NCBI GenBank assembly: GCA_043819155.1
Contig: JBDRFC010000070.1
Span: forward strand, 1-45,399
Length of the DNA: 45,399 bases
From: Chloroflexota bacterium
Lineage (GTDB): Bacteria > Chloroflexota > Dehalococcoidia > Dehalococcoidales > G020351185
Reading direction: 5' to 3'
The translations under genes were made by a program, and so were the position numbers. Below the pieces are notes generated by a model. That model was not told the origin of the DNA. It worked only from the letters and a program-made list of their open reading frames with translations, and ran no database searches. Position 1 is the first letter of the stretch. Every line of letters begins with the position of its first letter. This document shows, piece after piece, positions 1 to 45,399 of this stretch.

Positions 1-95
1 GTAAACGAAGGCAAACCAGGTGAAATATCTACCTCCACCTCAACGATAGCTCCCTCAAGCCCTATAAGGGCACAGCTTGTTACCTTGGCTAACAT
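1..95 (-). CDS. comM: YifB/ComM Mg-chelatase-like AAA+ ATPase, 5' end only (runs off window)
   Basis: Manual translation from ATG at 95 gives [31 protein letters not shown], a typical ComM/YifB N-terminus; AGGAG RBS upstream. Not in the ORF track. Confidence 0.85.
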
Positions 96-181
96 CTTAC
101 TCCTGTCTTCTAAGTTACTATGTTACCCTTAAGCCTTGGAGGTGTCAATCACAGTGAAGATCTCTTTAATCAATCAAGATA

Positions 182-210
182 TTGCATCCGACTGTATATT
201 GTGTTATATT
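182..210 (+). promoter_or_regulatory. sigma70-type promoter of the nusA operon
   Basis: TTGCAT-17 bp-TATATT with extended -10 TG. Confidence 0.6.
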
Positions 211-234
211 TTACTTAATATAAGATGATAAATT

Positions 235-260
235 AGAGTGGGTTAGAATCCCACTTTTTT
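235..260 (+). terminator. terminator-like hairpin in the nusA leader (attenuator candidate)
   Basis: AGTGGG-ttagaat-CCCACT followed by a T tract, between the promoter and the nusA RBS. Confidence 0.6.
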
Positions 261-300
261 GTTGTAAGGCAACCAATAAAATTGGAGGATTAACTCCATA

Positions 301-1710
301 ATGAAGAGTGATTTCTTACTGGCTATAACACAACTGGCGGCAGAGAAGAATCTGCCCCGGGATGTAGTGCTCGGTGCAGTAGAATCTGCGCTGGTATCGG
401 CTTATCGTAAAAATAGTTTCATGCCTGCGCAGAATATCTCTGTAAAAATTGACCCGTCAAGCGGCAAGGTTGAAGTTTGGGCGGAGAAGACAGTGGTTGA
501 TAAAGTCTCAGACCCCCGCTGTGAGATATCGCTGCCCGAGGCGCTTAAAATCAATGCTGATTCACAGCTTGATGATGTCATTAATATTAAAGATACACCC
601 CACAATGCCGGGCGCATTGCCGCCCAGACAGCCAAACAGGTTATTCTACAGCGGCTCCACGAAGCAGAGCACAGTGCCATTTTCGAAGAATATACCGATA
701 AAGAAGGGGAGATTATAACCGGTGTTGTAAGGCGTATCGAAACACGCCAGATATTTATAGACCTGGGCAGGACAGAGGCTATAATGCCGGCGGCAGAACA
801 GGCTCCTAATGAAAGGTATCACGTCGGCCAAAGGTTAAAGGTTTACCTTCTAGAAATAGCCCAGTCAGCCAAAGGGCCTTTACTTATTGTTTCACGCTCC
901 CACCCAAACCTTCTACGCCGGCTCTTCGAGCTTGAGGTACCCGAAATCTTCAACGGCACTGTAGAGATAAAGGTAGTGGCTCGGGAGGCTGGTTTTCGCA
1001 GCAAGGTTGCCGTAGCGGCACGCCAGGAGGGCATTGATCCTGTTGGCTGCTGTGTCGGTCTGCGTGGCATCAGGATACAGAATATTGTCAATGAATTGAA
1101 CGGCGAAAAGATAGACGTCATCAACTGGAACACAGACATCGCTGTTTTCATGGCAAATGCTCTCAGTCCGGCCAGGATAACAGGTGTTACCATAAATGAA
1201 AAGGAAAAAGCGGCTACCGTTATTATTCCGGACAAACAGCTTTCCTTGGCCATTGGCAAGGAGGGACAGAATGTAAGGCTGGCGGTCAAACTAACCGGCT
1301 GGCGAATAGATATCAAGGGTGCTTCTGAAGCTGAGGAAGAAAGGTTGAAAGCAGCCGGAGAAGAGGGTGAAGACATCGATGTTGCCGTTGGGGAGCTTGC
1401 TGGTGAAGGACCGGAAACAGGTGAAGAAGCTCCTGTTCTGGCAGAGGTTTCGGGAAAGCTGGATGATACCGCAAAAGCTCCCGAAAGTGAATTCAAGCTG
1501 CCATTTTACCTTAGAGCACCAGAGTTAAAAACGGCAAAGAAAGAGTTACGATTTGCCGAGGAAATAATAACAGCGGCGCCCCCTAAAGCCGGATCTAAAA
1601 CAAAAAAGAGGAAGTCATCCAAGAAAAAGGGGACCGCCGAGGATGGCATACGCTTAAAGAAACAGCAACGGGGCCATGAAGTCTATGGTAGTGATGAAGA
1701 CGAATATTAA
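301..1710 (+). CDS. nusA: transcription termination/antitermination factor NusA
   Basis: GRIAAQTAKQVI, S1 and KH domains, SLAIGKEGQNVRLA; low-complexity C-terminal tail. Confidence 0.98.
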   Translation: MKSDFLLAITQLAAEKNLPRDVVLGAVESALVSAYRKNSFMPAQNISVKIDPSSGKVEVWAEKTVVDKVSDPRCEISLPEALKINADSQLDDVINIKDTPHNAGRIAAQTAKQVILQRLHEAEHSAIFEEYTDKEGEIITGVVRRIETRQIFIDLGRTEAIMPAAEQAPNERYHVGQRLKVYLLEIAQSAKGPLLIVSRSHPNLLRRLFELEVPEIFNGTVEIKVVAREAGFRSKVAVAARQEGIDPVGCCVGLRGIRIQNIVNELNGEKIDVINWNTDIAVFMANALSPARITGVTINEKEKAATVIIPDKQLSLAIGKEGQNVRLAVKLTGWRIDIKGASEAEEERLKAAGEEGEDIDVAVGELAGEGPETGEEAPVLAEVSGKLDDTAKAPESEFKLPFYLRAPELKTAKKELRFAEEIITAAPPKAGSKTKKRKSSKKKGTAEDGIRLKKQQRGHEVYGSDEDEY

Positions 1711-1981
1711 TAAGCACATCCCTTTGCGTACCTGTATCGCCTGCCGCGATATTAAAAATAAGCGTGAGCTAATTCGCTTAGTACGTAATACCGATGGTAG
1801 TATACAGATAGATACCAGCGGTAAAAAGCCGGGGCGGGGTGCTTATCTATGTCATGTGCCGGAATGCTGGCAGAACGCATTAAAAAGCGGTCGTCTGGAA
1901 CATACCCTTAAAACCGATATCGCCCAGGAGAATCGGGGGCAACTTGCCGAATACGGAAATAGCTTAAGCGGGGATTATTAA
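1676..1981 (+). CDS. ylxR: YlxR/RnpM (DUF448) RNA-binding protein
   Basis: PLRTCIAC and GRGAYLC motifs; lies between nusA and infB; true start may be slightly downstream. Confidence 0.93.
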   Translation: MKSMVVMKTNINKHIPLRTCIACRDIKNKRELIRLVRNTDGSIQIDTSGKKPGRGAYLCHVPECWQNALKSGRLEHTLKTDIAQENRGQLAEYGNSLSGDY

Positions 1982-3811
1982 ATGGTTAGAGCAAATAAAC
2001 GCAGTAATAGCGAACCACTGCCACAGGCGCCTGATAGCGGTTCATCTTCAACTGAAGTGAAATCTATTAAACTTCCACATACCATGAGCGTCAGGCAGCT
2101 GGCTGAATCTCTCAATGTTGGCTTTGTCGATGTTATAAAGCAGCTTATGAAAATTGACATCATGGCCAATATAAACCAGGTTATTGACTATGACGCAGCG
2201 TCACTGGTAGCCTCCAATTTCGGCTATAAAGCCCAACTTCAGGCACAGTCAGCCAGCAAAGCGGCCAGTGTCATCAGCGAGATTAAAAAGCAGCAGCTTC
2301 TGGCTGAAGAGAAGGGCAACCTGAAACCCCGCCCGCCGGTAATAACTATCATGGGACATGTTGACCACGGTAAAACAAGGCTGCTGGATGCCATCAGGCA
2401 AACGAATGTTATGGACACGGAATCCGGTGGTATCACCCAGCATATTGGTGCCTACCAGGTAGAGGTTAACGGTCAGAAGATTACCTTCCTTGATACGCCG
2501 GGGCATGAAGCCTTTACCGCCATGCGGGCTCGTGGAGCCCGGGTTACAGACATCACGATACTGGTAGTAGCCGCCGATGATGGTGTAAAACCACAGACAC
2601 TAGAAGCTATAGACCACGCCAAAGCAGCCGGTGTGCCTATCGTGGTGGCCATCAACAAAATAGACAAACCTAACGCCAACCCGGATGTTGCCAAGCAACA
2701 ACTTGCTGATGCGGGTCTCGTTATTGAAGAGTGGGGTGGCGATGTAATCTGCGTACTAACTTCAGCCAAGGCAAAGGAAGGTATTGATATACTGCTTGAA
2801 AACCTGCTTCTGGTAGCCGAAATGGAAAACCTGATGGCCGACCCGTCGAAACCGGCAAAGGGCGTGGTTATTGAAGCTGAAATGGACAAGACCAAAGGAC
2901 CACTGGCTACAGTTCTTGTCCATGACGGCACCCTAAAACCCGGTGATTCGGTGGTAGTCGGCACTACCTGGGGGCGGATTAAGGCAATGTTTAATGATGC
3001 CGGCAAACAGGTTAGGAGGGCAAAGCCATCGACGCCGGTTGTTGTTCTCGGCTTGCATAATGTTCCCCAGGTAGGGGATACATTAACCGCCGTAACCGGT
3101 GAACGTCGGGCAAAAGAACTGGCGGAAAAAAGAAAACAGGAAGATGAAGCAGCGCCGAAAGCGGTCAGCCTTACAAATATCTTTGACCAGGTAAGCGCCG
3201 GCCGGGTTAAGGAGCTTAATATAATTGTCAAAGCAGATGTCCAGGGCAGCATCGAACCAATAAAGGATTCGCTGCAGAGGCTGAGTACAGACGAAGTGCA
3301 GGTCAACCTTGTTCATATCGGCAGCGGTAATGTTACCGAAAGCGATGTCATGCTGGCTATTGCCTCAAAGGGTCTGATTATCGCTTTTAATACAGGTGCC
3401 GAAGCCGGCGCCACGCACCTGGCTGAAACCGAAAGTGTAGACATCCGCAACTACAATGTTATTTACGACCTGGTAGGCGATGTTGAAAAAGCCCTTAAGG
3501 GTATGCTCGAACCTGAGTATGTCGAGGTTATTGATGGCCGGGCGGAGGTAAGGGCTTTATTCCCCAGCAGTAAAAAGAGAAGCGCAGCCGGCATCTATGT
3601 CACCGAAGGCAAAGTGAGCCGAAGTGCATCGGTAAGGATTCTGCGCAACAAAAAGATTTTGGCTGAATCTGTGGTCGCCAACCTGAAGCGCTTCAAGGAT
3701 GATGTTAAAGAAGTAGCTACCGGCTATGAGTGCGGTATTATGGTTAAGAACTACAATGATTTTCAGGTTGGCGATATACTTGAGTTCTTCAGCCGTCAAA
3801 AATCCGGCTAG
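1982..3811 (+). CDS. infB: translation initiation factor IF-2
   Basis: [20 protein letters not shown] motifs. Confidence 0.99.
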
Positions 3812-3820
3812 GAGAATAGT

Positions 3821-4177
3821 ATGGTTTTTCGTATAGAACGGGTGAATCATCTCATCCGCCAGGAAATAAGCGATCTGCTAAGGCTCGAAGTAAAAGACCC
3901 CAGGCTCAGCGGTCTTGTCTCTATCACCGAAGTGGAAACATCTGCCGATCTGAAATATGCCAAGGTCTTTTTTAGCTGTCTATGCGACAATGAGGAAAAG
4001 AAAGAGATATTAAGTACGCTGGTTGCTGCTTCGGGTTTTCTGCATAATGAGCTGGCAAAACGCTTGACTCTGCGCCATATACCTGAACTCGACTTTCGCT
4101 GGGATGATTCCATTGAAAAAGGGGCTCGTATTCTGGAGCTCATAAACAAAGTGGCACAAAATGGAGAGCAAAGCTGA
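3821..4177 (+). CDS. rbfA: ribosome-binding factor A
   Basis: RIERVN...KDPRL...LRHIPEL.F..D.S; operon position. Confidence 0.97.
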   Translation: MVFRIERVNHLIRQEISDLLRLEVKDPRLSGLVSITEVETSADLKYAKVFFSCLCDNEEKKEILSTLVAASGFLHNELAKRLTLRHIPELDFRWDDSIEKGARILELINKVAQNGEQS

Positions 4178-4179
4178 TT

Positions 4180-5070
4180 ATGGATGGCATCTTTAATATT
4201 AATAAACCACCGGGCAATACCTCATTTAGCATCGTATCTATTGTCAGGCGGCTGACCGGTGAGCGCCGGGTTGGTCATGCCGGCACTCTTGACCCGATGG
4301 CCAGTGGTGTCTTGCCAGTCTGCTTAGGTAGGGGCACGAGGATTGTCGAGTTTCTGCTGGAGGACAGTAAGGTATATCGGGCACAGATAGAACTCGGTGT
4401 TGCCACAGATACCCACGACGCCAGCGGCAGTATTACCATTCGTGGTGATTCTTCAACTATAAAATTGGAACGGCTAGAGCAGGCGCTTAACTCGTTCCGC
4501 GGTTTAATACAGCAGGTGCCGCCGATGTTCAGCGCTTTAAAATACAAGGGCAAGCGTCTTTATAACCTCGCCAGAGAGGGTATTACCATAAAGCGTGAAA
4601 GCCGAGCTGCCACAATCTATCGTCTTGAGCTATTGGATTTTAAAACACCTTTTGTTTCGCTTGAAATAGAATGCAGTCGCGGTACTTATATACGCTCACT
4701 GGCTTATGACCTAGGTGAGCTTCTGGGTTGCGGTGCCCACCTAAAGGAACTGGTTCGCCTCAGTTATGGACCCTTTGATATAAAGGCAGCCGTTTCACCG
4801 AATCAGCTTGAGGATGCTTTTTCCAATAACAACTGGCAACAATTTTTATATCCTATAGATACTGTGTTAAGTAACTGGTCGGCGGTGGTTGTCGGTGATA
4901 AGCAGGAGCAGGTTATAAAAAACGGTGGCTGTGTATCCATGGAGAATAGCCAGGCAGCAGATGTTAATGAAAGAAGATGCCGTGCTTATAACCAGAACGG
5001 CTGTTTTCTGGCAGTGCTATACTTCAATACCGAGAGAGGACAATGGCAACCGGAAAAGGTATTCGTTTAA
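4180..5070 (+). CDS. truB: tRNA pseudouridine(55) synthase
   Basis: GHAGTLDPMASGVL, QVPPMFSA, GTYIRSL. Confidence 0.98.
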   Translation: MDGIFNINKPPGNTSFSIVSIVRRLTGERRVGHAGTLDPMASGVLPVCLGRGTRIVEFLLEDSKVYRAQIELGVATDTHDASGSITIRGDSSTIKLERLEQALNSFRGLIQQVPPMFSALKYKGKRLYNLAREGITIKRESRAATIYRLELLDFKTPFVSLEIECSRGTYIRSLAYDLGELLGCGAHLKELVRLSYGPFDIKAAVSPNQLEDAFSNNNWQQFLYPIDTVLSNWSAVVVGDKQEQVIKNGGCVSMENSQAADVNERRCRAYNQNGCFLAVLYFNTERGQWQPEKVFV

Positions 5071-5151
5071 CCACTTTTAGGTTTAAGCTCTTGACAACCT
5101 GCCTATAAAATAGATATAGTTCAGACAGTGTTCAGGAGGAGGTAGAGGATT

Positions 5152-5292
5152 TTGGAAGCTTATTGTTTAAAATGCCGCACAAAGAGGGATATAAAGAATC
5201 CTCAGCGGGTTACCCTTAAGAATGGCAGACCAGCCACACAGGGCGTCTGCCCCGTATGCGGCACTAAAGTATTCAGGATAGGAAATAGCTAA
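5152..5292 (+). CDS. DUF5679-like small zinc-ribbon protein (46 aa)
   Basis: TTG start after AGGAGG; MEAYCLKCRTKRDIKNPQRVTLKNGRPATQGVCPVCGTKVFRIGNS has two CxxC; TTGACA at 5091 and TATAGT at 5115. Below the ORF-track length cutoff. Confidence 0.85.
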   Translation: MEAYCLKCRTKRDIKNPQRVTLKNGRPATQGVCPVCGTKVFRIGNS

Positions 5293-5429
5293 TCATACAA
5301 AAAATACATCTTATCTTTGACTAACAGCCAGTCAATAGTATAATGCGTGTTCTGGCTGGTCTGACAAGTTGTTATTAATTACAGGAAAGCCTGCAGTATA
5401 ATTCTGTTTTACTGGAAAGGGGTATAAAA

Positions 5430-6542
5430 TTGGGCAGTATAAATGTAGCCTTAATAGGAATCGGTAACTGCTGTTCTTCACTGGTGCAGGGTGTTCATTT
5501 CTATAAGAAGGCAAAGGATGTTGAATTCGTTCCCGGGCTTATGCATGTAAATCTCGGCGGCTACCACATAAGCGATATCAACTTCGTCGCCGCCTTTGAT
5601 ATTGACAAGAATAAGGTGGGCCAGGACCTGTCAAAGGCAATCATCGCACCACCTAACAATACCTTCAAATTCTGCGATGTTCCACCAAGCGGCGTAAAGG
5701 TTGAGCGGGGTATGACCCATGATGGCCTGGGCAAATACCTATCCAAAATAATAGAAAAGGCACCGGGGCCGACTGCCGACATAGTTAAGATCCTGAAGGA
5801 TACGAAGACAGATGTAGTCATAAGCTACCTTCCGGTGGGCAGCGAAGAGGCAACCAAGTGGTATGTAGAACAGATACTGGAAGCCGGTTGTGGCTTCATA
5901 AACTGCATTCCGGTATTCATTGCCCGCGAGAAATACTGGCAGCAACGCTTTGAGAAAAAGGGGTTGCCCGTAATCGGTGACGATATTAAATCCCAGGTCG
6001 GGGCGACCATAGTCCACAGAGTGCTGACGCGCCTATTCAGTGACCGCGGCGTCAAGATGGAGAAGACTTACCAGCTTAACTTTGGCGGTAATACAGATTT
6101 TCTAAATATGCTGGAACGGGAGCGCCTTGAATCCAAGAAAATATCAAAGACAAATTCCGTTACTTCCCAGCTTGATTATAAGCTTGACCCTGATGATATC
6201 CATATCGGCCCCAGTGACTATGTTCCCTGGCTTACCGACCGCAAGTTCTGCCATATCCGAATGGAGGGACGCACATTCGGCGATGTTCCCCTGAACCTGG
6301 AATTGAAACTGGAGGTATGGGATAGCCCCAACTCAGCCGGTGTGGTTATTGATGCCATACGTTGCTGCAAACTTGCCCTGGACAGAGGATTGAAAGGAGC
6401 ACTGGTTGCGCCTTCTTCCTATTTTATGAAATCTCCTCCGGTTCAATATACAGATAACGAAGCCCGCCGCCTGGTGGAGGAGTTTATTACCGAACAGCCA
6501 GCGTGCCAGCCGGTAACCAAGCCTGTAAATAATAAATCCTAG
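5430..6542 (+). CDS. ino1: myo-inositol-1-phosphate synthase
   Basis: [38 protein letters not shown]. Confidence 0.96.
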
Positions 6543-6590
6543 CTACCATTAGTGTTAAAGTTTAGAATTAACAGAGCATAGAGCATTTTT

Positions 6591-7763
6591 ATGAAGATTG
6601 CACTGGTTTCTCCCTATGACTTTATCCACCCGGGTGGGGTAGTTAATCATATCCTGGCTTTATATGACCAGCTTAGAGAAATGGGGCACGAGGTTAAGAT
6701 TATTGCCCCAGCATCCCGGGCTGTACTAAATAAAGATGACCGATTTTTGCATATCGGTAAAGCCCGCCCGCTTCCCGTTCGTGGTACTACAATTCGCATC
6801 AGTCTATCTCTCAGGCTGGCATCCAAAATAAAAGAAGTGCTCTCGCGTGAAAAATTTGATATTATACACCTGCACGAGCCTTTTATGCCTATGCTGTGCA
6901 GCGCCGTACTCCGCTTTTCAGATTCGGTAAATATTGGCACCTTTCACGCCTGCCGCGGCAGCCCCGGCTATAACTTTGGCTGGCCTATCTCCAAGCTAAT
7001 ACTGCGCCATCGCCGGCGTAAACTTGCCGGTAAAATAGCCGTTTCAAAACCAGCTTTGGATTACGCCAGCAAACATGTCCCGGGGCAATATGCAATTATC
7101 CCCAATGGCATTGATTTGGAGCACTTTTCGCCTGATGTTTCACCGATTGAAAGATTCGCTGATGGCAAGATAAACATCCTTTTTGTTGGCCGCCTTGAAA
7201 AGCGCAAGGGATTGGACCACCTGTTAAAGGCATACAACAAGGTTAAGAAAGAATATGAAAATTGCCGCCTTATTATCGTTGGTCCCGGCGTTATTTTTCG
7301 CTATAAATATGAGAGATATGTAAGGAGTAAGCACCTGGCAGATGTCTTCTTTATCGGTATGGTAGACTACGATGAACTACCACGTTATTATAAAACCGCC
7401 GATATATTCTGCTCACCGTCAACCGGCAGGGAGAGTTTCGGTATTGTTCTGCTGGAGGCTATGGCACTCGGTAAACCGATTGTCGCTACTAATATAGAGG
7501 GTTATGCCGGTGTTATGACAAATGGCAAGGAGGGGTATCTGGTTCCGCCTGATGATGACAGGGAATTAGCCCGTGCGCTTTTGGCGCTTATAAACGATAA
7601 ACCATTGAGACAGCAGATGGGAGCCAGGGGTCTTATTACCGCTCAGGAACATGACTGGAAAATAATTGCCCAGAGGGTGGTTGATTATTATAAAAAGATT
7701 CTCGGTCAAACCCAACGGCAGAAAACTCCTTCGAAATACGAGGCTATATCAGCTTCGATTTGA
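6591..7763 (+). CDS. GT4 glycosyltransferase, PimA-like (phosphatidylinositol mannosyltransferase-like)
   Basis: MKIALVSPYD..PGGV, HLHEP, ESFGIVLLEAMA; flanked by ino1 and a CDP-alcohol transferase. Confidence 0.85.
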   Translation: MKIALVSPYDFIHPGGVVNHILALYDQLREMGHEVKIIAPASRAVLNKDDRFLHIGKARPLPVRGTTIRISLSLRLASKIKEVLSREKFDIIHLHEPFMPMLCSAVLRFSDSVNIGTFHACRGSPGYNFGWPISKLILRHRRRKLAGKIAVSKPALDYASKHVPGQYAIIPNGIDLEHFSPDVSPIERFADGKINILFVGRLEKRKGLDHLLKAYNKVKKEYENCRLIIVGPGVIFRYKYERYVRSKHLADVFFIGMVDYDELPRYYKTADIFCSPSTGRESFGIVLLEAMALGKPIVATNIEGYAGVMTNGKEGYLVPPDDDRELARALLALINDKPLRQQMGARGLITAQEHDWKIIAQRVVDYYKKILGQTQRQKTPSKYEAISASI

Positions 7764-7796
7764 GCGATTACTAATTTTTTCAGGTAAATGTAATTT

Positions 7797-8399
7797 ATGG
7801 TGGGTTTAGTACGATTTCGTAAAATTTTGTCCTTATACTTTACCAATCCGGTGGTTAAGGTACTGGCCAGGACACCGGTAACACCTAATTTCCTAACCTT
7901 TTTCAGCCTTATAATAGCTACCGGTGCAGCTGTGCTGATAGTTACCGATAACCTTCTAGCCGCCGGCTTCATAGTTCTATTGTCTGGTTTCCTTGATATG
8001 CTTGACGGAGCTTTGGCAAGGCAGACCAACCGTGTTACCCGTTTTGGCGCCGTGCTGGACTCTACCCTCGACCGTTTAGCCGAGGGAGTTGTGCTGCTCG
8101 GTATCCTTTATTTTTTTGCCGATGAAGGTTCTATAAGCGGGATTTTACTTGCCGGTGCTGTCATGCTCACTTCATTGCTGGTAAGCTATATCAGAGCCAG
8201 GGCAGAGGCAGCCGGTATTGAGTGTACAGTAGGTATTTTTACCCGTCCGGAGAGAATTATCGTACTGGCACTCGGTCTTTTTATAAACCAGCTGGAGATT
8301 GCTCTATCTGTTATAGCCGCCTTTAGCCTGTTTACTGCAGGGCAGCGGCTGCACTATGTCTGGCGCCAGATTAAAATAAAGAATAACGGGGGGAAATGA
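7797..8399 (+). CDS. CDP-alcohol phosphatidyltransferase (probable phosphatidylinositol-phosphate synthase)
   Basis: DMLDGALAR...FGAVLDSTLDR signature; SYIRARAE. Confidence 0.9.
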   Translation: MVGLVRFRKILSLYFTNPVVKVLARTPVTPNFLTFFSLIIATGAAVLIVTDNLLAAGFIVLLSGFLDMLDGALARQTNRVTRFGAVLDSTLDRLAEGVVLLGILYFFADEGSISGILLAGAVMLTSLLVSYIRARAEAAGIECTVGIFTRPERIIVLALGLFINQLEIALSVIAAFSLFTAGQRLHYVWRQIKIKNNGGK

Positions 8400-9682
8400 T
8401 GCCAGTTATCGCTATTCTCGGAGCCCAGTGGGGAGATGAAGGCAAAGGTAAGGTTGTTGACCAGCTATCTGAAAAAGCGAGTATGGTAATCCGCTTTTCC
8501 GGAGGTGATAACGCCGGCCATACCGTAATAAATCCGCACGGCGAATTCAAGCTGCATACTGTTCCATCAGGCATCTTTTACCCCACAACCACCTGCCTTA
8601 TCGGCAATGGCGTAGTCATCAACCCCGCCTGCTTGATTGATGAAATAGATAACCTTAATAATAGCGGTGTCGATACCAGCCGGCTTGTCATCAGCAACCG
8701 GGCACATCTCGTTATGCCCTATCACACCCTCCTTGACGGGCTTGAGGAAGAATCAAGGGCTGGTATGGCTATCGGTACTACATTACGCGGTATCGGCCCG
8801 GCTTTTACGGATAAGGCAGCCAGACTCGGCATCAGGACCGGCGACCTCCTCGATAAAAAGGGGCTGTTTGAGCGACTGAGTTCCGTTATGGAGCATAAAA
8901 ACAAGCTTCTAGCAAAGGTTTACGAAGCCGGTCCGCTGTCAATTGAAGAGGTATTCCAGCAGTGTTGCCATTATGGCGAGCGCCTGGCGCCTCATATCAA
9001 AGATACAACAACCCTTGTACAGACAGCTCTGGCCAATAATGAACTTATTATCCTTGAGGGAGCACAGGGGGCTTTACTTGACCCCGATTTCGGCACCTAT
9101 CCCTACGCCACCTCCTCGTCTCCCCTGTCCGGAGGCGCCTGCCTGGGTTCCGGCATCAGCCCTAAACGCATTGACCGCATTCTGGGTGTATTTAAGGCTT
9201 ACTGTACCCGTGTCGGTGCCGGCCCATTTCCTACCGAACTTAACGATGAAATGGGCAACCGAATTCGGGAGCAAGCCCACGAATTCGGCACTACCACCGG
9301 CCGCCCTCGCCGCTGTGGCTGGTTTGATGCAGTTGCCGCCCGCTTTTCCCACCAGATTAATGGCTTTACCGGTATTGTGCTTACACGTCTTGATGTTTTT
9401 GACATCCTGCCCAAACTTAAGATATGCACTGCTTACAGGCTTAACGGTAAGATAATTGATTACTTCCCGGCAAGCGCCGCTGACCTTGAAAAGTGCCAGC
9501 CCATTTATGAAGAGCTTGATGGCTGGCAGTCGGACACGACTCACATCCGGGAATTCAATGAACTGCCGGCTGAAGCTAAAAAATACATAGCCAGGCTGGA
9601 GGAATCCATAGGCTGTCAGACGAATATAGTCTGTGTAGGGCCGAGGCGGGAACAAACGATTGAATCCAGACCTGTTCTTTAG
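8396..9682 (+). CDS. purA: adenylosuccinate synthetase
   Basis: QWGDEGKGK, GTTTGRPRRCGW. Confidence 0.99.
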   Translation: MMPVIAILGAQWGDEGKGKVVDQLSEKASMVIRFSGGDNAGHTVINPHGEFKLHTVPSGIFYPTTTCLIGNGVVINPACLIDEIDNLNNSGVDTSRLVISNRAHLVMPYHTLLDGLEEESRAGMAIGTTLRGIGPAFTDKAARLGIRTGDLLDKKGLFERLSSVMEHKNKLLAKVYEAGPLSIEEVFQQCCHYGERLAPHIKDTTTLVQTALANNELIILEGAQGALLDPDFGTYPYATSSSPLSGGACLGSGISPKRIDRILGVFKAYCTRVGAGPFPTELNDEMGNRIREQAHEFGTTTGRPRRCGWFDAVAARFSHQINGFTGIVLTRLDVFDILPKLKICTAYRLNGKIIDYFPASAADLEKCQPIYEELDGWQSDTTHIREFNELPAEAKKYIARLEESIGCQTNIVCVGPRREQTIESRPVL

Positions 9683-10575
9683 TCCTTAACAGGTAAATCT
9701 ATCCTGTAGTTCTTAAGCGTTTCCCGTATCAGAGCAGCCGTCTTTTCGTCCGCCTCATAGAGGGGCGGGCGGGTACTTCCTACCTTGAAACCGATGTGGT
9801 TCATGGCATATTTAACCGGTATCGGATTAGCGATAACAAAAAGGGCGTTAATAAGCGGCATAAGGTGGCGGTGTATCTCCGCCGCCCTGCTTGTTTCACC
9901 TTTTAAGAAGCTGTCAATCATATCCTTTATTTGAATGCCAATTATATTTGAGGCAACGCTTATAACACCATAGCCACCCAGTGCCAGTATAGGCAGGGTG
10001 TCGGTGTCATTGCCGCTCCATACGATAAAATCATCACCTGTATTTTCAATAATCTTGGCTATTTCACCCAGATTACCGCTGGCTTCCTTTACCCCGATGA
10101 TGTTATCTACTTTACTCAGCTTTATAACCGTATCGGCGGCAAGGCTTACCACGGTGCGCGATGGCACGTTGTACAATATACAGGGAAGGATAGTGCTTTC
10201 GGCAATCGCCCTGAAGTGCCGGTACAGGTTATCCTGGGTGGGCTTATTATAATAAGGCACCACTAGCAGGCAGGCATCAACTCCGGTTTCTTCGGCTGCC
10301 TTCGTTGCCGCAATAGCTTCGGCGGTGCTGTTACTTCCCGTGCCGGCAATAACCGAACCCTGCCCACCCACCGCAGATTTAATTTCGGTAAATAACCTCA
10401 ACTCTTCATCACGCAGCAGGGTTGGCGATTCTCCGGTAGTTCCTACCACCACCAGCCCATCGCTGCCCGATTTCATCAATGCCAGTGCCAGACGCTTTGC
10501 CTGCTCGTAGTCAACCGAGCCATCATCCTTAAATGGCGTTACCATTGCTGTTATCAAGCGTCCCATATCCTTCAT
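9679..10575 (-). CDS. dapA: 4-hydroxy-tetrahydrodipicolinate synthase
   Basis: GTTGESPTL, PYYNKP, YNVPSRT, GVKEASG. Confidence 0.98.
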   Translation of the reverse strand: MKDMGRLITAMVTPFKDDGSVDYEQAKRLALALMKSGSDGLVVVGTTGESPTLLRDEELRLFTEIKSAVGGQGSVIAGTGSNSTAEAIAATKAAEETGVDACLLVVPYYNKPTQDNLYRHFRAIAESTILPCILYNVPSRTVVSLAADTVIKLSKVDNIIGVKEASGNLGEIAKIIENTGDDFIVWSGNDTDTLPILALGGYGVISVASNIIGIQIKDMIDSFLKGETSRAAEIHRHLMPLINALFVIANPIPVKYAMNHIGFKVGSTRPPLYEADEKTAALIRETLKNYRIDLPVKD

Positions 10576-11603
10576 TTCCGCTCCCCCCTATTGAGCCAGC
10601 CCCCTTCCAGTACTGCCTCGGCAATCTGGACTGCATTCAAGGCGGCTCCCTTTCTTATATTATCTGCCACGATCCACATAACGAGACCGTTGTCGTGAGA
10701 AGAATCACTGCGAATACGACCAACGAAAACCTCATCTGTGCCGACAGCCGACCACGGCTGTGGATACAGGCTTATTGTCGGGTCATCCAGCAATTTGACC
10801 CCCGGTGCCTGAGCTAGAATGCGCCGGGCTTCATCGGGGGGCATTACCCTTGAAAACTCCACGCTGACAGACTCACTATGCCCGATAAACACCGGTACGC
10901 GGGCACAGGTTGCCGATATAGCCATATCACTGGCGTGCATTATTTTCCTTGTCTCTTCCACCATTTTCCACTCTTCTTTTGTATAGGCATTGTCCAGAAA
11001 TACGTCTATCTCCGGCAGTACATTAAAAGCTATCTGGTGCGGGTAGATATGCGGAACAACAGCTTGGCCATTCAACATCTGTTTCGATTGCAGCGTTAGC
11101 TCATCCACCGCCGCCGTCCCGGTTCCTGACACCGACTGGAAGGTAGTAACCACGATACGCTTTATAGGATTAACTTTATGTAAAGGGTACAGGGCTACCA
11201 CCATCTGAATTGTCGAACAATTTGGATTGGCTATAATCCCCTTGTGTTTTTTTATATCTTCCGAATTGATTTCCGGTACTACCAGCGGCACCTTTGGGTC
11301 CATCCTGAAAGCCGAACTATTATCAATGACAACCGCTCCCGACTGGGCAGCTATGGGTGAAAAGTAGCGGCTGACTTCACCACCAGCCGAGAACAGGGCA
11401 ATATCTACATCCTTGAACGATTCGGGGGTTGTCTCTTCAATTTCAATCTCCTTGTGAGAGAAAAACAGCTTCTTGCCCGCCGAACGGTCCGATGCCAGCA
11501 GCTTGATTGATTCAATGGGGAAATTACGCTGTTCCAGCACTTTGGCAAACTCCTTCCCCACCATCCCTGTAGCACCGACTATGGCTACTCTATATCCTTT
11601 CAT
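10572..11603 (-). CDS. asd: aspartate-semialdehyde dehydrogenase
   Basis: GATGMVG, NPNCSTIQM, DNIRKGAA. Confidence 0.98.
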   Translation of the reverse strand: MKGYRVAIVGATGMVGKEFAKVLEQRNFPIESIKLLASDRSAGKKLFFSHKEIEIEETTPESFKDVDIALFSAGGEVSRYFSPIAAQSGAVVIDNSSAFRMDPKVPLVVPEINSEDIKKHKGIIANPNCSTIQMVVALYPLHKVNPIKRIVVTTFQSVSGTGTAAVDELTLQSKQMLNGQAVVPHIYPHQIAFNVLPEIDVFLDNAYTKEEWKMVEETRKIMHASDMAISATCARVPVFIGHSESVSVEFSRVMPPDEARRILAQAPGVKLLDDPTISLYPQPWSAVGTDEVFVGRIRSDSSHDNGLVMWIVADNIRKGAALNAVQIAEAVLEGGWLNRGERK

Positions 11604-12404
11604 TTAAACCCCCTGTAAACCAAGCAGTGCATCCAGGCCGTATATTAAACCTTTTTTCTTAACCACTTCCTTTGCGGCTATCATAACCCCCGGCATATAG
11701 CACTCCCGGTTTACGGTATCATGCTTTATACTTAGCGTCTGCCCCGGGCCACCGAGTATAACCTCCTGGCGTGCCAATATGCCGGGTAATCGTACGCTAT
11801 GTATGACTATTCCTTCAACCTGCTGCCCCCGGCTATCTGACGCCCCTTTCTCCAGCGGCTTGCTAAAAGGTTTGCCCCTGGCTTCTGCCATAGACCTGGC
11901 TGTTGTCAGGGCCGTGCCGGAGGGAGCATCAACCTTAAGGTGGTGATGTTGTTCTATGATTTCGGCATAATCAAAGTATCTGGCAGCGATTTTGGCGAGG
12001 TGAATCATCATTACCGCCCCTAATGCGAAGTTTGACGCCACCACCACCCCAACGTTATATTCTTTTGCCAGATTATCTATCTCTGCAAGCTCATCAGCGC
12101 TCAAGCCGGTGGTGCCGATTACAAGATGAATCCCCTGTTTTATAGCCACACGAGCTGCCGGCATAACCGCTTTGGCTGTACTGAAGTCTATAATAACATC
12201 AGGCTGGCATTCGGCAATTATCTTTTCAAGATCGGGGGATAATGGTACTGTATCCGGGCTATCAGGTAATGGCAGGCTGTCTTCCAGGACTTTAAAGTCA
12301 ACAGCACCTACCAGCTGCATTGCGGATTCATGACACAGAGCTTTGACAACTTCCTGCCCCATTTTGCCTGACGCACCATGTACAACCACTCTTATCGGTG
12401 CCAT
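11604..12404 (-). CDS. dapB: 4-hydroxy-tetrahydrodipicolinate reductase
   Basis: Start reassigned to ATG at 12404 (MAPIRVVVHGASGKMG); EQHHHLKVDAPSGTA. Confidence 0.97.
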   Translation of the reverse strand: MAPIRVVVHGASGKMGQEVVKALCHESAMQLVGAVDFKVLEDSLPLPDSPDTVPLSPDLEKIIAECQPDVIIDFSTAKAVMPAARVAIKQGIHLVIGTTGLSADELAEIDNLAKEYNVGVVVASNFALGAVMMIHLAKIAARYFDYAEIIEQHHHLKVDAPSGTALTTARSMAEARGKPFSKPLEKGASDSRGQQVEGIVIHSVRLPGILARQEVILGGPGQTLSIKHDTVNRECYMPGVMIAAKEVVKKKGLIYGLDALLGLQGV

Positions 12405-12420
12405 AAGCCTTACCCTTCCC

Positions 12421-14626
12421 TTATTGATAACGCCGTTTATCGGTTGTTGGATGGGGGCGCTGCGAGGGGTTGAAATCACGCTGCTTGTTGAACGGACGGT
12501 CAGCAGAAGGATTATCTTTTCCTCTGGCATCAGGTGATGAAACGGCCTTTTCGAATGCAGCCCGTCTTGAAAGGTTAATCCTGCCCTGGCTGTCGATTTC
12601 AGTTGCCTTAACTGTAATCTTATCGCCCACCTTGACCACATCCTCAACCTTATCTACCCGGTGGTCAGCCAGTTCGCTTATATGAACCAGCCCTTCTTTG
12701 CCGGGGAGGATTTCGACAAAGGCGCCGAAGGTCATTATACGGGTTACCTTCCCGGTATAGGTATTACCTACTTCAACATCCCTTATAAGGTCTTCTATTA
12801 TTTTTATAGCTTTTTTGGCGGACTCTGCATCGGTTGAGCCTATAAAGGCAACGCCTTCATTGTTGATATCTACTGTCGTATTAGTTTCCTCAATAATAGC
12901 TCTGATAGTTTTACCGCCCGGCCCTATTACAGTGCCAATCTTATCCTGCGGAAGCACTATTTGATACATTCGCGGTGCATACTGGCTCATCTCCGGCCGG
13001 CTGGCACTGATAGCCTTATTCATCTCGCCCAAAATAAAGTGGCGGGCTTCATTTGCCCGGATAAGCGTCTTCTCTACAATTTCCATGCTTAAGCCTTTCA
13101 GCTTTGTATCCATCTGTATGGCGGTAATACCATTGGCTGTGCCGGCTACCTTAAAGTCCATATCGCCGTAATTGTCTTCCATGCCCTCAATATCTGTAAG
13201 TAGGGCATAATCTCCTTTTTCCCCGGTGACCAGACCTATGGATATACCTGCTACCGCCTCTTTTACCGGTATGCCGGCGTCCATCAGGGACAGGCTGGAA
13301 GCACAGGCGCTTGCCATTGACGTACTGCCACTTGAGCTAAGGACTTCAGATACGAGGCGGATTGTGTATGGAAAATCAGCATCCGGCGGCATTACCGGCA
13401 CCAGTGCACGTTCTGCCAGTGCGCCGTGACCGATAGAACGACGGCTGGGTGTACCTACGCGCCTTACCTCACCAACGGAGTACGGAGGGAAGTTGTAGTG
13501 ATGCATAAAACGTTTGGACTCCTCTATGCCCAATCCGTCAAGCTGCTGCTCCTTTTTTATGGAACCCAGGGTAGTAATTGTCAGTACCTGTGTTTCTCCG
13601 CGAGCGAACAACGCCGAGCCATGCACGCGAGGCAATAACCCTGTTTCGCAGCTTATCGGGCGTACCTGGGTCAGGCTGCGTCCGCTGACTCGTTCGCCTT
13701 TTGTTAATATTGTATTTCTTACTTCCTCTTTAATAAGTGTGTCAAAGTAATTAAGAACATCATCCTTAGGGAATGATTCTCTCAGACTATCTGTAAGCTC
13801 TTTCTTTAGTTTTTCCAAAGCCTCTTCCCGCTGAGATTTTTCAGCAGGCTTTAGCGCCTGAGCCAGTTTTCCACCTATAATTGATGACACGGCAGATTTC
13901 AGTTCCGATGATATTTCAATAACCGGAACTTCTTCCTTCGGTTTACCGCAAGCCTTTTTCAGTTCTTCCTGCATATCAATAAGCTGCTGATTCGCCTCAT
14001 GGCCTAATTTTATTGCCTTGCTCACAATTTCTTCGCTGACATTGTTGGCGCCGGCTTCCAGCATAACTATCGCTTCTCTTGTGCTGACTACTACCAGATC
14101 AAGCGCGCTCTCTTCCATCTGCGGCATTGTCGGGTTCAATACAAGTTCGTTATCAATATAACCGACATGGACAGCGCCTACCGGCCCATCAAACGGAATC
14201 TCTGATATTGATAAAGCGGCGGAAGCTCCGATGACGGACAGCATATCAGGGTTATTTTTCCCGGTCTGCAGATAGTACGGTGATTATAATCTGTATATCA
14301 CGCCGCCACTGTTTGGGCAATAACGGGCGCAGCGGTCGGTCTGTAAGACGGCTGGTAAGTGTCGCCTCTTCGCTGGGTCTGCCTTCACGGCGTATAAAAC
14401 CGCCCGGTATTTTACCGGCGGCATATAATCTTTCTTCAAAATCTATGGTCAGAGGCAGGAAATCCACCCCCTCCCGCGGTTGTGGACTGGCACACGCGGT
14501 AACCAGAACAACCGTATCTCCATAGCGAACGGTAACCGCCGCATCTGCCTGATTGGCAAGCTTTCCCGTCTCTATGGTAAGCTTTCTGTCGCTAATCGTG
14601 CAGTCAAATGAATGCGGTAATGTCAA
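12421..14626 (-). CDS. pnp: polyribonucleotide nucleotidyltransferase (PNPase), one frameshift in an A5 run at 14255-14259
   Basis: The two ORF-track pieces join as ...[19 protein letters not shown] if one A is removed; RNase PH x2, KH and S1 domains otherwise intact. Confidence 0.93.
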
Positions 14627-14661
14627 TGGTTTCTCCTTGTCGTTTATTACAGATAGAGGAT

Positions 14662-14925
14662 TTACTTACGGAGACCGAGGCTTTCTATAAGCTTCTTGTA
14701 GCGGCTGACATCCTGTTTGTTTAAATAAACAAGCAGACGTCTGCGTTGGCCAATAAGCTTGAGCAAACTGCGTTTAGTATGGAAATCATGCCTGTTAGCC
14801 GCCATATGCCCGGTTAGCTGGCTTATTCTTTCCGTCAGCACGGCTACTTGGACTTCAGTGGAGCCCGTATCCCCATCATGAATCTTATATCTGTCTATTA
14901 CGCTTGTCTTTAATTGTTTTTCCAA
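14662..14925 (-). CDS. rpsO: 30S ribosomal protein S15
   Basis: [13 protein letters not shown]; TTG start with RBS; upstream of pnp. Confidence 0.98.
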
Positions 14926-15180
14926 ACCTTACTCCTACACTATCTCTGTAGCCGATTATAACATAACTACTGTTTAGTGTAAAACAATTTTGTATTTATA
15001 TCATGTCATTACTCTCAAACAGAAAGTTTTTATGTAAATCTGGTCAGCCTTGACTTGGCATCTGAAATACTCTATATTTGGAATATAATATTACTGCAGT
15101 CCGTATCTATAAACATGGTTGTTGTTTTCCCCGCCCTGTATGTCATAGAGTTATTATTAATTAGCTGAGTCATATGTATC

Positions 15181-15471
15181 ATGATTGTTGGTGTATGCAG
15201 GATAAAGCTTCGTATACCGGAAAACATGTCCCTCAAAGGCAAGAGGAGAGTGCTTAAATCCATAATAACCCAGCTTAAAAATAAATTTAATGTTGCCGTC
15301 GCCGAGGTTGATGACCAACAGCTCTGGCAGATAGCGACATTAGGTGTTTGTTCCGTTAGCAATGATAGTAGATATGCAAATGAAGTTCTATCAAAAGTAA
15401 TGAATTTTATAACGAACGGGCGGTTTGAGATTGAGATACTGGACTATGAGATTGAGATTATACCATGCTAG
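15181..15471 (+). CDS. DUF503 (YlxP-like) protein
   Basis: SLKGKRRVLKS...KFNVAVAEVD.Q.LWQ. Confidence 0.9.
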   Translation: MIVGVCRIKLRIPENMSLKGKRRVLKSIITQLKNKFNVAVAEVDDQQLWQIATLGVCSVSNDSRYANEVLSKVMNFITNGRFEIEILDYEIEIIPC

Positions 15472-17768
15472 CAGGAGATACTGCAGTGGACATCTCGGCT
15501 TTTATTGACCACCTTGTTACCATGCCCGATTATAACGCCCAGATTGCCCATATTGAGCATATCCCGCCCCGAAGTGCCAGCTTTGCCGAGCTGGATAATC
15601 CTCTACCCGCCAATCTGGAGGAGAGTCTCAAGGCAAAGGTATTACTGCCCCTTTACGCACATCAGGCCGAAGCCGTTAATCATGTACGCCAGGGCAAGAA
15701 TGTCATTGTGTCCACATCCAGCGCCAGTGGTAAGAGCCTGTGCTATAACATACCTGTTATCGATAAACTGCTTGACGAAACGGCCAGCTGTGCCATTTAT
15801 CTTTTCCCTACAAAGGCTCTGGCGCAGGACCAGTTGCGCTCTTTTGCGGATATGTTCTGTCCCCAACTGGTCCGCTTTGAGCAGGTGGCTACTTTTGATG
15901 GCGATACCCCTTCTATGGAACGTTCCGCTATAAGGAAACACGCCAGGATATTACTTACCAACCCCGATATGCTGCATTTCGGTATACTGCCCAATCATCG
16001 TTCATGGTCAAGGCTGCTGCGGCATCTGGAATTTGTGGTTATAGACGAAGCCCACAGTTACCGCGGCGTTTTCGGGTCTCACGTGGCGCTGGTATTGCGC
16101 CGCCTTCGGCGGTTGTGCCTGCTCTATGGCTCCAGCCCCCGCTTCATCTGCTGTTCGGCTACCATCAATAATCCCGATAAACATGCCGAGAAGCTGGTTG
16201 GTTTACCCTTCAAATTGGTAGATAATGATGGTTCGCCCAAAGGCGGGAAGGACTTCGTTTTCTGGAATCCGCCGACCATAAACGATGCCAGGAGTGTGCG
16301 GCGCAGCGCCAACAGCGAAGCCGCCGTGCTCTTTTCCGAACTGATAAGAAATGATATCCGTACCCTCGCTTTCAGCCGTACCCGCCGTCTTACCGAGCTC
16401 GTTGCCAGCTATTCAAAGAAGAGATTAGCCGAAATAAGCCCGTCCCATGTCAACAGGATAAAGGCATACCGTGCGGGCTATCTGCCGGAGCAGAGGCGTC
16501 TTATAGAACATGAACTCTTCAGCGGCAGGCTCACCGGAGCGGTAGCCACCAACGCACTGGAGATAGGAATTGATGTCGGCGACCTTGAGGCGACCATACT
16601 TACCGGCTACCCCGGAACTATCGCCAGCACCTGGCAACAGGCAGGCAGAAGCGGCCGGCGTAATGATAAATCTCTCAGTATTCTGATAGCCTTCGATAAC
16701 CCGCTGGACCAGTATTTTATGCGCCACCCTGAATTCTTTTTCGGCAAGAGCTTTGAGAACGCCATTATAAACCATCAAAACCCCTACATACTAAAAGCCC
16801 ATATCCTGTGTGCCGCCTGGGAATCGCCACTCTCAGGCAATGATGATATATTCTTTGGTACTGGAATGGCAAAGCAAACGGATGCGTTGGAAAAACAGGG
16901 CGCCCTGAAACAGAAGCGCAGCCACCTTTACATTTCACCATCTATCTGCTATCCGGCTCAGGATATTAATATCCGCGCCACATCCGGTGATAATATTACC
17001 CTTATTGACACATCAACAAATCTACCGCTTGAGACGGTTGAGTTAAACAACGCCCTCTTCCAGCTGCACCCCGGAGCTATTTACCTTCATCAGGGTGAAT
17101 CGTATCTGGTAACCAATCTTGACTTAACCAGCCATACCGCCTATGCTGAACCGGCAAAAGTCTCATATTACACTATTGCCAAGGATATTACCGATTTGCA
17201 TATTATAAAAACCACTCATAAAAAGAAATACGGCCGCATTAATGTTTGCCTGGGCCAGGTTGAGGTTACCACCACTATATCAGGTTTCAAAAAGAAGGCT
17301 CAGTTCACCGAAGAGGTAATCGGTGAAGAGCCCCTGGATTTACTGCCACAACAGTTTCCGACCATCGCCCTCTGGTTTGACCTGCCGCCAGCGGTTATCG
17401 GCTCGCTTGCTAAGTCAGAGCTTGATCTTGCCGGCGGCCTACATGCCACAGAACATGCCGCCATCGCCATGCTACCCCTTTTTGCTATGTGCGACCGCAA
17501 TGACATCGGCGGTGTTTCCACCCCCTTTCACCCCGATACCGATAAGGCTCAGATTTTCATTTATGACGGTTATCCCGGCGGTGTTGGTATCGCCGAAAAA
17601 GGATACGGGCTTGTGCGGCAGCTATGGCAAGCTACGCTTAATACGATCGCAGAGTGTCCCTGCAGGGAAGGATGTCCCGGCTGTATTCAGTCACCCAAGT
17701 GCGGTAATAATAATGAACCGCTGGATAAAAAAGCAGCCCGAATGATTTTAGAGGGACTCTTAGTCTAG
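15465..17768 (+). CDS. DEAH-box helicase with DUF1998 Zn domain (MrfA/YprA/Hrq1-like)
   Basis: SASGKS, DEAH, SAT, QQAGRSGR; C-terminal CDRNDIGG...CPCREGCPGC. Confidence 0.93.
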   Translation: MLAGDTAVDISAFIDHLVTMPDYNAQIAHIEHIPPRSASFAELDNPLPANLEESLKAKVLLPLYAHQAEAVNHVRQGKNVIVSTSSASGKSLCYNIPVIDKLLDETASCAIYLFPTKALAQDQLRSFADMFCPQLVRFEQVATFDGDTPSMERSAIRKHARILLTNPDMLHFGILPNHRSWSRLLRHLEFVVIDEAHSYRGVFGSHVALVLRRLRRLCLLYGSSPRFICCSATINNPDKHAEKLVGLPFKLVDNDGSPKGGKDFVFWNPPTINDARSVRRSANSEAAVLFSELIRNDIRTLAFSRTRRLTELVASYSKKRLAEISPSHVNRIKAYRAGYLPEQRRLIEHELFSGRLTGAVATNALEIGIDVGDLEATILTGYPGTIASTWQQAGRSGRRNDKSLSILIAFDNPLDQYFMRHPEFFFGKSFENAIINHQNPYILKAHILCAAWESPLSGNDDIFFGTGMAKQTDALEKQGALKQKRSHLYISPSICYPAQDINIRATSGDNITLIDTSTNLPLETVELNNALFQLHPGAIYLHQGESYLVTNLDLTSHTAYAEPAKVSYYTIAKDITDLHIIKTTHKKKYGRINVCLGQVEVTTTISGFKKKAQFTEEVIGEEPLDLLPQQFPTIALWFDLPPAVIGSLAKSELDLAGGLHATEHAAIAMLPLFAMCDRNDIGGVSTPFHPDTDKAQIFIYDGYPGGVGIAEKGYGLVRQLWQATLNTIAECPCREGCPGCIQSPKCGNNNEPLDKKAARMILEGLLV

Positions 17769-17788
17769 AAAAGATTGGAGAGGATATT

Positions 17789-18589
17789 ATGGAGATAAAC
17801 ATAGATCCGGTAGCTTTTGCCATTGGTTCGGTAGAAATCAGATGGTACGGCTTGATGATTGCATTGGGAGTTTTCGTTCTCGTAATGTGGACTTTATGGC
17901 AGGTCAGGAAGTACTGGCCTGATTTCCCGCAGGATAGGGTGCTGGCTCTTGCTATAGTAGGTATACCCTCAGCCATAATATTCGCCAGATTGATACACAT
18001 AATTGATAAATGGGAATATTATAGCCATCACCTTAATCAGATAATCGGTGGCGAGGGTCTTACCATCTACGGCGCCATTCTTGGAGCCATACTGGGAACC
18101 TGGATTTACAGCAAATTCAAACCTTTTAATTATGGTTTCGCCGCAGACCTGGTGGCACCCGGCGTTATACTGGCTCAGGCTATCGGACGCGTGGGTTGTT
18201 TCCTAAATGGCTGCTGTCATGGCCCGGAGGCGCCAACATCACTGCCCTGGAGCATAACCTACCTGAATCCTAGCTGCGCCGCCGATATAAAAAACGTACC
18301 CGTTCACCCGACACAGCTTTATGAAATCGTTTTTCTGTTATTCCTGTTTGCTATCATCATGCTGCTCAAAGGCAGGCTCAAACCGGATGGCTCGTTATTC
18401 CTCGTGTATCTAGGCGGTTATTCACTGTGGCGTTTTAGCATCGGCTTTCTCAGAGCAAATGACCCTTTCCTCTTTGGTATGCATCAGGCACAGTTTATAG
18501 GCATTGTTGTGCTTATAATAGCTGTTGCCCTGCTTATATACCGTCGGGTACGTTGGGTCAAAGCTGCTAAGATACCGGATGATGAATAA
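17789..18589 (+). CDS. lgt: prolipoprotein diacylglyceryl transferase
   Basis: IRWYG, QAIGRVGCFLNG, HPTQLYE. Confidence 0.95.
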   Translation: MEINIDPVAFAIGSVEIRWYGLMIALGVFVLVMWTLWQVRKYWPDFPQDRVLALAIVGIPSAIIFARLIHIIDKWEYYSHHLNQIIGGEGLTIYGAILGAILGTWIYSKFKPFNYGFAADLVAPGVILAQAIGRVGCFLNGCCHGPEAPTSLPWSITYLNPSCAADIKNVPVHPTQLYEIVFLLFLFAIIMLLKGRLKPDGSLFLVYLGGYSLWRFSIGFLRANDPFLFGMHQAQFIGIVVLIIAVALLIYRRVRWVKAAKIPDDE

Positions 18590-18653
18590 GAAATATCCTA
18601 TCGGGCATTCATAAAAGAAGCGGTTTTTCGTCATCCATCAGCTTTATAAGGTT

Positions 18654-18697
18654 AAAAACAAGGTGGGTATAGAGCATAAACTCAATACCCACCTTTT
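18654..18697. terminator. probable bidirectional intrinsic terminator
   Basis: AAGGTGGGTAT...ATACCCACCTT stem with flanking A and T tracts, between convergent genes. Confidence 0.75.
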
Positions 18698-18750
18698 CTA
18701 CTGGAATAGCATCTATCTTTTTACGAAATTAAAATAAGGTTATTGATCCG

Positions 18751-18975
18751 TTATTGTAAAGACTCGCAGATTTCTCTCATCCTGGCCAGAACCATTTCAA
18801 TCTCTCTCTGTAGAGTAGCAAACTCTGCTTTTGACTCTTCAGTCGTACACCCTTCTCCAATCTTTCGCATTCCTTCAGCGACTGAGGCCTGTAATATCAG
18901 CATCCTTTCGTTTGCTTTCCGGTACCTGTTGTGCATCTCTATAAATTCTGCTACCAGAGCTTCTGTTGCTTTCAT
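18751..18975 (-). CDS. small hypothetical coiled-coil protein
   Basis: 74 aa, helical composition, weak RBS (GAAGGGG). Confidence 0.5.
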   Translation of the reverse strand: MKATEALVAEFIEMHNRYRKANERMLILQASVAEGMRKIGEGCTTEESKAEFATLQREIEMVLARMREICESLQ

Positions 18976-19071
18976 GGTAATACCCCTTCAGGTTTTTTAG
19001 CTTATATCAAATACCCAATGAAATACAATTCGTTATATCCAGTTTCGCCCCGCTACTACCTTAATGCCAAG

Positions 19072-20331
19072 CTAACCAATTATGGCGTTGGCAACCAAAT
19101 CCATCATAGAGGTTATTTCCATACCTATATTATACTTCTCATTTAACGAATCCAGTTGCAAACGGCAGTTTTCGCAGGGGCTGACAATAAGCTTGGCTCC
19201 GGTCTCTTTAATTTGCTCTACCTTTTTCTCGCCCGTTTTTATTCTGAAATCATCCAAGTCTGGTTGCGCAACAAGCCCGCCACCACCGCCACAGCACCAG
19301 TTCTTTTCCCGATTAGGAGTCATCTCTCTAAAGTCAGCTGCTACTTGGCAGACAATATACCTGGGCTCTTCATAGAAACCGGCATTCCTGCCCACCTGGC
19401 ACGGATCATGGTAAGTGACAGGTTCTTTAATTTTATCCTTGACAATCTTTATCTTTCCCTGCCTGATATATTCCGCCATCAGTTCAACGATACCCCTTAT
19501 TTTAAAGGGTAGCTTTTCCTTCGCCCATGCTTCATAAAGGAATTGCATTACCCGGTAAGCATGACCGCATTCGGTAATAACAATCTCTTTAACCTTAAGC
19601 AACTTGGCTTCGTCTATAATCCTCCTGGCGATTGCCGTAGCTTGCTTTACATCACCCAGGAAATAGCCGTAGTTGGCTGCTTCAAACATAGATAGTGTCC
19701 AGTTAGCTTTAGCTTTATGGAATATTACAGCCGGCGGCAATATTGTGTGCGTGCCGGCAAGGGCTACATACAACAAATCGGCACCCTTTTTATCAATCGG
19801 TATGGTTGCCTGCGGGTCGCCCACCTTTTCCTGTAACTCTTTCTCCGTATCCTTTAGTGTTTCAATAATAATATCCTTGAAGAGGTCAATATTTTCCCCC
19901 TTCACCACTGCGGCACCGGCAAGCTCGGTCAGAATCTGTGAGCCTCTGCCGGCGGCAATAAGCATCGCTTTAGCCACCCCAATAAACCAGGTTGTATCTA
20001 TTGAAAAGGGGCAATAGTACATACAGCGGCGGCATCCGGTGCAGGCATACGTAGTTTTATACAAATCATCCAGTAATTTGTCATTAATTTCGATGCCTTC
20101 GCTAAGTGCAGGATAAAACTTACCACTACGGGTGAAGTACTTTTTATAGACGCGGCGGATAAGCTCTGCCCGATAGGCAGGCAGATACAGGACATCCCCG
20201 GTAATCACATACTGGTGGCAGGCGTCTTTGCATATTGAACACCTTGTGCAGATATCAAGGTAATAAAGGAGCTGCCGATTCATCCCTTTATCTAACACGC
20301 CGGCGATAGTCCGCTGTGCTTTCTCGTCCAT
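19072..20331 (-). CDS. DsrK/HdrD-like Fe-S oxidoreductase (two [4Fe-4S] motifs + CCG domain)
   Basis: CTRCSICKDAC, CTGCRRCMYYCP, TECGH, YHDPC, CCGGGGG, PCENC. Confidence 0.9.
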   Translation of the reverse strand: MDEKAQRTIAGVLDKGMNRQLLYYLDICTRCSICKDACHQYVITGDVLYLPAYRAELIRRVYKKYFTRSGKFYPALSEGIEINDKLLDDLYKTTYACTGCRRCMYYCPFSIDTTWFIGVAKAMLIAAGRGSQILTELAGAAVVKGENIDLFKDIIIETLKDTEKELQEKVGDPQATIPIDKKGADLLYVALAGTHTILPPAVIFHKAKANWTLSMFEAANYGYFLGDVKQATAIARRIIDEAKLLKVKEIVITECGHAYRVMQFLYEAWAKEKLPFKIRGIVELMAEYIRQGKIKIVKDKIKEPVTYHDPCQVGRNAGFYEEPRYIVCQVAADFREMTPNREKNWCCGGGGGLVAQPDLDDFRIKTGEKKVEQIKETGAKLIVSPCENCRLQLDSLNEKYNIGMEITSMMDLVANAIIG

Positions 20332-21053
20332 TACACTTCACTCCGTATAAGATTGACGGCAAAGGTGCCAACAGAATGAACCAACTTACTGAAAGGGAAA
20401 TATATAAATAGCAGGTTGGCCGTCAGTACATGGCTCACCAGCACCCACTTTGTTGACGATTCGGCTATAGCTTCCGGGAAAGCGGGGCGAAAAGCCAGCA
20501 GGCTGTGGATATATTCTCTATATTCAGCCACGTGAATATCACCGAAAAAGCGCAGGTGGTTACCAAACAAAAGTATTGTCAGAATCAGTACCAACAGCAG
20601 ATAGTCTTCGGGGATTGATAAATCCTTGTATGGCGATTTGAAACGCCTCAAGATTAAATAGATAACACTAACCATAAGAATTATGCCTATCATACCGCCT
20701 GTCCACATAGCAAACTGTGACATTCCTTCTTCGCCTAAAACATTTGATATGAACGTAAATTCACTGAAAATCCTCAGGTGGCCTACGAAGGCGGCAATCC
20801 CGCCAAGGTGAAGCAATAAAACAAAAAACCACATCGTGGTATCAACCTCAAGCACCTGAGGGTAAAGAAAGGAATCTTTAGCCAGCTTGAGCCCCCTCGC
20901 CCATTTGTTTTTAGGTTTAGGGAACATACCCAGCTTTACACTACTGCGGCTTACTCTAAACCACTGGTAGATTCTGAAGGCGGTACCGACTAGAAAAACG
21001 GCTACCGCCACATATACAAGTATCCCGGCCACCAGATATGAAAACCAGTCCAT
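20331..21053 (-). CDS. NarI/DsrM-like membrane b-type cytochrome
   Basis: Several TM helices with His residues; FPFSKLVH C-terminal motif; coupled to the DsrK-like gene. Confidence 0.88.
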   Translation of the reverse strand: MDWFSYLVAGILVYVAVAVFLVGTAFRIYQWFRVSRSSVKLGMFPKPKNKWARGLKLAKDSFLYPQVLEVDTTMWFFVLLLHLGGIAAFVGHLRIFSEFTFISNVLGEEGMSQFAMWTGGMIGIILMVSVIYLILRRFKSPYKDLSIPEDYLLLVLILTILLFGNHLRFFGDIHVAEYREYIHSLLAFRPAFPEAIAESSTKWVLVSHVLTANLLFIYFPFSKLVHSVGTFAVNLIRSEV

Positions 21054-21055
21054 GT

Positions 21056-21298
21056 CTACTTTAACCGTTTGACATAGAATATTATATCTTTATCAACCCG
21101 CTCTGTTTTGACGACTTCATTACCGGTAGTCCTCGCCCAAGATGGTATGTCAGCCAGGCTCCCGGGGTCTGTAGCGATTGCCTTAATTATGCCCCCAACC
21201 GGCACCTTTGTGATATTCTGACTTACCCTTACCATTGGTAAAGGGCATAGTAATCCTTTAAGGTCTAATTCCAGATCAACTTTTAAATCTTCTGCCAT
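21056..21298 (-). CDS. TusA-family sulfur carrier
   Basis: LDLKGLLCPLP...ATDPGS..DIPSW. Confidence 0.93.
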   Translation of the reverse strand: MAEDLKVDLELDLKGLLCPLPMVRVSQNITKVPVGGIIKAIATDPGSLADIPSWARTTGNEVVKTERVDKDIIFYVKRLK

Positions 21299-21312
21299 TT
21301 ATATTTCCCTCC

Positions 21313-21801
21313 TTAAATAAAAAGTGAGAATTCAGACTTTTGTGCTTCTTCAACCATCAGGGCAACGCCGGCGGTACCAGTTACCTCATCTACCAGCTTT
21401 TCTTTTTCAATTTCCATAACTTCCATACTAGTCTGACAACTATACATTTTAACACCCAGGTCAATAGCAAGCTGCCTTAGCTCGGATAAACTGGCCACAT
21501 TCTTTTTTTTCATCATCTTGCCGAACATCCAGCGGCCCATACCCAGAAATCCGTATTTACTGGGATTTGACTTGGTGATGTCTCCGCCCTCTATCAATCC
21601 CACCATACGGCCAAATAAACCCCTGCCGGTTCGCATATTTTTCTTTATAGCCCGTAAGCCCCAGAAAGTGAAAAACATAGAGACATCCATATTAGTGGCA
21701 GCGGCGCCGGTAGCGATGGTAAAAGCGGCAAAAAGCTTATCAAAGTCACCGCTTATGACAATGATAGTGGCTTTTTTCCTTTCCTCCGTTTTTTGTTCCA
21801 T
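21313..21801 (-). CDS. DsrE/DsrF/DrsH-like (DsrE2-type) sulfurtransferase
   Basis: SGDFDK, MFFTFWGL, YSCQTSM. Confidence 0.9.
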   Translation of the reverse strand: MEQKTEERKKATIIVISGDFDKLFAAFTIATGAAATNMDVSMFFTFWGLRAIKKNMRTGRGLFGRMVGLIEGGDITKSNPSKYGFLGMGRWMFGKMMKKKNVASLSELRQLAIDLGVKMYSCQTSMEVMEIEKEKLVDEVTGTAGVALMVEEAQKSEFSLFI

Positions 21802-21838
21802 TTTCTTACTCCTTTTAAGTGATTTACTTATATACTAT

Positions 21839-22198
21839 TTACTTTTCGTACATATTATAATTATGCAGAGAGCTTGCCAGCTCTCTGCTATTTTCCAGCT
21901 GTTCCGTTAAGAATTTTTGAACGAGGTCGCAGGCTTCGCCTATCCTCGGGCTTGATAGCCTGTAATAAACCGTAGCGCCCTCGCGCCGTGTCGTTACAAT
22001 CCCCCTCTTGCGTAATATGGACAGATGCTGTGAAACATTTGGCTGAGAGATTCCAAGAGTAGATGATAGCTGCCCAACCGATTTTTCGCCTGTGCGCAAT
22101 TCGTGAACTAGCATCAATCGCTTGGGCTGAGCAAGGGTCTTACATACCTCAGCCTGTATCTCAAAAAGCCGGGCACTATGCTTTCTATTTATTTCCAT
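21839..22198 (-). CDS. ArsR/SmtB-family regulator with two Cys
   Basis: KTLAQPKRL, SQPNVSQHLSILR; Cys in EVCKTL and EACDLV. Confidence 0.93.
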   Translation of the reverse strand: MEINRKHSARLFEIQAEVCKTLAQPKRLMLVHELRTGEKSVGQLSSTLGISQPNVSQHLSILRKRGIVTTRREGATVYYRLSSPRIGEACDLVQKFLTEQLENSRELASSLHNYNMYEK

Positions 22199-22218
22199 AA
22201 TCTATAAACTTCCATCCT

Positions 22219-22264
22219 TATATAATAATATAATTATATTACCATACTACTTCCAACCTGTCAA
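22219..22264 (-). promoter_or_regulatory. promoter and AT-palindrome operator for the ArsR-DsrE-TusA-DsrMK-like operon
   Basis: TTGACA-17 bp-TAATAT; ATATAATTATAT palindrome overlapping the -10/start region. Confidence 0.55.
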
Positions 22265-22334
22265 TGCTATATCCATAAATTTCTTACAAAAAAACGATAA
22301 TTGAATATTGAATTAAAGGTATTGTTTGAACCAA

Positions 22335-22463
22335 TCACTGCCAGTCTGTTTTTATCCACTCCATTCCATGAGACATAATTACGCACGGAGCTCCCTCGTA
22401 TGGGATACCAAGATTGGCAAATATGACTTCATTCCGGCTCTTAAAAGTAACGACCTGCTCCAT
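22335..22463 (-). pseudogene. N-terminal remnant of an alpha/beta-hydrolase-like gene
   Basis: MEQVVTFKSRNEVIFANLGIPYEGAPCVIMSHG resembles hydrolase N-terminal strands plus the HG oxyanion motif; stops at 42 aa. Confidence 0.45.
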
Positions 22464-22796
22464 TTAACCCACGCAATACTGCATCACCTTGTTAGACCAG
22501 CATATATTCTAAAGCATGCCATATTCCAGCTCAAAGTGAACTTGGTTTTACTCTATCGTAGTTGGCAACATTATGAATAAATTTAGATTAATCAAGAACG
22601 AACCGACTAAGAACCCAAGTAATCAAATCTGATGTCAGTAATACAGTGCAACGAAGTCAAAGCCTGACGTAAGGTATTAGAAATACGTTAAACATAACGT
22701 AAAGGCAGTATATATGATTACTATAGTAGGGGTATTAAATGAATGGTTTTTTCCAGTATACTCTAGGAGGTAAATGCGATTTGCAGGTTTTGAGAT

Positions 22797-23333
22797 ATGA
22801 ATATAATCCCCAAAAGGCAACAGGTTGAGGTAAGGAAATCCCTTGAGGCTGAACTGGCGGGTCTCTATGGAGAATATTATGATAAAATCGCGCGATACGC
22901 CTGTCTGCACATCGGTAACAGAGTTGATGCTGAGGATGTTGCCGGAGATGTATTTTTAAAAGCCCTGGAGTCTCTGGGGTCATATGAAAAACGTGGTATT
23001 CCAATGCAGGCATGGTTATTTAAAATTGCACACAACCTTGTGGTTGATTACTTAAGGAAAATGAATAAAAGAAAGACGGTTGATATTGGCAGTGTCACAT
23101 TAGGATCCAAGGAATGTCCGGAGGCGACTGCCGAATTAAATATTGAAGTTGAGAGGGTTAAGAAAGCTATGGAGCTGCTCACCAGGGAGCAAAAAGAGGT
23201 TATATCTCTTCGTTTCTTCGGTGAACTAACTTCAAAAGAGACGGCGGCTATTATGGGTAAATCCGACGGGGCAGTGCGTGAAATGCAAAGGGCGGCGACT
23301 TCAAAACTACGAGTATTACTTGTTACAGATTAA
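22797..23333 (+). CDS. ECF sigma-70 factor
   Basis: DAEDVAGDVFLKA, AWLFKIAHNLVVD (sigma2); LTREQKEVISLRF (sigma4). Confidence 0.95.
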   Translation: MNIIPKRQQVEVRKSLEAELAGLYGEYYDKIARYACLHIGNRVDAEDVAGDVFLKALESLGSYEKRGIPMQAWLFKIAHNLVVDYLRKMNKRKTVDIGSVTLGSKECPEATAELNIEVERVKKAMELLTREQKEVISLRFFGELTSKETAAIMGKSDGAVREMQRAATSKLRVLLVTD

Positions 23334-23335
23334 AA

Positions 23336-24226
23336 ATGAGAAGTAATCAAATGGCTGATAAACTTAATAAAATACTGGATGATTGTATAAACCGCATCAA
23401 CAGTGGTGATAGCGTCGAATCGTGCCAGGCTGACTACCCTGGCTATTCGGAGCAGCTCAAGCCTTTGCTACAGGCTGCACTCCTTACTAAAAAAACATAT
23501 ACCTTTGTACCCGGCATAGAAGCCAAGACGGCGGCAAAGCATCGTTTCGATACCGCTATGGAGAAACGATTAAAAACAGAAAAGGAAACTCAATCCTGGT
23601 TAAGCAGGATTCTGGGAAAACCACTTACCTGGGCGGCTTTGGCTGCTGTGACGGCTGCCATAGTTGGTATTTACTTCGGTATAAATCAAACACTCTATCC
23701 AATTTCACCCATCGTACCGGACCCCAACCCTGAAGGTAATTTCATTTTACTTATCAGCGATGATGTTAACGCTATTAGCGATTTTAAGAGTGTAAATGTG
23801 TCTATTACAAAGGTAGGTCTCTTTTCGAACGCTAATGGGGGGTGGATGGAGTTCGTGCCGGATATAAAAGAGGTTGACCTGACTACCGTGCGGGGAGATA
23901 AATCACAGCAGATCTGGAGGGGCAATATACCGGAAGGCGAATATACAAAGGTCTTCATCTATGTTAGTAATGTCCAGGGCATATTAAAAGAAGCTATGGA
24001 TACGAACGGACAATCTGTAGAAATCAAATTACCAGGCAATAAACTGCATATATCAAAGTCTTTCAAGATAACGGAAAATACAGTGACCAGCTTTACCTAT
24101 GACCTTACCGTAATCGCTACCGGCAACGAGCAAAGCGGAATAAAATATATCCTCAAGCCGCAAGCGGATGAAAGCGGTGCCGACAATAAACCTGCCAACA
24201 ACAAGGAGAAGGATAAACAGGAGTAA
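23336..24226 (+). CDS. putative anti-sigma factor: cytoplasmic N-domain, one TM, extracellular DUF4382-like domain
   Basis: Directly after the ECF gene; N-terminal LDDCI...ESC..YP; TM helix; LISDD...GEYTKVFI...IKLP. Confidence 0.7.
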   Translation: MRSNQMADKLNKILDDCINRINSGDSVESCQADYPGYSEQLKPLLQAALLTKKTYTFVPGIEAKTAAKHRFDTAMEKRLKTEKETQSWLSRILGKPLTWAALAAVTAAIVGIYFGINQTLYPISPIVPDPNPEGNFILLISDDVNAISDFKSVNVSITKVGLFSNANGGWMEFVPDIKEVDLTTVRGDKSQQIWRGNIPEGEYTKVFIYVSNVQGILKEAMDTNGQSVEIKLPGNKLHISKSFKITENTVTSFTYDLTVIATGNEQSGIKYILKPQADESGADNKPANNKEKDKQE

Positions 24227-24367
24227 GGAAGCGCAAAGTGAGTTCGTTTGAATCCTGGTTTAGTTGCAGCTACTTATAATCGAATCTTAGCTCACCTGAC
24301 AATTTTTCTTGTTTCTCGTTATAGAGATTAGTAGAAGAATGAACAAGCTGCTAAAGGAGTAAAGGAA

Positions 24368-24613
24368 ATGACTATTGGTTTGGAGAGTTTGGACTTGCTG
24401 ACAGTCGGGCAAGTATCCAGAGCACTTCATATACATCCCAATACGGTGCGCCGTTGGAGTGACAATGGTATTTTGGAATCTTACCGTATAAGTGAGTGTA
24501 GAGACCGAAGGTTTAGAAAAGAGGATGTAATCCGGCTATTATTTGAATCATGGTTACCGGATTATGATGAAGAAAATACTGACCAGAAGGAAAGTTTATT
24601 TATCCACGTATAA
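24368..24613 (+). CDS. MerR-like/HTH_17 (excisionase/BldC-like) DNA-binding protein
   Basis: LLTVGQVSRALHIHPNTVRRWSDNG...DRRF. Confidence 0.85.
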   Translation: MTIGLESLDLLTVGQVSRALHIHPNTVRRWSDNGILESYRISECRDRRFRKEDVIRLLFESWLPDYDEENTDQKESLFIHV

Positions 24614-24641
24614 GGTTAATATAAAAAAGGAGGTTATCGCT

Positions 24642-25259
24642 ATGAAAAAAGCTTTTTCGTTTCTTGTCGTTTTACTGTTAACTACCATCCTTGTTCCCGG
24701 CTGTACTGTCATAACATCAACACCAACTAATTCTTCCACTTCCAGTTTACCCTCATCGGACTCCGATTTGCCGGATGGTATGGGCAGACTGGTAATCAAT
24801 ATCACCGATCCTCCGGTGCCTCTTGAAAACGTTGAGGTCAGCTTTGAAAATCTCGAAATTCACAAGGCTGGAGGACCATGGATAACAATACCCATGGACA
24901 ATGATACATTTGAGCTATTAGACCTCGACGGGGTAACAGATCTGCTTGCCAGCCATGTGGTCGAAGCCGGGATATATACCCAGATCAGGCTTGATTTAGC
25001 CACTGTACAGATCTGGGTTACCGGGGATGAAACACCACATGAAGCCAGGGTTCCAAGTGGTAGCATAAAGCTGGTGGGTAGCTTTAAAGTTACCGAGGGC
25101 GAGCAAACAGAAGTTACTGTTGATATCAACGGAGCAAAATCAGTCCAGACGGGTAACGGGGAATATATTTTCAGGCCTGTGGTTAAACTATTAATACCTG
25201 AATCAGCCAAGCCAGGCGATGAAACTGGAGAAGAAGATAACGCAGAAACAGAGACATAA
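24642..25259 (+). CDS. DUF4382-like lipoprotein
   Basis: AGGAGG RBS; start MKKAFSF at 24642; lipobox LVPGC; ITDPP...GIYTQIRL...VPSGSIKL. Confidence 0.8.
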   Translation: MKKAFSFLVVLLLTTILVPGCTVITSTPTNSSTSSLPSSDSDLPDGMGRLVINITDPPVPLENVEVSFENLEIHKAGGPWITIPMDNDTFELLDLDGVTDLLASHVVEAGIYTQIRLDLATVQIWVTGDETPHEARVPSGSIKLVGSFKVTEGEQTEVTVDINGAKSVQTGNGEYIFRPVVKLLIPESAKPGDETGEEDNAETET

Positions 25260-25277
25260 AAAATACGGTTTTACGAG

Positions 25278-25321
25278 TGGTGGGCCATTCTGGACTCGAA
25301 CCAGAGACCCCAGTCTTATCA
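25278..25321 (-). mobile_element. 3' half of tRNA-Ile(GAT), att-like scar
   Basis: Minus strand reads TGATAAGACTGGGGTCTCTGGTTCGAGTCCAGAATGGCCCACCA (anticodon loop, T-arm, CCA); no 5' half. Confidence 0.8.
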
Positions 25322-25465
25322 TAGAGGGGGTCAGAGGAAGCTCCGGCTGGGAGATTGTTATAATTTGTCATCATAACCTCCTACCGAAGATATTCAATTG
25401 CTATCAGTCTAATATCTAGGGGGAGAGTTGTCAATAGGCTTTAAATCTACGATCAATCTGTTATG

Positions 25466-25519
25466 AGAGTATCCGACTTTTAATCAGGGTGTCACAGGTT
25501 CGAGACCTGTACGGCCTAC
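25466..25519 (+). mobile_element. degenerate 3' portion of tRNA-Lys(TTT), att core candidate
   Basis: AGAGTATCCGACTTTTAATCAGGGTGTCACAGGTTCGAGACCTGTACGGCCTAC; 5' acceptor strand and CCA missing. Confidence 0.75.
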
Positions 25520-25538
25520 TTCGTAAATCCTCCTTTTC

Positions 25539-25559
25539 TGCTAACATTTTGCTAACATT
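25539..25559. repeat. tandem TGCTAACATT repeat (integrase arm-type site candidate)
   Basis: Two exact 10-mers with 11 bp period, 20 bp from the tRNA-Lys fragment. Confidence 0.6.
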
Positions 25560-26667
25560 GGTGTCTAACTTTCTGTTCTTGTCATTATTTACCTCAAATA
25601 TAATATCAAACTTGTCCGATGCTTCTTCTTGCAGCCCGGACAAGACGTGGCTGTAGATATCAAGAGTAATGCTAATGCTAGCATGGCCCAAGCGCTCAGA
25701 AACAATCTTTGGATGGACACCCTCCTTAAACAATAAAGTTGCATGGGTATGCCTCAGGTCGTGGATTCGGATATTTTTAAGGCCTGCTTTCTTGGTTATC
25801 CGCCGGAAAGCTAACGTTAAAGCGTTAGGATTAATCGGGTTGCCGTCATGTCTTATAAAAACAAAATCATCAGGTTCTAAACTAACACCAAGCTGTATCC
25901 TTAAAAGTTCCTGGTCGCTGCGATAGCTTTTTAACAATTCAACTAAGGAACGAGGCAGAGTAACAGTGCGCCTGCTGTGGCGTGTCTTCGGTTCTTTGAT
26001 AATGTAGTCGCCGTTACCAAGCTTATAAGCTGTTTCCATGACTACCAGCCTGGCTTCTTCTAGGTCCAGATTACGCCATCTTAAAGCAAGTCCTTCGCCA
26101 CGTCTGAGGCCAGTACAAAGCAGAGTGGCAAAATAGACGTAGTAATCCGTTTCCTTAGCAGCATCGAGAAACCTTACTATTTCTTCAGGTGATAAAGTAT
26201 TCATAGTTATTCTTTGTATCTTGGGCGGCTGGACAACATCGGCTATATTTCTTACTACCATGCCCATCTTAACGGCATAATCAAGAGCTTTGGACAGTAT
26301 CCGATGGTGATACACCACGCTTCTGGCAGAGAGGCCTTCTTTACCGTCGATTCTGCCATTGCTTATCTTCTCTGAGTAGTAGCTCTGTATGTGTTGAGGC
26401 TGTAAATCAGCAAGCGCTATCCTGCCAAGAGTTGGTATCATACCCTTTACCCTGTTCACCGCTTTGTTAGCGGCAAGGGTGATGGCTTAAGTAAATCATA
26501 TCATGGGAGGTAGTAAATTATGGTTTTTTTATATCCTCATCTCTACCGGTCAGATAGTCAGACTGGTCAGATAAAAAAGATAATAAATAATGAAAACTCA
26601 TCGTAAACACAGTGTAATCAATGTTAATAATATCACTTGTATATAAGGCAATAAATATAAAAGGAGC

Positions 26668-27465
26668 ATGGAAATGAACGAATTAAGTCTATCGATAAGA
26701 CGGCGGGTAATCAAGCTTTTCTTTGAAGGATTAGCCTATGATGATATCGTACTAAAGCTTGGAATAAGTCATGGATCAGTGGTTAATATTATCCAGGAAT
26801 TTAGAGAGGGAGACTTCTCCCTGACACAAAATATCAATGAATATATAGACACCTTAAGAAAGCTGGCGGTAGATATCAGAAAGAGTGATACCAGTACTAC
26901 CGAGGTTTTATGTTGCCTCAATATCTATAATAAAGTAAGGAAAATGGGTGTAGCCAATGAACAGGTCGATACGTGGCTGGATGTTACCAGGGAAGTTGCC
27001 TCCGGTTCCAACTCCGGTAAAGAGTTTGCCAGCGCGGCACTTGATCTGGCACGGCTTTCCTCCGAAAACGGACTTTCTTACAGTGAAAGTGTATCTAAGT
27101 GCAAGGATGGATATGATTATCTAGTCAAACTAAGGGAGAATATAGTTAATGCTAACCGAGAGCTTGAGAAAATAAATCAGGATAAAGAACAGTTGAAGCA
27201 GGAATTGGATACTCTAAAAAAGGATTTTGAAACAACACGTTTGAACTACAGAAAACAACGAACTGAACTTGATTCCGCTCAGAATCTATATCTTGCTAAA
27301 AATAAGCTAAGCTGGGATAGAATTAATGAGGTTATCGCCGTGGTTGAGTCGGGGTTTTCTGAATTAACCTTATCACCTGATGATATAAAGAAGATAAGGA
27401 AGCATATAGTAGCTTGTGGTTCCTTTTTTAGATTAGTGCAGCAACTCAAGAACAAAATAGGGTAA
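26668..27465 (+). CDS. hypothetical protein, N-terminal HTH + coiled coil
   Basis: YDDIVLKLGISHGSVVNII HTH-like segment; AAGGAG RBS. Confidence 0.7.
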   Translation: MEMNELSLSIRRRVIKLFFEGLAYDDIVLKLGISHGSVVNIIQEFREGDFSLTQNINEYIDTLRKLAVDIRKSDTSTTEVLCCLNIYNKVRKMGVANEQVDTWLDVTREVASGSNSGKEFASAALDLARLSSENGLSYSESVSKCKDGYDYLVKLRENIVNANRELEKINQDKEQLKQELDTLKKDFETTRLNYRKQRTELDSAQNLYLAKNKLSWDRINEVIAVVESGFSELTLSPDDIKKIRKHIVACGSFFRLVQQLKNKIG

Positions 27466-27536
27466 AGTTCGCTTTTGGTTGAATTACCCCCTGCGCCATT
27501 ATACACTCTACTTAACAAGAGTAGGGGGGTATTATT

Positions 27537-27914
27537 ATGTGGCAGAGATTTCTTAACAAAACCTTTAGGTCATTTCCTAAAGAAACACATACACAAACAC
27601 GCTGGGGTATATTCCAATTATTTATCTCCTTTGCAATATTCTTCATCGCTTGTTGGGTTGCGCTTTTGTCCATTTATTATTCCTTCAACGGGAGCAGTAT
27701 AGTGGGTGTGTATATAGTAGTGGTAGCTACAGTTCTATTAATATTTGGGATTATAAGTATGATATATGCCTTTTATCTAGGAGGCAAATATTTAACTACT
27801 GGCTCTCAAGACCCAACAGCATCTAAAGAAGATATTAAAAAAGCAGTAAAACTAATTAGAAAAGAAATAAGGAGGGTAAATGATAATAAAAGAAGAGACG
27901 ATAGAAATCCCTAA
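27537..27914 (+). CDS. hypothetical two-TM membrane protein
   Basis: Two hydrophobic segments and a charged tail; AT-rich. Confidence 0.6.
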   Translation: MWQRFLNKTFRSFPKETHTQTRWGIFQLFISFAIFFIACWVALLSIYYSFNGSSIVGVYIVVVATVLLIFGIISMIYAFYLGGKYLTTGSQDPTASKEDIKKAVKLIRKEIRRVNDNKRRDDRNP

Positions 27915-28038
27915 CTGTAAACAACATCATATTCGCTATTTCGTTGGTGCTTTCGCCAATAGCATATAGAAGGATTGTAGTTACAACCCAACCACCAAGT
28001 ATAACCCCTGCTACAACCTTCATATTAACTGAACCCAT
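27856..28038 (-). CDS. small hypothetical membrane protein
   Basis: One hydrophobic segment; overlaps the convergent ORF. Confidence 0.3.
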   Translation of the reverse strand: MGSVNMKVVAGVILGGWVVTTILLYAIGESTNEIANMMLFTVRDFYRLFFYYHLPSLFLF

Positions 28039-28096
28039 TATGGGTTATTATAGGACTAATAAATGAAGCAGTCAACCAAAAACGAACCTAACCAAA

Positions 28097-28137
28097 ATAA
28101 TCTATCTTATAGTATATATTACTATAAGATAGATTAT
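28097..28137. repeat. perfect 18-bp inverted repeat with 5-bp spacer
   Basis: ATAATCTATCTTATAGTA-tatat-TACTATAAGATAGATTAT. Confidence 0.9.
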
Positions 28138-28144
28138 GTAAACC
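28117..28144 (+). other. dif-like XerCD site 1
   Basis: TATTACTATAA-GATAGA-TTATGTAAACC; right arm matches the Bacillus-type TTATGTAAACT at 10/11. Confidence 0.5.
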
Positions 28145-28176
28145 GCATCAGAACGTATAATATATGTAGTAATAGT

Positions 28177-28204
28177 GGTTCGCACTATATATGTTATGTA
28201 AAAT
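28177..28204 (+). other. dif-like XerCD site 2
   Basis: GGTTCGCACTA-TATATG-TTATGTAAAAT vs E. coli GGTGCGCATAA-TGTATA-TTATGTTAAAT. Confidence 0.55.
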
Positions 28205-28274
28205 ACGTATAGTCAATATTGTCTAGCCGCGTTATCTAATAACTCCCCTGACTTTTTGTTAATCTTTGAAATCG

Positions 28275-28475
28275 TTACTTATCATTAGCCTTTTCTATCA
28301 GTTCTACATCATTTGCATTTACAGAAAACATATTTCCGTTTTCTTCCACGATATTAAATATTAGTCCATATTTTTTAATACCAAAAATTCTATATGAATG
28401 GTCTTTTGATTTAATTTTACCAACCTTGTCAATATAGTCGCCCTTTATTACTTTAACCTTATCGCCTGGTTTCAT
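28275..28475 (-). CDS. small KOW-motif protein
   Basis: MKPGDKVKVIKGDY...GKI. Confidence 0.65.
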   Translation of the reverse strand: MKPGDKVKVIKGDYIDKVGKIKSKDHSYRIFGIKKYGLIFNIVEENGNMFSVNANDVELIEKANDK

Positions 28476-28487
28476 TTTTTCTCTTCC

Positions 28488-29489
28488 CTACTTTTTGTCG
28501 TTAATTGCCTGCAACAATGATTGACCTAATTGGTTAACCATTTCAGAATCATAATGCTCTATATTACCCTCATCGCAAAGCCGAGCAAGTTGTGGATCTA
28601 TGGGGAGTTGCCCCAGTAATGGAACGCCGATTGAACTGGCTATCTCCTCTCCACGGCTTTTGCCAAAAATGTCAATCTTCTTATCGATTTCAGGTACATA
28701 CAAATAACTCATATTCTCGAATATACCAAGGATGCGCTTTTCCATATTCCGGGTCATATTCACTGCTTTTCTAACAATCATTTCAACGAGAATTTGAGGT
28801 GTGAATACAATTACTACCCCCGAAATTGGGAATGATTGCATTAGCGTAAGCGGTGCATCGGCAGTACCCGGCGGCAGGTCAACAATAAGATAGTCAAGCT
28901 TGCCCCAGAGCACATCTTCACCAAATTGCTGGATGGCCTTCCCAATTAGCGGACCCCTCCAGACAACAGCGTCATCCTCGTTTTCTAAAATAAGATTAAT
29001 GGACATTACTTCAATCCCTGACTTCGACATTACCGGTAATATACAGCCATCGTTGCCGCCCGGTTGAACCTTGAGGCCGAACATTTTGGGTATACTCGGG
29101 CCGGTAATATCGGCATCCAGAATGCCTACTTCAAAACCCTGACGTTTTAAGGCAACTGCAATAAGGCCGGATACTAAAGACTTCCCTACTCCCCCCTTGC
29201 CGCTCATTATGGCAACAATGTGATCTATCTTATTCAGGTCTTTTGCCTTAGCATCCACATATTCTACCTTTACCTCTTTAACATCGGGTATTTTTTCGAT
29301 AGCTTCTTTTACTTCACTCTCAATCCAGATCTGTGCTGCCGGTATCAGCCCTGTTGATGCTAAAGTAACATTCACTATTCCATCGTCTGTATTAACCTCA
29401 CGTACCAGATTCAAACCAACGATACTACGTTTTGCAGCAGGCACCAGTACGTTTTCCAGGCTTTCTTTTACTTGCTCTTCAGTTATCAT
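28488..29489 (-). CDS. Mrp/NBP35 (ApbC-like) ATPase with N-terminal DUF59 domain
   Basis: SGKGGVGKS, DADITGPS, WRGP, DLPPGT, ENMS. Confidence 0.93.
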   Translation of the reverse strand: MITEEQVKESLENVLVPAAKRSIVGLNLVREVNTDDGIVNVTLASTGLIPAAQIWIESEVKEAIEKIPDVKEVKVEYVDAKAKDLNKIDHIVAIMSGKGGVGKSLVSGLIAVALKRQGFEVGILDADITGPSIPKMFGLKVQPGGNDGCILPVMSKSGIEVMSINLILENEDDAVVWRGPLIGKAIQQFGEDVLWGKLDYLIVDLPPGTADAPLTLMQSFPISGVVIVFTPQILVEMIVRKAVNMTRNMEKRILGIFENMSYLYVPEIDKKIDIFGKSRGEEIASSIGVPLLGQLPIDPQLARLCDEGNIEHYDSEMVNQLGQSLLQAINDKK

Positions 29490-29621
29490 AAAATGCTCTC
29501 CAATTCCTCCTATTATTGATTTCAGATATTTCCATGTTGCCTTTCATCGAACCGTTTTTATCTTTTCAGATATAATTTTACCTCCTGTCGATATGATGCT
29601 AAGTTATAAAAGTAGCGTTAT

Positions 29622-30020
29622 CTAGTGTAGCCTTTGCATAAGATTGGGGAGCTTACCCACTAAATAAAGCTTTGCTGCTTCGTCGATATTCTTGACATCG
29701 GTGACTACCACATCTATATTTTGGTTTTTTAAACTTTCATAAGCACCCAGGCCCATACCTCCAGCAATAATAGCCGCACAGTCTGAAACTGTTTCAATCA
29801 TACTCTTATGCTTGATATGTGCATCCGCACCATAACCATGATGGCATTCATGAGCCGATTCAGGATTTGGTTGTTCATTGGCATTATGGTGCACTATCTT
29901 AGGCCGTGTCTCTTTACATATAACTTTGCCATCTTCAACTTTGATTATAACGTAATATAATGCCCTTCCAAAATGCTGGCTAATTGAAGTTTCGTCATCA
30001 GATACAACTGCAATTCTCAT
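29622..30020 (-). CDS. NifB/NifX-family metal-cluster-binding protein, His-rich
   Basis: MRIAV...ISQHFGRA...GGMG.GA. Confidence 0.88.
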   Translation of the reverse strand: MRIAVVSDDETSISQHFGRALYYVIIKVEDGKVICKETRPKIVHHNANEQPNPESAHECHHGYGADAHIKHKSMIETVSDCAAIIAGGMGLGAYESLKNQNIDVVVTDVKNIDEAAKLYLVGKLPNLMQRLH

Positions 30021-30023
30021 TAT

Positions 30024-30362
30024 TTACTCCTCTTTTTTATTAATTTTACTTTCCCCCACAAGTTTGCACGCATTCAACTCGAAATTGCCACCCCCTATCC
30101 TTATGGCTTTACCATTAAGCAAGGCGTCAGCAATTTTCTTCCTTGACGTTGATAACACTCTTTGAAAGGTTGACCTTGAGATTCGCATCCTTTCAGCACA
30201 CTGCTCCTGCTCCAGTCCTTCTAAATCTTTTAAACGAATCGCCTCAATTTCCTCCACGGATAGGCCAACCTCTTTAAGAAATCTCAATGGTATACCAGCT
30301 GGTTTATAGTAAGATACATCAGGTAGAAACTCGACTCTACGATACTTTTTCTGTCTTGGCAT
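30024..30362 (-). CDS. DUF134 putative DNA-binding protein
   Basis: MPR.K.RRV...YKPAG...EAIRLKDLEGLEQEQCAERM.ISR.TFQR. Confidence 0.93.
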   Translation of the reverse strand: MPRQKKYRRVEFLPDVSYYKPAGIPLRFLKEVGLSVEEIEAIRLKDLEGLEQEQCAERMRISRSTFQRVLSTSRKKIADALLNGKAIRIGGGNFELNACKLVGESKINKKEE

Positions 30363-30383
30363 AAGTTAATTCTTTATTTATTG

Positions 30384-30438
30384 TTTATTATGAGCATATG
30401 CTCATAATAAATATAACATAGAATCTTTTGCCCGTCAA
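30384..30438 (-). promoter_or_regulatory. promoter with perfect 28-bp palindromic operator
   Basis: TTTATTATGAGCAT|ATGCTCATAATAAA (30384-30411) abutting TTGACG-17 bp-TATATT. Confidence 0.75.
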
Positions 30439-30505
30439 TGTTTGGGGTTAAGTGGATAAAAGTCACATGCGCAAGACTCTGCTGTAGATTATAACAAGTT
30501 ATTAT

Positions 30506-30702
30506 AGGAAGCTTAGGGATGAACTTCTTAATAGAGAGATATTTACCACCTTAACCGAGGCAAAGGTATTGATTGAGGAGTGGAGGAGGGAATATAATCA
30601 GGTACGTCCACATAGCTTCTTGGGTTATAGGCCTCCAGCTCCTGAGGCTATAATACCGGTAACTCTAACTTAACAAGTGGTACACCTTATGGGGGCAGGT
30701 CA
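30506..30702 (+). mobile_element. IS3-family transposase 3' remnant with right terminal IR
   Basis: RKLRDELLNREIFTTLTEAKVLIEEWRREYNQVRPHSFLGYRPPAPE; end GTGGTACACCTTATGGGGGCAGGTCA. Confidence 0.88.
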
Positions 30703-30841
30703 CAATTTTCCAGTTCAAACACTTTAGTTTAAGCAATCTATTATATTAAAGCTTATTTGTTATCATTAGCGTTGCAACCTAAGGTGGATAAGCCCTGTTA
30801 GCCTTAAGTTATAAACCTATGCGTGTTGCTATCTAAAACCC

Positions 30842-31282
30842 TTAACCTACTATGGTTAACAACTGGAGATATGGAATAATCACTATATCAAAAAATATTA
30901 TACCTATCACGAGGCCTGCTATATATAGTATACCCGACATTCTCCCTTCGCCGAACATCACATGCTGCCTGAAGGGGCAACCCTCAGCCATTGTTGAAAA
31001 GAAAGCCATACCAAAGGCACCAAATATCATTAGAGGTATCAGGCTTGGGGGCTCAATGTTAATTCCATCAGATAATAATGGGAATCCAGGAAAGTCTCCA
31101 CCTAAAAGATTAAAAATAGAGAAGCCAATTACACCACCTATGATTATACCTATAAGCCCTTTAAGCCGATAAGTATCCCTGACCAGATAGAAATCTCTAA
31201 TGCCGCTTATGGTACAGAACCTTGACCTCTGTCCCATATAGCCAAGTATTAACCCGATTACCAAAGTTACTACACCAATCAT
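30842..31282 (-). CDS. YeeE/YedE-family transporter, C-half subunit
   Basis: GQRSRFCTISGIRD, AEGCPFR; start at a TAATG overlap with AGGAGG RBS. Confidence 0.85.
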   Translation of the reverse strand: MIGVVTLVIGLILGYMGQRSRFCTISGIRDFYLVRDTYRLKGLIGIIIGGVIGFSIFNLLGGDFPGFPLLSDGINIEPPSLIPLMIFGAFGMAFFSTMAEGCPFRQHVMFGEGRMSGILYIAGLVIGIIFFDIVIIPYLQLLTIVG

Positions 31283-31788
31283 TACATCCTCCTGACCTTC
31301 CACTTAATATATTCGCAGGCAACAATAACCCCAATAATTATAGTAGCCAGGATTATTGCAGCGAATATCCATCCGTATGAAACCAACACTGCTGTTCTTA
31401 TGGGGCATGAACCCCATAGTAAGCCAAGATTGACAATCAGGAATCCAAAAATAAATGCTAATAGATTTTCCCTTACCGGACCACGTCTAAATTTGAATTC
31501 CTTGTTTTTTACGGCAGCTATAAACGAACCTATTATCCAACCAACCGGAGTAAGCACAGGCACGGCAACAAAAATACCATGTATAGTGAATTCCGTTCCG
31601 AATACATTATTTATTAACCAGTTTACCAGATTACTCGGATGAGTGATTGCACAAACCCCCTGGCCAACAGGTGGCTGGACTTCAAAATATCCCTGTGCAG
31701 CGGCTGCCAGTATTCCCATCGTCAAACCCGTTATAAGAGCCAAGTTTGCACTTAACTTAAAATTATATTTGAGTTTAGGCAGTTTCAT
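31282..31788 (-). CDS. YeeE/YedE-family transporter, N-half subunit
   Basis: GVCAITH, WGSCPIR; aligns by eye with the N-half of 35840-36955. Confidence 0.8.
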   Translation of the reverse strand: MKLPKLKYNFKLSANLALITGLTMGILAAAAQGYFEVQPPVGQGVCAITHPSNLVNWLINNVFGTEFTIHGIFVAVPVLTPVGWIIGSFIAAVKNKEFKFRRGPVRENLLAFIFGFLIVNLGLLWGSCPIRTAVLVSYGWIFAAIILATIIIGVIVACEYIKWKVRRM

Positions 31789-31869
31789 TTAATTCGATCC
31801 ACCTCCTTTCGGGCTGACTTTGGTGTATGTTATATGCCTGTGAGATTATTAGTTATGTCATCTTCCTCT

Positions 31870-32739
31870 CTATCGAGAGATAACTTTTTTAACTGCTTCG
31901 GGTATATGTTTGATTAATTCTGCGATACCTGTTGCCGGCGTAGGATTGGCTAACTCACCCATGAACCTGTTAATCTGAGCCGCTTTTATGCAGGCATCAG
32001 CCGGTTCAAGTCCACTGTATATCAATGCCGACACTATACCTGTTATAGTGTCCCCCGTTCCACCTATCGCCTCAAGGGCTGGTACCAGAGGCTCTTTAAC
32101 TACTCCAACTACTTCACCATCAACAATAACATGGTCTATAGCAGCTTTAACTATCATATAACGTGGCGTATCTCCATGTTCGTAAGCTTCTTTGCTTAAC
32201 CTGGCGACATCAGTATTGTCAACCTCAAATATAAAATGCTGTACATATGCCGGATGTGCAGCATCCTGGTCTGCCAGGAAACTCAGTTCACCCGGGTCAG
32301 GGGTAAATAGATCAAACTTTTTACTCAGCCCGATAGCCTTAGCATTTAATAGAGCCCCGGCGTCAGCTATGAAAAACGGTTTTCTCTCCATATTTTCCAC
32401 TGTCTCTACCAGTTTTATAAATTGTTCCCTTGTTGGTAGTATATAGTGAATGGTAAGAACTTCAGGTTTCAGATTGACGACTTCATCATTTAAGAACTTG
32501 AACAATTTCAAGCTCCCTTCACCCATGCCGGTATCCCCAATAACCACAGCATGTGGTTCTTGGATATCAAGGGCTTGACACGTAGCCGACGCTGCCGAAA
32601 TCATAGCCGCAGTTCCGATGGTTACATATTCGCTTTCAAGGGTATAATCCCCTATAGTCAGCTTATCTCCATTATACTTACATGGTCCATATGTAAGAGG
32701 CATATCCTCAATCGGCATGGTACCAACCAAAAGAAGCAT
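31870..32739 (-). CDS. ribokinase-fold (NAD(P)HX dehydratase/sugar-kinase-like) protein, copy 2
   Basis: IADAG, FTPDPGEL.FLAD..A.HPAY, EAIGGTGDTITG; paralog of 34386-35267. Confidence 0.8.
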   Translation of the reverse strand: MLLLVGTMPIEDMPLTYGPCKYNGDKLTIGDYTLESEYVTIGTAAMISAASATCQALDIQEPHAVVIGDTGMGEGSLKLFKFLNDEVVNLKPEVLTIHYILPTREQFIKLVETVENMERKPFFIADAGALLNAKAIGLSKKFDLFTPDPGELSFLADQDAAHPAYVQHFIFEVDNTDVARLSKEAYEHGDTPRYMIVKAAIDHVIVDGEVVGVVKEPLVPALEAIGGTGDTITGIVSALIYSGLEPADACIKAAQINRFMGELANPTPATGIAELIKHIPEAVKKVISR

Positions 32740-32740
32740 T

Positions 32741-33292
32741 TTACTTACCCTTCCTTTCCTTCTTGAATAATTCTAAAGCTTTCAGATAGGCGTGCTCCAT
32801 AGTGTAGGCACATATAGTCTTCCCCAGCTCCCTAGGCTTGGGACCTTTACCAATTACGGTTCCTGTAAGTCTCAGACCGAGCCATGGTATATCCGGTCAG
32901 CCACCCCCTGAAATATTAACTATTGTACCGGTTCCCTTCTGGTATGTAATTTTCATATTGCCACATCGGACCATTGTATAATCAGGAAAGTCCGTTGTTT
33001 TAATCAATGTTGTTAGATATACGGGCACCAGCTTTGTATCTTTAGGCATAAATAATATATCCAGGATAAGCACATTTTTCTCATCCAGGATACGTTCCGC
33101 TTCATCGACTTCTGGCGCGCTAAGTTCAATTGCCAGGTCACAACCGGTTCTATATTCCGGCGGGGGCGCTACTTCCTTTATCTTTAGCCCGGCTTCCTCG
33201 AGTACGTGTTTAGCACGCAAGGCATGATAAATATAATCAAAAACAATTAGTGCTTTTTCTTCTTCCAGTGCTTCTTTCGCCAATTGGCTCAC
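32741..33292 (-). CDS. DUF3343-domain protein, probable selenoprotein (Sec at codon 132, UGA at 32897-32899), 183 aa
   Basis: NISGGG-TGA-PDIPWLGL...KPRELGKTICAYTME aligns with paralog NISGGG-C-PDIPYLNV...KPKDLGFTLCAVML; readthrough ends at TAA one nt before the next start. Confidence 0.88.
32866..32899 (-). promoter_or_regulatory. bacterial SECIS element candidate
   Basis: UGA-CCGGAUAUACCAUGG-CUC-GGUCU-GAG; GGUCU begins at +19 after UGA, the same offset as in the E. coli fdhF SECIS. Confidence 0.7.
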
Positions 33293-33552
33293 CTCCTCAC
33301 TTTTTTTAATTTGTCTTACTTTTATGAATTATTTTTTCTTATAATGGACATGTTTTTTAGTTCGCTTCAGTTTATTACCTAATATAAGGCCTGTCAATGA
33401 TATTACGGCTTTTTTTATTTTCCTTAAGTTTCTTAAATTAAAGAAGGGGCAAGGTATAATTCTTTAAAATTACTACCTCCCCCTCCGGTATATTTTTATT
33501 TTAGTGTTTTAGTCTTTATGTCAAGTCTACAACCCTATGTTTTCAGTATATA

Positions 33553-34146
33553 TTATATATTTATTACTTTTGGGCTATCAATTAATATATTTACTATTTC
33601 ATACATATTGCTTGCAACTCCCACCTTTAATTTATCCGTTAGTTCATAATATGCCAGGCAGGTACCACAAGATATTATATTAATCCCTTCTTTCTCTAAA
33701 AGTACCAGGGTTTCCAGAACCTCTGAACCTTCTGTGATTAGCTTCACTCCGTTATTAATAAAGATTATGCTATCTGGTTTTACTTCAGCTTCCCATATTG
33801 TATTCAGGAAAGCTTTAATCAATACCTCTCCTAGTCTTTTATCTCCTGTCCCCAACCTGTCACTTGTAATAAATATGACATATTTATCAGATACCTGTTC
33901 GTTCCGTTCATTTTGCGTCCGCCCGGCCTCATCTCCTTTAGTTATATCTACATAAAAACCGTCTTCTTTTTCTTTCGCCACAACCTGATAACCACTATTT
34001 TTGGCGAGACGCTTTATATTTTCAAAACTGGTCTTATTATCTACGATGACCGTAATCGTACCCGATTCAATCTCATCAAGCGCCTGTCTTGTATTCACAA
34101 CCGGCTTGGGGCACTCAAGGCCCCGGCAATCTATTTGCTTAACCAT
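33553..34146 (-). CDS. yedF: selenium metabolism protein YedF-like (TusA domain + DsrE-like domain)
   Basis: IDCRGLECPKPVV, G.GD..LG.VL.KAFL, NNGVKL, SCGTCL. Confidence 0.88.
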   Translation of the reverse strand: MVKQIDCRGLECPKPVVNTRQALDEIESGTITVIVDNKTSFENIKRLAKNSGYQVVAKEKEDGFYVDITKGDEAGRTQNERNEQVSDKYVIFITSDRLGTGDKRLGEVLIKAFLNTIWEAEVKPDSIIFINNGVKLITEGSEVLETLVLLEKEGINIISCGTCLAYYELTDKLKVGVASNMYEIVNILIDSPKVINI

Positions 34147-34155
34147 TTTAAGCTT

Positions 34156-34374
34156 TTATTTTCCGGGTGGGGTCAGTTTTATATGGAAATCGTCTCCCAC
34201 TTCCTCTATTTTTACATTATAGCCTTTACTTTGTGCCAGCCGGGATACGTTCTCTCTGGTAACGCTTGTCTCTGTAACAACACTTAATATTTCATTGGGA
34301 TTTTCTTCAATTGCTTTTTTTGTTCTAACAACCGGTATAGGGCAGGAAAAACCTCGTACATCGACTTCAATCAT
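34156..34374 (-). CDS. TusA/SirA-family carrier
   Basis: Start reassigned to 34374 (MIEVDVRGFSCPIPVV) after AAGGAGG. Confidence 0.92.
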   Translation of the reverse strand: MIEVDVRGFSCPIPVVRTKKAIEENPNEILSVVTETSVTRENVSRLAQSKGYNVKIEEVGDDFHIKLTPPGK

Positions 34375-34385
34375 TGTACTCCTCC

Positions 34386-35267
34386 TTATGTATAACAGAC
34401 TTCGCTCCACTTGCAAAGATACTCTTCAAATACCGCCGGGAACTGGTCAATTATCTGCCCGACCTTGGTCGCCGGTGTCGGTTTAGCATATTTGCCAGCC
34501 ATACGATTTGTTTTAGCAGCAATTACAGCCGCTTCTTTAGGTTTAAGCCCAGCATATACAAAAGCCGAGACAAGCCCGGTAATGGTATCGCCGGTGCCGC
34601 CAATAGCTTCAAGTGTTGGTACATCGGGTTCGTTTATGGTTTCCAGTATTTTTCCATCGCTGGCTATATAATCGGTCTTTCCTTTAACAAGAAGCAGCTT
34701 GGCTGCACTTCCATTATTAAAAGCAGCCTTAATTTGCTCTGGGATTTTACTGGAATCACAGTTAAAAAGATGTTCTGCGATATAAGCCGGGTGCGTAGCT
34801 TTAGGATCAGCAAGAAAGGCAATCTCTGAGGGGTCAGGTGTCAGAATATCAAATTCTGATGCCAACCCGGCTCCTTTAGCGGCATACATTGCACCGGCAT
34901 CGGCAATCATAAATGGCCGTTTTTTACTATTTTCAGCCGCCTTACATAGCTGCTTCATCAAAGCCATAATGGGTAAACAATAATGCATCACAAAAACATC
35001 CGGAGAAAGTTCATCTATATTATCTATAAGATATCTATAGAGTTCCCGGCTGCCTTTGCCATCACCGATATCCCCAACTACCAATACTTTTGGTGGCTCC
35101 AGTTTTAGATAATTAGTAGTTGTTAGTGCAGCGCTTATCATGGCGCCTGTTCCCTGGATTCGTGAAAAACGCCTGCCATCAGCCAACAAAAAGTCTCCTT
35201 CTAACTTAACCTGGCCTAAAGTCAAAGGCATATCTTTGTTTGGCACTGTACCTGCAATAAGCATCAT
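34386..35267 (-). CDS. ribokinase-fold (NAD(P)HX dehydratase/sugar-kinase-like) protein, copy 1
   Basis: IADAG, LTPDPSE, HPAY, KGKTD, EAIGGTGDTITG. Confidence 0.8.
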   Translation of the reverse strand: MMLIAGTVPNKDMPLTLGQVKLEGDFLLADGRRFSRIQGTGAMISAALTTTNYLKLEPPKVLVVGDIGDGKGSRELYRYLIDNIDELSPDVFVMHYCLPIMALMKQLCKAAENSKKRPFMIADAGAMYAAKGAGLASEFDILTPDPSEIAFLADPKATHPAYIAEHLFNCDSSKIPEQIKAAFNNGSAAKLLLVKGKTDYIASDGKILETINEPDVPTLEAIGGTGDTITGLVSAFVYAGLKPKEAAVIAAKTNRMAGKYAKPTPATKVGQIIDQFPAVFEEYLCKWSEVCYT

Positions 35268-35800
35268 TAGTTATTACCTCCGTTCCAGAGGTTAAGGCAC
35301 TCCTCCAGGGCTAAATCAAGCATTACGGCACATAGGGTAAAACCAAGATCTTTTGGCTTTGGTGCTTCAGTAAGCAATTTATCAACCAGTTCCACATTAA
35401 GGTAAGGAATATCGGGGCAGCCACCACCAGATATATTAACAATTATACCGCTGCCTTTATCAAAGGAAATCTTCATATTGCCCGCTTTAACCATGGTCCA
35501 CTGGCCGTAATCTGTAATCTTTACGATCTCACACATATCGGCAGTTCCTTTCATAAGGGGAAAGATACCAACAAAGGCAGCATCCTTCTCTTTCAATAAC
35601 CGCTCAATGCCGGCACTTTCTACAAGATTTATCTCCAGAGCCAGGTCACAGCCCATACGTAATTCTGGCGGCGGAGCGATTAGTTTAATTTCGTAATCAG
35701 CACCTTTTATAAGCTTTTCCGCTTCTATGGCGTGCGAAACTCCCTGGAAGATTACTATTCCATCACCTTTAAAAGCAATACCTTTCTTTTTAAACGCCAT
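35267..35800 (-). CDS. DUF3343-domain protein, Cys form
   Basis: AI.AEK...APPPELRMGCDLA, NISGGGCPD, GFTLCA. Confidence 0.85.
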   Translation of the reverse strand: MAFKKKGIAFKGDGIVIFQGVSHAIEAEKLIKGADYEIKLIAPPPELRMGCDLALEINLVESAGIERLLKEKDAAFVGIFPLMKGTADMCEIVKITDYGQWTMVKAGNMKISFDKGSGIIVNISGGGCPDIPYLNVELVDKLLTEAPKPKDLGFTLCAVMLDLALEECLNLWNGGNN

Positions 35801-35839
35801 TTATAAACCTCTATTACTTATTCTTTTCTTTTATTTCAA

Positions 35840-36955
35840 TTAAGCTTTCTGATGCATTAAGAAGCCGACTGTCAAACAGAAAGCAAGGCCCACAAACACT
35901 GCTATCACGGTATTAGCGCCTATACCACTCGGGCTTGAAGCCAGCAGGAAGTTATGGGAGAATGCCGCCCCTGCAATCAATCCCAGTATAAATACCCCGG
36001 CATCAGCATCTCCTTCACCCGCTATTATAAGATTACGCAATGGACAAGCGCCGGCAAAAATAAAAGCCATCCCTGCCAAGGACATACCAAGAAAGTTCCA
36101 TAAATGGTTATTGTGGGCTACCGGCTGGTTTTCAAATCCCCAGCTATAGATAATATCATTGCCGATTAAGGTTCCCTCGGCGAAATTACCAACTATATAG
36201 TTTGTAACTAAAGCACCGACTATTATTGCGATAATGCCACTTAAGAGATGCGTACTTCTGACCAGCATTACGTCACGCCAGGCACCAACGGTACAAAGTC
36301 TTGTCCTCTGGAATATAAAACCTACTGCCAGCCCAACGACGAGTGATACCGCAAGCGATGCATACATAGACCCGGGACCGCTCTCACTGGTATATATAAC
36401 ATCCAGACCCTTTGTTGTTTCAATAATGGCAAATATAAGTAATCCGACCAGAACAATTGGTATAATCAAGCCCACCAGATGATGCGTCTTGCCTGCCCTG
36501 CCCAAACTGAATCCCCTCTTCAGGAAGAAGACGGCTACCGCTATACCAACCAACAATCCGGCGAGGCCTGTAACAGCATTCAGGTCACCTCCACCGAGGC
36601 GGAGCAACAGGCGGACCGGGCAACCCAGAAACACAAGGGCGCCTATCATTGCGAAAGCGCCCAGGAAAAAACGTATTATTGGCGATGAGCCTCCCCTGGG
36701 GCGCCACTCACGGAAAGCTAATGCAGTTATGAAAGCCCCCAACCCAAAACCTATAATTTCAGGTCTTATATACTGCACCACTCCTGCCCTGTGTAAGCCT
36801 AGCGCTCCTGTAATATCCCGGATGAAGCAGGCAACACATGTGCCCATATTCCCCGGGTTACCCCAGTTCACCAGCAAAGCACCGAGGATTCCGAAGGCAA
36901 GTCCACCCAAGATGACCCATTTCTTCGGCTTGAAATATTCAATAATTGAATTCAT
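35840..36955 (-). CDS. yedE: YedE-family putative selenium transporter
   Basis: GNPGNMGTCVACFIRD..GALGLHRA.VVQY.RPEI, FLGCP.R, QRTRLC, GACPLR. Confidence 0.92.
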   Translation of the reverse strand: MNSIIEYFKPKKWVILGGLAFGILGALLVNWGNPGNMGTCVACFIRDITGALGLHRAGVVQYIRPEIIGFGLGAFITALAFREWRPRGGSSPIIRFFLGAFAMIGALVFLGCPVRLLLRLGGGDLNAVTGLAGLLVGIAVAVFFLKRGFSLGRAGKTHHLVGLIIPIVLVGLLIFAIIETTKGLDVIYTSESGPGSMYASLAVSLVVGLAVGFIFQRTRLCTVGAWRDVMLVRSTHLLSGIIAIIVGALVTNYIVGNFAEGTLIGNDIIYSWGFENQPVAHNNHLWNFLGMSLAGMAFIFAGACPLRNLIIAGEGDADAGVFILGLIAGAAFSHNFLLASSPSGIGANTVIAVFVGLAFCLTVGFLMHQKA

Positions 36956-37078
36956 TTCACATTAACCCTCCTTGAAGTAATATAACAACCTTTCTTTATA
37001 CTGAATCAGTCCACATCTATACCCCCTTATTTTACTTGAGGCTAAAAACCCATATTGTATAATAAGAACTTTTTTTAT

Positions 37079-37154
37079 TAACTATAAATAATAGCTATAG
37101 TTACTGTTGTTGTCAAGCCTTTTTCTTGACTTTGCTATTTTTTTGGATTAGATT
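37079..37154. promoter_or_regulatory. divergent promoters for yedE and the tusA-like gene, with inverted-repeat operator
   Basis: Minus strand TTGACA-17-TATTAT; plus strand TTGACT-17-TAGATT; TAACTATA-N9-TATAGTTA over the yedE -10. Confidence 0.55.
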
Positions 37155-37191
37155 AATATTGATAGTCCAATATAGAGGAGGTTGAGTAGCC

Positions 37192-37470
37192 ATGGTAGAA
37201 GTTAAAGCGAATGCTCAGCTGGATGTTCTTGGCAAGAAGTGCCCGGAGCCAAATATGCTGATTAAGAGTAAGCTGGATACAATGAACCCGGGAGATATCC
37301 TAGAGGTAGTAGGTGATGCGGAAAACAGGAGGAGTATTGAGAGATTTATTAAGATGAGAGGGCATGAAACCATCAGCGTTGCTGAAGAGGGCGATGAGTT
37401 CAGGTTGTTCTTAAAGAAAGCAGAAAAAGAAAAGGGAGACACACCAATAAGTACATGTGGGTTAAAATAG
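37192..37470 (+). CDS. TusA-family carrier with extra C-terminal Cys
   Basis: LDVLGKKCPEP; tail STCGLK; GGAGG RBS. Confidence 0.9.
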   Translation: MVEVKANAQLDVLGKKCPEPNMLIKSKLDTMNPGDILEVVGDAENRRSIERFIKMRGHETISVAEEGDEFRLFLKKAEKEKGDTPISTCGLK

Positions 37471-37597
37471 TTTGTTTTTCTCCTAATAGCAGACTTTAAA
37501 TCTATAGAATAGGTTTTTTCAGGCATATCATGTCGGTATGCCTGATTTATTATAAAAAGCCTCGAGTTTAATTGCATTTTTGCTTCTATTTATTGTA

Positions 37598-37646
37598 TGG
37601 ACAGGAGGTATAAGTAATGTTATACTCTATTTAAATATGCGCATAT
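37598..37646 (+). promoter_or_regulatory. ars-like operon promoter and operator
   Basis: TGGACA-17-TATACT, then ATATGCGCATAT palindrome. Confidence 0.6.
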
Positions 37647-37661
37647 AGGGGTGTAGTTTAT

Positions 37662-38021
37662 ATGAAAGAACTGACAAGAGCTGTGCATGCCCTCTCCGAT
37701 GAAACGCGTGTCCGCATCATCAACCTTATCATGGAGCGTGAATGCTGTGTATGTGAGGTAATGCAGGCACTCAACATTTCGCAGACACGTGCCTCACGCA
37801 ACCTGAAGATTCTATATGACGCCGGCTTTCTCAATATGCGAAACGATGGTCTTTTTACACTGTATTCCATCAATTCTGAAAGTAATGACGATTTTTACGC
37901 CCACCTTCTGCAAGCAGTTAGAAAGGACCTGCAAACAAACACTACCGCACGTAAAGACTTGCGCCAACTCGCTAAAACCAAGCGAGTAAGACCTGGTTTT
38001 GCAAGCAGATTGGTGCAATAG
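37662..38021 (+). CDS. arsR: ArsR-family metalloid-sensing repressor
   Basis: ALSDETRVRI, ECCVCEV (alpha3 As-binding-type motif). Confidence 0.9.
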   Translation: MKELTRAVHALSDETRVRIINLIMERECCVCEVMQALNISQTRASRNLKILYDAGFLNMRNDGLFTLYSINSESNDDFYAHLLQAVRKDLQTNTTARKDLRQLAKTKRVRPGFASRLVQ

Positions 38022-39056
38022 ATGCCATTTGTTGTAGAGCTACTTCAGGGTGGCTGGGATGCCCTTCTTGAATACCTATCCTTTCATGTCCTTACCTGCC
38101 TTGTACCGGCCTTCTTCATCGCCGGAGCCATTGCCGTTTTTATATCTCAGGGGGCTATTCTCAAATACTTCGGCCCTAAAGCCAACAAATTCCTATCCTA
38201 CGGCGTCGCTTCGGTTTCTGGTACCGTTCTTGCCGTCTGCTCCTGCACCATATTGCCCCTTTTCGGCGGTATCTATAAAAGGGGGGCTGGCCTGGGACCA
38301 GCCATCGCTTTTCTGTATTCCGGCCCGGCTATCAATGTGCTGGCAATCATCTATTCCGCCCGTTTGCTGGGATACGATATCGGTCTGGCACGAGCTTTGG
38401 GAGCAATCGGCTTTGCTATAATAACCGGACTTATCATGGCATGGATATTCCATAAAGAAAAGACGACCGGTGACGAGCGTGCCTTCGCCAGTATGCCTCA
38501 GGACCCGTCAGATAAAAAGATGTGGCAACTGCTGCTGTTTTTCGGTTCCCTGATAGGTATACTTGTTTTTGCCGCCTCCAAAGAATGGATTTTGACCGGC
38601 GTTGCGTTTGCCCTTTTGTTTTTTGTGTTATGGCGCTGGTTTAGCCGTCAGGATATTATCCATTGGATGAAAGAGACATGGCATTTCTTCAAATTGATAT
38701 TACCCTGGTTACTTGGCGGCGTTTTTATCGCCGGTATACTTACAGTGCTTATCCCGGGTGATGTAGTGGCTGAATGGGTGGGTGGTAATAGCATTCAAGC
38801 CAACTCACTGGCGTCTGTTTCGGGTATGCTGATGTATTTTGCCACGCTAACGGAAGTGCCCATTATCCGCGCCTTTATGGATCTGGGTATGGGCAAGGGT
38901 CCTGCGCTGGCTTTGCTTCTGGCTGGCCCTGCCGTCTCATTACCCAGTATACTGGTGTTGAGAAAAATCATGGGCTGGCGTAAAACTCTTACTTATATAG
39001 TATTGGTAGTGATTATGGCCACCCTGACAGGTTTTATCTTCGGGCAAATAGTCTAA
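38022..39056 (+). CDS. ArsP-like (DUF318) permease
   Basis: CLVPAFFIAG, AVCSC, FLYSGPAIN, MYFATLTEVP. Confidence 0.9.
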   Translation: MPFVVELLQGGWDALLEYLSFHVLTCLVPAFFIAGAIAVFISQGAILKYFGPKANKFLSYGVASVSGTVLAVCSCTILPLFGGIYKRGAGLGPAIAFLYSGPAINVLAIIYSARLLGYDIGLARALGAIGFAIITGLIMAWIFHKEKTTGDERAFASMPQDPSDKKMWQLLLFFGSLIGILVFAASKEWILTGVAFALLFFVLWRWFSRQDIIHWMKETWHFFKLILPWLLGGVFIAGILTVLIPGDVVAEWVGGNSIQANSLASVSGMLMYFATLTEVPIIRAFMDLGMGKGPALALLLAGPAVSLPSILVLRKIMGWRKTLTYIVLVVIMATLTGFIFGQIV

Positions 39057-39072
39057 AACACTGGAGGAAAAA

Positions 39073-39331
39073 ATGAAAATAAAGGTTTTAGGTCCAGGCT
39101 GTGCCAAGTGTCACAAGCTGGGGCGAGTTGTAAGAGAGGTTGTTGATGAACTTAAGTTAGACGCCACAGTTGAAGATGTTGAGGACATAATGAAGATGCT
39201 AGAATACCCCATTCTGACCACACCGGGGCTGGTAATTGATGAAGAAGTAATCATTTCGGGGCAGGTCCCATCCAAAGAAAAAGGTAATAGAGTTGATTAA
39301 GAATGCTGCTGAAAAAGGAAAGGGCTCTTGA
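39073..39331 (+). CDS. small thioredoxin-like redox disulfide protein; probable 1-nt frameshift at A5 39278-39282
   Basis: MKIKVLGPGCAKC...TPGLVID; removing one A gives the helical end PSKEKVIELIKNAAEKGKGS. Confidence 0.85.
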
Positions 39332-39422
39332 GAAAGATATAACACCCAAATTTGTGCAGCATCATGGTTATATGACAGAGTTTGTTATAAAGTAAGAATA
39401 AATTCAATGTTTTTAGGAGGTT

Positions 39423-40100
39423 ATGAGGATTATGGGTGCAGTATATCAAGCACTAGGTCTGGGCCTGATGGGTGCTATCGCCCCCTGTATTATGGCGGCT
39501 AATATCGCTGCTTTAGCCTACATCAGCCGCAGGATGACTAGCCCGAAATATACTGTATTAGCTGGCACGCTATATACTTTGGGACGCATGGTTGCATATT
39601 CTATCATTGGTATCATTATCATTATAATTGGTCATGAAATACCCGGTGTTGAAGAATTTTTTGAGAAGGGTTATTTTGTCTTAGGACCGTTTCTTATTGT
39701 TGCAGGGCTGCTTATGCTATTTATTGATAAGCTTCCCTTTTTTCAAGGAGGTGGCAGACTAACTGCACTCGGAGGCAAGGTAGCTGGTTGGGGGAAAATA
39801 GGGCCGTTTCTCCTTGGTATTATTCTCGCCCTGGCCTTTTGTCCTTATAGCGCTCTTCTGTTCTTTGGGATATTGATGCCTTCGGCCCTTCAAGCTCCTG
39901 GTGGATTCATACTTCCAGCAGTGTTTGCCTTTAGCACCGGGCTACCCGTGCTGGTAGTTGGCATGCTTTTATCTTTTGGCATAACCAGGGTTTCTTCATG
40001 GGTCAATGCAATTACCCGTTCTGAGCGCATAATACGTATAATAATTTCCACCGTCTTTATTGGAGGAGGTATATATTATGTCTATTTGTGGTTAAGATAG
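39423..40100 (+). CDS. ArsG/CcdA(DsbD)-like membrane protein
   Basis: AIAPCIMAANIAA, YTLGR, LAFCPYSA. Confidence 0.85.
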   Translation: MRIMGAVYQALGLGLMGAIAPCIMAANIAALAYISRRMTSPKYTVLAGTLYTLGRMVAYSIIGIIIIIIGHEIPGVEEFFEKGYFVLGPFLIVAGLLMLFIDKLPFFQGGGRLTALGGKVAGWGKIGPFLLGIILALAFCPYSALLFFGILMPSALQAPGGFILPAVFAFSTGLPVLVVGMLLSFGITRVSSWVNAITRSERIIRIIISTVFIGGGIYYVYLWLR

Positions 40101-40136
40101 AAGTTTACATTATATTTACAGAAGGGAGTCAGCAGC

Positions 40137-40634
40137 ATGAAATATAAAAATGTGTTATTGTTGGGAGCTGTGACGCTACTAGTAACGTCGCCGATACTTG
40201 TTGCCTGTGCTTGTGGGACTACACCAACAACACCAACAACGACAGCACCGACTACCACTATGGTGACGGAAACCAAGTCACTCGACATACTGGTGCAAAG
40301 TGTCGATCCTGATGTTGGTATACAAGTTTTGCTAATACCAAAGGATGAGAACGGTCTGTCGTTTGAGACTGAAGGCAACATCAGTGCTAAGCTTTGGTTA
40401 CAAGAAGAAAACGACATTGAGCCTACAAAGGGTCAGTTGTTACTAGAATGGAATGACATCTATGTAACCAAACAAGATTATACTCCATTTATGGGACTCA
40501 AAATACCTTTAGTGTGGGATGAATTCTATCATCAAGGGTATTGTGCCCTTGATGTAACACTAACAATGCCAGACGGGGCAGCGTTGTCTGGTGAAATAAT
40601 AGACATCATTCCTTCGATTTTTGAAGCTTGCTGA
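40137..40634 (+). CDS. putative lipoprotein with Thr-rich linker
   Basis: Signal peptide with lipobox-like VAC/ACG; TTPTTPTTT linker; ends ...FEAC then TGA-TAG-TAA. Confidence 0.75.
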   Translation: MKYKNVLLLGAVTLLVTSPILVACACGTTPTTPTTTAPTTTMVTETKSLDILVQSVDPDVGIQVLLIPKDENGLSFETEGNISAKLWLQEENDIEPTKGQLLLEWNDIYVTKQDYTPFMGLKIPLVWDEFYHQGYCALDVTLTMPDGAALSGEIIDIIPSIFEAC

Positions 40635-40762
40635 TAGTAATTGGAACAATTACCCAACCGTGTGTTGGGTATAGAATCCAGAGAAACAAGGCAATGAAGG
40701 GCAAGGTTGAAAATGATATTAATTTTACGCTTTTTAGCATGGCCATGATCAGGTGTTAACCA

Positions 40763-41491
40763 ATGACGCATTGTTGGGTATGTAACCTTGGATTGATTCC
40801 TTATAAAGAGGCACAGGAACTCCAGCGAAGGTTGATTACACTTAGGCAAGAAGGTGGGATTGATGACATCCTGCTCCTGCTGGAGCACCCGCCGACTGTT
40901 ACTCTGGGCCGTTTCGCCAGTTCGGAAAATATACTGGTTACACCGGAGGAACTGAAACGGCGGGGTATTGCCCTCTATTTATCTGACCGCGCCGGTGAAG
41001 CTACTTTTCACTGTCCTGGCCAAATTGTTGTTTATCCGATTATGGACATCAGGCACAGGGTAGGGAGACTGCGTGAATACCTGCACTGCCTGGAAGAAGT
41101 GGCTCTGCAGACCCTGGCACATTTTGATATCAGTGCCGGGAGGTGGTCAGGGCACCCCGGTATCTGGAAAGACGGAGAGCAGATAGCCGCTGTTGGACTG
41201 CTCGTGAGCCGGGGAATAACCATGCACGGTCTTTCGCTTAATGTGAACCCAGACTTGTATGATTTTGAGGTGATAAATCTGTGTGGCTTACCTAACAAGA
41301 AAGCTACCTCTATGAGCCGGGCGCTGGGCTATGAGTTGGATATCGATGATGTTTTCCAATGCACCGAGGACATATTTTCCAGTATATTTGGGGTTGAACT
41401 TGAAACTATATCATTAGAACAAGTGATAGGAGACAGTTATGGGGCGAAGTCTGCCGGAGTGGTTCAAGCAGAGGGTACCGCGAACCGGTGA
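40763..41491 (+). CDS. lipB: lipoyl(octanoyl) transferase (divergent)
   Basis: LLEHPPTVTLG, TFHCPGQ.V.YP, HG.SLNV, NLCGL. Confidence 0.88.
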   Translation: MTHCWVCNLGLIPYKEAQELQRRLITLRQEGGIDDILLLLEHPPTVTLGRFASSENILVTPEELKRRGIALYLSDRAGEATFHCPGQIVVYPIMDIRHRVGRLREYLHCLEEVALQTLAHFDISAGRWSGHPGIWKDGEQIAAVGLLVSRGITMHGLSLNVNPDLYDFEVINLCGLPNKKATSMSRALGYELDIDDVFQCTEDIFSSIFGVELETISLEQVIGDSYGAKSAGVVQAEGTANR

Positions 41492-42311
41492 AGACCGGGG
41501 TGCTGATGCTCTTATAAAAGGGCTTAATCTGCATACTATCTGTGAAAGCGGCCACTGCCCTAATATATCGCAGTGCTTTCCCGGCGGAGCCGCCTTCCTT
41601 ATCTTGGGGAATACCTGCACCCGCAACTGCAATTTTTGCGCCGTCGACAAAGGACTGCCCTACCCTCCTGACCCGGATGAACCGGCTAATATTGCAGAAG
41701 CAGCCAAGCAGCTTAAACTTGATTACGTTTTCATCACCTCGGTGACACGTGATGACTTGCCTGATGACGGTGCCTGCCAATTCGTCCGCACCATTGAGCT
41801 AATACATAAAGAGTTACCCGGTGTCGGTGTGGAGGTCCTCGTTCCAGACTTCAAAGGAAGCCCTTCGGCTATTAGAGCTGTAGTACAGGTAGAACCGGAG
41901 GTAATGGGCCACAATATTGAAACCATACCGCGCCTTTACCCCCAGGTCAGGCCGATGGCTGACTACCAACGCTCCCTTGACGTGCTCTGTCAAAGTAAAG
42001 AGTTTGACCCCGGCATAATTACCAAGTCAGGGATAATGCTAGGTCTTGGAGAGACGGGCGAAGAAGTGATAGCGGTTATGCGCGATCTACGGCAGGTTGG
42101 CTGCGATCTATTGACGCTGGGCCAATACTTATCGCCATCAAGCCATAATTACCCGGTTAATAATTTCCCAACCCCCCAGGAGTTTGCTGATTTTATACCC
42201 ATTGGTATGGAAATGGGCTTCAGGGGAGTAGCATCGGCACCTCTTATGAGAAGTTCCTTTAAAGCCAATGAGCTATATCGTAAGGCTATTTTAGATAAGA
42301 ATTATATATAG
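41439..42311 (+). CDS. lipA: lipoyl synthase
   Basis: CESGHCPNISQC, CTRNCNFC, TSVTRDDL, GQYL, RSSF. Confidence 0.96.
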   Translation: MGRSLPEWFKQRVPRTGEDRGADALIKGLNLHTICESGHCPNISQCFPGGAAFLILGNTCTRNCNFCAVDKGLPYPPDPDEPANIAEAAKQLKLDYVFITSVTRDDLPDDGACQFVRTIELIHKELPGVGVEVLVPDFKGSPSAIRAVVQVEPEVMGHNIETIPRLYPQVRPMADYQRSLDVLCQSKEFDPGIITKSGIMLGLGETGEEVIAVMRDLRQVGCDLLTLGQYLSPSSHNYPVNNFPTPQEFADFIPIGMEMGFRGVASAPLMRSSFKANELYRKAILDKNYI

Positions 42312-42314
42312 AAG

Positions 42315-42386
<72 letters not shown>

Positions 42387-42433
42387 GTTACATCGAATTC
42401 TATCACTTCCATAAAAGTGACTCAAGTTTTAGC

Positions 42434-42508
42434 TGGAGCGGGAGACGGGACTCGAACCCGCGACAACCTGCTTGGAAGGCAGGGACTCTACCACTGAGTT
42501 ACTCCCGC
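42434..42508 (-). tRNA. tRNA-Gly(TCC)
   Basis: GCGGGAGTAACTCAGTGGTAGAG...CCTTCCAAG...GGTTCGAGTCCCGTCTCCCGCTCCA. Confidence 0.96.
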
Positions 42509-42575
42509 AAAGCAAGAGCTATTTTAACCCTGACGTTTCTTTTTGTCAAAATAGAGACTATATAATGCAGGGGTC

Positions 42576-42657
42576 TGGGGAAGGGGGGATTTGAACCCCC
42601 ACGCCTTGCGGCACATGATCCTAAATCATGCTCGTCTGCCAATTCCGACACTCCCCC
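42576..42657 (-). tRNA. tRNA-Leu(TAG)
   Basis: GGGGGAGTGTCGGAATTGGCAGACG...TTTAGGA, long variable arm, GGTTCAAATCC. Confidence 0.95.
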
Positions 42658-42869
42658 AAATATACGGATAAAGGCAAAGCTAATCTAGGTTTATACTATA
42701 GCATTACTACTAAAGTATCTCAATATTATTGCTTGTGCCACCGGTAACAATTTTACGCTTTTTATGACGCTATGGGGTTGACGTTCTTATCTTACTAAGT
42801 ATAAAATGCCTTACAAAACACTTTTAATTTTTGGCTTAAGAAAACCCTTTTTATTAATAAGGAGGAGAT

Positions 42870-44003
42870 ATGAACAAGTGGGTCTTTATCGCAGTTACCT
42901 TAATTCTTGTAGCGGCGACCGCTACTAACGGGGTACTTTACTTCCAGGAGAGCGGCAAGCTAAAAGATGCCCAATCCATGCTAGCTGATCTTGAAAGCAA
43001 TGTTTTTTCAATTGAGGGTGATGTTTCGAACCTCGAGGGGGGAATCTCCACCCTCGAAGGGAGTTTTACTAATTTAGATGATGATGTCTCAGTTTTGGAG
43101 AATGGTCTTTCTGGTTTACAGAGCAATGTCTCTAATCTGGATAGCGGGGTTTCTGGCCTGCAGGGCGATGTCTCAGATCTGGAAAGTGGCGTCTCCGGCC
43201 TGCAAACTGATTTCTCCACACTGGAGGATGATGTTTCAACCCTTGAGGGCGGTGTTTCCAGTCTGGAAGGAAATGTATCCACTCTGGAGGGCAATATCTC
43301 TAATCTTGAAGGTAATGTTTCAAACCTTGAGGGCAATGTCTCAAGCCTGGAAGGTGGCGTATCCGCCCTCGAAGATGATGTCTCCGCCCTGGAAGCGCAT
43401 GACCGCGCTGTAATGGATGTTGTGGCAATGCTTGAACCTTCCATTGTTAGGATTGATGTCATTGGTTCTGGAGGGATGGGAGCAGGTTCCGGTGTTATAA
43501 TCAGTAATACAGGTTGGGTACTGACCAACGCCCACGTATTAGAGGATGCCAACTCAATCGAGATTACACTCATGAACGGAGACACATACGCAGGTATTGT
43601 ATCAGAAGTTTTTTTTCATAAAAATCTCGATATAGCAATAGTAAAGATCAATTCTTCCCGGACCGATTTTCCAGCAGCCGTTTTAGGCTCTTCAGCCGAT
43701 ACAGAAGTTGGTGAGACAGTCGTAGCGATAGGTTTTCCAGACCCATTTTTCCTTTACGGGCAGGCTACATTTACGAGCGGTATAGTATCTGCATTTCGCA
43801 TTGCCTTGTTTGATGGACTTGAATATATCCAGACCGATGCGGCAATAAATCTGGGTAACAGTGGCGGGCCACTGGTCAACCTTAGAGGAGAAGTTATTGG
43901 TATAAACACATGGATTAATTTAGGTGAAGGAACAGACGAGGGTCTCAATTTCGCTGTTCCCATTGATGATCCTCAACCATTTCCCCCAGAAGTAACAGGT
44001 TAA
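42870..44003 (+). CDS. membrane-anchored trypsin-like (S1C) serine protease with coiled-coil stalk, no PDZ
   Basis: N-terminal TM; LTNAHV, DIA, QTDAAINLGNSGGPL triad motifs. Confidence 0.92.
   Translation: MNKWVFIAVTLILVAATATNGVLYFQESGKLKDAQSMLADLESNVFSIEGDVSNLEGGISTLEGSFTNLDDDVSVLENGLSGLQSNVSNLDSGVSGLQGDVSDLESGVSGLQTDFSTLEDDVSTLEGGVSSLEGNVSTLEGNISNLEGNVSNLEGNVSSLEGGVSALEDDVSALEAHDRAVMDVVAMLEPSIVRIDVIGSGGMGAGSGVIISNTGWVLTNAHVLEDANSIEITLMNGDTYAGIVSEVFFHKNLDIAIVKINSSRTDFPAAVLGSSADTEVGETVVAIGFPDPFFLYGQATFTSGIVSAFRIALFDGLEYIQTDAAINLGNSGGPLVNLRGEVIGINTWINLGEGTDEGLNFAVPIDDPQPFPPEVTG
42990..43395 (+). repeat. degenerate 21-nt (heptad) coding repeat
   Basis: LE(G/S/D)(N/G/D)VS(N/S/T/G) repeated about 19 times. 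Confidence 0.85.
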
Positions 44004-44207
44004 TTGAAAAGGTTATTCAGGTTATAATACGATTACTGACAACAGGGTTGGTAACTCTGGTTGTTTATACCACCTGATTAGCAGCTAAGGCATTGGGGCG
44101 TATGTATTAAACATTTGTTTACCATGCACCCCAATATGATATATTAGAACAAGCACTATATTTCCTTCTTACCGAAAGAAGCCGCATTAATACAATAGAA
44201 AGCTGAA

Positions 44208-44861
44208 ATGATAAAGGAAAACGTAATTGGAATATTGTGTGAATTGCCCCCGGGCGTTGAACTGGTTGCCGCCACCAAGACGAGAAGTCCGGCAGAGGTT
44301 CTGGAGGCTGTTGAAGCCGGCATCAGGATTATAGGCGAGAACTATATCCAGGAAGCCGAAGAGGCTTATGCAGTAGTGGGCAATATAGTTAGGTGGCACT
44401 TTATCGGCCACCTGCAGAGTAACAAGGTAAAAAAAGCGGTAAAAATATTCGATATGATAGAAACCGTTGACTCGGTAAAGATTGCCACTGAAATTGATAA
44501 ACACTGCTCTCAAATAGGTAAAGTAATGCCGGTACTCATCGAGATAAACAGCGGCCGGGAGGAACAGAAAAGCGGCGTCCTTCCGGAAGGCGCCGAAAGG
44601 CTGGTAAAAGATATTGCAACCTTTAAGAATATAAGAATAGAGGGATTGATGACCATGGGGCCACGCTCCGGTAACCCGGAAGACTCGAGGCCTTACTTTG
44701 TCGAAACAAGAAGAGTATTTGAAAATATAAAAGGACTGAATCTGCCCAATATAGATATGAAATACCTGTCCATGGGTATGACCAACTCTTATAGAGTTGC
44801 TCTGGAAGAGGGCGCTAATATGGTCAGAATAGGCAGTAAGATTTTCGGCGAAAGGCTCTGA
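44208..44861 (+). CDS. yggS: YggS/PLPBP pyridoxal phosphate homeostasis protein
   Basis: VAATK, GENYIQE, WHFIGHLQSNK, LSMGM, VRIGSKIFG. Confidence 0.97.
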   Translation: MIKENVIGILCELPPGVELVAATKTRSPAEVLEAVEAGIRIIGENYIQEAEEAYAVVGNIVRWHFIGHLQSNKVKKAVKIFDMIETVDSVKIATEIDKHCSQIGKVMPVLIEINSGREEQKSGVLPEGAERLVKDIATFKNIRIEGLMTMGPRSGNPEDSRPYFVETRRVFENIKGLNLPNIDMKYLSMGMTNSYRVALEEGANMVRIGSKIFGERL

Positions 44862-45399
44862 TTATAGCCAGGCTAGAAGTTCCATCCCTTTAGCTACATC
44901 ATTAAGGCTGGCAAAGGGTGTGCATTCTAAATTCATCCGCCTACAATCAGTTAGCATAGCACCGGTAGCGAAAATATAGCTTGATAACCTGGCGGAGGGT
45001 ACATCGGAGGCACCGTTGCCTATATAAATGACACGATAGCTATCCTTCAGGAAGTGTCTTATATAGGCTTCTTTAAAATCGTTCTGCAGTTCATTGCCAT
45101 CAGGCCCTATGTATCTTGCTTTTATGCCGCTCGGGTCAAATGCAGCCCGGGCTGCGAACACCTCAACACCGTTAATACCCAGGGCTTCCAGAATCGTGTT
45201 TATGTAGAACTCCAGCCCGTTGCTAACAATAACAAAGCGAAAATCCTTACAACGGCATAATTTCAGCAATTCGGGTAATCCATCCCTAACCCTCGTTTTT
45301 TCCTTAACAAATTCTTCCAGGGTTTCCTTGTCCGTTTTTACCATATTAAAAGCCCTTGTGTTGAAGCTACCGACGGATATTCTGCCCTCTTTATAATCC
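44862..45399 (-). CDS. MtnX-like HAD-IB phosphatase (5' end beyond window)
   Basis: VSNGLEFYI, YIGNGASD; frame stays open to the window edge (DYKEGRISVGSFNTRAFNMVK). Confidence 0.8.
   Translation of the reverse strand, partial: DYKEGRISVGSFNTRAFNMVKTDKETLEEFVKEKTRVRDGLPELLKLCRCKDFRFVIVSNGLEFYINTILEALGINGVEVFAARAAFDPSGIKARYIGPDGNELQNDFKEAYIRHFLKDSYRVIYIGNGASDVPSARLSSYIFATGAMLTDCRRMNLECTPFASLNDVAKGMELLAWL

Follow-up and report, generated by a model that had tools for sequence, protein, structure and literature searches.

Two adjacent operons on the minus strand of a Dehalococcoidia genome each encode a two-domain carrier protein, a ribokinase-fold partner enzyme (“CK”), and a YedE-type channel, and comparative sequence evidence identifies the carrier of the second operon as a selenoprotein. 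On balance, we favor the view that the two operons, A and B, are parallel uptake and relay modules for a chalcogen, most likely selenium, that share one mechanism. The selenoprotein form of the carrier and the conserved A/B tandem are new; text searches of the literature returned no description of the arrangement, in agreement with a preliminary description of this DNA, which had known of no characterization.

The window is the whole stretch of DNA that was analyzed (45,399 nucleotides). Its relevant features are:

37192–37470, plus strand: divergent monocistronic TusA (PF01206, 59 bits)
37088–37116, minus strand: putative promoter of operon A, assigned solely by match to the consensus (TTGACA-17-TATTAT, agreeing at 11 of 12 positions)
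35840–36955, minus strand: A1, YedE (371 aa), candidate selenium channel formed by a single chain (NCBIfam TIGR04112, 453.1 bits against a cut-off of 200, model positions 2–337 of 337)
35267–35800, minus strand: A2, two-domain carrier, Cys form, Se_S_carrier (PF11823, 54.9 bits) plus putative DUF8182 (PF26554, by precomputed label)
34386–35267, minus strand: A3, CK, divergent ribokinase-fold (NnrD/ThiM-like) enzyme (PF01256, 48.8 bits)
34156–34416, minus strand: A4, TusA-like sulfurtransferase with CP motif (PF01206, 64.5 bits); probable true start at ATG 34374
33553–34146, minus strand: A5, YedF, TusA domain (PF01206) plus DsrE-like domain (PF02635) with CGTC (NCBIfam TIGR03527, 233.2 bits against a cut-off of 110)
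33443–33486, minus strand: intrinsic terminator of operon A, a hairpin that precedes a U-rich tail (folding versus shuffles)
33369–33397, minus strand: promoter of operon B (TTGACAG ... GTAATAAACT; promoter-like consensus and conservation)
32741–33292, minus strand: B1, carrier paralog, selenoprotein form (Sec132 in GGGUPDIP; PF11823, 57.1 bits)
32897–32899, minus strand: UGA selenocysteine codon of B1, assigned by alignment
32862–32887, minus strand: SECIS-like hairpin with core stem 32869–32883 and apical GUC (cross-species pairing)
31870–32739, minus strand: B2, CK paralog, 289 aa (PF01256, 43.3 bits; TIGR00196, 39.7 bits)
31282–31788, minus strand: B3, N-half-like YedE-family membrane protein, 168 aa (TIGR04112, 25.4 bits; PF04143, 21.4 bits)
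30842–31303, minus strand: B4, C-half-like YedE-family membrane protein, 153 aa (TIGR04112, 66.2 bits)

Organization of the two operons

All operon genes named in the preliminary description are present on the minus strand, with matching coordinates. Operon A runs from yedE through the genes for the carrier, CK, and TusA to yedF and ends in a terminator hairpin (−21.5 kcal/mol, z −3.5, none of 200 shuffles as good) that has counterparts at the equivalent position in loci L031–L033, L042, L047, and L049. Operon B comprises genes for the carrier paralog (with an in-frame TGA), for a second CK, and for a YedE-like channel in two parts. It had been proposed to have its own promoter, and the TTGACA in question (33397–33392) lies within a promoter-like site that 18 of 22 loci retain 5′ of the B carrier gene. 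With a terminator and a promoter between them, A and B indeed form separate transcription units, and their carrier, kinase-fold, and channel genes are paralogous; operon B is intact and conserved across loci rather than decaying. The regulation of A and B is probably different, because each has its own promoter.

The divergent TusA gene (37192–37470), likewise anticipated, is followed by a terminator-like site (37519–37545). A TusA gene is located 5′ of the module, mostly in divergent orientation, also in L031, L033, L035, L036, L042, L045, and L049, whereas L028 has it in the reverse layout. Genes for an ArsR regulator, an ArsP-type permease, a thioredoxin-like protein, and a DsbD-like protein are found beside the module, a neighborhood that is kept in L033.

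The YedE of operon A carries four Cys motifs. Both carriers are members of the Se_S_carrier (DUF3343) family, scoring well above the gathering threshold of 25 bits, and PF26554 is the precomputed label on the window's carrier protein and on every homolog listed. Invariant residues of A2 (structure model with pLDDT 86.2) are C51, the GGGC128PDIP loop, and C157. B1 comprises 183 residues with TGA read as Sec, and its start is more likely TTG 33283, 8 nt after GGAGG, than GTG 33292. The carriers of A and B share 41% identity over 164 aa (E 5e-48), the two CKs 43% over 289 aa (E 4e-88).

In the loci compared, B3 is always paired with B4, which may start at ATG 31282 and then share one base with the stop of B3. 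Both halves fall below the TIGR04112 cut-off and were rejected as YedE equivalogs, but they score better with this model than with the models for TsuA (B4, 66.2 versus at most 23.6 bits; B3, 25.4 versus 20.1 bits). By these profile scores, they are YedE-like halves that are nearer to YedE than to TsuA.

A selenoprotein form of the carrier

The UGA of B1 aligns with the invariant Cys128 of its homologs, and a TGA is present at the same position in 12 of the 23 B-type species loci and in nine metagenome loci. Across the 44 codons past the UGA, the 12 Sec forms show 1441 third-position differences, compared with 457 and 273 differences at the other positions, and 1145 codon differences are synonymous versus 565 non-synonymous. 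Judged from these substitutions, the frame beyond the UGA is under purifying selection.

A SECIS-like stem with an apical GUC or GUU begins 13 nt past the UGA. In the cross-species comparison, 92.7% of its cells are paired, versus at most 49% when the hairpin is slid, and the structure is missing from the 11 Cys orthologs. Because the sequences are close relatives, covariation is thin (one compensatory pair). In the window, the stem has one G·A mismatch, and the stretch after the UGA, folded as a single sequence, did no better than shuffles (z −0.38). The apical loop presumably resembles that of Escherichia coli fdhF.

Current annotation cuts B1 off at the UGA. Of the best 120 database matches to B1, half (60) do not exceed 135 aa, and 59 of these stop exactly at ...SGG[G/A/M]; the remaining 60 all have GGGCPD.

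The genes selA, selB, selC, and selD lie outside the window, as had been pointed out. The search of the genome that the preliminary description had called for located them together (selC-selD-selA-selB) on another contig of the same assembly, where a tRNA-Sec and a selD with its own in-frame TGA accompany selA and selB; that these genes belong to the same cell depends on the binning of the assembly, a MAG of 68% completeness.

The alignment with an invariant Cys, the purifying selection downstream, the SECIS-like hairpin, and the sharing of the codon across 12 species genomes and nine metagenome contigs mark the TGA of B1, at the level of sequence comparison, as a genuine selenocysteine codon. 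With its UGA/Cys alignment, conserved frame, and SECIS hairpin, and with selABCD in the genome, B1 has the hallmarks of bacterial selenoproteins; it is an unlisted one that probably acts in a route feeding selenium to the cell. Sec-containing SelD likewise handles selenium and requires selenium itself (its in-frame TGA occurs in this genome and in the majority of listed SelD matches from the class sample), although it belongs to a different family and has a different chemistry.

A probable kinase-fold partner of the carrier

The structure model of the CK of operon A (pLDDT 93.1) has 325 PDB matches at E ≤ 0.001; those listed include ribokinase-superfamily kinases and YjeF/Nnr proteins. The matches and an invariant GGTGDT, which conforms to the GGxGD anion-hole motif, place CK in the ribokinase-like fold. 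It shares this fold and the anion hole with the NAD(P)HX dehydratase NnrD/YjeF_C and with ThiM-type kinases (TM-score of about 0.6 to TM0922), but its identity to the listed solved structures of the superfamily is only 11–19%. Both CKs clear the looser Pfam threshold of PF01256 (27 bits). An assignment as NnrD was rejected (TIGR00196, 43.8 and 39.7 bits versus a cut-off of 129.85), and the sequence places CK as a superfamily relative rather than as NnrD. Because a search with the CK profile found only 408 of 1.84 billion cluster representatives, CK is considered a small, separate family.

The association of CK with the carrier is evident from their genes, which are adjacent in nearly all loci that extend far enough and overlap by one base in the window (A2 stop and A3 start), and from five natural carrier–CK fusion proteins (514–588 aa). 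The predicted complex reached an ipSAE of 0.84 (runs 0.85, 0.83, and 0.84), versus 0.00 for the best of three controls, a score that expresses model confidence rather than a measurement. Of 80 solved complexes, 58 reach the mark applied, as do 2 of 110 mismatched pairs; this calibration is only rough because the prediction used custom alignments. Contact agreement was at least 84%, and the partner pLDDT at least 77. The predicted interface joins carrier residues 121–133 and 152–157 to CK residues 220–225 (GGTGD), 66–70, and 145–148, which would set the Cys/Sec loop of the carrier against the GGTGD motif. Conservation in both the A and B types is more frequent at the CK interface (21 of 42 positions) than over all positions (76 of 293), and the two types have the same catalytic face. 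The nearest solved relatives of CK act on small molecules and not on proteins, whereas the predicted substrate of CK is a protein loop.

In the proposed mechanism, a YedE-family channel (a single chain in A, a two-gene heterodimer in B) would deliver selenium species to the cytoplasmic face, where the carrier, with its Se_S_carrier and DUF8182 domains, would keep selenium on the GGG-[Cys/Sec]-PDIP loop. This loop would dock into the nucleotide/phosphate site of the dedicated CK, which may catalyze an ATP-dependent step on the carrier-bound species, and TusA and YedF would pass the product towards the selenophosphate synthetase SelD. In this scheme, what the channels carry and in which direction, the ATP-dependent chemistry, and the final transfer to SelD are inferred. 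The channels of A and B are probably distinct in affinity or in the selenium species they accept, and the two modules are probably regulated differently.

Divergence of modules A and B

In an unrooted tree of the carriers, A and B fall into separate clades (support 100/98 and 100/100) with archaeal and actinobacterial homologs between them. Within the B clade, the 12 Sec rows and the 11 Cys rows form a clade each. In 13 of the 23 B-bearing species loci, and also in further metagenome loci, B is preceded on the same strand by A-type genes. Five of the tandems (L028, L039, L041, L042, and L048) have Cys in both carriers, and all five such genomes tested have the Sec machinery. The Cys/Cys tandems and the Sec/Cys split within the B clade indicate that Sec and Cys alternate between orthologs across genomes, whereas A and B do not form such an alternating pair. 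B is best read as an ancient second module confined to a lineage rather than as a recent isoform of A; a complete genome of the same genus (G014) has module A only.

These results bear on the suggestion that A (Cys) and B (Sec) are equivalent routes switched by selenium supply, for which Methanococcus offers a precedent: the Sec and Cys versions of hydrogenase and formyl-methanofuran dehydrogenase reported there are encoded in one genome, as here, and are alternative, selenium-regulated forms of one enzyme (PMC11097638). The separate promoters with an intervening terminator, the exchange of Cys for Sec at one and the same carrier residue, and the catalytic face common to both CKs would suit such a switch. 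It is nevertheless improbable, given carriers that are only 41% identical and separated in the unrooted tree by homologs from other phyla, partners that differ in channel architecture, Cys/Cys tandems in genomes equipped for Sec, and the absence of B from G014. The preliminary description had proposed parallel routes and likened them to the methanogen isoenzymes; the two paralogous units and the Sec machinery agree with the former, whereas the likeness to an isoform pair is not supported.

Selenium as the likely substrate

Evidence for a link to selenium comes from gene order. Among the 13 other carrier-bearing genomes in a class sample of 201 genomes, six have YedE-carrier-CK-TusA followed directly by selD. 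A-type modules are embedded in selD or selD-selB operons, and selD adjoins the module in 9 of 80 metagenome loci, one of which, L133, has a split-channel module 5′ of selD-selB. In Methanococcus maripaludis, yedE mRNA is reported to increase 5.3 log2-fold under selenium starvation (PMC11097638). Mere co-occurrence with selD is uninformative because selD is present in 152 of the 201 class genomes; 13 of the 14 carrier genomes, including the one studied here, are listed with selD. The embedding of A in selD operons, the split channel of L133, and the catalytic face common to both CKs make us lean towards selenium for both modules rather than a split between selenium and sulfur. Against a selenium role stand the close B-type modules, which carry no TusA or YedF gene except in L036 and L095, and the deletion of yedE in M. 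maripaludis, which is reported to cause no clear phenotype (PMC11097638).

TsuA/YeeE proteins, which are characterized relatives of YedE, move thiosulfate. It is therefore conceivable, if not very likely, that A serves selenium while B imports thiosulfate, polysulfide, or sulfide and relays persulfide, with Sec as the more reactive nucleophile. B3 and B4 are below the YedE equivalog cut-off and match the NCBIfam models of TsuA weakly, and close B-type modules were not found beside selD among the loci examined. Genes for a GcvH-like lipoyl protein and dihydrolipoyl dehydrogenase, reminiscent of lipoate-dependent sulfur pathways, are divergent beside B in five loci, and the entries of a 2026 catalog include sulfur-transfer families with Sec members, such as rhodanese-related proteins. 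A role of B in sulfur transfer is countered by the better scores of B3 and B4 with the YedE model, the CK face shared with A, the position of the split-channel module in L133, and the placement of B behind a selenium-type operon in 13 of 23 species loci.

Even less probable is that one or both modules expel or detoxify chalcogens, for example selenide, elemental selenium, elemental sulfur, or tellurite, instead of acquiring them. YedE may transport in either direction, the ArsR, ArsP-type, thioredoxin-like, and DsbD-like neighbors would fit detoxification, and Lin et al. (2015) raised such a role in selenium detoxification as a possibility for YedF (PMC5322559). However, the module is embedded in selD-selB operons, and the small genomes that bear it (about 1–2 Mb), with their Sec machinery and Sec-containing SelD, fit acquisition. 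The reported induction of yedE under selenium starvation in M. maripaludis also argues against export (PMC11097638).

Relationship to known systems

The closest system to the selenium modules favored here is the candidate selenium system of YedE/YedF (FdhT/FdhU) and DUF3343, which is based on comparative genomics (PMC5322559). Operon A resembles it in having a full YedE, YedF, TusA-like proteins, and PF11823, and in the predicted link to SelD. DUF3343 is described there as a small protein of 80–100 aa, whereas here it forms the N-terminal half of a protein of 177–183 aa whose DUF8182 domain bears the conserved Cys/Sec loop. The main text of that study includes no Sec form, split channel, or tandem second module and no kinase-fold partner of DUF3343, the sole “kinase” being O-phosphoseryl-tRNA(Sec) kinase (PMC5322559).

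TsuA-TsuB (YeeE-YeeD) shares the PF04143 membrane superfamily with the channels of the window, but TsuA models score at most 24.8 bits on the window's proteins, versus cut-offs of 400–645. To our knowledge, TsuAB has not been described with a carrier–CK pair. In thiosulfate uptake by TsuA-TsuB, the membrane protein works with a TusA-like cytoplasmic Cys protein, which by analogy may serve as a model for the hand-over at the channel mouth.

Layout of the two operons

The eleven genes of the finding, ten of them on the minus strand, lie in a Dehalococcoidia metagenome-assembled genome (G000; 828 kb, 70 contigs, 68% complete). The preliminary description had listed two operons for selenium or sulfur trafficking, the second with its own TTGACA promoter. 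Gene content and coordinates were found as stated (gene positions and promoter site were checked), so that this description is correct in every item.

Features of operons A and B and of the divergent TusA gene (CK, ribokinase-fold enzyme; carrier, DUF3343 protein with a GGG-[Cys/Sec]-PDIP loop)
37192-37470, plus strand: monocistronic TusA gene, divergent from operon A
37116-37088, minus strand: promoter-like site of operon A, 5' of the YedE gene
35840-36955, minus strand: A1, YedE, 371 aa (TIGR04112, 453 bits; cut-off 200)
35267-35800, minus strand: A2, carrier, 177 aa
34386-35267, minus strand: A3, CK, ribokinase-fold, 293 aa; start overlaps the carrier stop by one base
34156-34416, minus strand: A4, TusA
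33553-34146, minus strand: A5, YedF (TIGR03527, 233 bits; cut-off 110)
33443-33486, minus strand: hairpin with U-rich tail after operon A (-21.5 kcal/mol, z -3.5, equalled by 0/200 shuffles)
33397-33369, minus strand: promoter of operon B, TTGACAG...GTAATAAACT, kept 5' of the orthologous gene in 18/22 loci
32741-33292, minus strand: B1, carrier paralog with in-frame TGA
31870-32739, minus strand: B2, CK paralog
31282-31788, minus strand: B3, half-size YedE-like membrane protein
30842-31303, minus strand: B4, half-size YedE-like membrane protein

The spacer between the operons encodes no UGA-containing leader, its only candidate being a 9-codon mini-ORF that lacks TGA and is unconserved in the alignment, and the sole Rfam match in window positions 30300-37800 is a chance-level lncRNA (E 0.26).

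Selenocysteine in the carrier of operon B

The open reading frame of B1 stops at a TGA (32897-32899), and readthrough as selenocysteine adds 51 residues. The readthrough product is 41% identical to the carrier of operon A over 164 residues, and in the alignment the TGA faces Cys128 of the GGGCPDIP loop, one of three cysteines, with C51 and C157, that do not vary among 40 diverse homologues. In the B-type loci of species genomes, 12 have TGA and 11 have TGC or TGT as the orthologous codon; A-type carriers recovered by a motif scan have Cys in 10/10 cases. Among the 81 loop sites of 80 metagenome loci, nine carry TGA, all of them B-type, and the remaining 72 carry TGC or TGT; the MAGs may derive from some of these contigs. 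In the codons 3' of the TGA, most differences among the 12 Sec forms fall on third positions (1441 vs 457 and 273 at the others), and synonymous differences exceed non-synonymous ones (1145 vs 565); the frame beyond the TGA is therefore translated.

Comparison of the 12 Sec forms with the 11 Cys forms detected a SECIS-like hairpin (consensus GGCUCGGUCUGAGCC) that begins 13 nt 3' of the UGA in every Sec form and is absent from the Cys forms. Its pairing holds in 92.7% of the cells of the 12-sequence alignment, compared with at most 49% when the partner strand is slid. Covariation is limited to one compensatory change from GC to UA in two sequences, because the Sec forms are close to each other. 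The copy in the window has one G.A mismatch, and the 71 nt following its UGA, folded singly, are no better than shuffles (z -0.38).

The search of the genome for selABCD that had been suggested beforehand located tRNA-Sec, a Sec-containing selD, selA, and selB adjacent to each other on contig C32; selU (TIGR03167) was not found in the assembly, which is 68% complete. A second, partial selD at the start of contig C50 (positions 3-617; locus L002) encodes the C-terminal 204 aa of a protein 53% identical to SelD of C32. Its 5' part, including the Sec/Cys position, is lost at the contig start, and the gene could encode another isoform of SelD or lie on a wrongly binned contig.

Among the best 120 database relatives of B1, 60 do not exceed 135 aa, and 59 of them terminate exactly at ...SGG[G/A/M]; each of the remaining 60 contains GGGCPD. 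The locus therefore reveals a selenoprotein that is routinely cut off by gene callers, since the 59 short relatives end at the UGA position. The main text of a 2026 catalogue of prokaryotic selenoproteins has no entry for PF11823, PF01256, PF01206, TusA, GUP, or GGU; its supplements or BSepDB may list the family.

Probable partnership of carrier and CK

A profile search for CK recovered no more than 408 of 1.84 billion cluster representatives (E ≤0.001); the enzyme constitutes a small, distinct family. It scores above the Pfam threshold of PF01256 and far under the equivalog cut-off of NnrD. Its model (pLDDT 93.1) has a ribokinase-superfamily fold; the TM score to TM0922 is ~0.6, and sequence identity to the solved structures among the matches listed is 11-19%. 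The GGTGDT anion-hole motif is invariant. The model of the carrier, whose C-terminal domain bears the precomputed label Pfam DUF8182, gave no meaningful match to a solved fold (best E 0.025, TM <0.3).

Natural fusions of a whole carrier with CK occur in five representatives (514-588 aa). Prediction of the carrier–CK complex gave a score of 0.84 (runs 0.85, 0.83, and 0.84), and the best of three controls scored 0.00; the score mark is reached by 58/80 solved complexes and 2/110 mismatched pairs, a calibration that is only rough because the author's own alignments were used. Contact agreement is at least 84%, with a pLDDT of 77 or more for the partners. In the predicted interface, the Cys/Sec loop of the carrier (residues 121-133) and the surroundings of C157 (152-157) face residues 220-225 (GGTGD), 66-70, and 145-148 of CK. 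CK positions kept in both A and B types make up 21/42 of the interface vs 76/293 overall; type-specific positions are not enriched there (6/42 vs 31/293).

We infer that the group carried by the loop Cys or Sec is the substrate of CK, which would use ATP or ADP, and that the chemistry is the same in A and B. The pair would activate selenium chemically while it is bound to the Cys/Sec loop of the carrier; speculatively, this step might be the activation of a thiol-bound selenium oxyanion, for example by phosphorylation, or the phosphorylation of a perselenide.

Link to selenium metabolism

The carrier is present in 14 of the 201 genomes in the class sample, G000 included. The A-type order YedE-carrier-CK-TusA, whole or cut by a contig end, recurs in 11 of the 13 others; in G150, the A-type layout lacks YedE. 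In six genomes (G036, G061, G128, G145, G156, and G162), selD lies directly 3' of the A-type layout and is followed by selB in five of them. Among the metagenome loci, selD adjoins the module in 9/80; one of these (L133) encodes split channel, YedF, carrier, CK, selD, and selB consecutively. The mere co-occurrence of carrier and selD is uninformative, because selD is present in 152 of the 201 class genomes. Together, the selD loci, the CK family, the fusions, and the complex prediction are four lines of evidence that tie the carrier–CK core to selenium and the carrier to CK. A role of the modules in export or detoxification seems improbable.

Outside support for a role of YedE in selenium supply is indirect. 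The fdhTU studies of C. jejuni reportedly also examined YedE (FdhT). In the accessible text of Lin et al. 2015 (PMC5322559), these studies are cited for YedF only. In M. maripaludis, yedE mRNA increases 5.3 log2-fold on selenium starvation, but a yedE deletion showed no clear phenotype (PMC11097638).

Divergence of modules A and B

The preliminary description had interpreted the two operons as a Cys/Sec isoform pair, an interpretation that is not supported by the phylogeny of the carriers. A maximum-likelihood tree of 48 carriers was rooted at its midpoint for drawing only and therefore gives no direction for the change between Cys and Sec. In this tree, all B-type carriers form a single clade (100/100), within which the 12 Sec rows (98/84) and the 11 Cys rows (99/81) each make up a clade. 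A-type carriers form a distant clade (100/98), and archaeal and actinobacterial homologues branch between A and B. A single change accounts for the Sec label within the B clade, and the alternation of Sec and Cys runs between B orthologues of different lineages.

The arrangement of A followed by B is present in 13 of the 23 B-bearing species loci; seven of the ten others have <3 kb of upstream sequence. In five of the 13 tandems (L028, L039, L041, L042, and L048), both carriers have Cys, and a Sec-type selD is present in 5/5 Cys-type genomes tested. The complete genome of a member of the same genus (G014) has operon A only. Tree, Cys/Cys tandems, and G014 show that the duplication of A and B is deeply diverged and unexplained by Sec vs Cys; a switch between A and B by selenium status, which a Sec/Cys pair would have suggested, appears accordingly improbable.

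The modules also differ in their channels. A single 371-aa YedE in operon A corresponds to two genes in operon B, each of which retains both Cys motifs of the matching YedE half. The YedE model scores 25.4 and 66.2 bits for the two halves, and TsuA models score lower. A sulfur role of module B, proposed as an option beforehand, is rather unlikely. The genes for TusA and YedF are restricted to operon A, each operon has a separate promoter, and only the B carrier contains Sec. B-type modules are confined to part of the Dehalococcoidales, and the split channel occurs in four of 401 genomes of the phylum, G000 among them. Apparent fusions of the channel halves in L048, L050, and L052 were rejected as artefacts of merged adjacent matches; L048 and L052 have separate ORFs. 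G000 encodes a second split YedE-like pair (contig C52, 1760-2595), whose members share 83% identity with B3 and 79% with B4. Upstream of this pair lies tRNA-Ala and neither carrier nor CK, and the pair has no nucleotide-level match to the window.

On balance, the two modules are somewhat more plausibly two selenium entry routes that differ in species or affinity than anything else. The joint reading, in which carrier and CK form an ATP-dependent selenium-activating system, the B1 clade a new selenoprotein family, and the tandem two insulated entry routes, is tentative. If true, carrier and CK would perform the step that has long been missing between the import of selenium and SelD, the selenium-handling residue of the B1 family would itself be selenocysteine, and the tandem would serve small-genome anaerobes with separate routes for different selenium species.

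The locus bears on how selenium enters bacteria and reaches selenophosphate synthetase. It offers a compact, testable parts list (channel, three-cysteine carrier, dedicated kinase-fold enzyme, and TusA/YedF), together with a natural Cys-to-Sec swap at the residue predicted to be reactive and with a predicted mode of docking. Genes put forward for selenium by Lin et al. 2015 (PMC5322559) include those of YedE, YedF, and a small DUF3343 protein of 80-100 aa; in the accessible main text, the word kinase occurs only in O-phosphoseryl-tRNA(Sec) kinase, and no kinase-fold partner of DUF3343 is mentioned. A search of the accessible DUF3343 literature found no two-domain carrier, kinase-fold partner, Sec form, or tandem. 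New from the window are a selenoprotein form of the carrier, accompanied by a SECIS-like hairpin, the conservation of the twin layout, and evidence against an isoform pair.

Variant tandems and flanking genes

A twin layout is present also in a distant lineage (~50% identity) on a 64-kb metagenome contig (L065, from position 6001), where carrier and CK are followed by two successive split-channel pairs and a second carrier–CK pair; tandem duplication of the module is therefore not unique to the clade of the window. In a termite-gut-type MAG (L042, 5311-5973), no carrier gene is present in the A operon, and its CK matches only in two pieces (residues 1-139 and 200-293, 35-40% identity), so that its A module may be degenerate, beside an intact Cys-type B module.

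In five related loci (L034:3327-6718; L035:6413-6853; L039:2275-4071; L041:3438-5210; L048:2366-4129), the spacer between A and B contains a divergent GcvH-like lipoyl protein, with PF01597 in L034. Four of these spacers also encode a flavoprotein resembling dihydrolipoyl dehydrogenase, L035 having an 862-aa ORF instead, and that of L034 includes genes that seem LipA/LipB-like on visual inspection of the first residues. The lipoyl genes could supply a dithiol reductant to the module or be there by coincidence.

The divergent TusA gene of the window adjoins a plus-strand set (37662-40100) of ArsR regulator, ArsP_1-type permease with a CSC motif, Thioredoxin_3 protein, and DsbD_2 membrane protein. 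The same set recurs beside the module of L033 and, in L054, beside a fragment of B1; a paralogous set (45-76% identity) lies near selD on C32. On the minus strand, operon B is followed (28488-30362) by genes for DUF134, a Nitro_FeMo-Co (NifX-like) protein, and an Mrp/NUBPL-type Fe-S P-loop ATPase. In L033, the downstream flank yielded none of these genes; DUF134 lies beside A-type modules in L105 and L138.

Follow-up and report, generated by a model that had tools for sequence, protein, structure and literature searches.

A DUF3343-DUF8182 gene of the Dehalococcoidales whose in-frame UGA is probably decoded as selenocysteine

Introduction

In E. coli fdhF, the in-frame UGA precedes a stem-loop that itself lies within the coding sequence, and decoding of this UGA needs selA, selB, selC and selD. 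The bacterial SECIS (bSECIS) model, as given in the legend to Fig. 2 of a 2026 review (PMC13188914), calls for an apical loop that is 3-9 nt long, has G in its two leading positions and lies 16-37 nt downstream of the UGA, on an upper stem of 4-16 bp with an energy of -7.5 kcal/mol or lower. The same review regards the path that selenium takes between its uptake and SelD as unresolved. Several families of selenoproteins and of selenium- or sulfur-carrying proteins are close enough to the gene described here to be compared with it, and we set out these comparisons before turning to the locus itself.

The gene lies in a window of 45,399 nucleotides, the whole stretch of DNA that was analysed, on contig JBDRFC010000070.1 of a Chloroflexota bacterium of the order Dehalococcoidales (assembly GCA_043819155.1). 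A sequence-only reading of this window had proposed a hidden selenoprotein of the DUF3343 type with an fdhF-like SECIS. Its claim that the loop keeps the spacing of fdhF holds, GGUCU occupying positions 22-26 (U of UGA = 1) both in the window and in E. coli K-12 fdhF taken from NC_000913.3. The two genes share the arrangement of an in-frame UGA and a stem-loop in the coding sequence, and the four sel genes needed for fdhF are all present in this genome; the stem sequences and the proteins, in contrast, are unrelated. In the window family the loop has 5 nt on a stem of 3-5 bp, whereas that of fdhF reads as GGUC closed by an A-U pair, and no bulged U was seen when the predicted window hairpin was compared with that of fdhF.

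The DUF3343, or Se_S_carrier, proteins appear in the available part of Lin et al. 2015 (PMC5322559) as single-domain proteins of 80-100 aa with Cys only, and that part makes no mention of a Sec form. The protein of the window has in common with them the N-terminal PF11823 domain (57 bits) and a conserved Cys, and differs from them in an added DUF8182 domain, which would bear the Sec, and in a kinase-like gene partner. Like SelD, it would be a selenoprotein serving selenium metabolism with Sec and Cys forms across lineages, and the selD of this genome itself contains one TGA; it is unlike SelD (TIGR00476) in fold and family, and the ATP chemistry that SelD holds in one chain would here fall to a separate or fused ATP-binding partner. 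With the listed DsrE-like, rhodanese-like and YeeE/YedE selenoproteins it shares the use of Sec for the active Cys of a chalcogen-transfer protein and a genomic theme of YedE, TusA and DsrE, but these have no sequence relationship to the read-through protein. Finally, Nnr (YjeF C-terminal domain, PDB 2ax3) and ThiM are relatives of the partner through Carb_kinase and TM0922 matches, from which it differs by falling far under the equivalog cut-offs and by adjoining, or being fused with, the carrier.

Results

Structure of the read-through gene

The listed open reading frame (32897..33292, minus strand) ends at the TGA immediately after ...NISGGG, and reading through this codon adds 51 residues, until the TAA (Table 1). 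Orthologs open at a Leu equivalent to the TTG at 33283 and have frames of 180 aa, so that this TTG, 8 nt past GGAGG (33296..33292) and also giving 180 aa, is predicted to be the more likely start. The alignment of the UGA with a Cys of the paralog encoded in the window, also on the minus strand, is as had been claimed, the paralog reading NISGGG-C-PDIPYL with its Cys in the same column. The homology said to continue past the UGA is equally real: the 51-residue tail alone matches the C-terminus of the paralog (17/45 identical, E 3e-11), including T-I/L-C-A.

Table 1. Positions of the features discussed, numbered from the first letter of the window.
Feature	Positions	Strand	Remarks
Read-through gene, Se_S_carrier (DUF3343) + DUF8182	32741..33292	minus	183 aa from GTG 33292; stop TAA 32743..32741
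In-frame UGA, almost certainly Sec, residue 132	32897..32899	minus	invariant Cys in same column of alignments
Se_S_carrier / DUF3343 domain, residues 14-79	33056..33253	minus	PF11823 57.1 bits, cut-off 25
C-terminal DUF8182 (PF26554) region	32744..33040	minus	approximate bounds; assigned via homologs
Apical SECIS-like hairpin, positions 17-31 from U of UGA	32869..32883	minus	loop GGUCU 32878..32874
Entire candidate SECIS with possible lower stem (positions 4-11 with 43-50)	32850..32896	minus	predicted; lower stem weakly supported
kinA, ribokinase-fold, 289 aa, Carb_kinase / YjeF_C-like	31870..32739	minus	translationally coupled to carrier gene
Split YedE, downstream of kinA	30842..31788	minus	N-half 31282..31788, C-half 30842..31303
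Upstream Cys-type module	33553..36955	minus	five genes
YedE	35840..36955	minus	Cys-type module
Cys paralog	35267..35800	minus	Cys-type module
kinB	34386..35267	minus	Cys-type module
TusA-like	34156..34416	minus	Cys-type module
YedF	33553..34146	minus	Cys-type module

PF11823, with its gathering score exceeded, was the only Pfam match of the read-through protein in the local Pfam copy, which has no PF26554 model; the PF26554 assignment (Atlas name DUF8182) was taken from the precomputed annotation of homologs at 65-93% identity. The description of the gene as a DUF3343 selenoprotein consequently needs amending, for the DUF3343 domain is there at the N-terminus but the UGA sits in the C-terminal DUF8182 domain. 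The latter contains the SGGG-U-PD-I-P loop and an invariant Cys161 (32812..32810), and the DUF3343 domain contains Cys51 (33142..33140), which is invariant across the aligned family. The idea that DUF8182 might be a duplicate of DUF3343 was rejected, hhalign giving a probability of 0.35% for the N-terminal against the C-terminal half. A PDB sequence search with the carrier protein returned nothing (best E 0.26), and the ESM Atlas holds no model for the Cys paralog or for P0014.

The read-through stop is separated by one spacer base from the ATG (32739) of the next gene, as the sequence-only reading had stated, but its further statement that this mirrors the paralog does not hold exactly, since the paralog overlaps its neighbour by one base (TAATG, 35269..35265). 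Carrier and paralog are both tightly coupled to the next gene, though not identically.

Sec and Cys forms among homologs

In 201 genomes of the order, a search for the subfamily at 67% identity or more found a single in-frame TGA at each of 15 places and none at nine others, a count from which locus L040 of genome G137 was left out, its Cys form being broken by an N run. The 15 TGA forms come from 13 genomes belonging to six families of the order. In every one the TGA stands in SGG[GA]-U-PD, and the other nine have TGC or TGT in this column. Cys occupies the same column without exception in the 36 other family members of the alignment and in all 60 full-length proteins among the best 120 database matches, and the GTDB loci have TGA in eight cases and Cys in 72. 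Metagenome contigs overlaid on the window, which are relatives in independent assemblies and not raw reads of the source sample, show no change in the column of the A of TGA, or anywhere in 32897-32899, among the 40 of 130 differences listed; at least 19 of those listed fall within 32744-32896, and 17 of these 19 are at third-codon positions.

A distant clade, represented by metagenome contigs, shows the same alternation, with TGA in 10 loci and TGC or TGT in 16 (L156 and L158-L162 stop short of the Sec column and are not counted). Its downstream frame is also conserved, and it has a 14-nt block that is invariant in the TGA forms only. The UGA-bearing homologs that the sequence-only reading called for are thus at hand, 15 within the order, in 13 genomes, and 10 in this distant clade. 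The family tree, built on the 121 distinct rows that remained of 135 once 14 identical duplicates between two collections were set aside, and after dropping rows with fewer than 100 residues before the Sec column or fewer than 35 after it, requires at least two changes between Sec and Cys. We read the TGA at 32899..32897 as almost certainly encoding selenocysteine.

The frame past the TGA evolves like coding sequence and, judged by its substitution pattern, is clearly translated. When the 15 TGA forms are compared over the next 45 codons, 21 first, 12 second and 42 third positions vary, amino-acid identity is 79%, and no in-frame stop was seen. Mean dN/dS is about 0.09 after the TGA (78 usable pairs of 105) and 0.07 upstream (25 usable pairs). 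The invariant residues P133, D134, P136, P153 and C161 all lie downstream of the TGA.

Candidate SECIS

The motif CTC-GGTCT-GAG (32881..32871, minus strand) occurs once in the window, against 0.02 occurrences expected. Pairs 19-29, 20-28 and 21-27 are invariant in 15/15 TGA forms, and pair 18-30 is G-C in 12, U-A in two, which is a compensatory change, and G·A in one, the window itself; the loop reads GGUCU in 12 and AGUUU in three. The only invariant third-codon positions within the 45 downstream codons are 21, 24 and 27, all within the top of the hairpin. A hairpin with either loop is found in TGA forms only and is absent from the nine Cys forms, whose local hairpin energies are 0 to -1.5 kcal/mol, as against -8.2 or -8.6 in 9/15 TGA forms. 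In the consensus structure 97% of cells pair, compared with at most 45% when the partners are slid. The covariation consists of one pair with two compensated sequences, and the rest is mostly invariance, which coding constraint could partly explain.

Of the 15 hairpins, that of the window is the weakest: its stem has three pairs, then a G·A mismatch and one further pair, and its local energy is -2.0 kcal/mol. When the 50 nt following the UGA are folded, the minimum-energy structure (-7.4 kcal/mol) does not contain this hairpin, and 161/200 shuffles fold at least as well (z +0.85); z ranges from -2.04 to +0.85 in 12 TGA forms and from -0.57 to +0.75 in seven Cys forms, none of them significant. 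The proposed fdhF-like SECIS is thus upheld by comparison and not by folding energy, which is no better than that of shuffles. When set against the bSECIS model of the Fig. 2 legend (PMC13188914), the loop agrees with it, being GGUCU (AGUUU in 3/15) with 18 nt between UGA and loop. The window stem (3 bp, G·A, 1 bp) is split by its mismatch, and its energies (-4.9 kcal/mol with the hairpin enforced, -7.4 unconstrained) are above the threshold, so that it lies outside the stem (at least 4 bp) and energy (-7.5 or lower) ranges of that legend; the orthologs have at least four pairs in 14/14 cases and -7.5 kcal/mol or lower in 12/14.

In Rfam, the region 32600-33000 has two chance matches at E up to 10 and no SECIS family, and at gathering score the only matches in the whole window are three tRNAs. 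When the genome was scanned for TGA with a downstream 4-bp hairpin bearing an [AG]GU[CU]U loop, three unconvincing matches came up; the scan skipped the window's own site because of the mismatch in its stem.

Selenocysteine machinery

The genome encodes, all on contig C32, SelB (385 bits), SelA (555 bits), SelD (373 bits, one TGA inside) and a tRNA-Sec (70.6 bits; ARAGORN anticodon tca). The selABC set that the sequence-only reading had left to be checked is accordingly present as selA, selB and tRNA-Sec, along with a Sec-containing selD. SelB is above the cut-off in 20/20 other genomes with the subfamily. TGA also serves as an ordinary stop, ending 74 of the 449 frames of at least 250 codons in the genome, and neither selA nor selB has an internal TGA; the genetic code is therefore standard.

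In this small, 68%-complete genome, selD is the sole other selenoprotein gene found. The search for known selenoprotein families returned none with a TGA besides selD, including the PF00384 match on contig C23; PF02662 and PF00578 had no match, which, at 68% completeness, does not imply absence from the organism. A codon-usage screen for further TGA-interrupted genes was abandoned as too noisy, giving 261 candidates, mostly antisense frames. The stretch is contained in none of the sequencing runs recorded as RNA, and no run sharing sampled words with it reaches half of them (best shares 0.31 and 0.22).

Gene neighbourhood

The neighbouring genes had been described as belonging to selenium metabolism, and their matches agree with this: YedE (TIGR04112, 453 bits), YedF (TIGR03527, 233 bits), a TusA-like protein and the split YedE halves. 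A kinase-like gene stands directly 3' of the carrier gene in 33/33 loci and in 96 of 111 further loci; for 13 of the 15 without it, the sequence ends less than 400 nt past the carrier gene. Furthermore, carrier and kinase are fused in five representative proteins of 514-588 aa, one of which, P0142, is 36% identical to the kinA product of the window over 293 residues (E 8e-59).

The partner matches Carb_kinase at 43-49 bits, and its profile retrieves the Nnr protein TM0922 (E 2.5e-7). The motifs G-G-T-G-D and T-P-D-P-G-E are invariant in it and would correspond to the nucleotide-site motifs of its family. Its assignment as an NAD(P)HX dehydratase was rejected, the scores of 39.7-43.8 bits, with kinA at 39.7, against a TIGR00196 cut-off of 129.85 indicating a distant relative only.

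Status in catalogues and databases

The family is absent from the 2022 selenoprotein table (PMC9312934) and from the 119 families of the 2026 table (PMC13188914), and PF11823, PF26554 and DUF3343 appear in neither; these statements concern the tables in the articles themselves. NCBIfam release 20 gave 0 families for the read-through protein at E of 0.01 or less. Fifty-seven of the best 120 database matches are stubs of 125-131 aa ending in [ILV]SGG[GA], cut at the Sec codon, and the records of NCBI, JGI, Tara, ENA and Logan all have the short form. Our verdict is that this is a new selenoprotein family, using the ordinary bacterial Sec mechanism, which is not found in the catalogues or NCBIfam models examined.

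Discussion

We consider it highly probable that the gene at 32741..33292 encodes a selenoprotein whose UGA is decoded through SelB and the hairpin, and this explanation extends, by inference, to a possible chalcogen relay. SelB carrying Sec-tRNA(Sec) would decode the UGA, guided by a hairpin beginning 14-16 nt past it with the GGUCU loop at positions 22-26. In the resulting protein, about 180 aa long, the Se_S_carrier domain would lie at the N-terminus and DUF8182 at the C-terminus, with Sec132 in the invariant loop S-G-G-G-[U/C]-P-D-[I/V]-P. This Sec132 may be the nucleophile of a selenium (or sulfur) relay. It would accept the chalcogen that YedE imports and the TusA-like YedF holds; Cys51 and Cys161 would serve as relay or resolving thiols, and the carrier and its ATP-binding kinase-like partner would act as one unit.

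All gene callers and databases treat the TGA as a true stop, as the many short proteins among the best matches illustrate, and the hairpin is not distinguished by folding energy; one might therefore suppose a nonsense mutation or a naturally short protein, with the 51 downstream codons as an untranslated remnant. We give this next to no credence. A remnant would decay, yet the open frame after the TGA is conserved in 15 orthologs of six families with a third-position bias and a dN/dS of about 0.09, it holds five invariant residues, its stop preserves the tight coupling to the next gene, and there is no in-frame start near enough past the TGA for separate synthesis of the tail. A translated frame is equally what would be expected if suppression or an altered code inserted an ordinary amino acid (Cys, Trp or Gly) in place of Sec, the evidence for Sec itself coming from sequence comparison. 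There is, however, very little chance of this, given a standard code in which TGA closes long frames and is missing inside selA and selB, a Cys at the column in all non-TGA relatives, which is the usual signature of Sec, a loop of fdhF type at the fdhF distance kept solely in TGA forms, and Sec machinery in 13/13 of the genomes with TGA forms.

An improbable, if somewhat less remote, reading accepts the family as selenoproteins and supposes that the window copy inserts Sec poorly or is nearing its loss, so that much of the product would be a truncated protein of 131 aa. It is favoured by the weakness of the window hairpin (-2.0 kcal/mol), by a mismatched stem that falls short of the bSECIS stem length and energy in the published legend, and by the closest ortholog, G120, which is 92% identical across the whole protein and carries a perfect five-pair stem. 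Against it, the loop and its three closing pairs are intact in the window, the downstream frame is unbroken over that same 92% identity, and the congeners G103 and G080 combine the same A at position 30 with a compensating U at position 18, which makes the window sequence look like an intermediate of this compensated change. No change is listed at 32870 in the X2 contig, which comes from an independent metagenome run. Mismatches of the G·A type within stems are frequently tolerated.

A selenoprotein decoded through SelB and the hairpin thus being the preferred reading, a more specific role can be put forward only tentatively, and we think it rather unlikely to be right as it stands: carrier and ribokinase-fold partner may form an unrecognised ATP-dependent enzyme that processes the selenium (or sulfur) species which YedE imports and YedF holds, with Sec/Cys132 as catalytic nucleophile. 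Such an enzyme might supply the missing step of delivery or activation ahead of SelD, or begin a further route of selenium utilisation. If this were true, having both types of module, Sec and Cys, side by side in one genome would let selenium uptake follow selenium supply.

With this gene, the known selenoproteins gain a family that has escaped current catalogues and annotation pipelines. The switch between Sec and Cys points to residue 132 as the one that does the work in DUF8182, a domain of no known function. Taken with the constant pairing of the two genes and their natural fusions, the switch also delimits a testable module, present in bacteria and archaea, with four parts: YedE, a TusA-like protein or YedF, the carrier-DUF8182 protein and the kinase-like enzyme. 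Since selD is the only other selenoprotein gene found in the 68%-complete genome, this gene may be one of the few reasons why the lineage retains its Sec machinery.

Results

Reading frame, domains and gene neighbourhood

When the TGA of the carrier gene is read as a residue (position 132), the frame closes at a TAA one spacer base ahead of the ATG of the next gene, kinA, which codes for a kinase-like partner. The Cys paralog in the window is likewise coupled to its own downstream gene, kinB, by a TAATG overlap of stop and start. At the place of the TGA this paralog has NISGGG-C-PDIPYL, and the 51 residues that follow the TGA, taken alone, match its C-terminus (17 of 45 identical, E 3e-11). 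The alignment of UGA with Cys, the homology beyond it and the junction with the next gene had all been noted in the sequence-only reading, and they hold. The true start of the gene is probably a TTG, since a GGAGG lies 8 nt ahead of it and the orthologs are 180-aa frames opening at the equivalent Leu.

The Se_S_carrier model (PF11823, formerly DUF3343) matches each paralog at residues 14-79 or 14-80, and the remainder of the protein found no match in the local copy of Pfam or in NCBIfam. Homologs are annotated in a precomputed database column with PF26554, which has the Atlas name DUF8182, and hhalign detected no likeness between the DUF3343 and DUF8182 parts. The earlier description of a DUF3343 protein with UGA is right for the N-terminal domain; the Sec codon itself lies in the C-terminal region that corresponds to DUF8182.

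The neighbours are selenium-metabolism genes, YedE and YedF, as had been claimed. Given a promoter-like sequence ahead of the TGA gene, the Sec module may have a transcript separate from that of the Cys module. In many loci, archaeal ones included (Nitrososphaerota, Bathyarchaeia), the carrier-kinase pair is followed by YedE in two pieces, first the N-half and then the C-half, and because the same split recurs so widely it looks like a stable two-piece transporter and not a broken gene.

Features of the window, in the order of the minus strand
Feature	Position	Strand	Remarks
tRNA-Met, tRNA-Gly, tRNA-Leu	42314..42658	-	trio
ArsR-family regulator, ArsP_1-type permease, DsbD_2 membrane protein	37662..40097	+	divergent and upstream of YedE
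Cys module: YedE		-	TIGR04112, 453 bits
Cys module: Cys paralog	35270-35800	-	
Cys module: kinB	34386..35267	-	Carb_kinase-like; ends ...CKWSEVCYT
Cys module: TusA-like gene		-	
Cys module: YedF		-	TIGR03527, 233 bits
Promoter-like site	33369..33397	-	TTGACA, 17 nt, TAAACT; consensus match only; in the 260-nt gap between Cys module and TGA gene
Sec module: TGA gene, as listed	GTG 33292 to TGA 32899..32897	-	protein end ...IVNISGGG
Sec module: TGA gene, probable start	TTG 33283	-	GGAGG at 33296..33292
Sec module: TGA gene, read-through end	TAA 32743..32741	-	51 extra codons
Sec module: kinA	31870..32739	-	second Carb_kinase-like gene; ATG at 32739
Sec module: YedE in two halves	30842..31788	-	ORFs of 168 aa and 153 aa, 22-nt overlap
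DUF134 HTH protein, NifX/Nitro_FeMo-Co-like protein, Mrp/NUBPL-type Fe-S P-loop NTPase	28488..30362	-	immediately downstream of the cluster
Phage-integrase-family gene	25461..26459	-	about 2 kb beyond the cluster

The TGA is exchanged for Cys codons and is followed by constrained coding sequence

A six-frame search of 201 genomes from the order found the family in 60. Within the subfamily (at least 67% identity), exactly one in-frame TGA was present at 15 places in 13 genomes and none at 9, a tenth Cys form interrupted by a run of N being excluded from this count. The TGA stood at SGG[GA]-U-PD[IV]P in all 15, and each of the 9 others had TGC or TGT there, so that the search for UGA in homologs proposed earlier gave a positive answer. 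Over 45 codons after the TGA, the 15 TGA forms varied at 21 first, 12 second and 42 third positions, with 79% amino-acid identity and a dN/dS of about 0.09 (crude NG86 estimate, 78 usable pairs of 105), the upstream value being 0.07 (25 usable pairs). Furthermore, a family alignment of 37 rows shows no variation at P133, D134, P136, P153 and C161, which all follow the TGA, nor at C51 and the Sec/Cys column. The TGA/Cys column, the constrained downstream codons and these invariant residues cannot be explained by a nonsense mutation or by a remnant that is no longer translated.

Selenocysteine machinery and genetic code

The genome from which the window comes is 68% complete (828 kb in 70 contigs). 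Its contig C32 has, at about 955-5394, selB (385 bits), selA (555 bits), selD (373 bits, with one in-frame TGA) and a tRNA-Sec (70.6 bits; anticodon tca by ARAGORN); the earlier reading had proposed to check for selABC. All 20 other genomes holding the subfamily also gave a SelB match above the cut-off; TGA forms occur in 12 of them and Cys forms alone in 8. The genetic code is standard, because TGA closes 74 of 449 long frames in this genome and is absent from the interior of both selA and selB. A formate-dehydrogenase-like molybdopterin enzyme (C23:5305-6561) has no in-frame TGA, and selD and the TGA gene are the only Sec genes found in the 68% of the genome assembled.

A candidate SECIS hairpin

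Numbered from the U of UGA (position 1), all 15 TGA forms have a stem in which 17-21 pairs with 27-31; the loop between them, at 22-26, reads GGUCU in 12 and AGUUU in 3. E. coli K-12 fdhF (NC_000913.3) has GGUCU at the same positions, and the earlier comparison with that gene was exact. The UGA of selD in the window's genome is also followed by a hairpin of similar geometry (six pairs, loop CGGGU at 20-24). Pairs 19-29, 20-28 and 21-27 are unchanged in all 15; pair 18-30 is G-C in 12, U-A in 2 (genomes G103 and G080, both sides changed) and G·A in the window. Of all third positions in the 45 downstream codons, 21, 24 and 27 alone are constant; all three are at the top of the hairpin, and Cys forms vary there.

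Local energies were -8.2 or -8.6 kcal/mol in 9 TGA forms, -4.9 or -5.2 in 3, -2.8 in 2 and -2.0 in the window, against 0 to -1.5 in all 9 Cys forms, which lack the hairpin. When a possible lower stem, in which 4-11 would pair with 43-50, was included, 97% of cells paired, compared with at most 45% with the partners slid. The covariation score exceeded all 500 shuffles; this is not to be read as a probability, and the structure came from the same sequences. The minimum-energy fold of 50 nt of the window (-7.4) is without the hairpin (z = +0.85), and fold z-scores against shuffles ran from -2.04 to +0.85 in TGA forms and from -0.57 to +0.75 in Cys forms, so that energy alone is uninformative. 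Rfam gave no match for the hairpin region. Against the published bSECIS model, as given in the legend to Fig. 2 of PMC13188914, the window agrees in loop size, G position and spacing and falls short in stem length and energy; among 14 orthologs, all have the stem and 12 the energy of that model. The window hairpin looks like an intermediate of a G-C to U-A replacement that is complete in two congeners.

Distribution of the family and a second Sec clade

A scan of one genome per species gave at least 594 loci, in records labelled Dehalococcoidia, Syntrophales and other Thermodesulfobacteriota, Nostoc, Calothrix, Moorella, Dethiobacter, Coriobacteriia, Bathyarchaeia and Nitrososphaerota. The best 79 of these held 80 motif instances, 8 TGA (all in Dehalococcoidia records) and 72 Cys, in a scan whose first pattern requires Cys and is thereby biased against TGA forms. 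A profile search of 1.84 billion representatives returned 376 matches at E <=0.001 and 133 at <=1e-10. One match, P0164, ends in NISGGG, and its relatives on metagenome contigs have TGA at the Sec column in 10 cases versus TGC or TGT in 16, with the downstream frame again kept (UPDIPYVAQQLHG...GNSLCSY). In this second clade a 14-nt block (22-35) is invariant in TGA forms only; one Cys form (locus L157, TGC) retains it, which suggests a very recent Sec/Cys switch there.

A quick maximum-likelihood tree, built from 121 rows, places the two Sec-bearing clades far apart. The Sec/Cys label needs 5 changes on this tree, at least 2 of them forced by well-supported branches. Within the Dehalococcoidales clade 12 Cys forms make one subclade with a support of 99, nested in a grade that consists of 16 Sec forms.

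The kinase-like partner

A kinase-like gene follows the carrier gene in 33 of 33 loci of the order and in 96 of 111 further loci, 13 of the 15 exceptions ending less than 400 nt past the gene; YedE, whole or split, is in the flanks of most carrier-kinase loci. Five representative proteins (514-588 aa) combine Se_S_carrier, DUF8182 and a Carb_kinase domain in a single chain, and the C-terminal part of one, P0142, is 36% identical to kinA over 293 residues (E 8e-59). The products of the two genes very probably form one enzyme. Among solved structures the partner comes closest to Nnr TM0922, in its dehydratase domain (E 2.5e-7). It scores far under the cut-off of the NAD(P)HX dehydratase family and is consequently placed as a separate family of the ribokinase fold, with motifs G-G-T-G-D and T-P-D-P-G-E invariant in 31 sequences. 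Partners of the kinB type (also at loci L037 and L041-L048) end in a Cys pair, C-x-W-S-x-x-C; kinA-type partners of Sec/Cys type-A carriers are without this tail.

Discussion

DUF3343 proteins have been proposed as selenium or sulfur chaperones with a conserved Cys (PMC5322559), and a preprint (bioRxiv 10.1101/2022.04.13.486033) places them among the genes most often overlapping selD. Neither a Sec form nor DUF8182 appeared in the 2022 table of 87 families (PMC9312934), in the 2026 table of 119 families or a term search of its paper (PMC13188914), in a term search of Haft's 2022 preprint, or in the available text of the deep-Sep paper and of the BSepDB paper, whose family list is in the supplement. 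Full-text search returned no paper for DUF8182 or PF26554, and the accessible text of the 7 papers naming DUF3343 reports no Sec form. No NCBIfam model matches the read-through protein. In public records the Sec forms appear as stubs with a length of 125-131 aa and carry the name 'DUF3343 domain-containing protein' or simply 'hypothetical protein'; among the 120 best matches, 57 end in [ILV]SGG[GA] and 2 in NISGGM, and all 60 longer ones have Cys.

We suggest that Sec132, in a glycine-rich loop, would act as the nucleophile of a chalcogen relay, in which YedE would import selenium (or sulfur) and the TusA-like YedF would pass it on to Sec132. Relay or resolving thiols could be provided by Cys161 and, in the carrier domain, Cys51, and the partner would spend a nucleotide on processing either the bound species or a small-molecule acceptor. 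Of the 13 genomes that have a TGA form, 10 also possess a Cys-type paralog module; speculatively, the Sec enzyme may have a backup that does not depend on selenium.

The observation made in the sequence-only reading was correct in every item. The UGA of the family is very likely a Sec codon; because the stem is weakened in the window copy, we are somewhat less confident that this copy is decoded efficiently. We conclude that the gene represents a real selenoprotein family, missing so far from the catalogues consulted, that uses the ordinary bacterial Sec mechanism. It points to the active residue of DUF8182, reveals a systematic annotation error by which Sec forms are cut at the UGA, and brings to light a conserved carrier and kinase-like module beside YedE/YedF.
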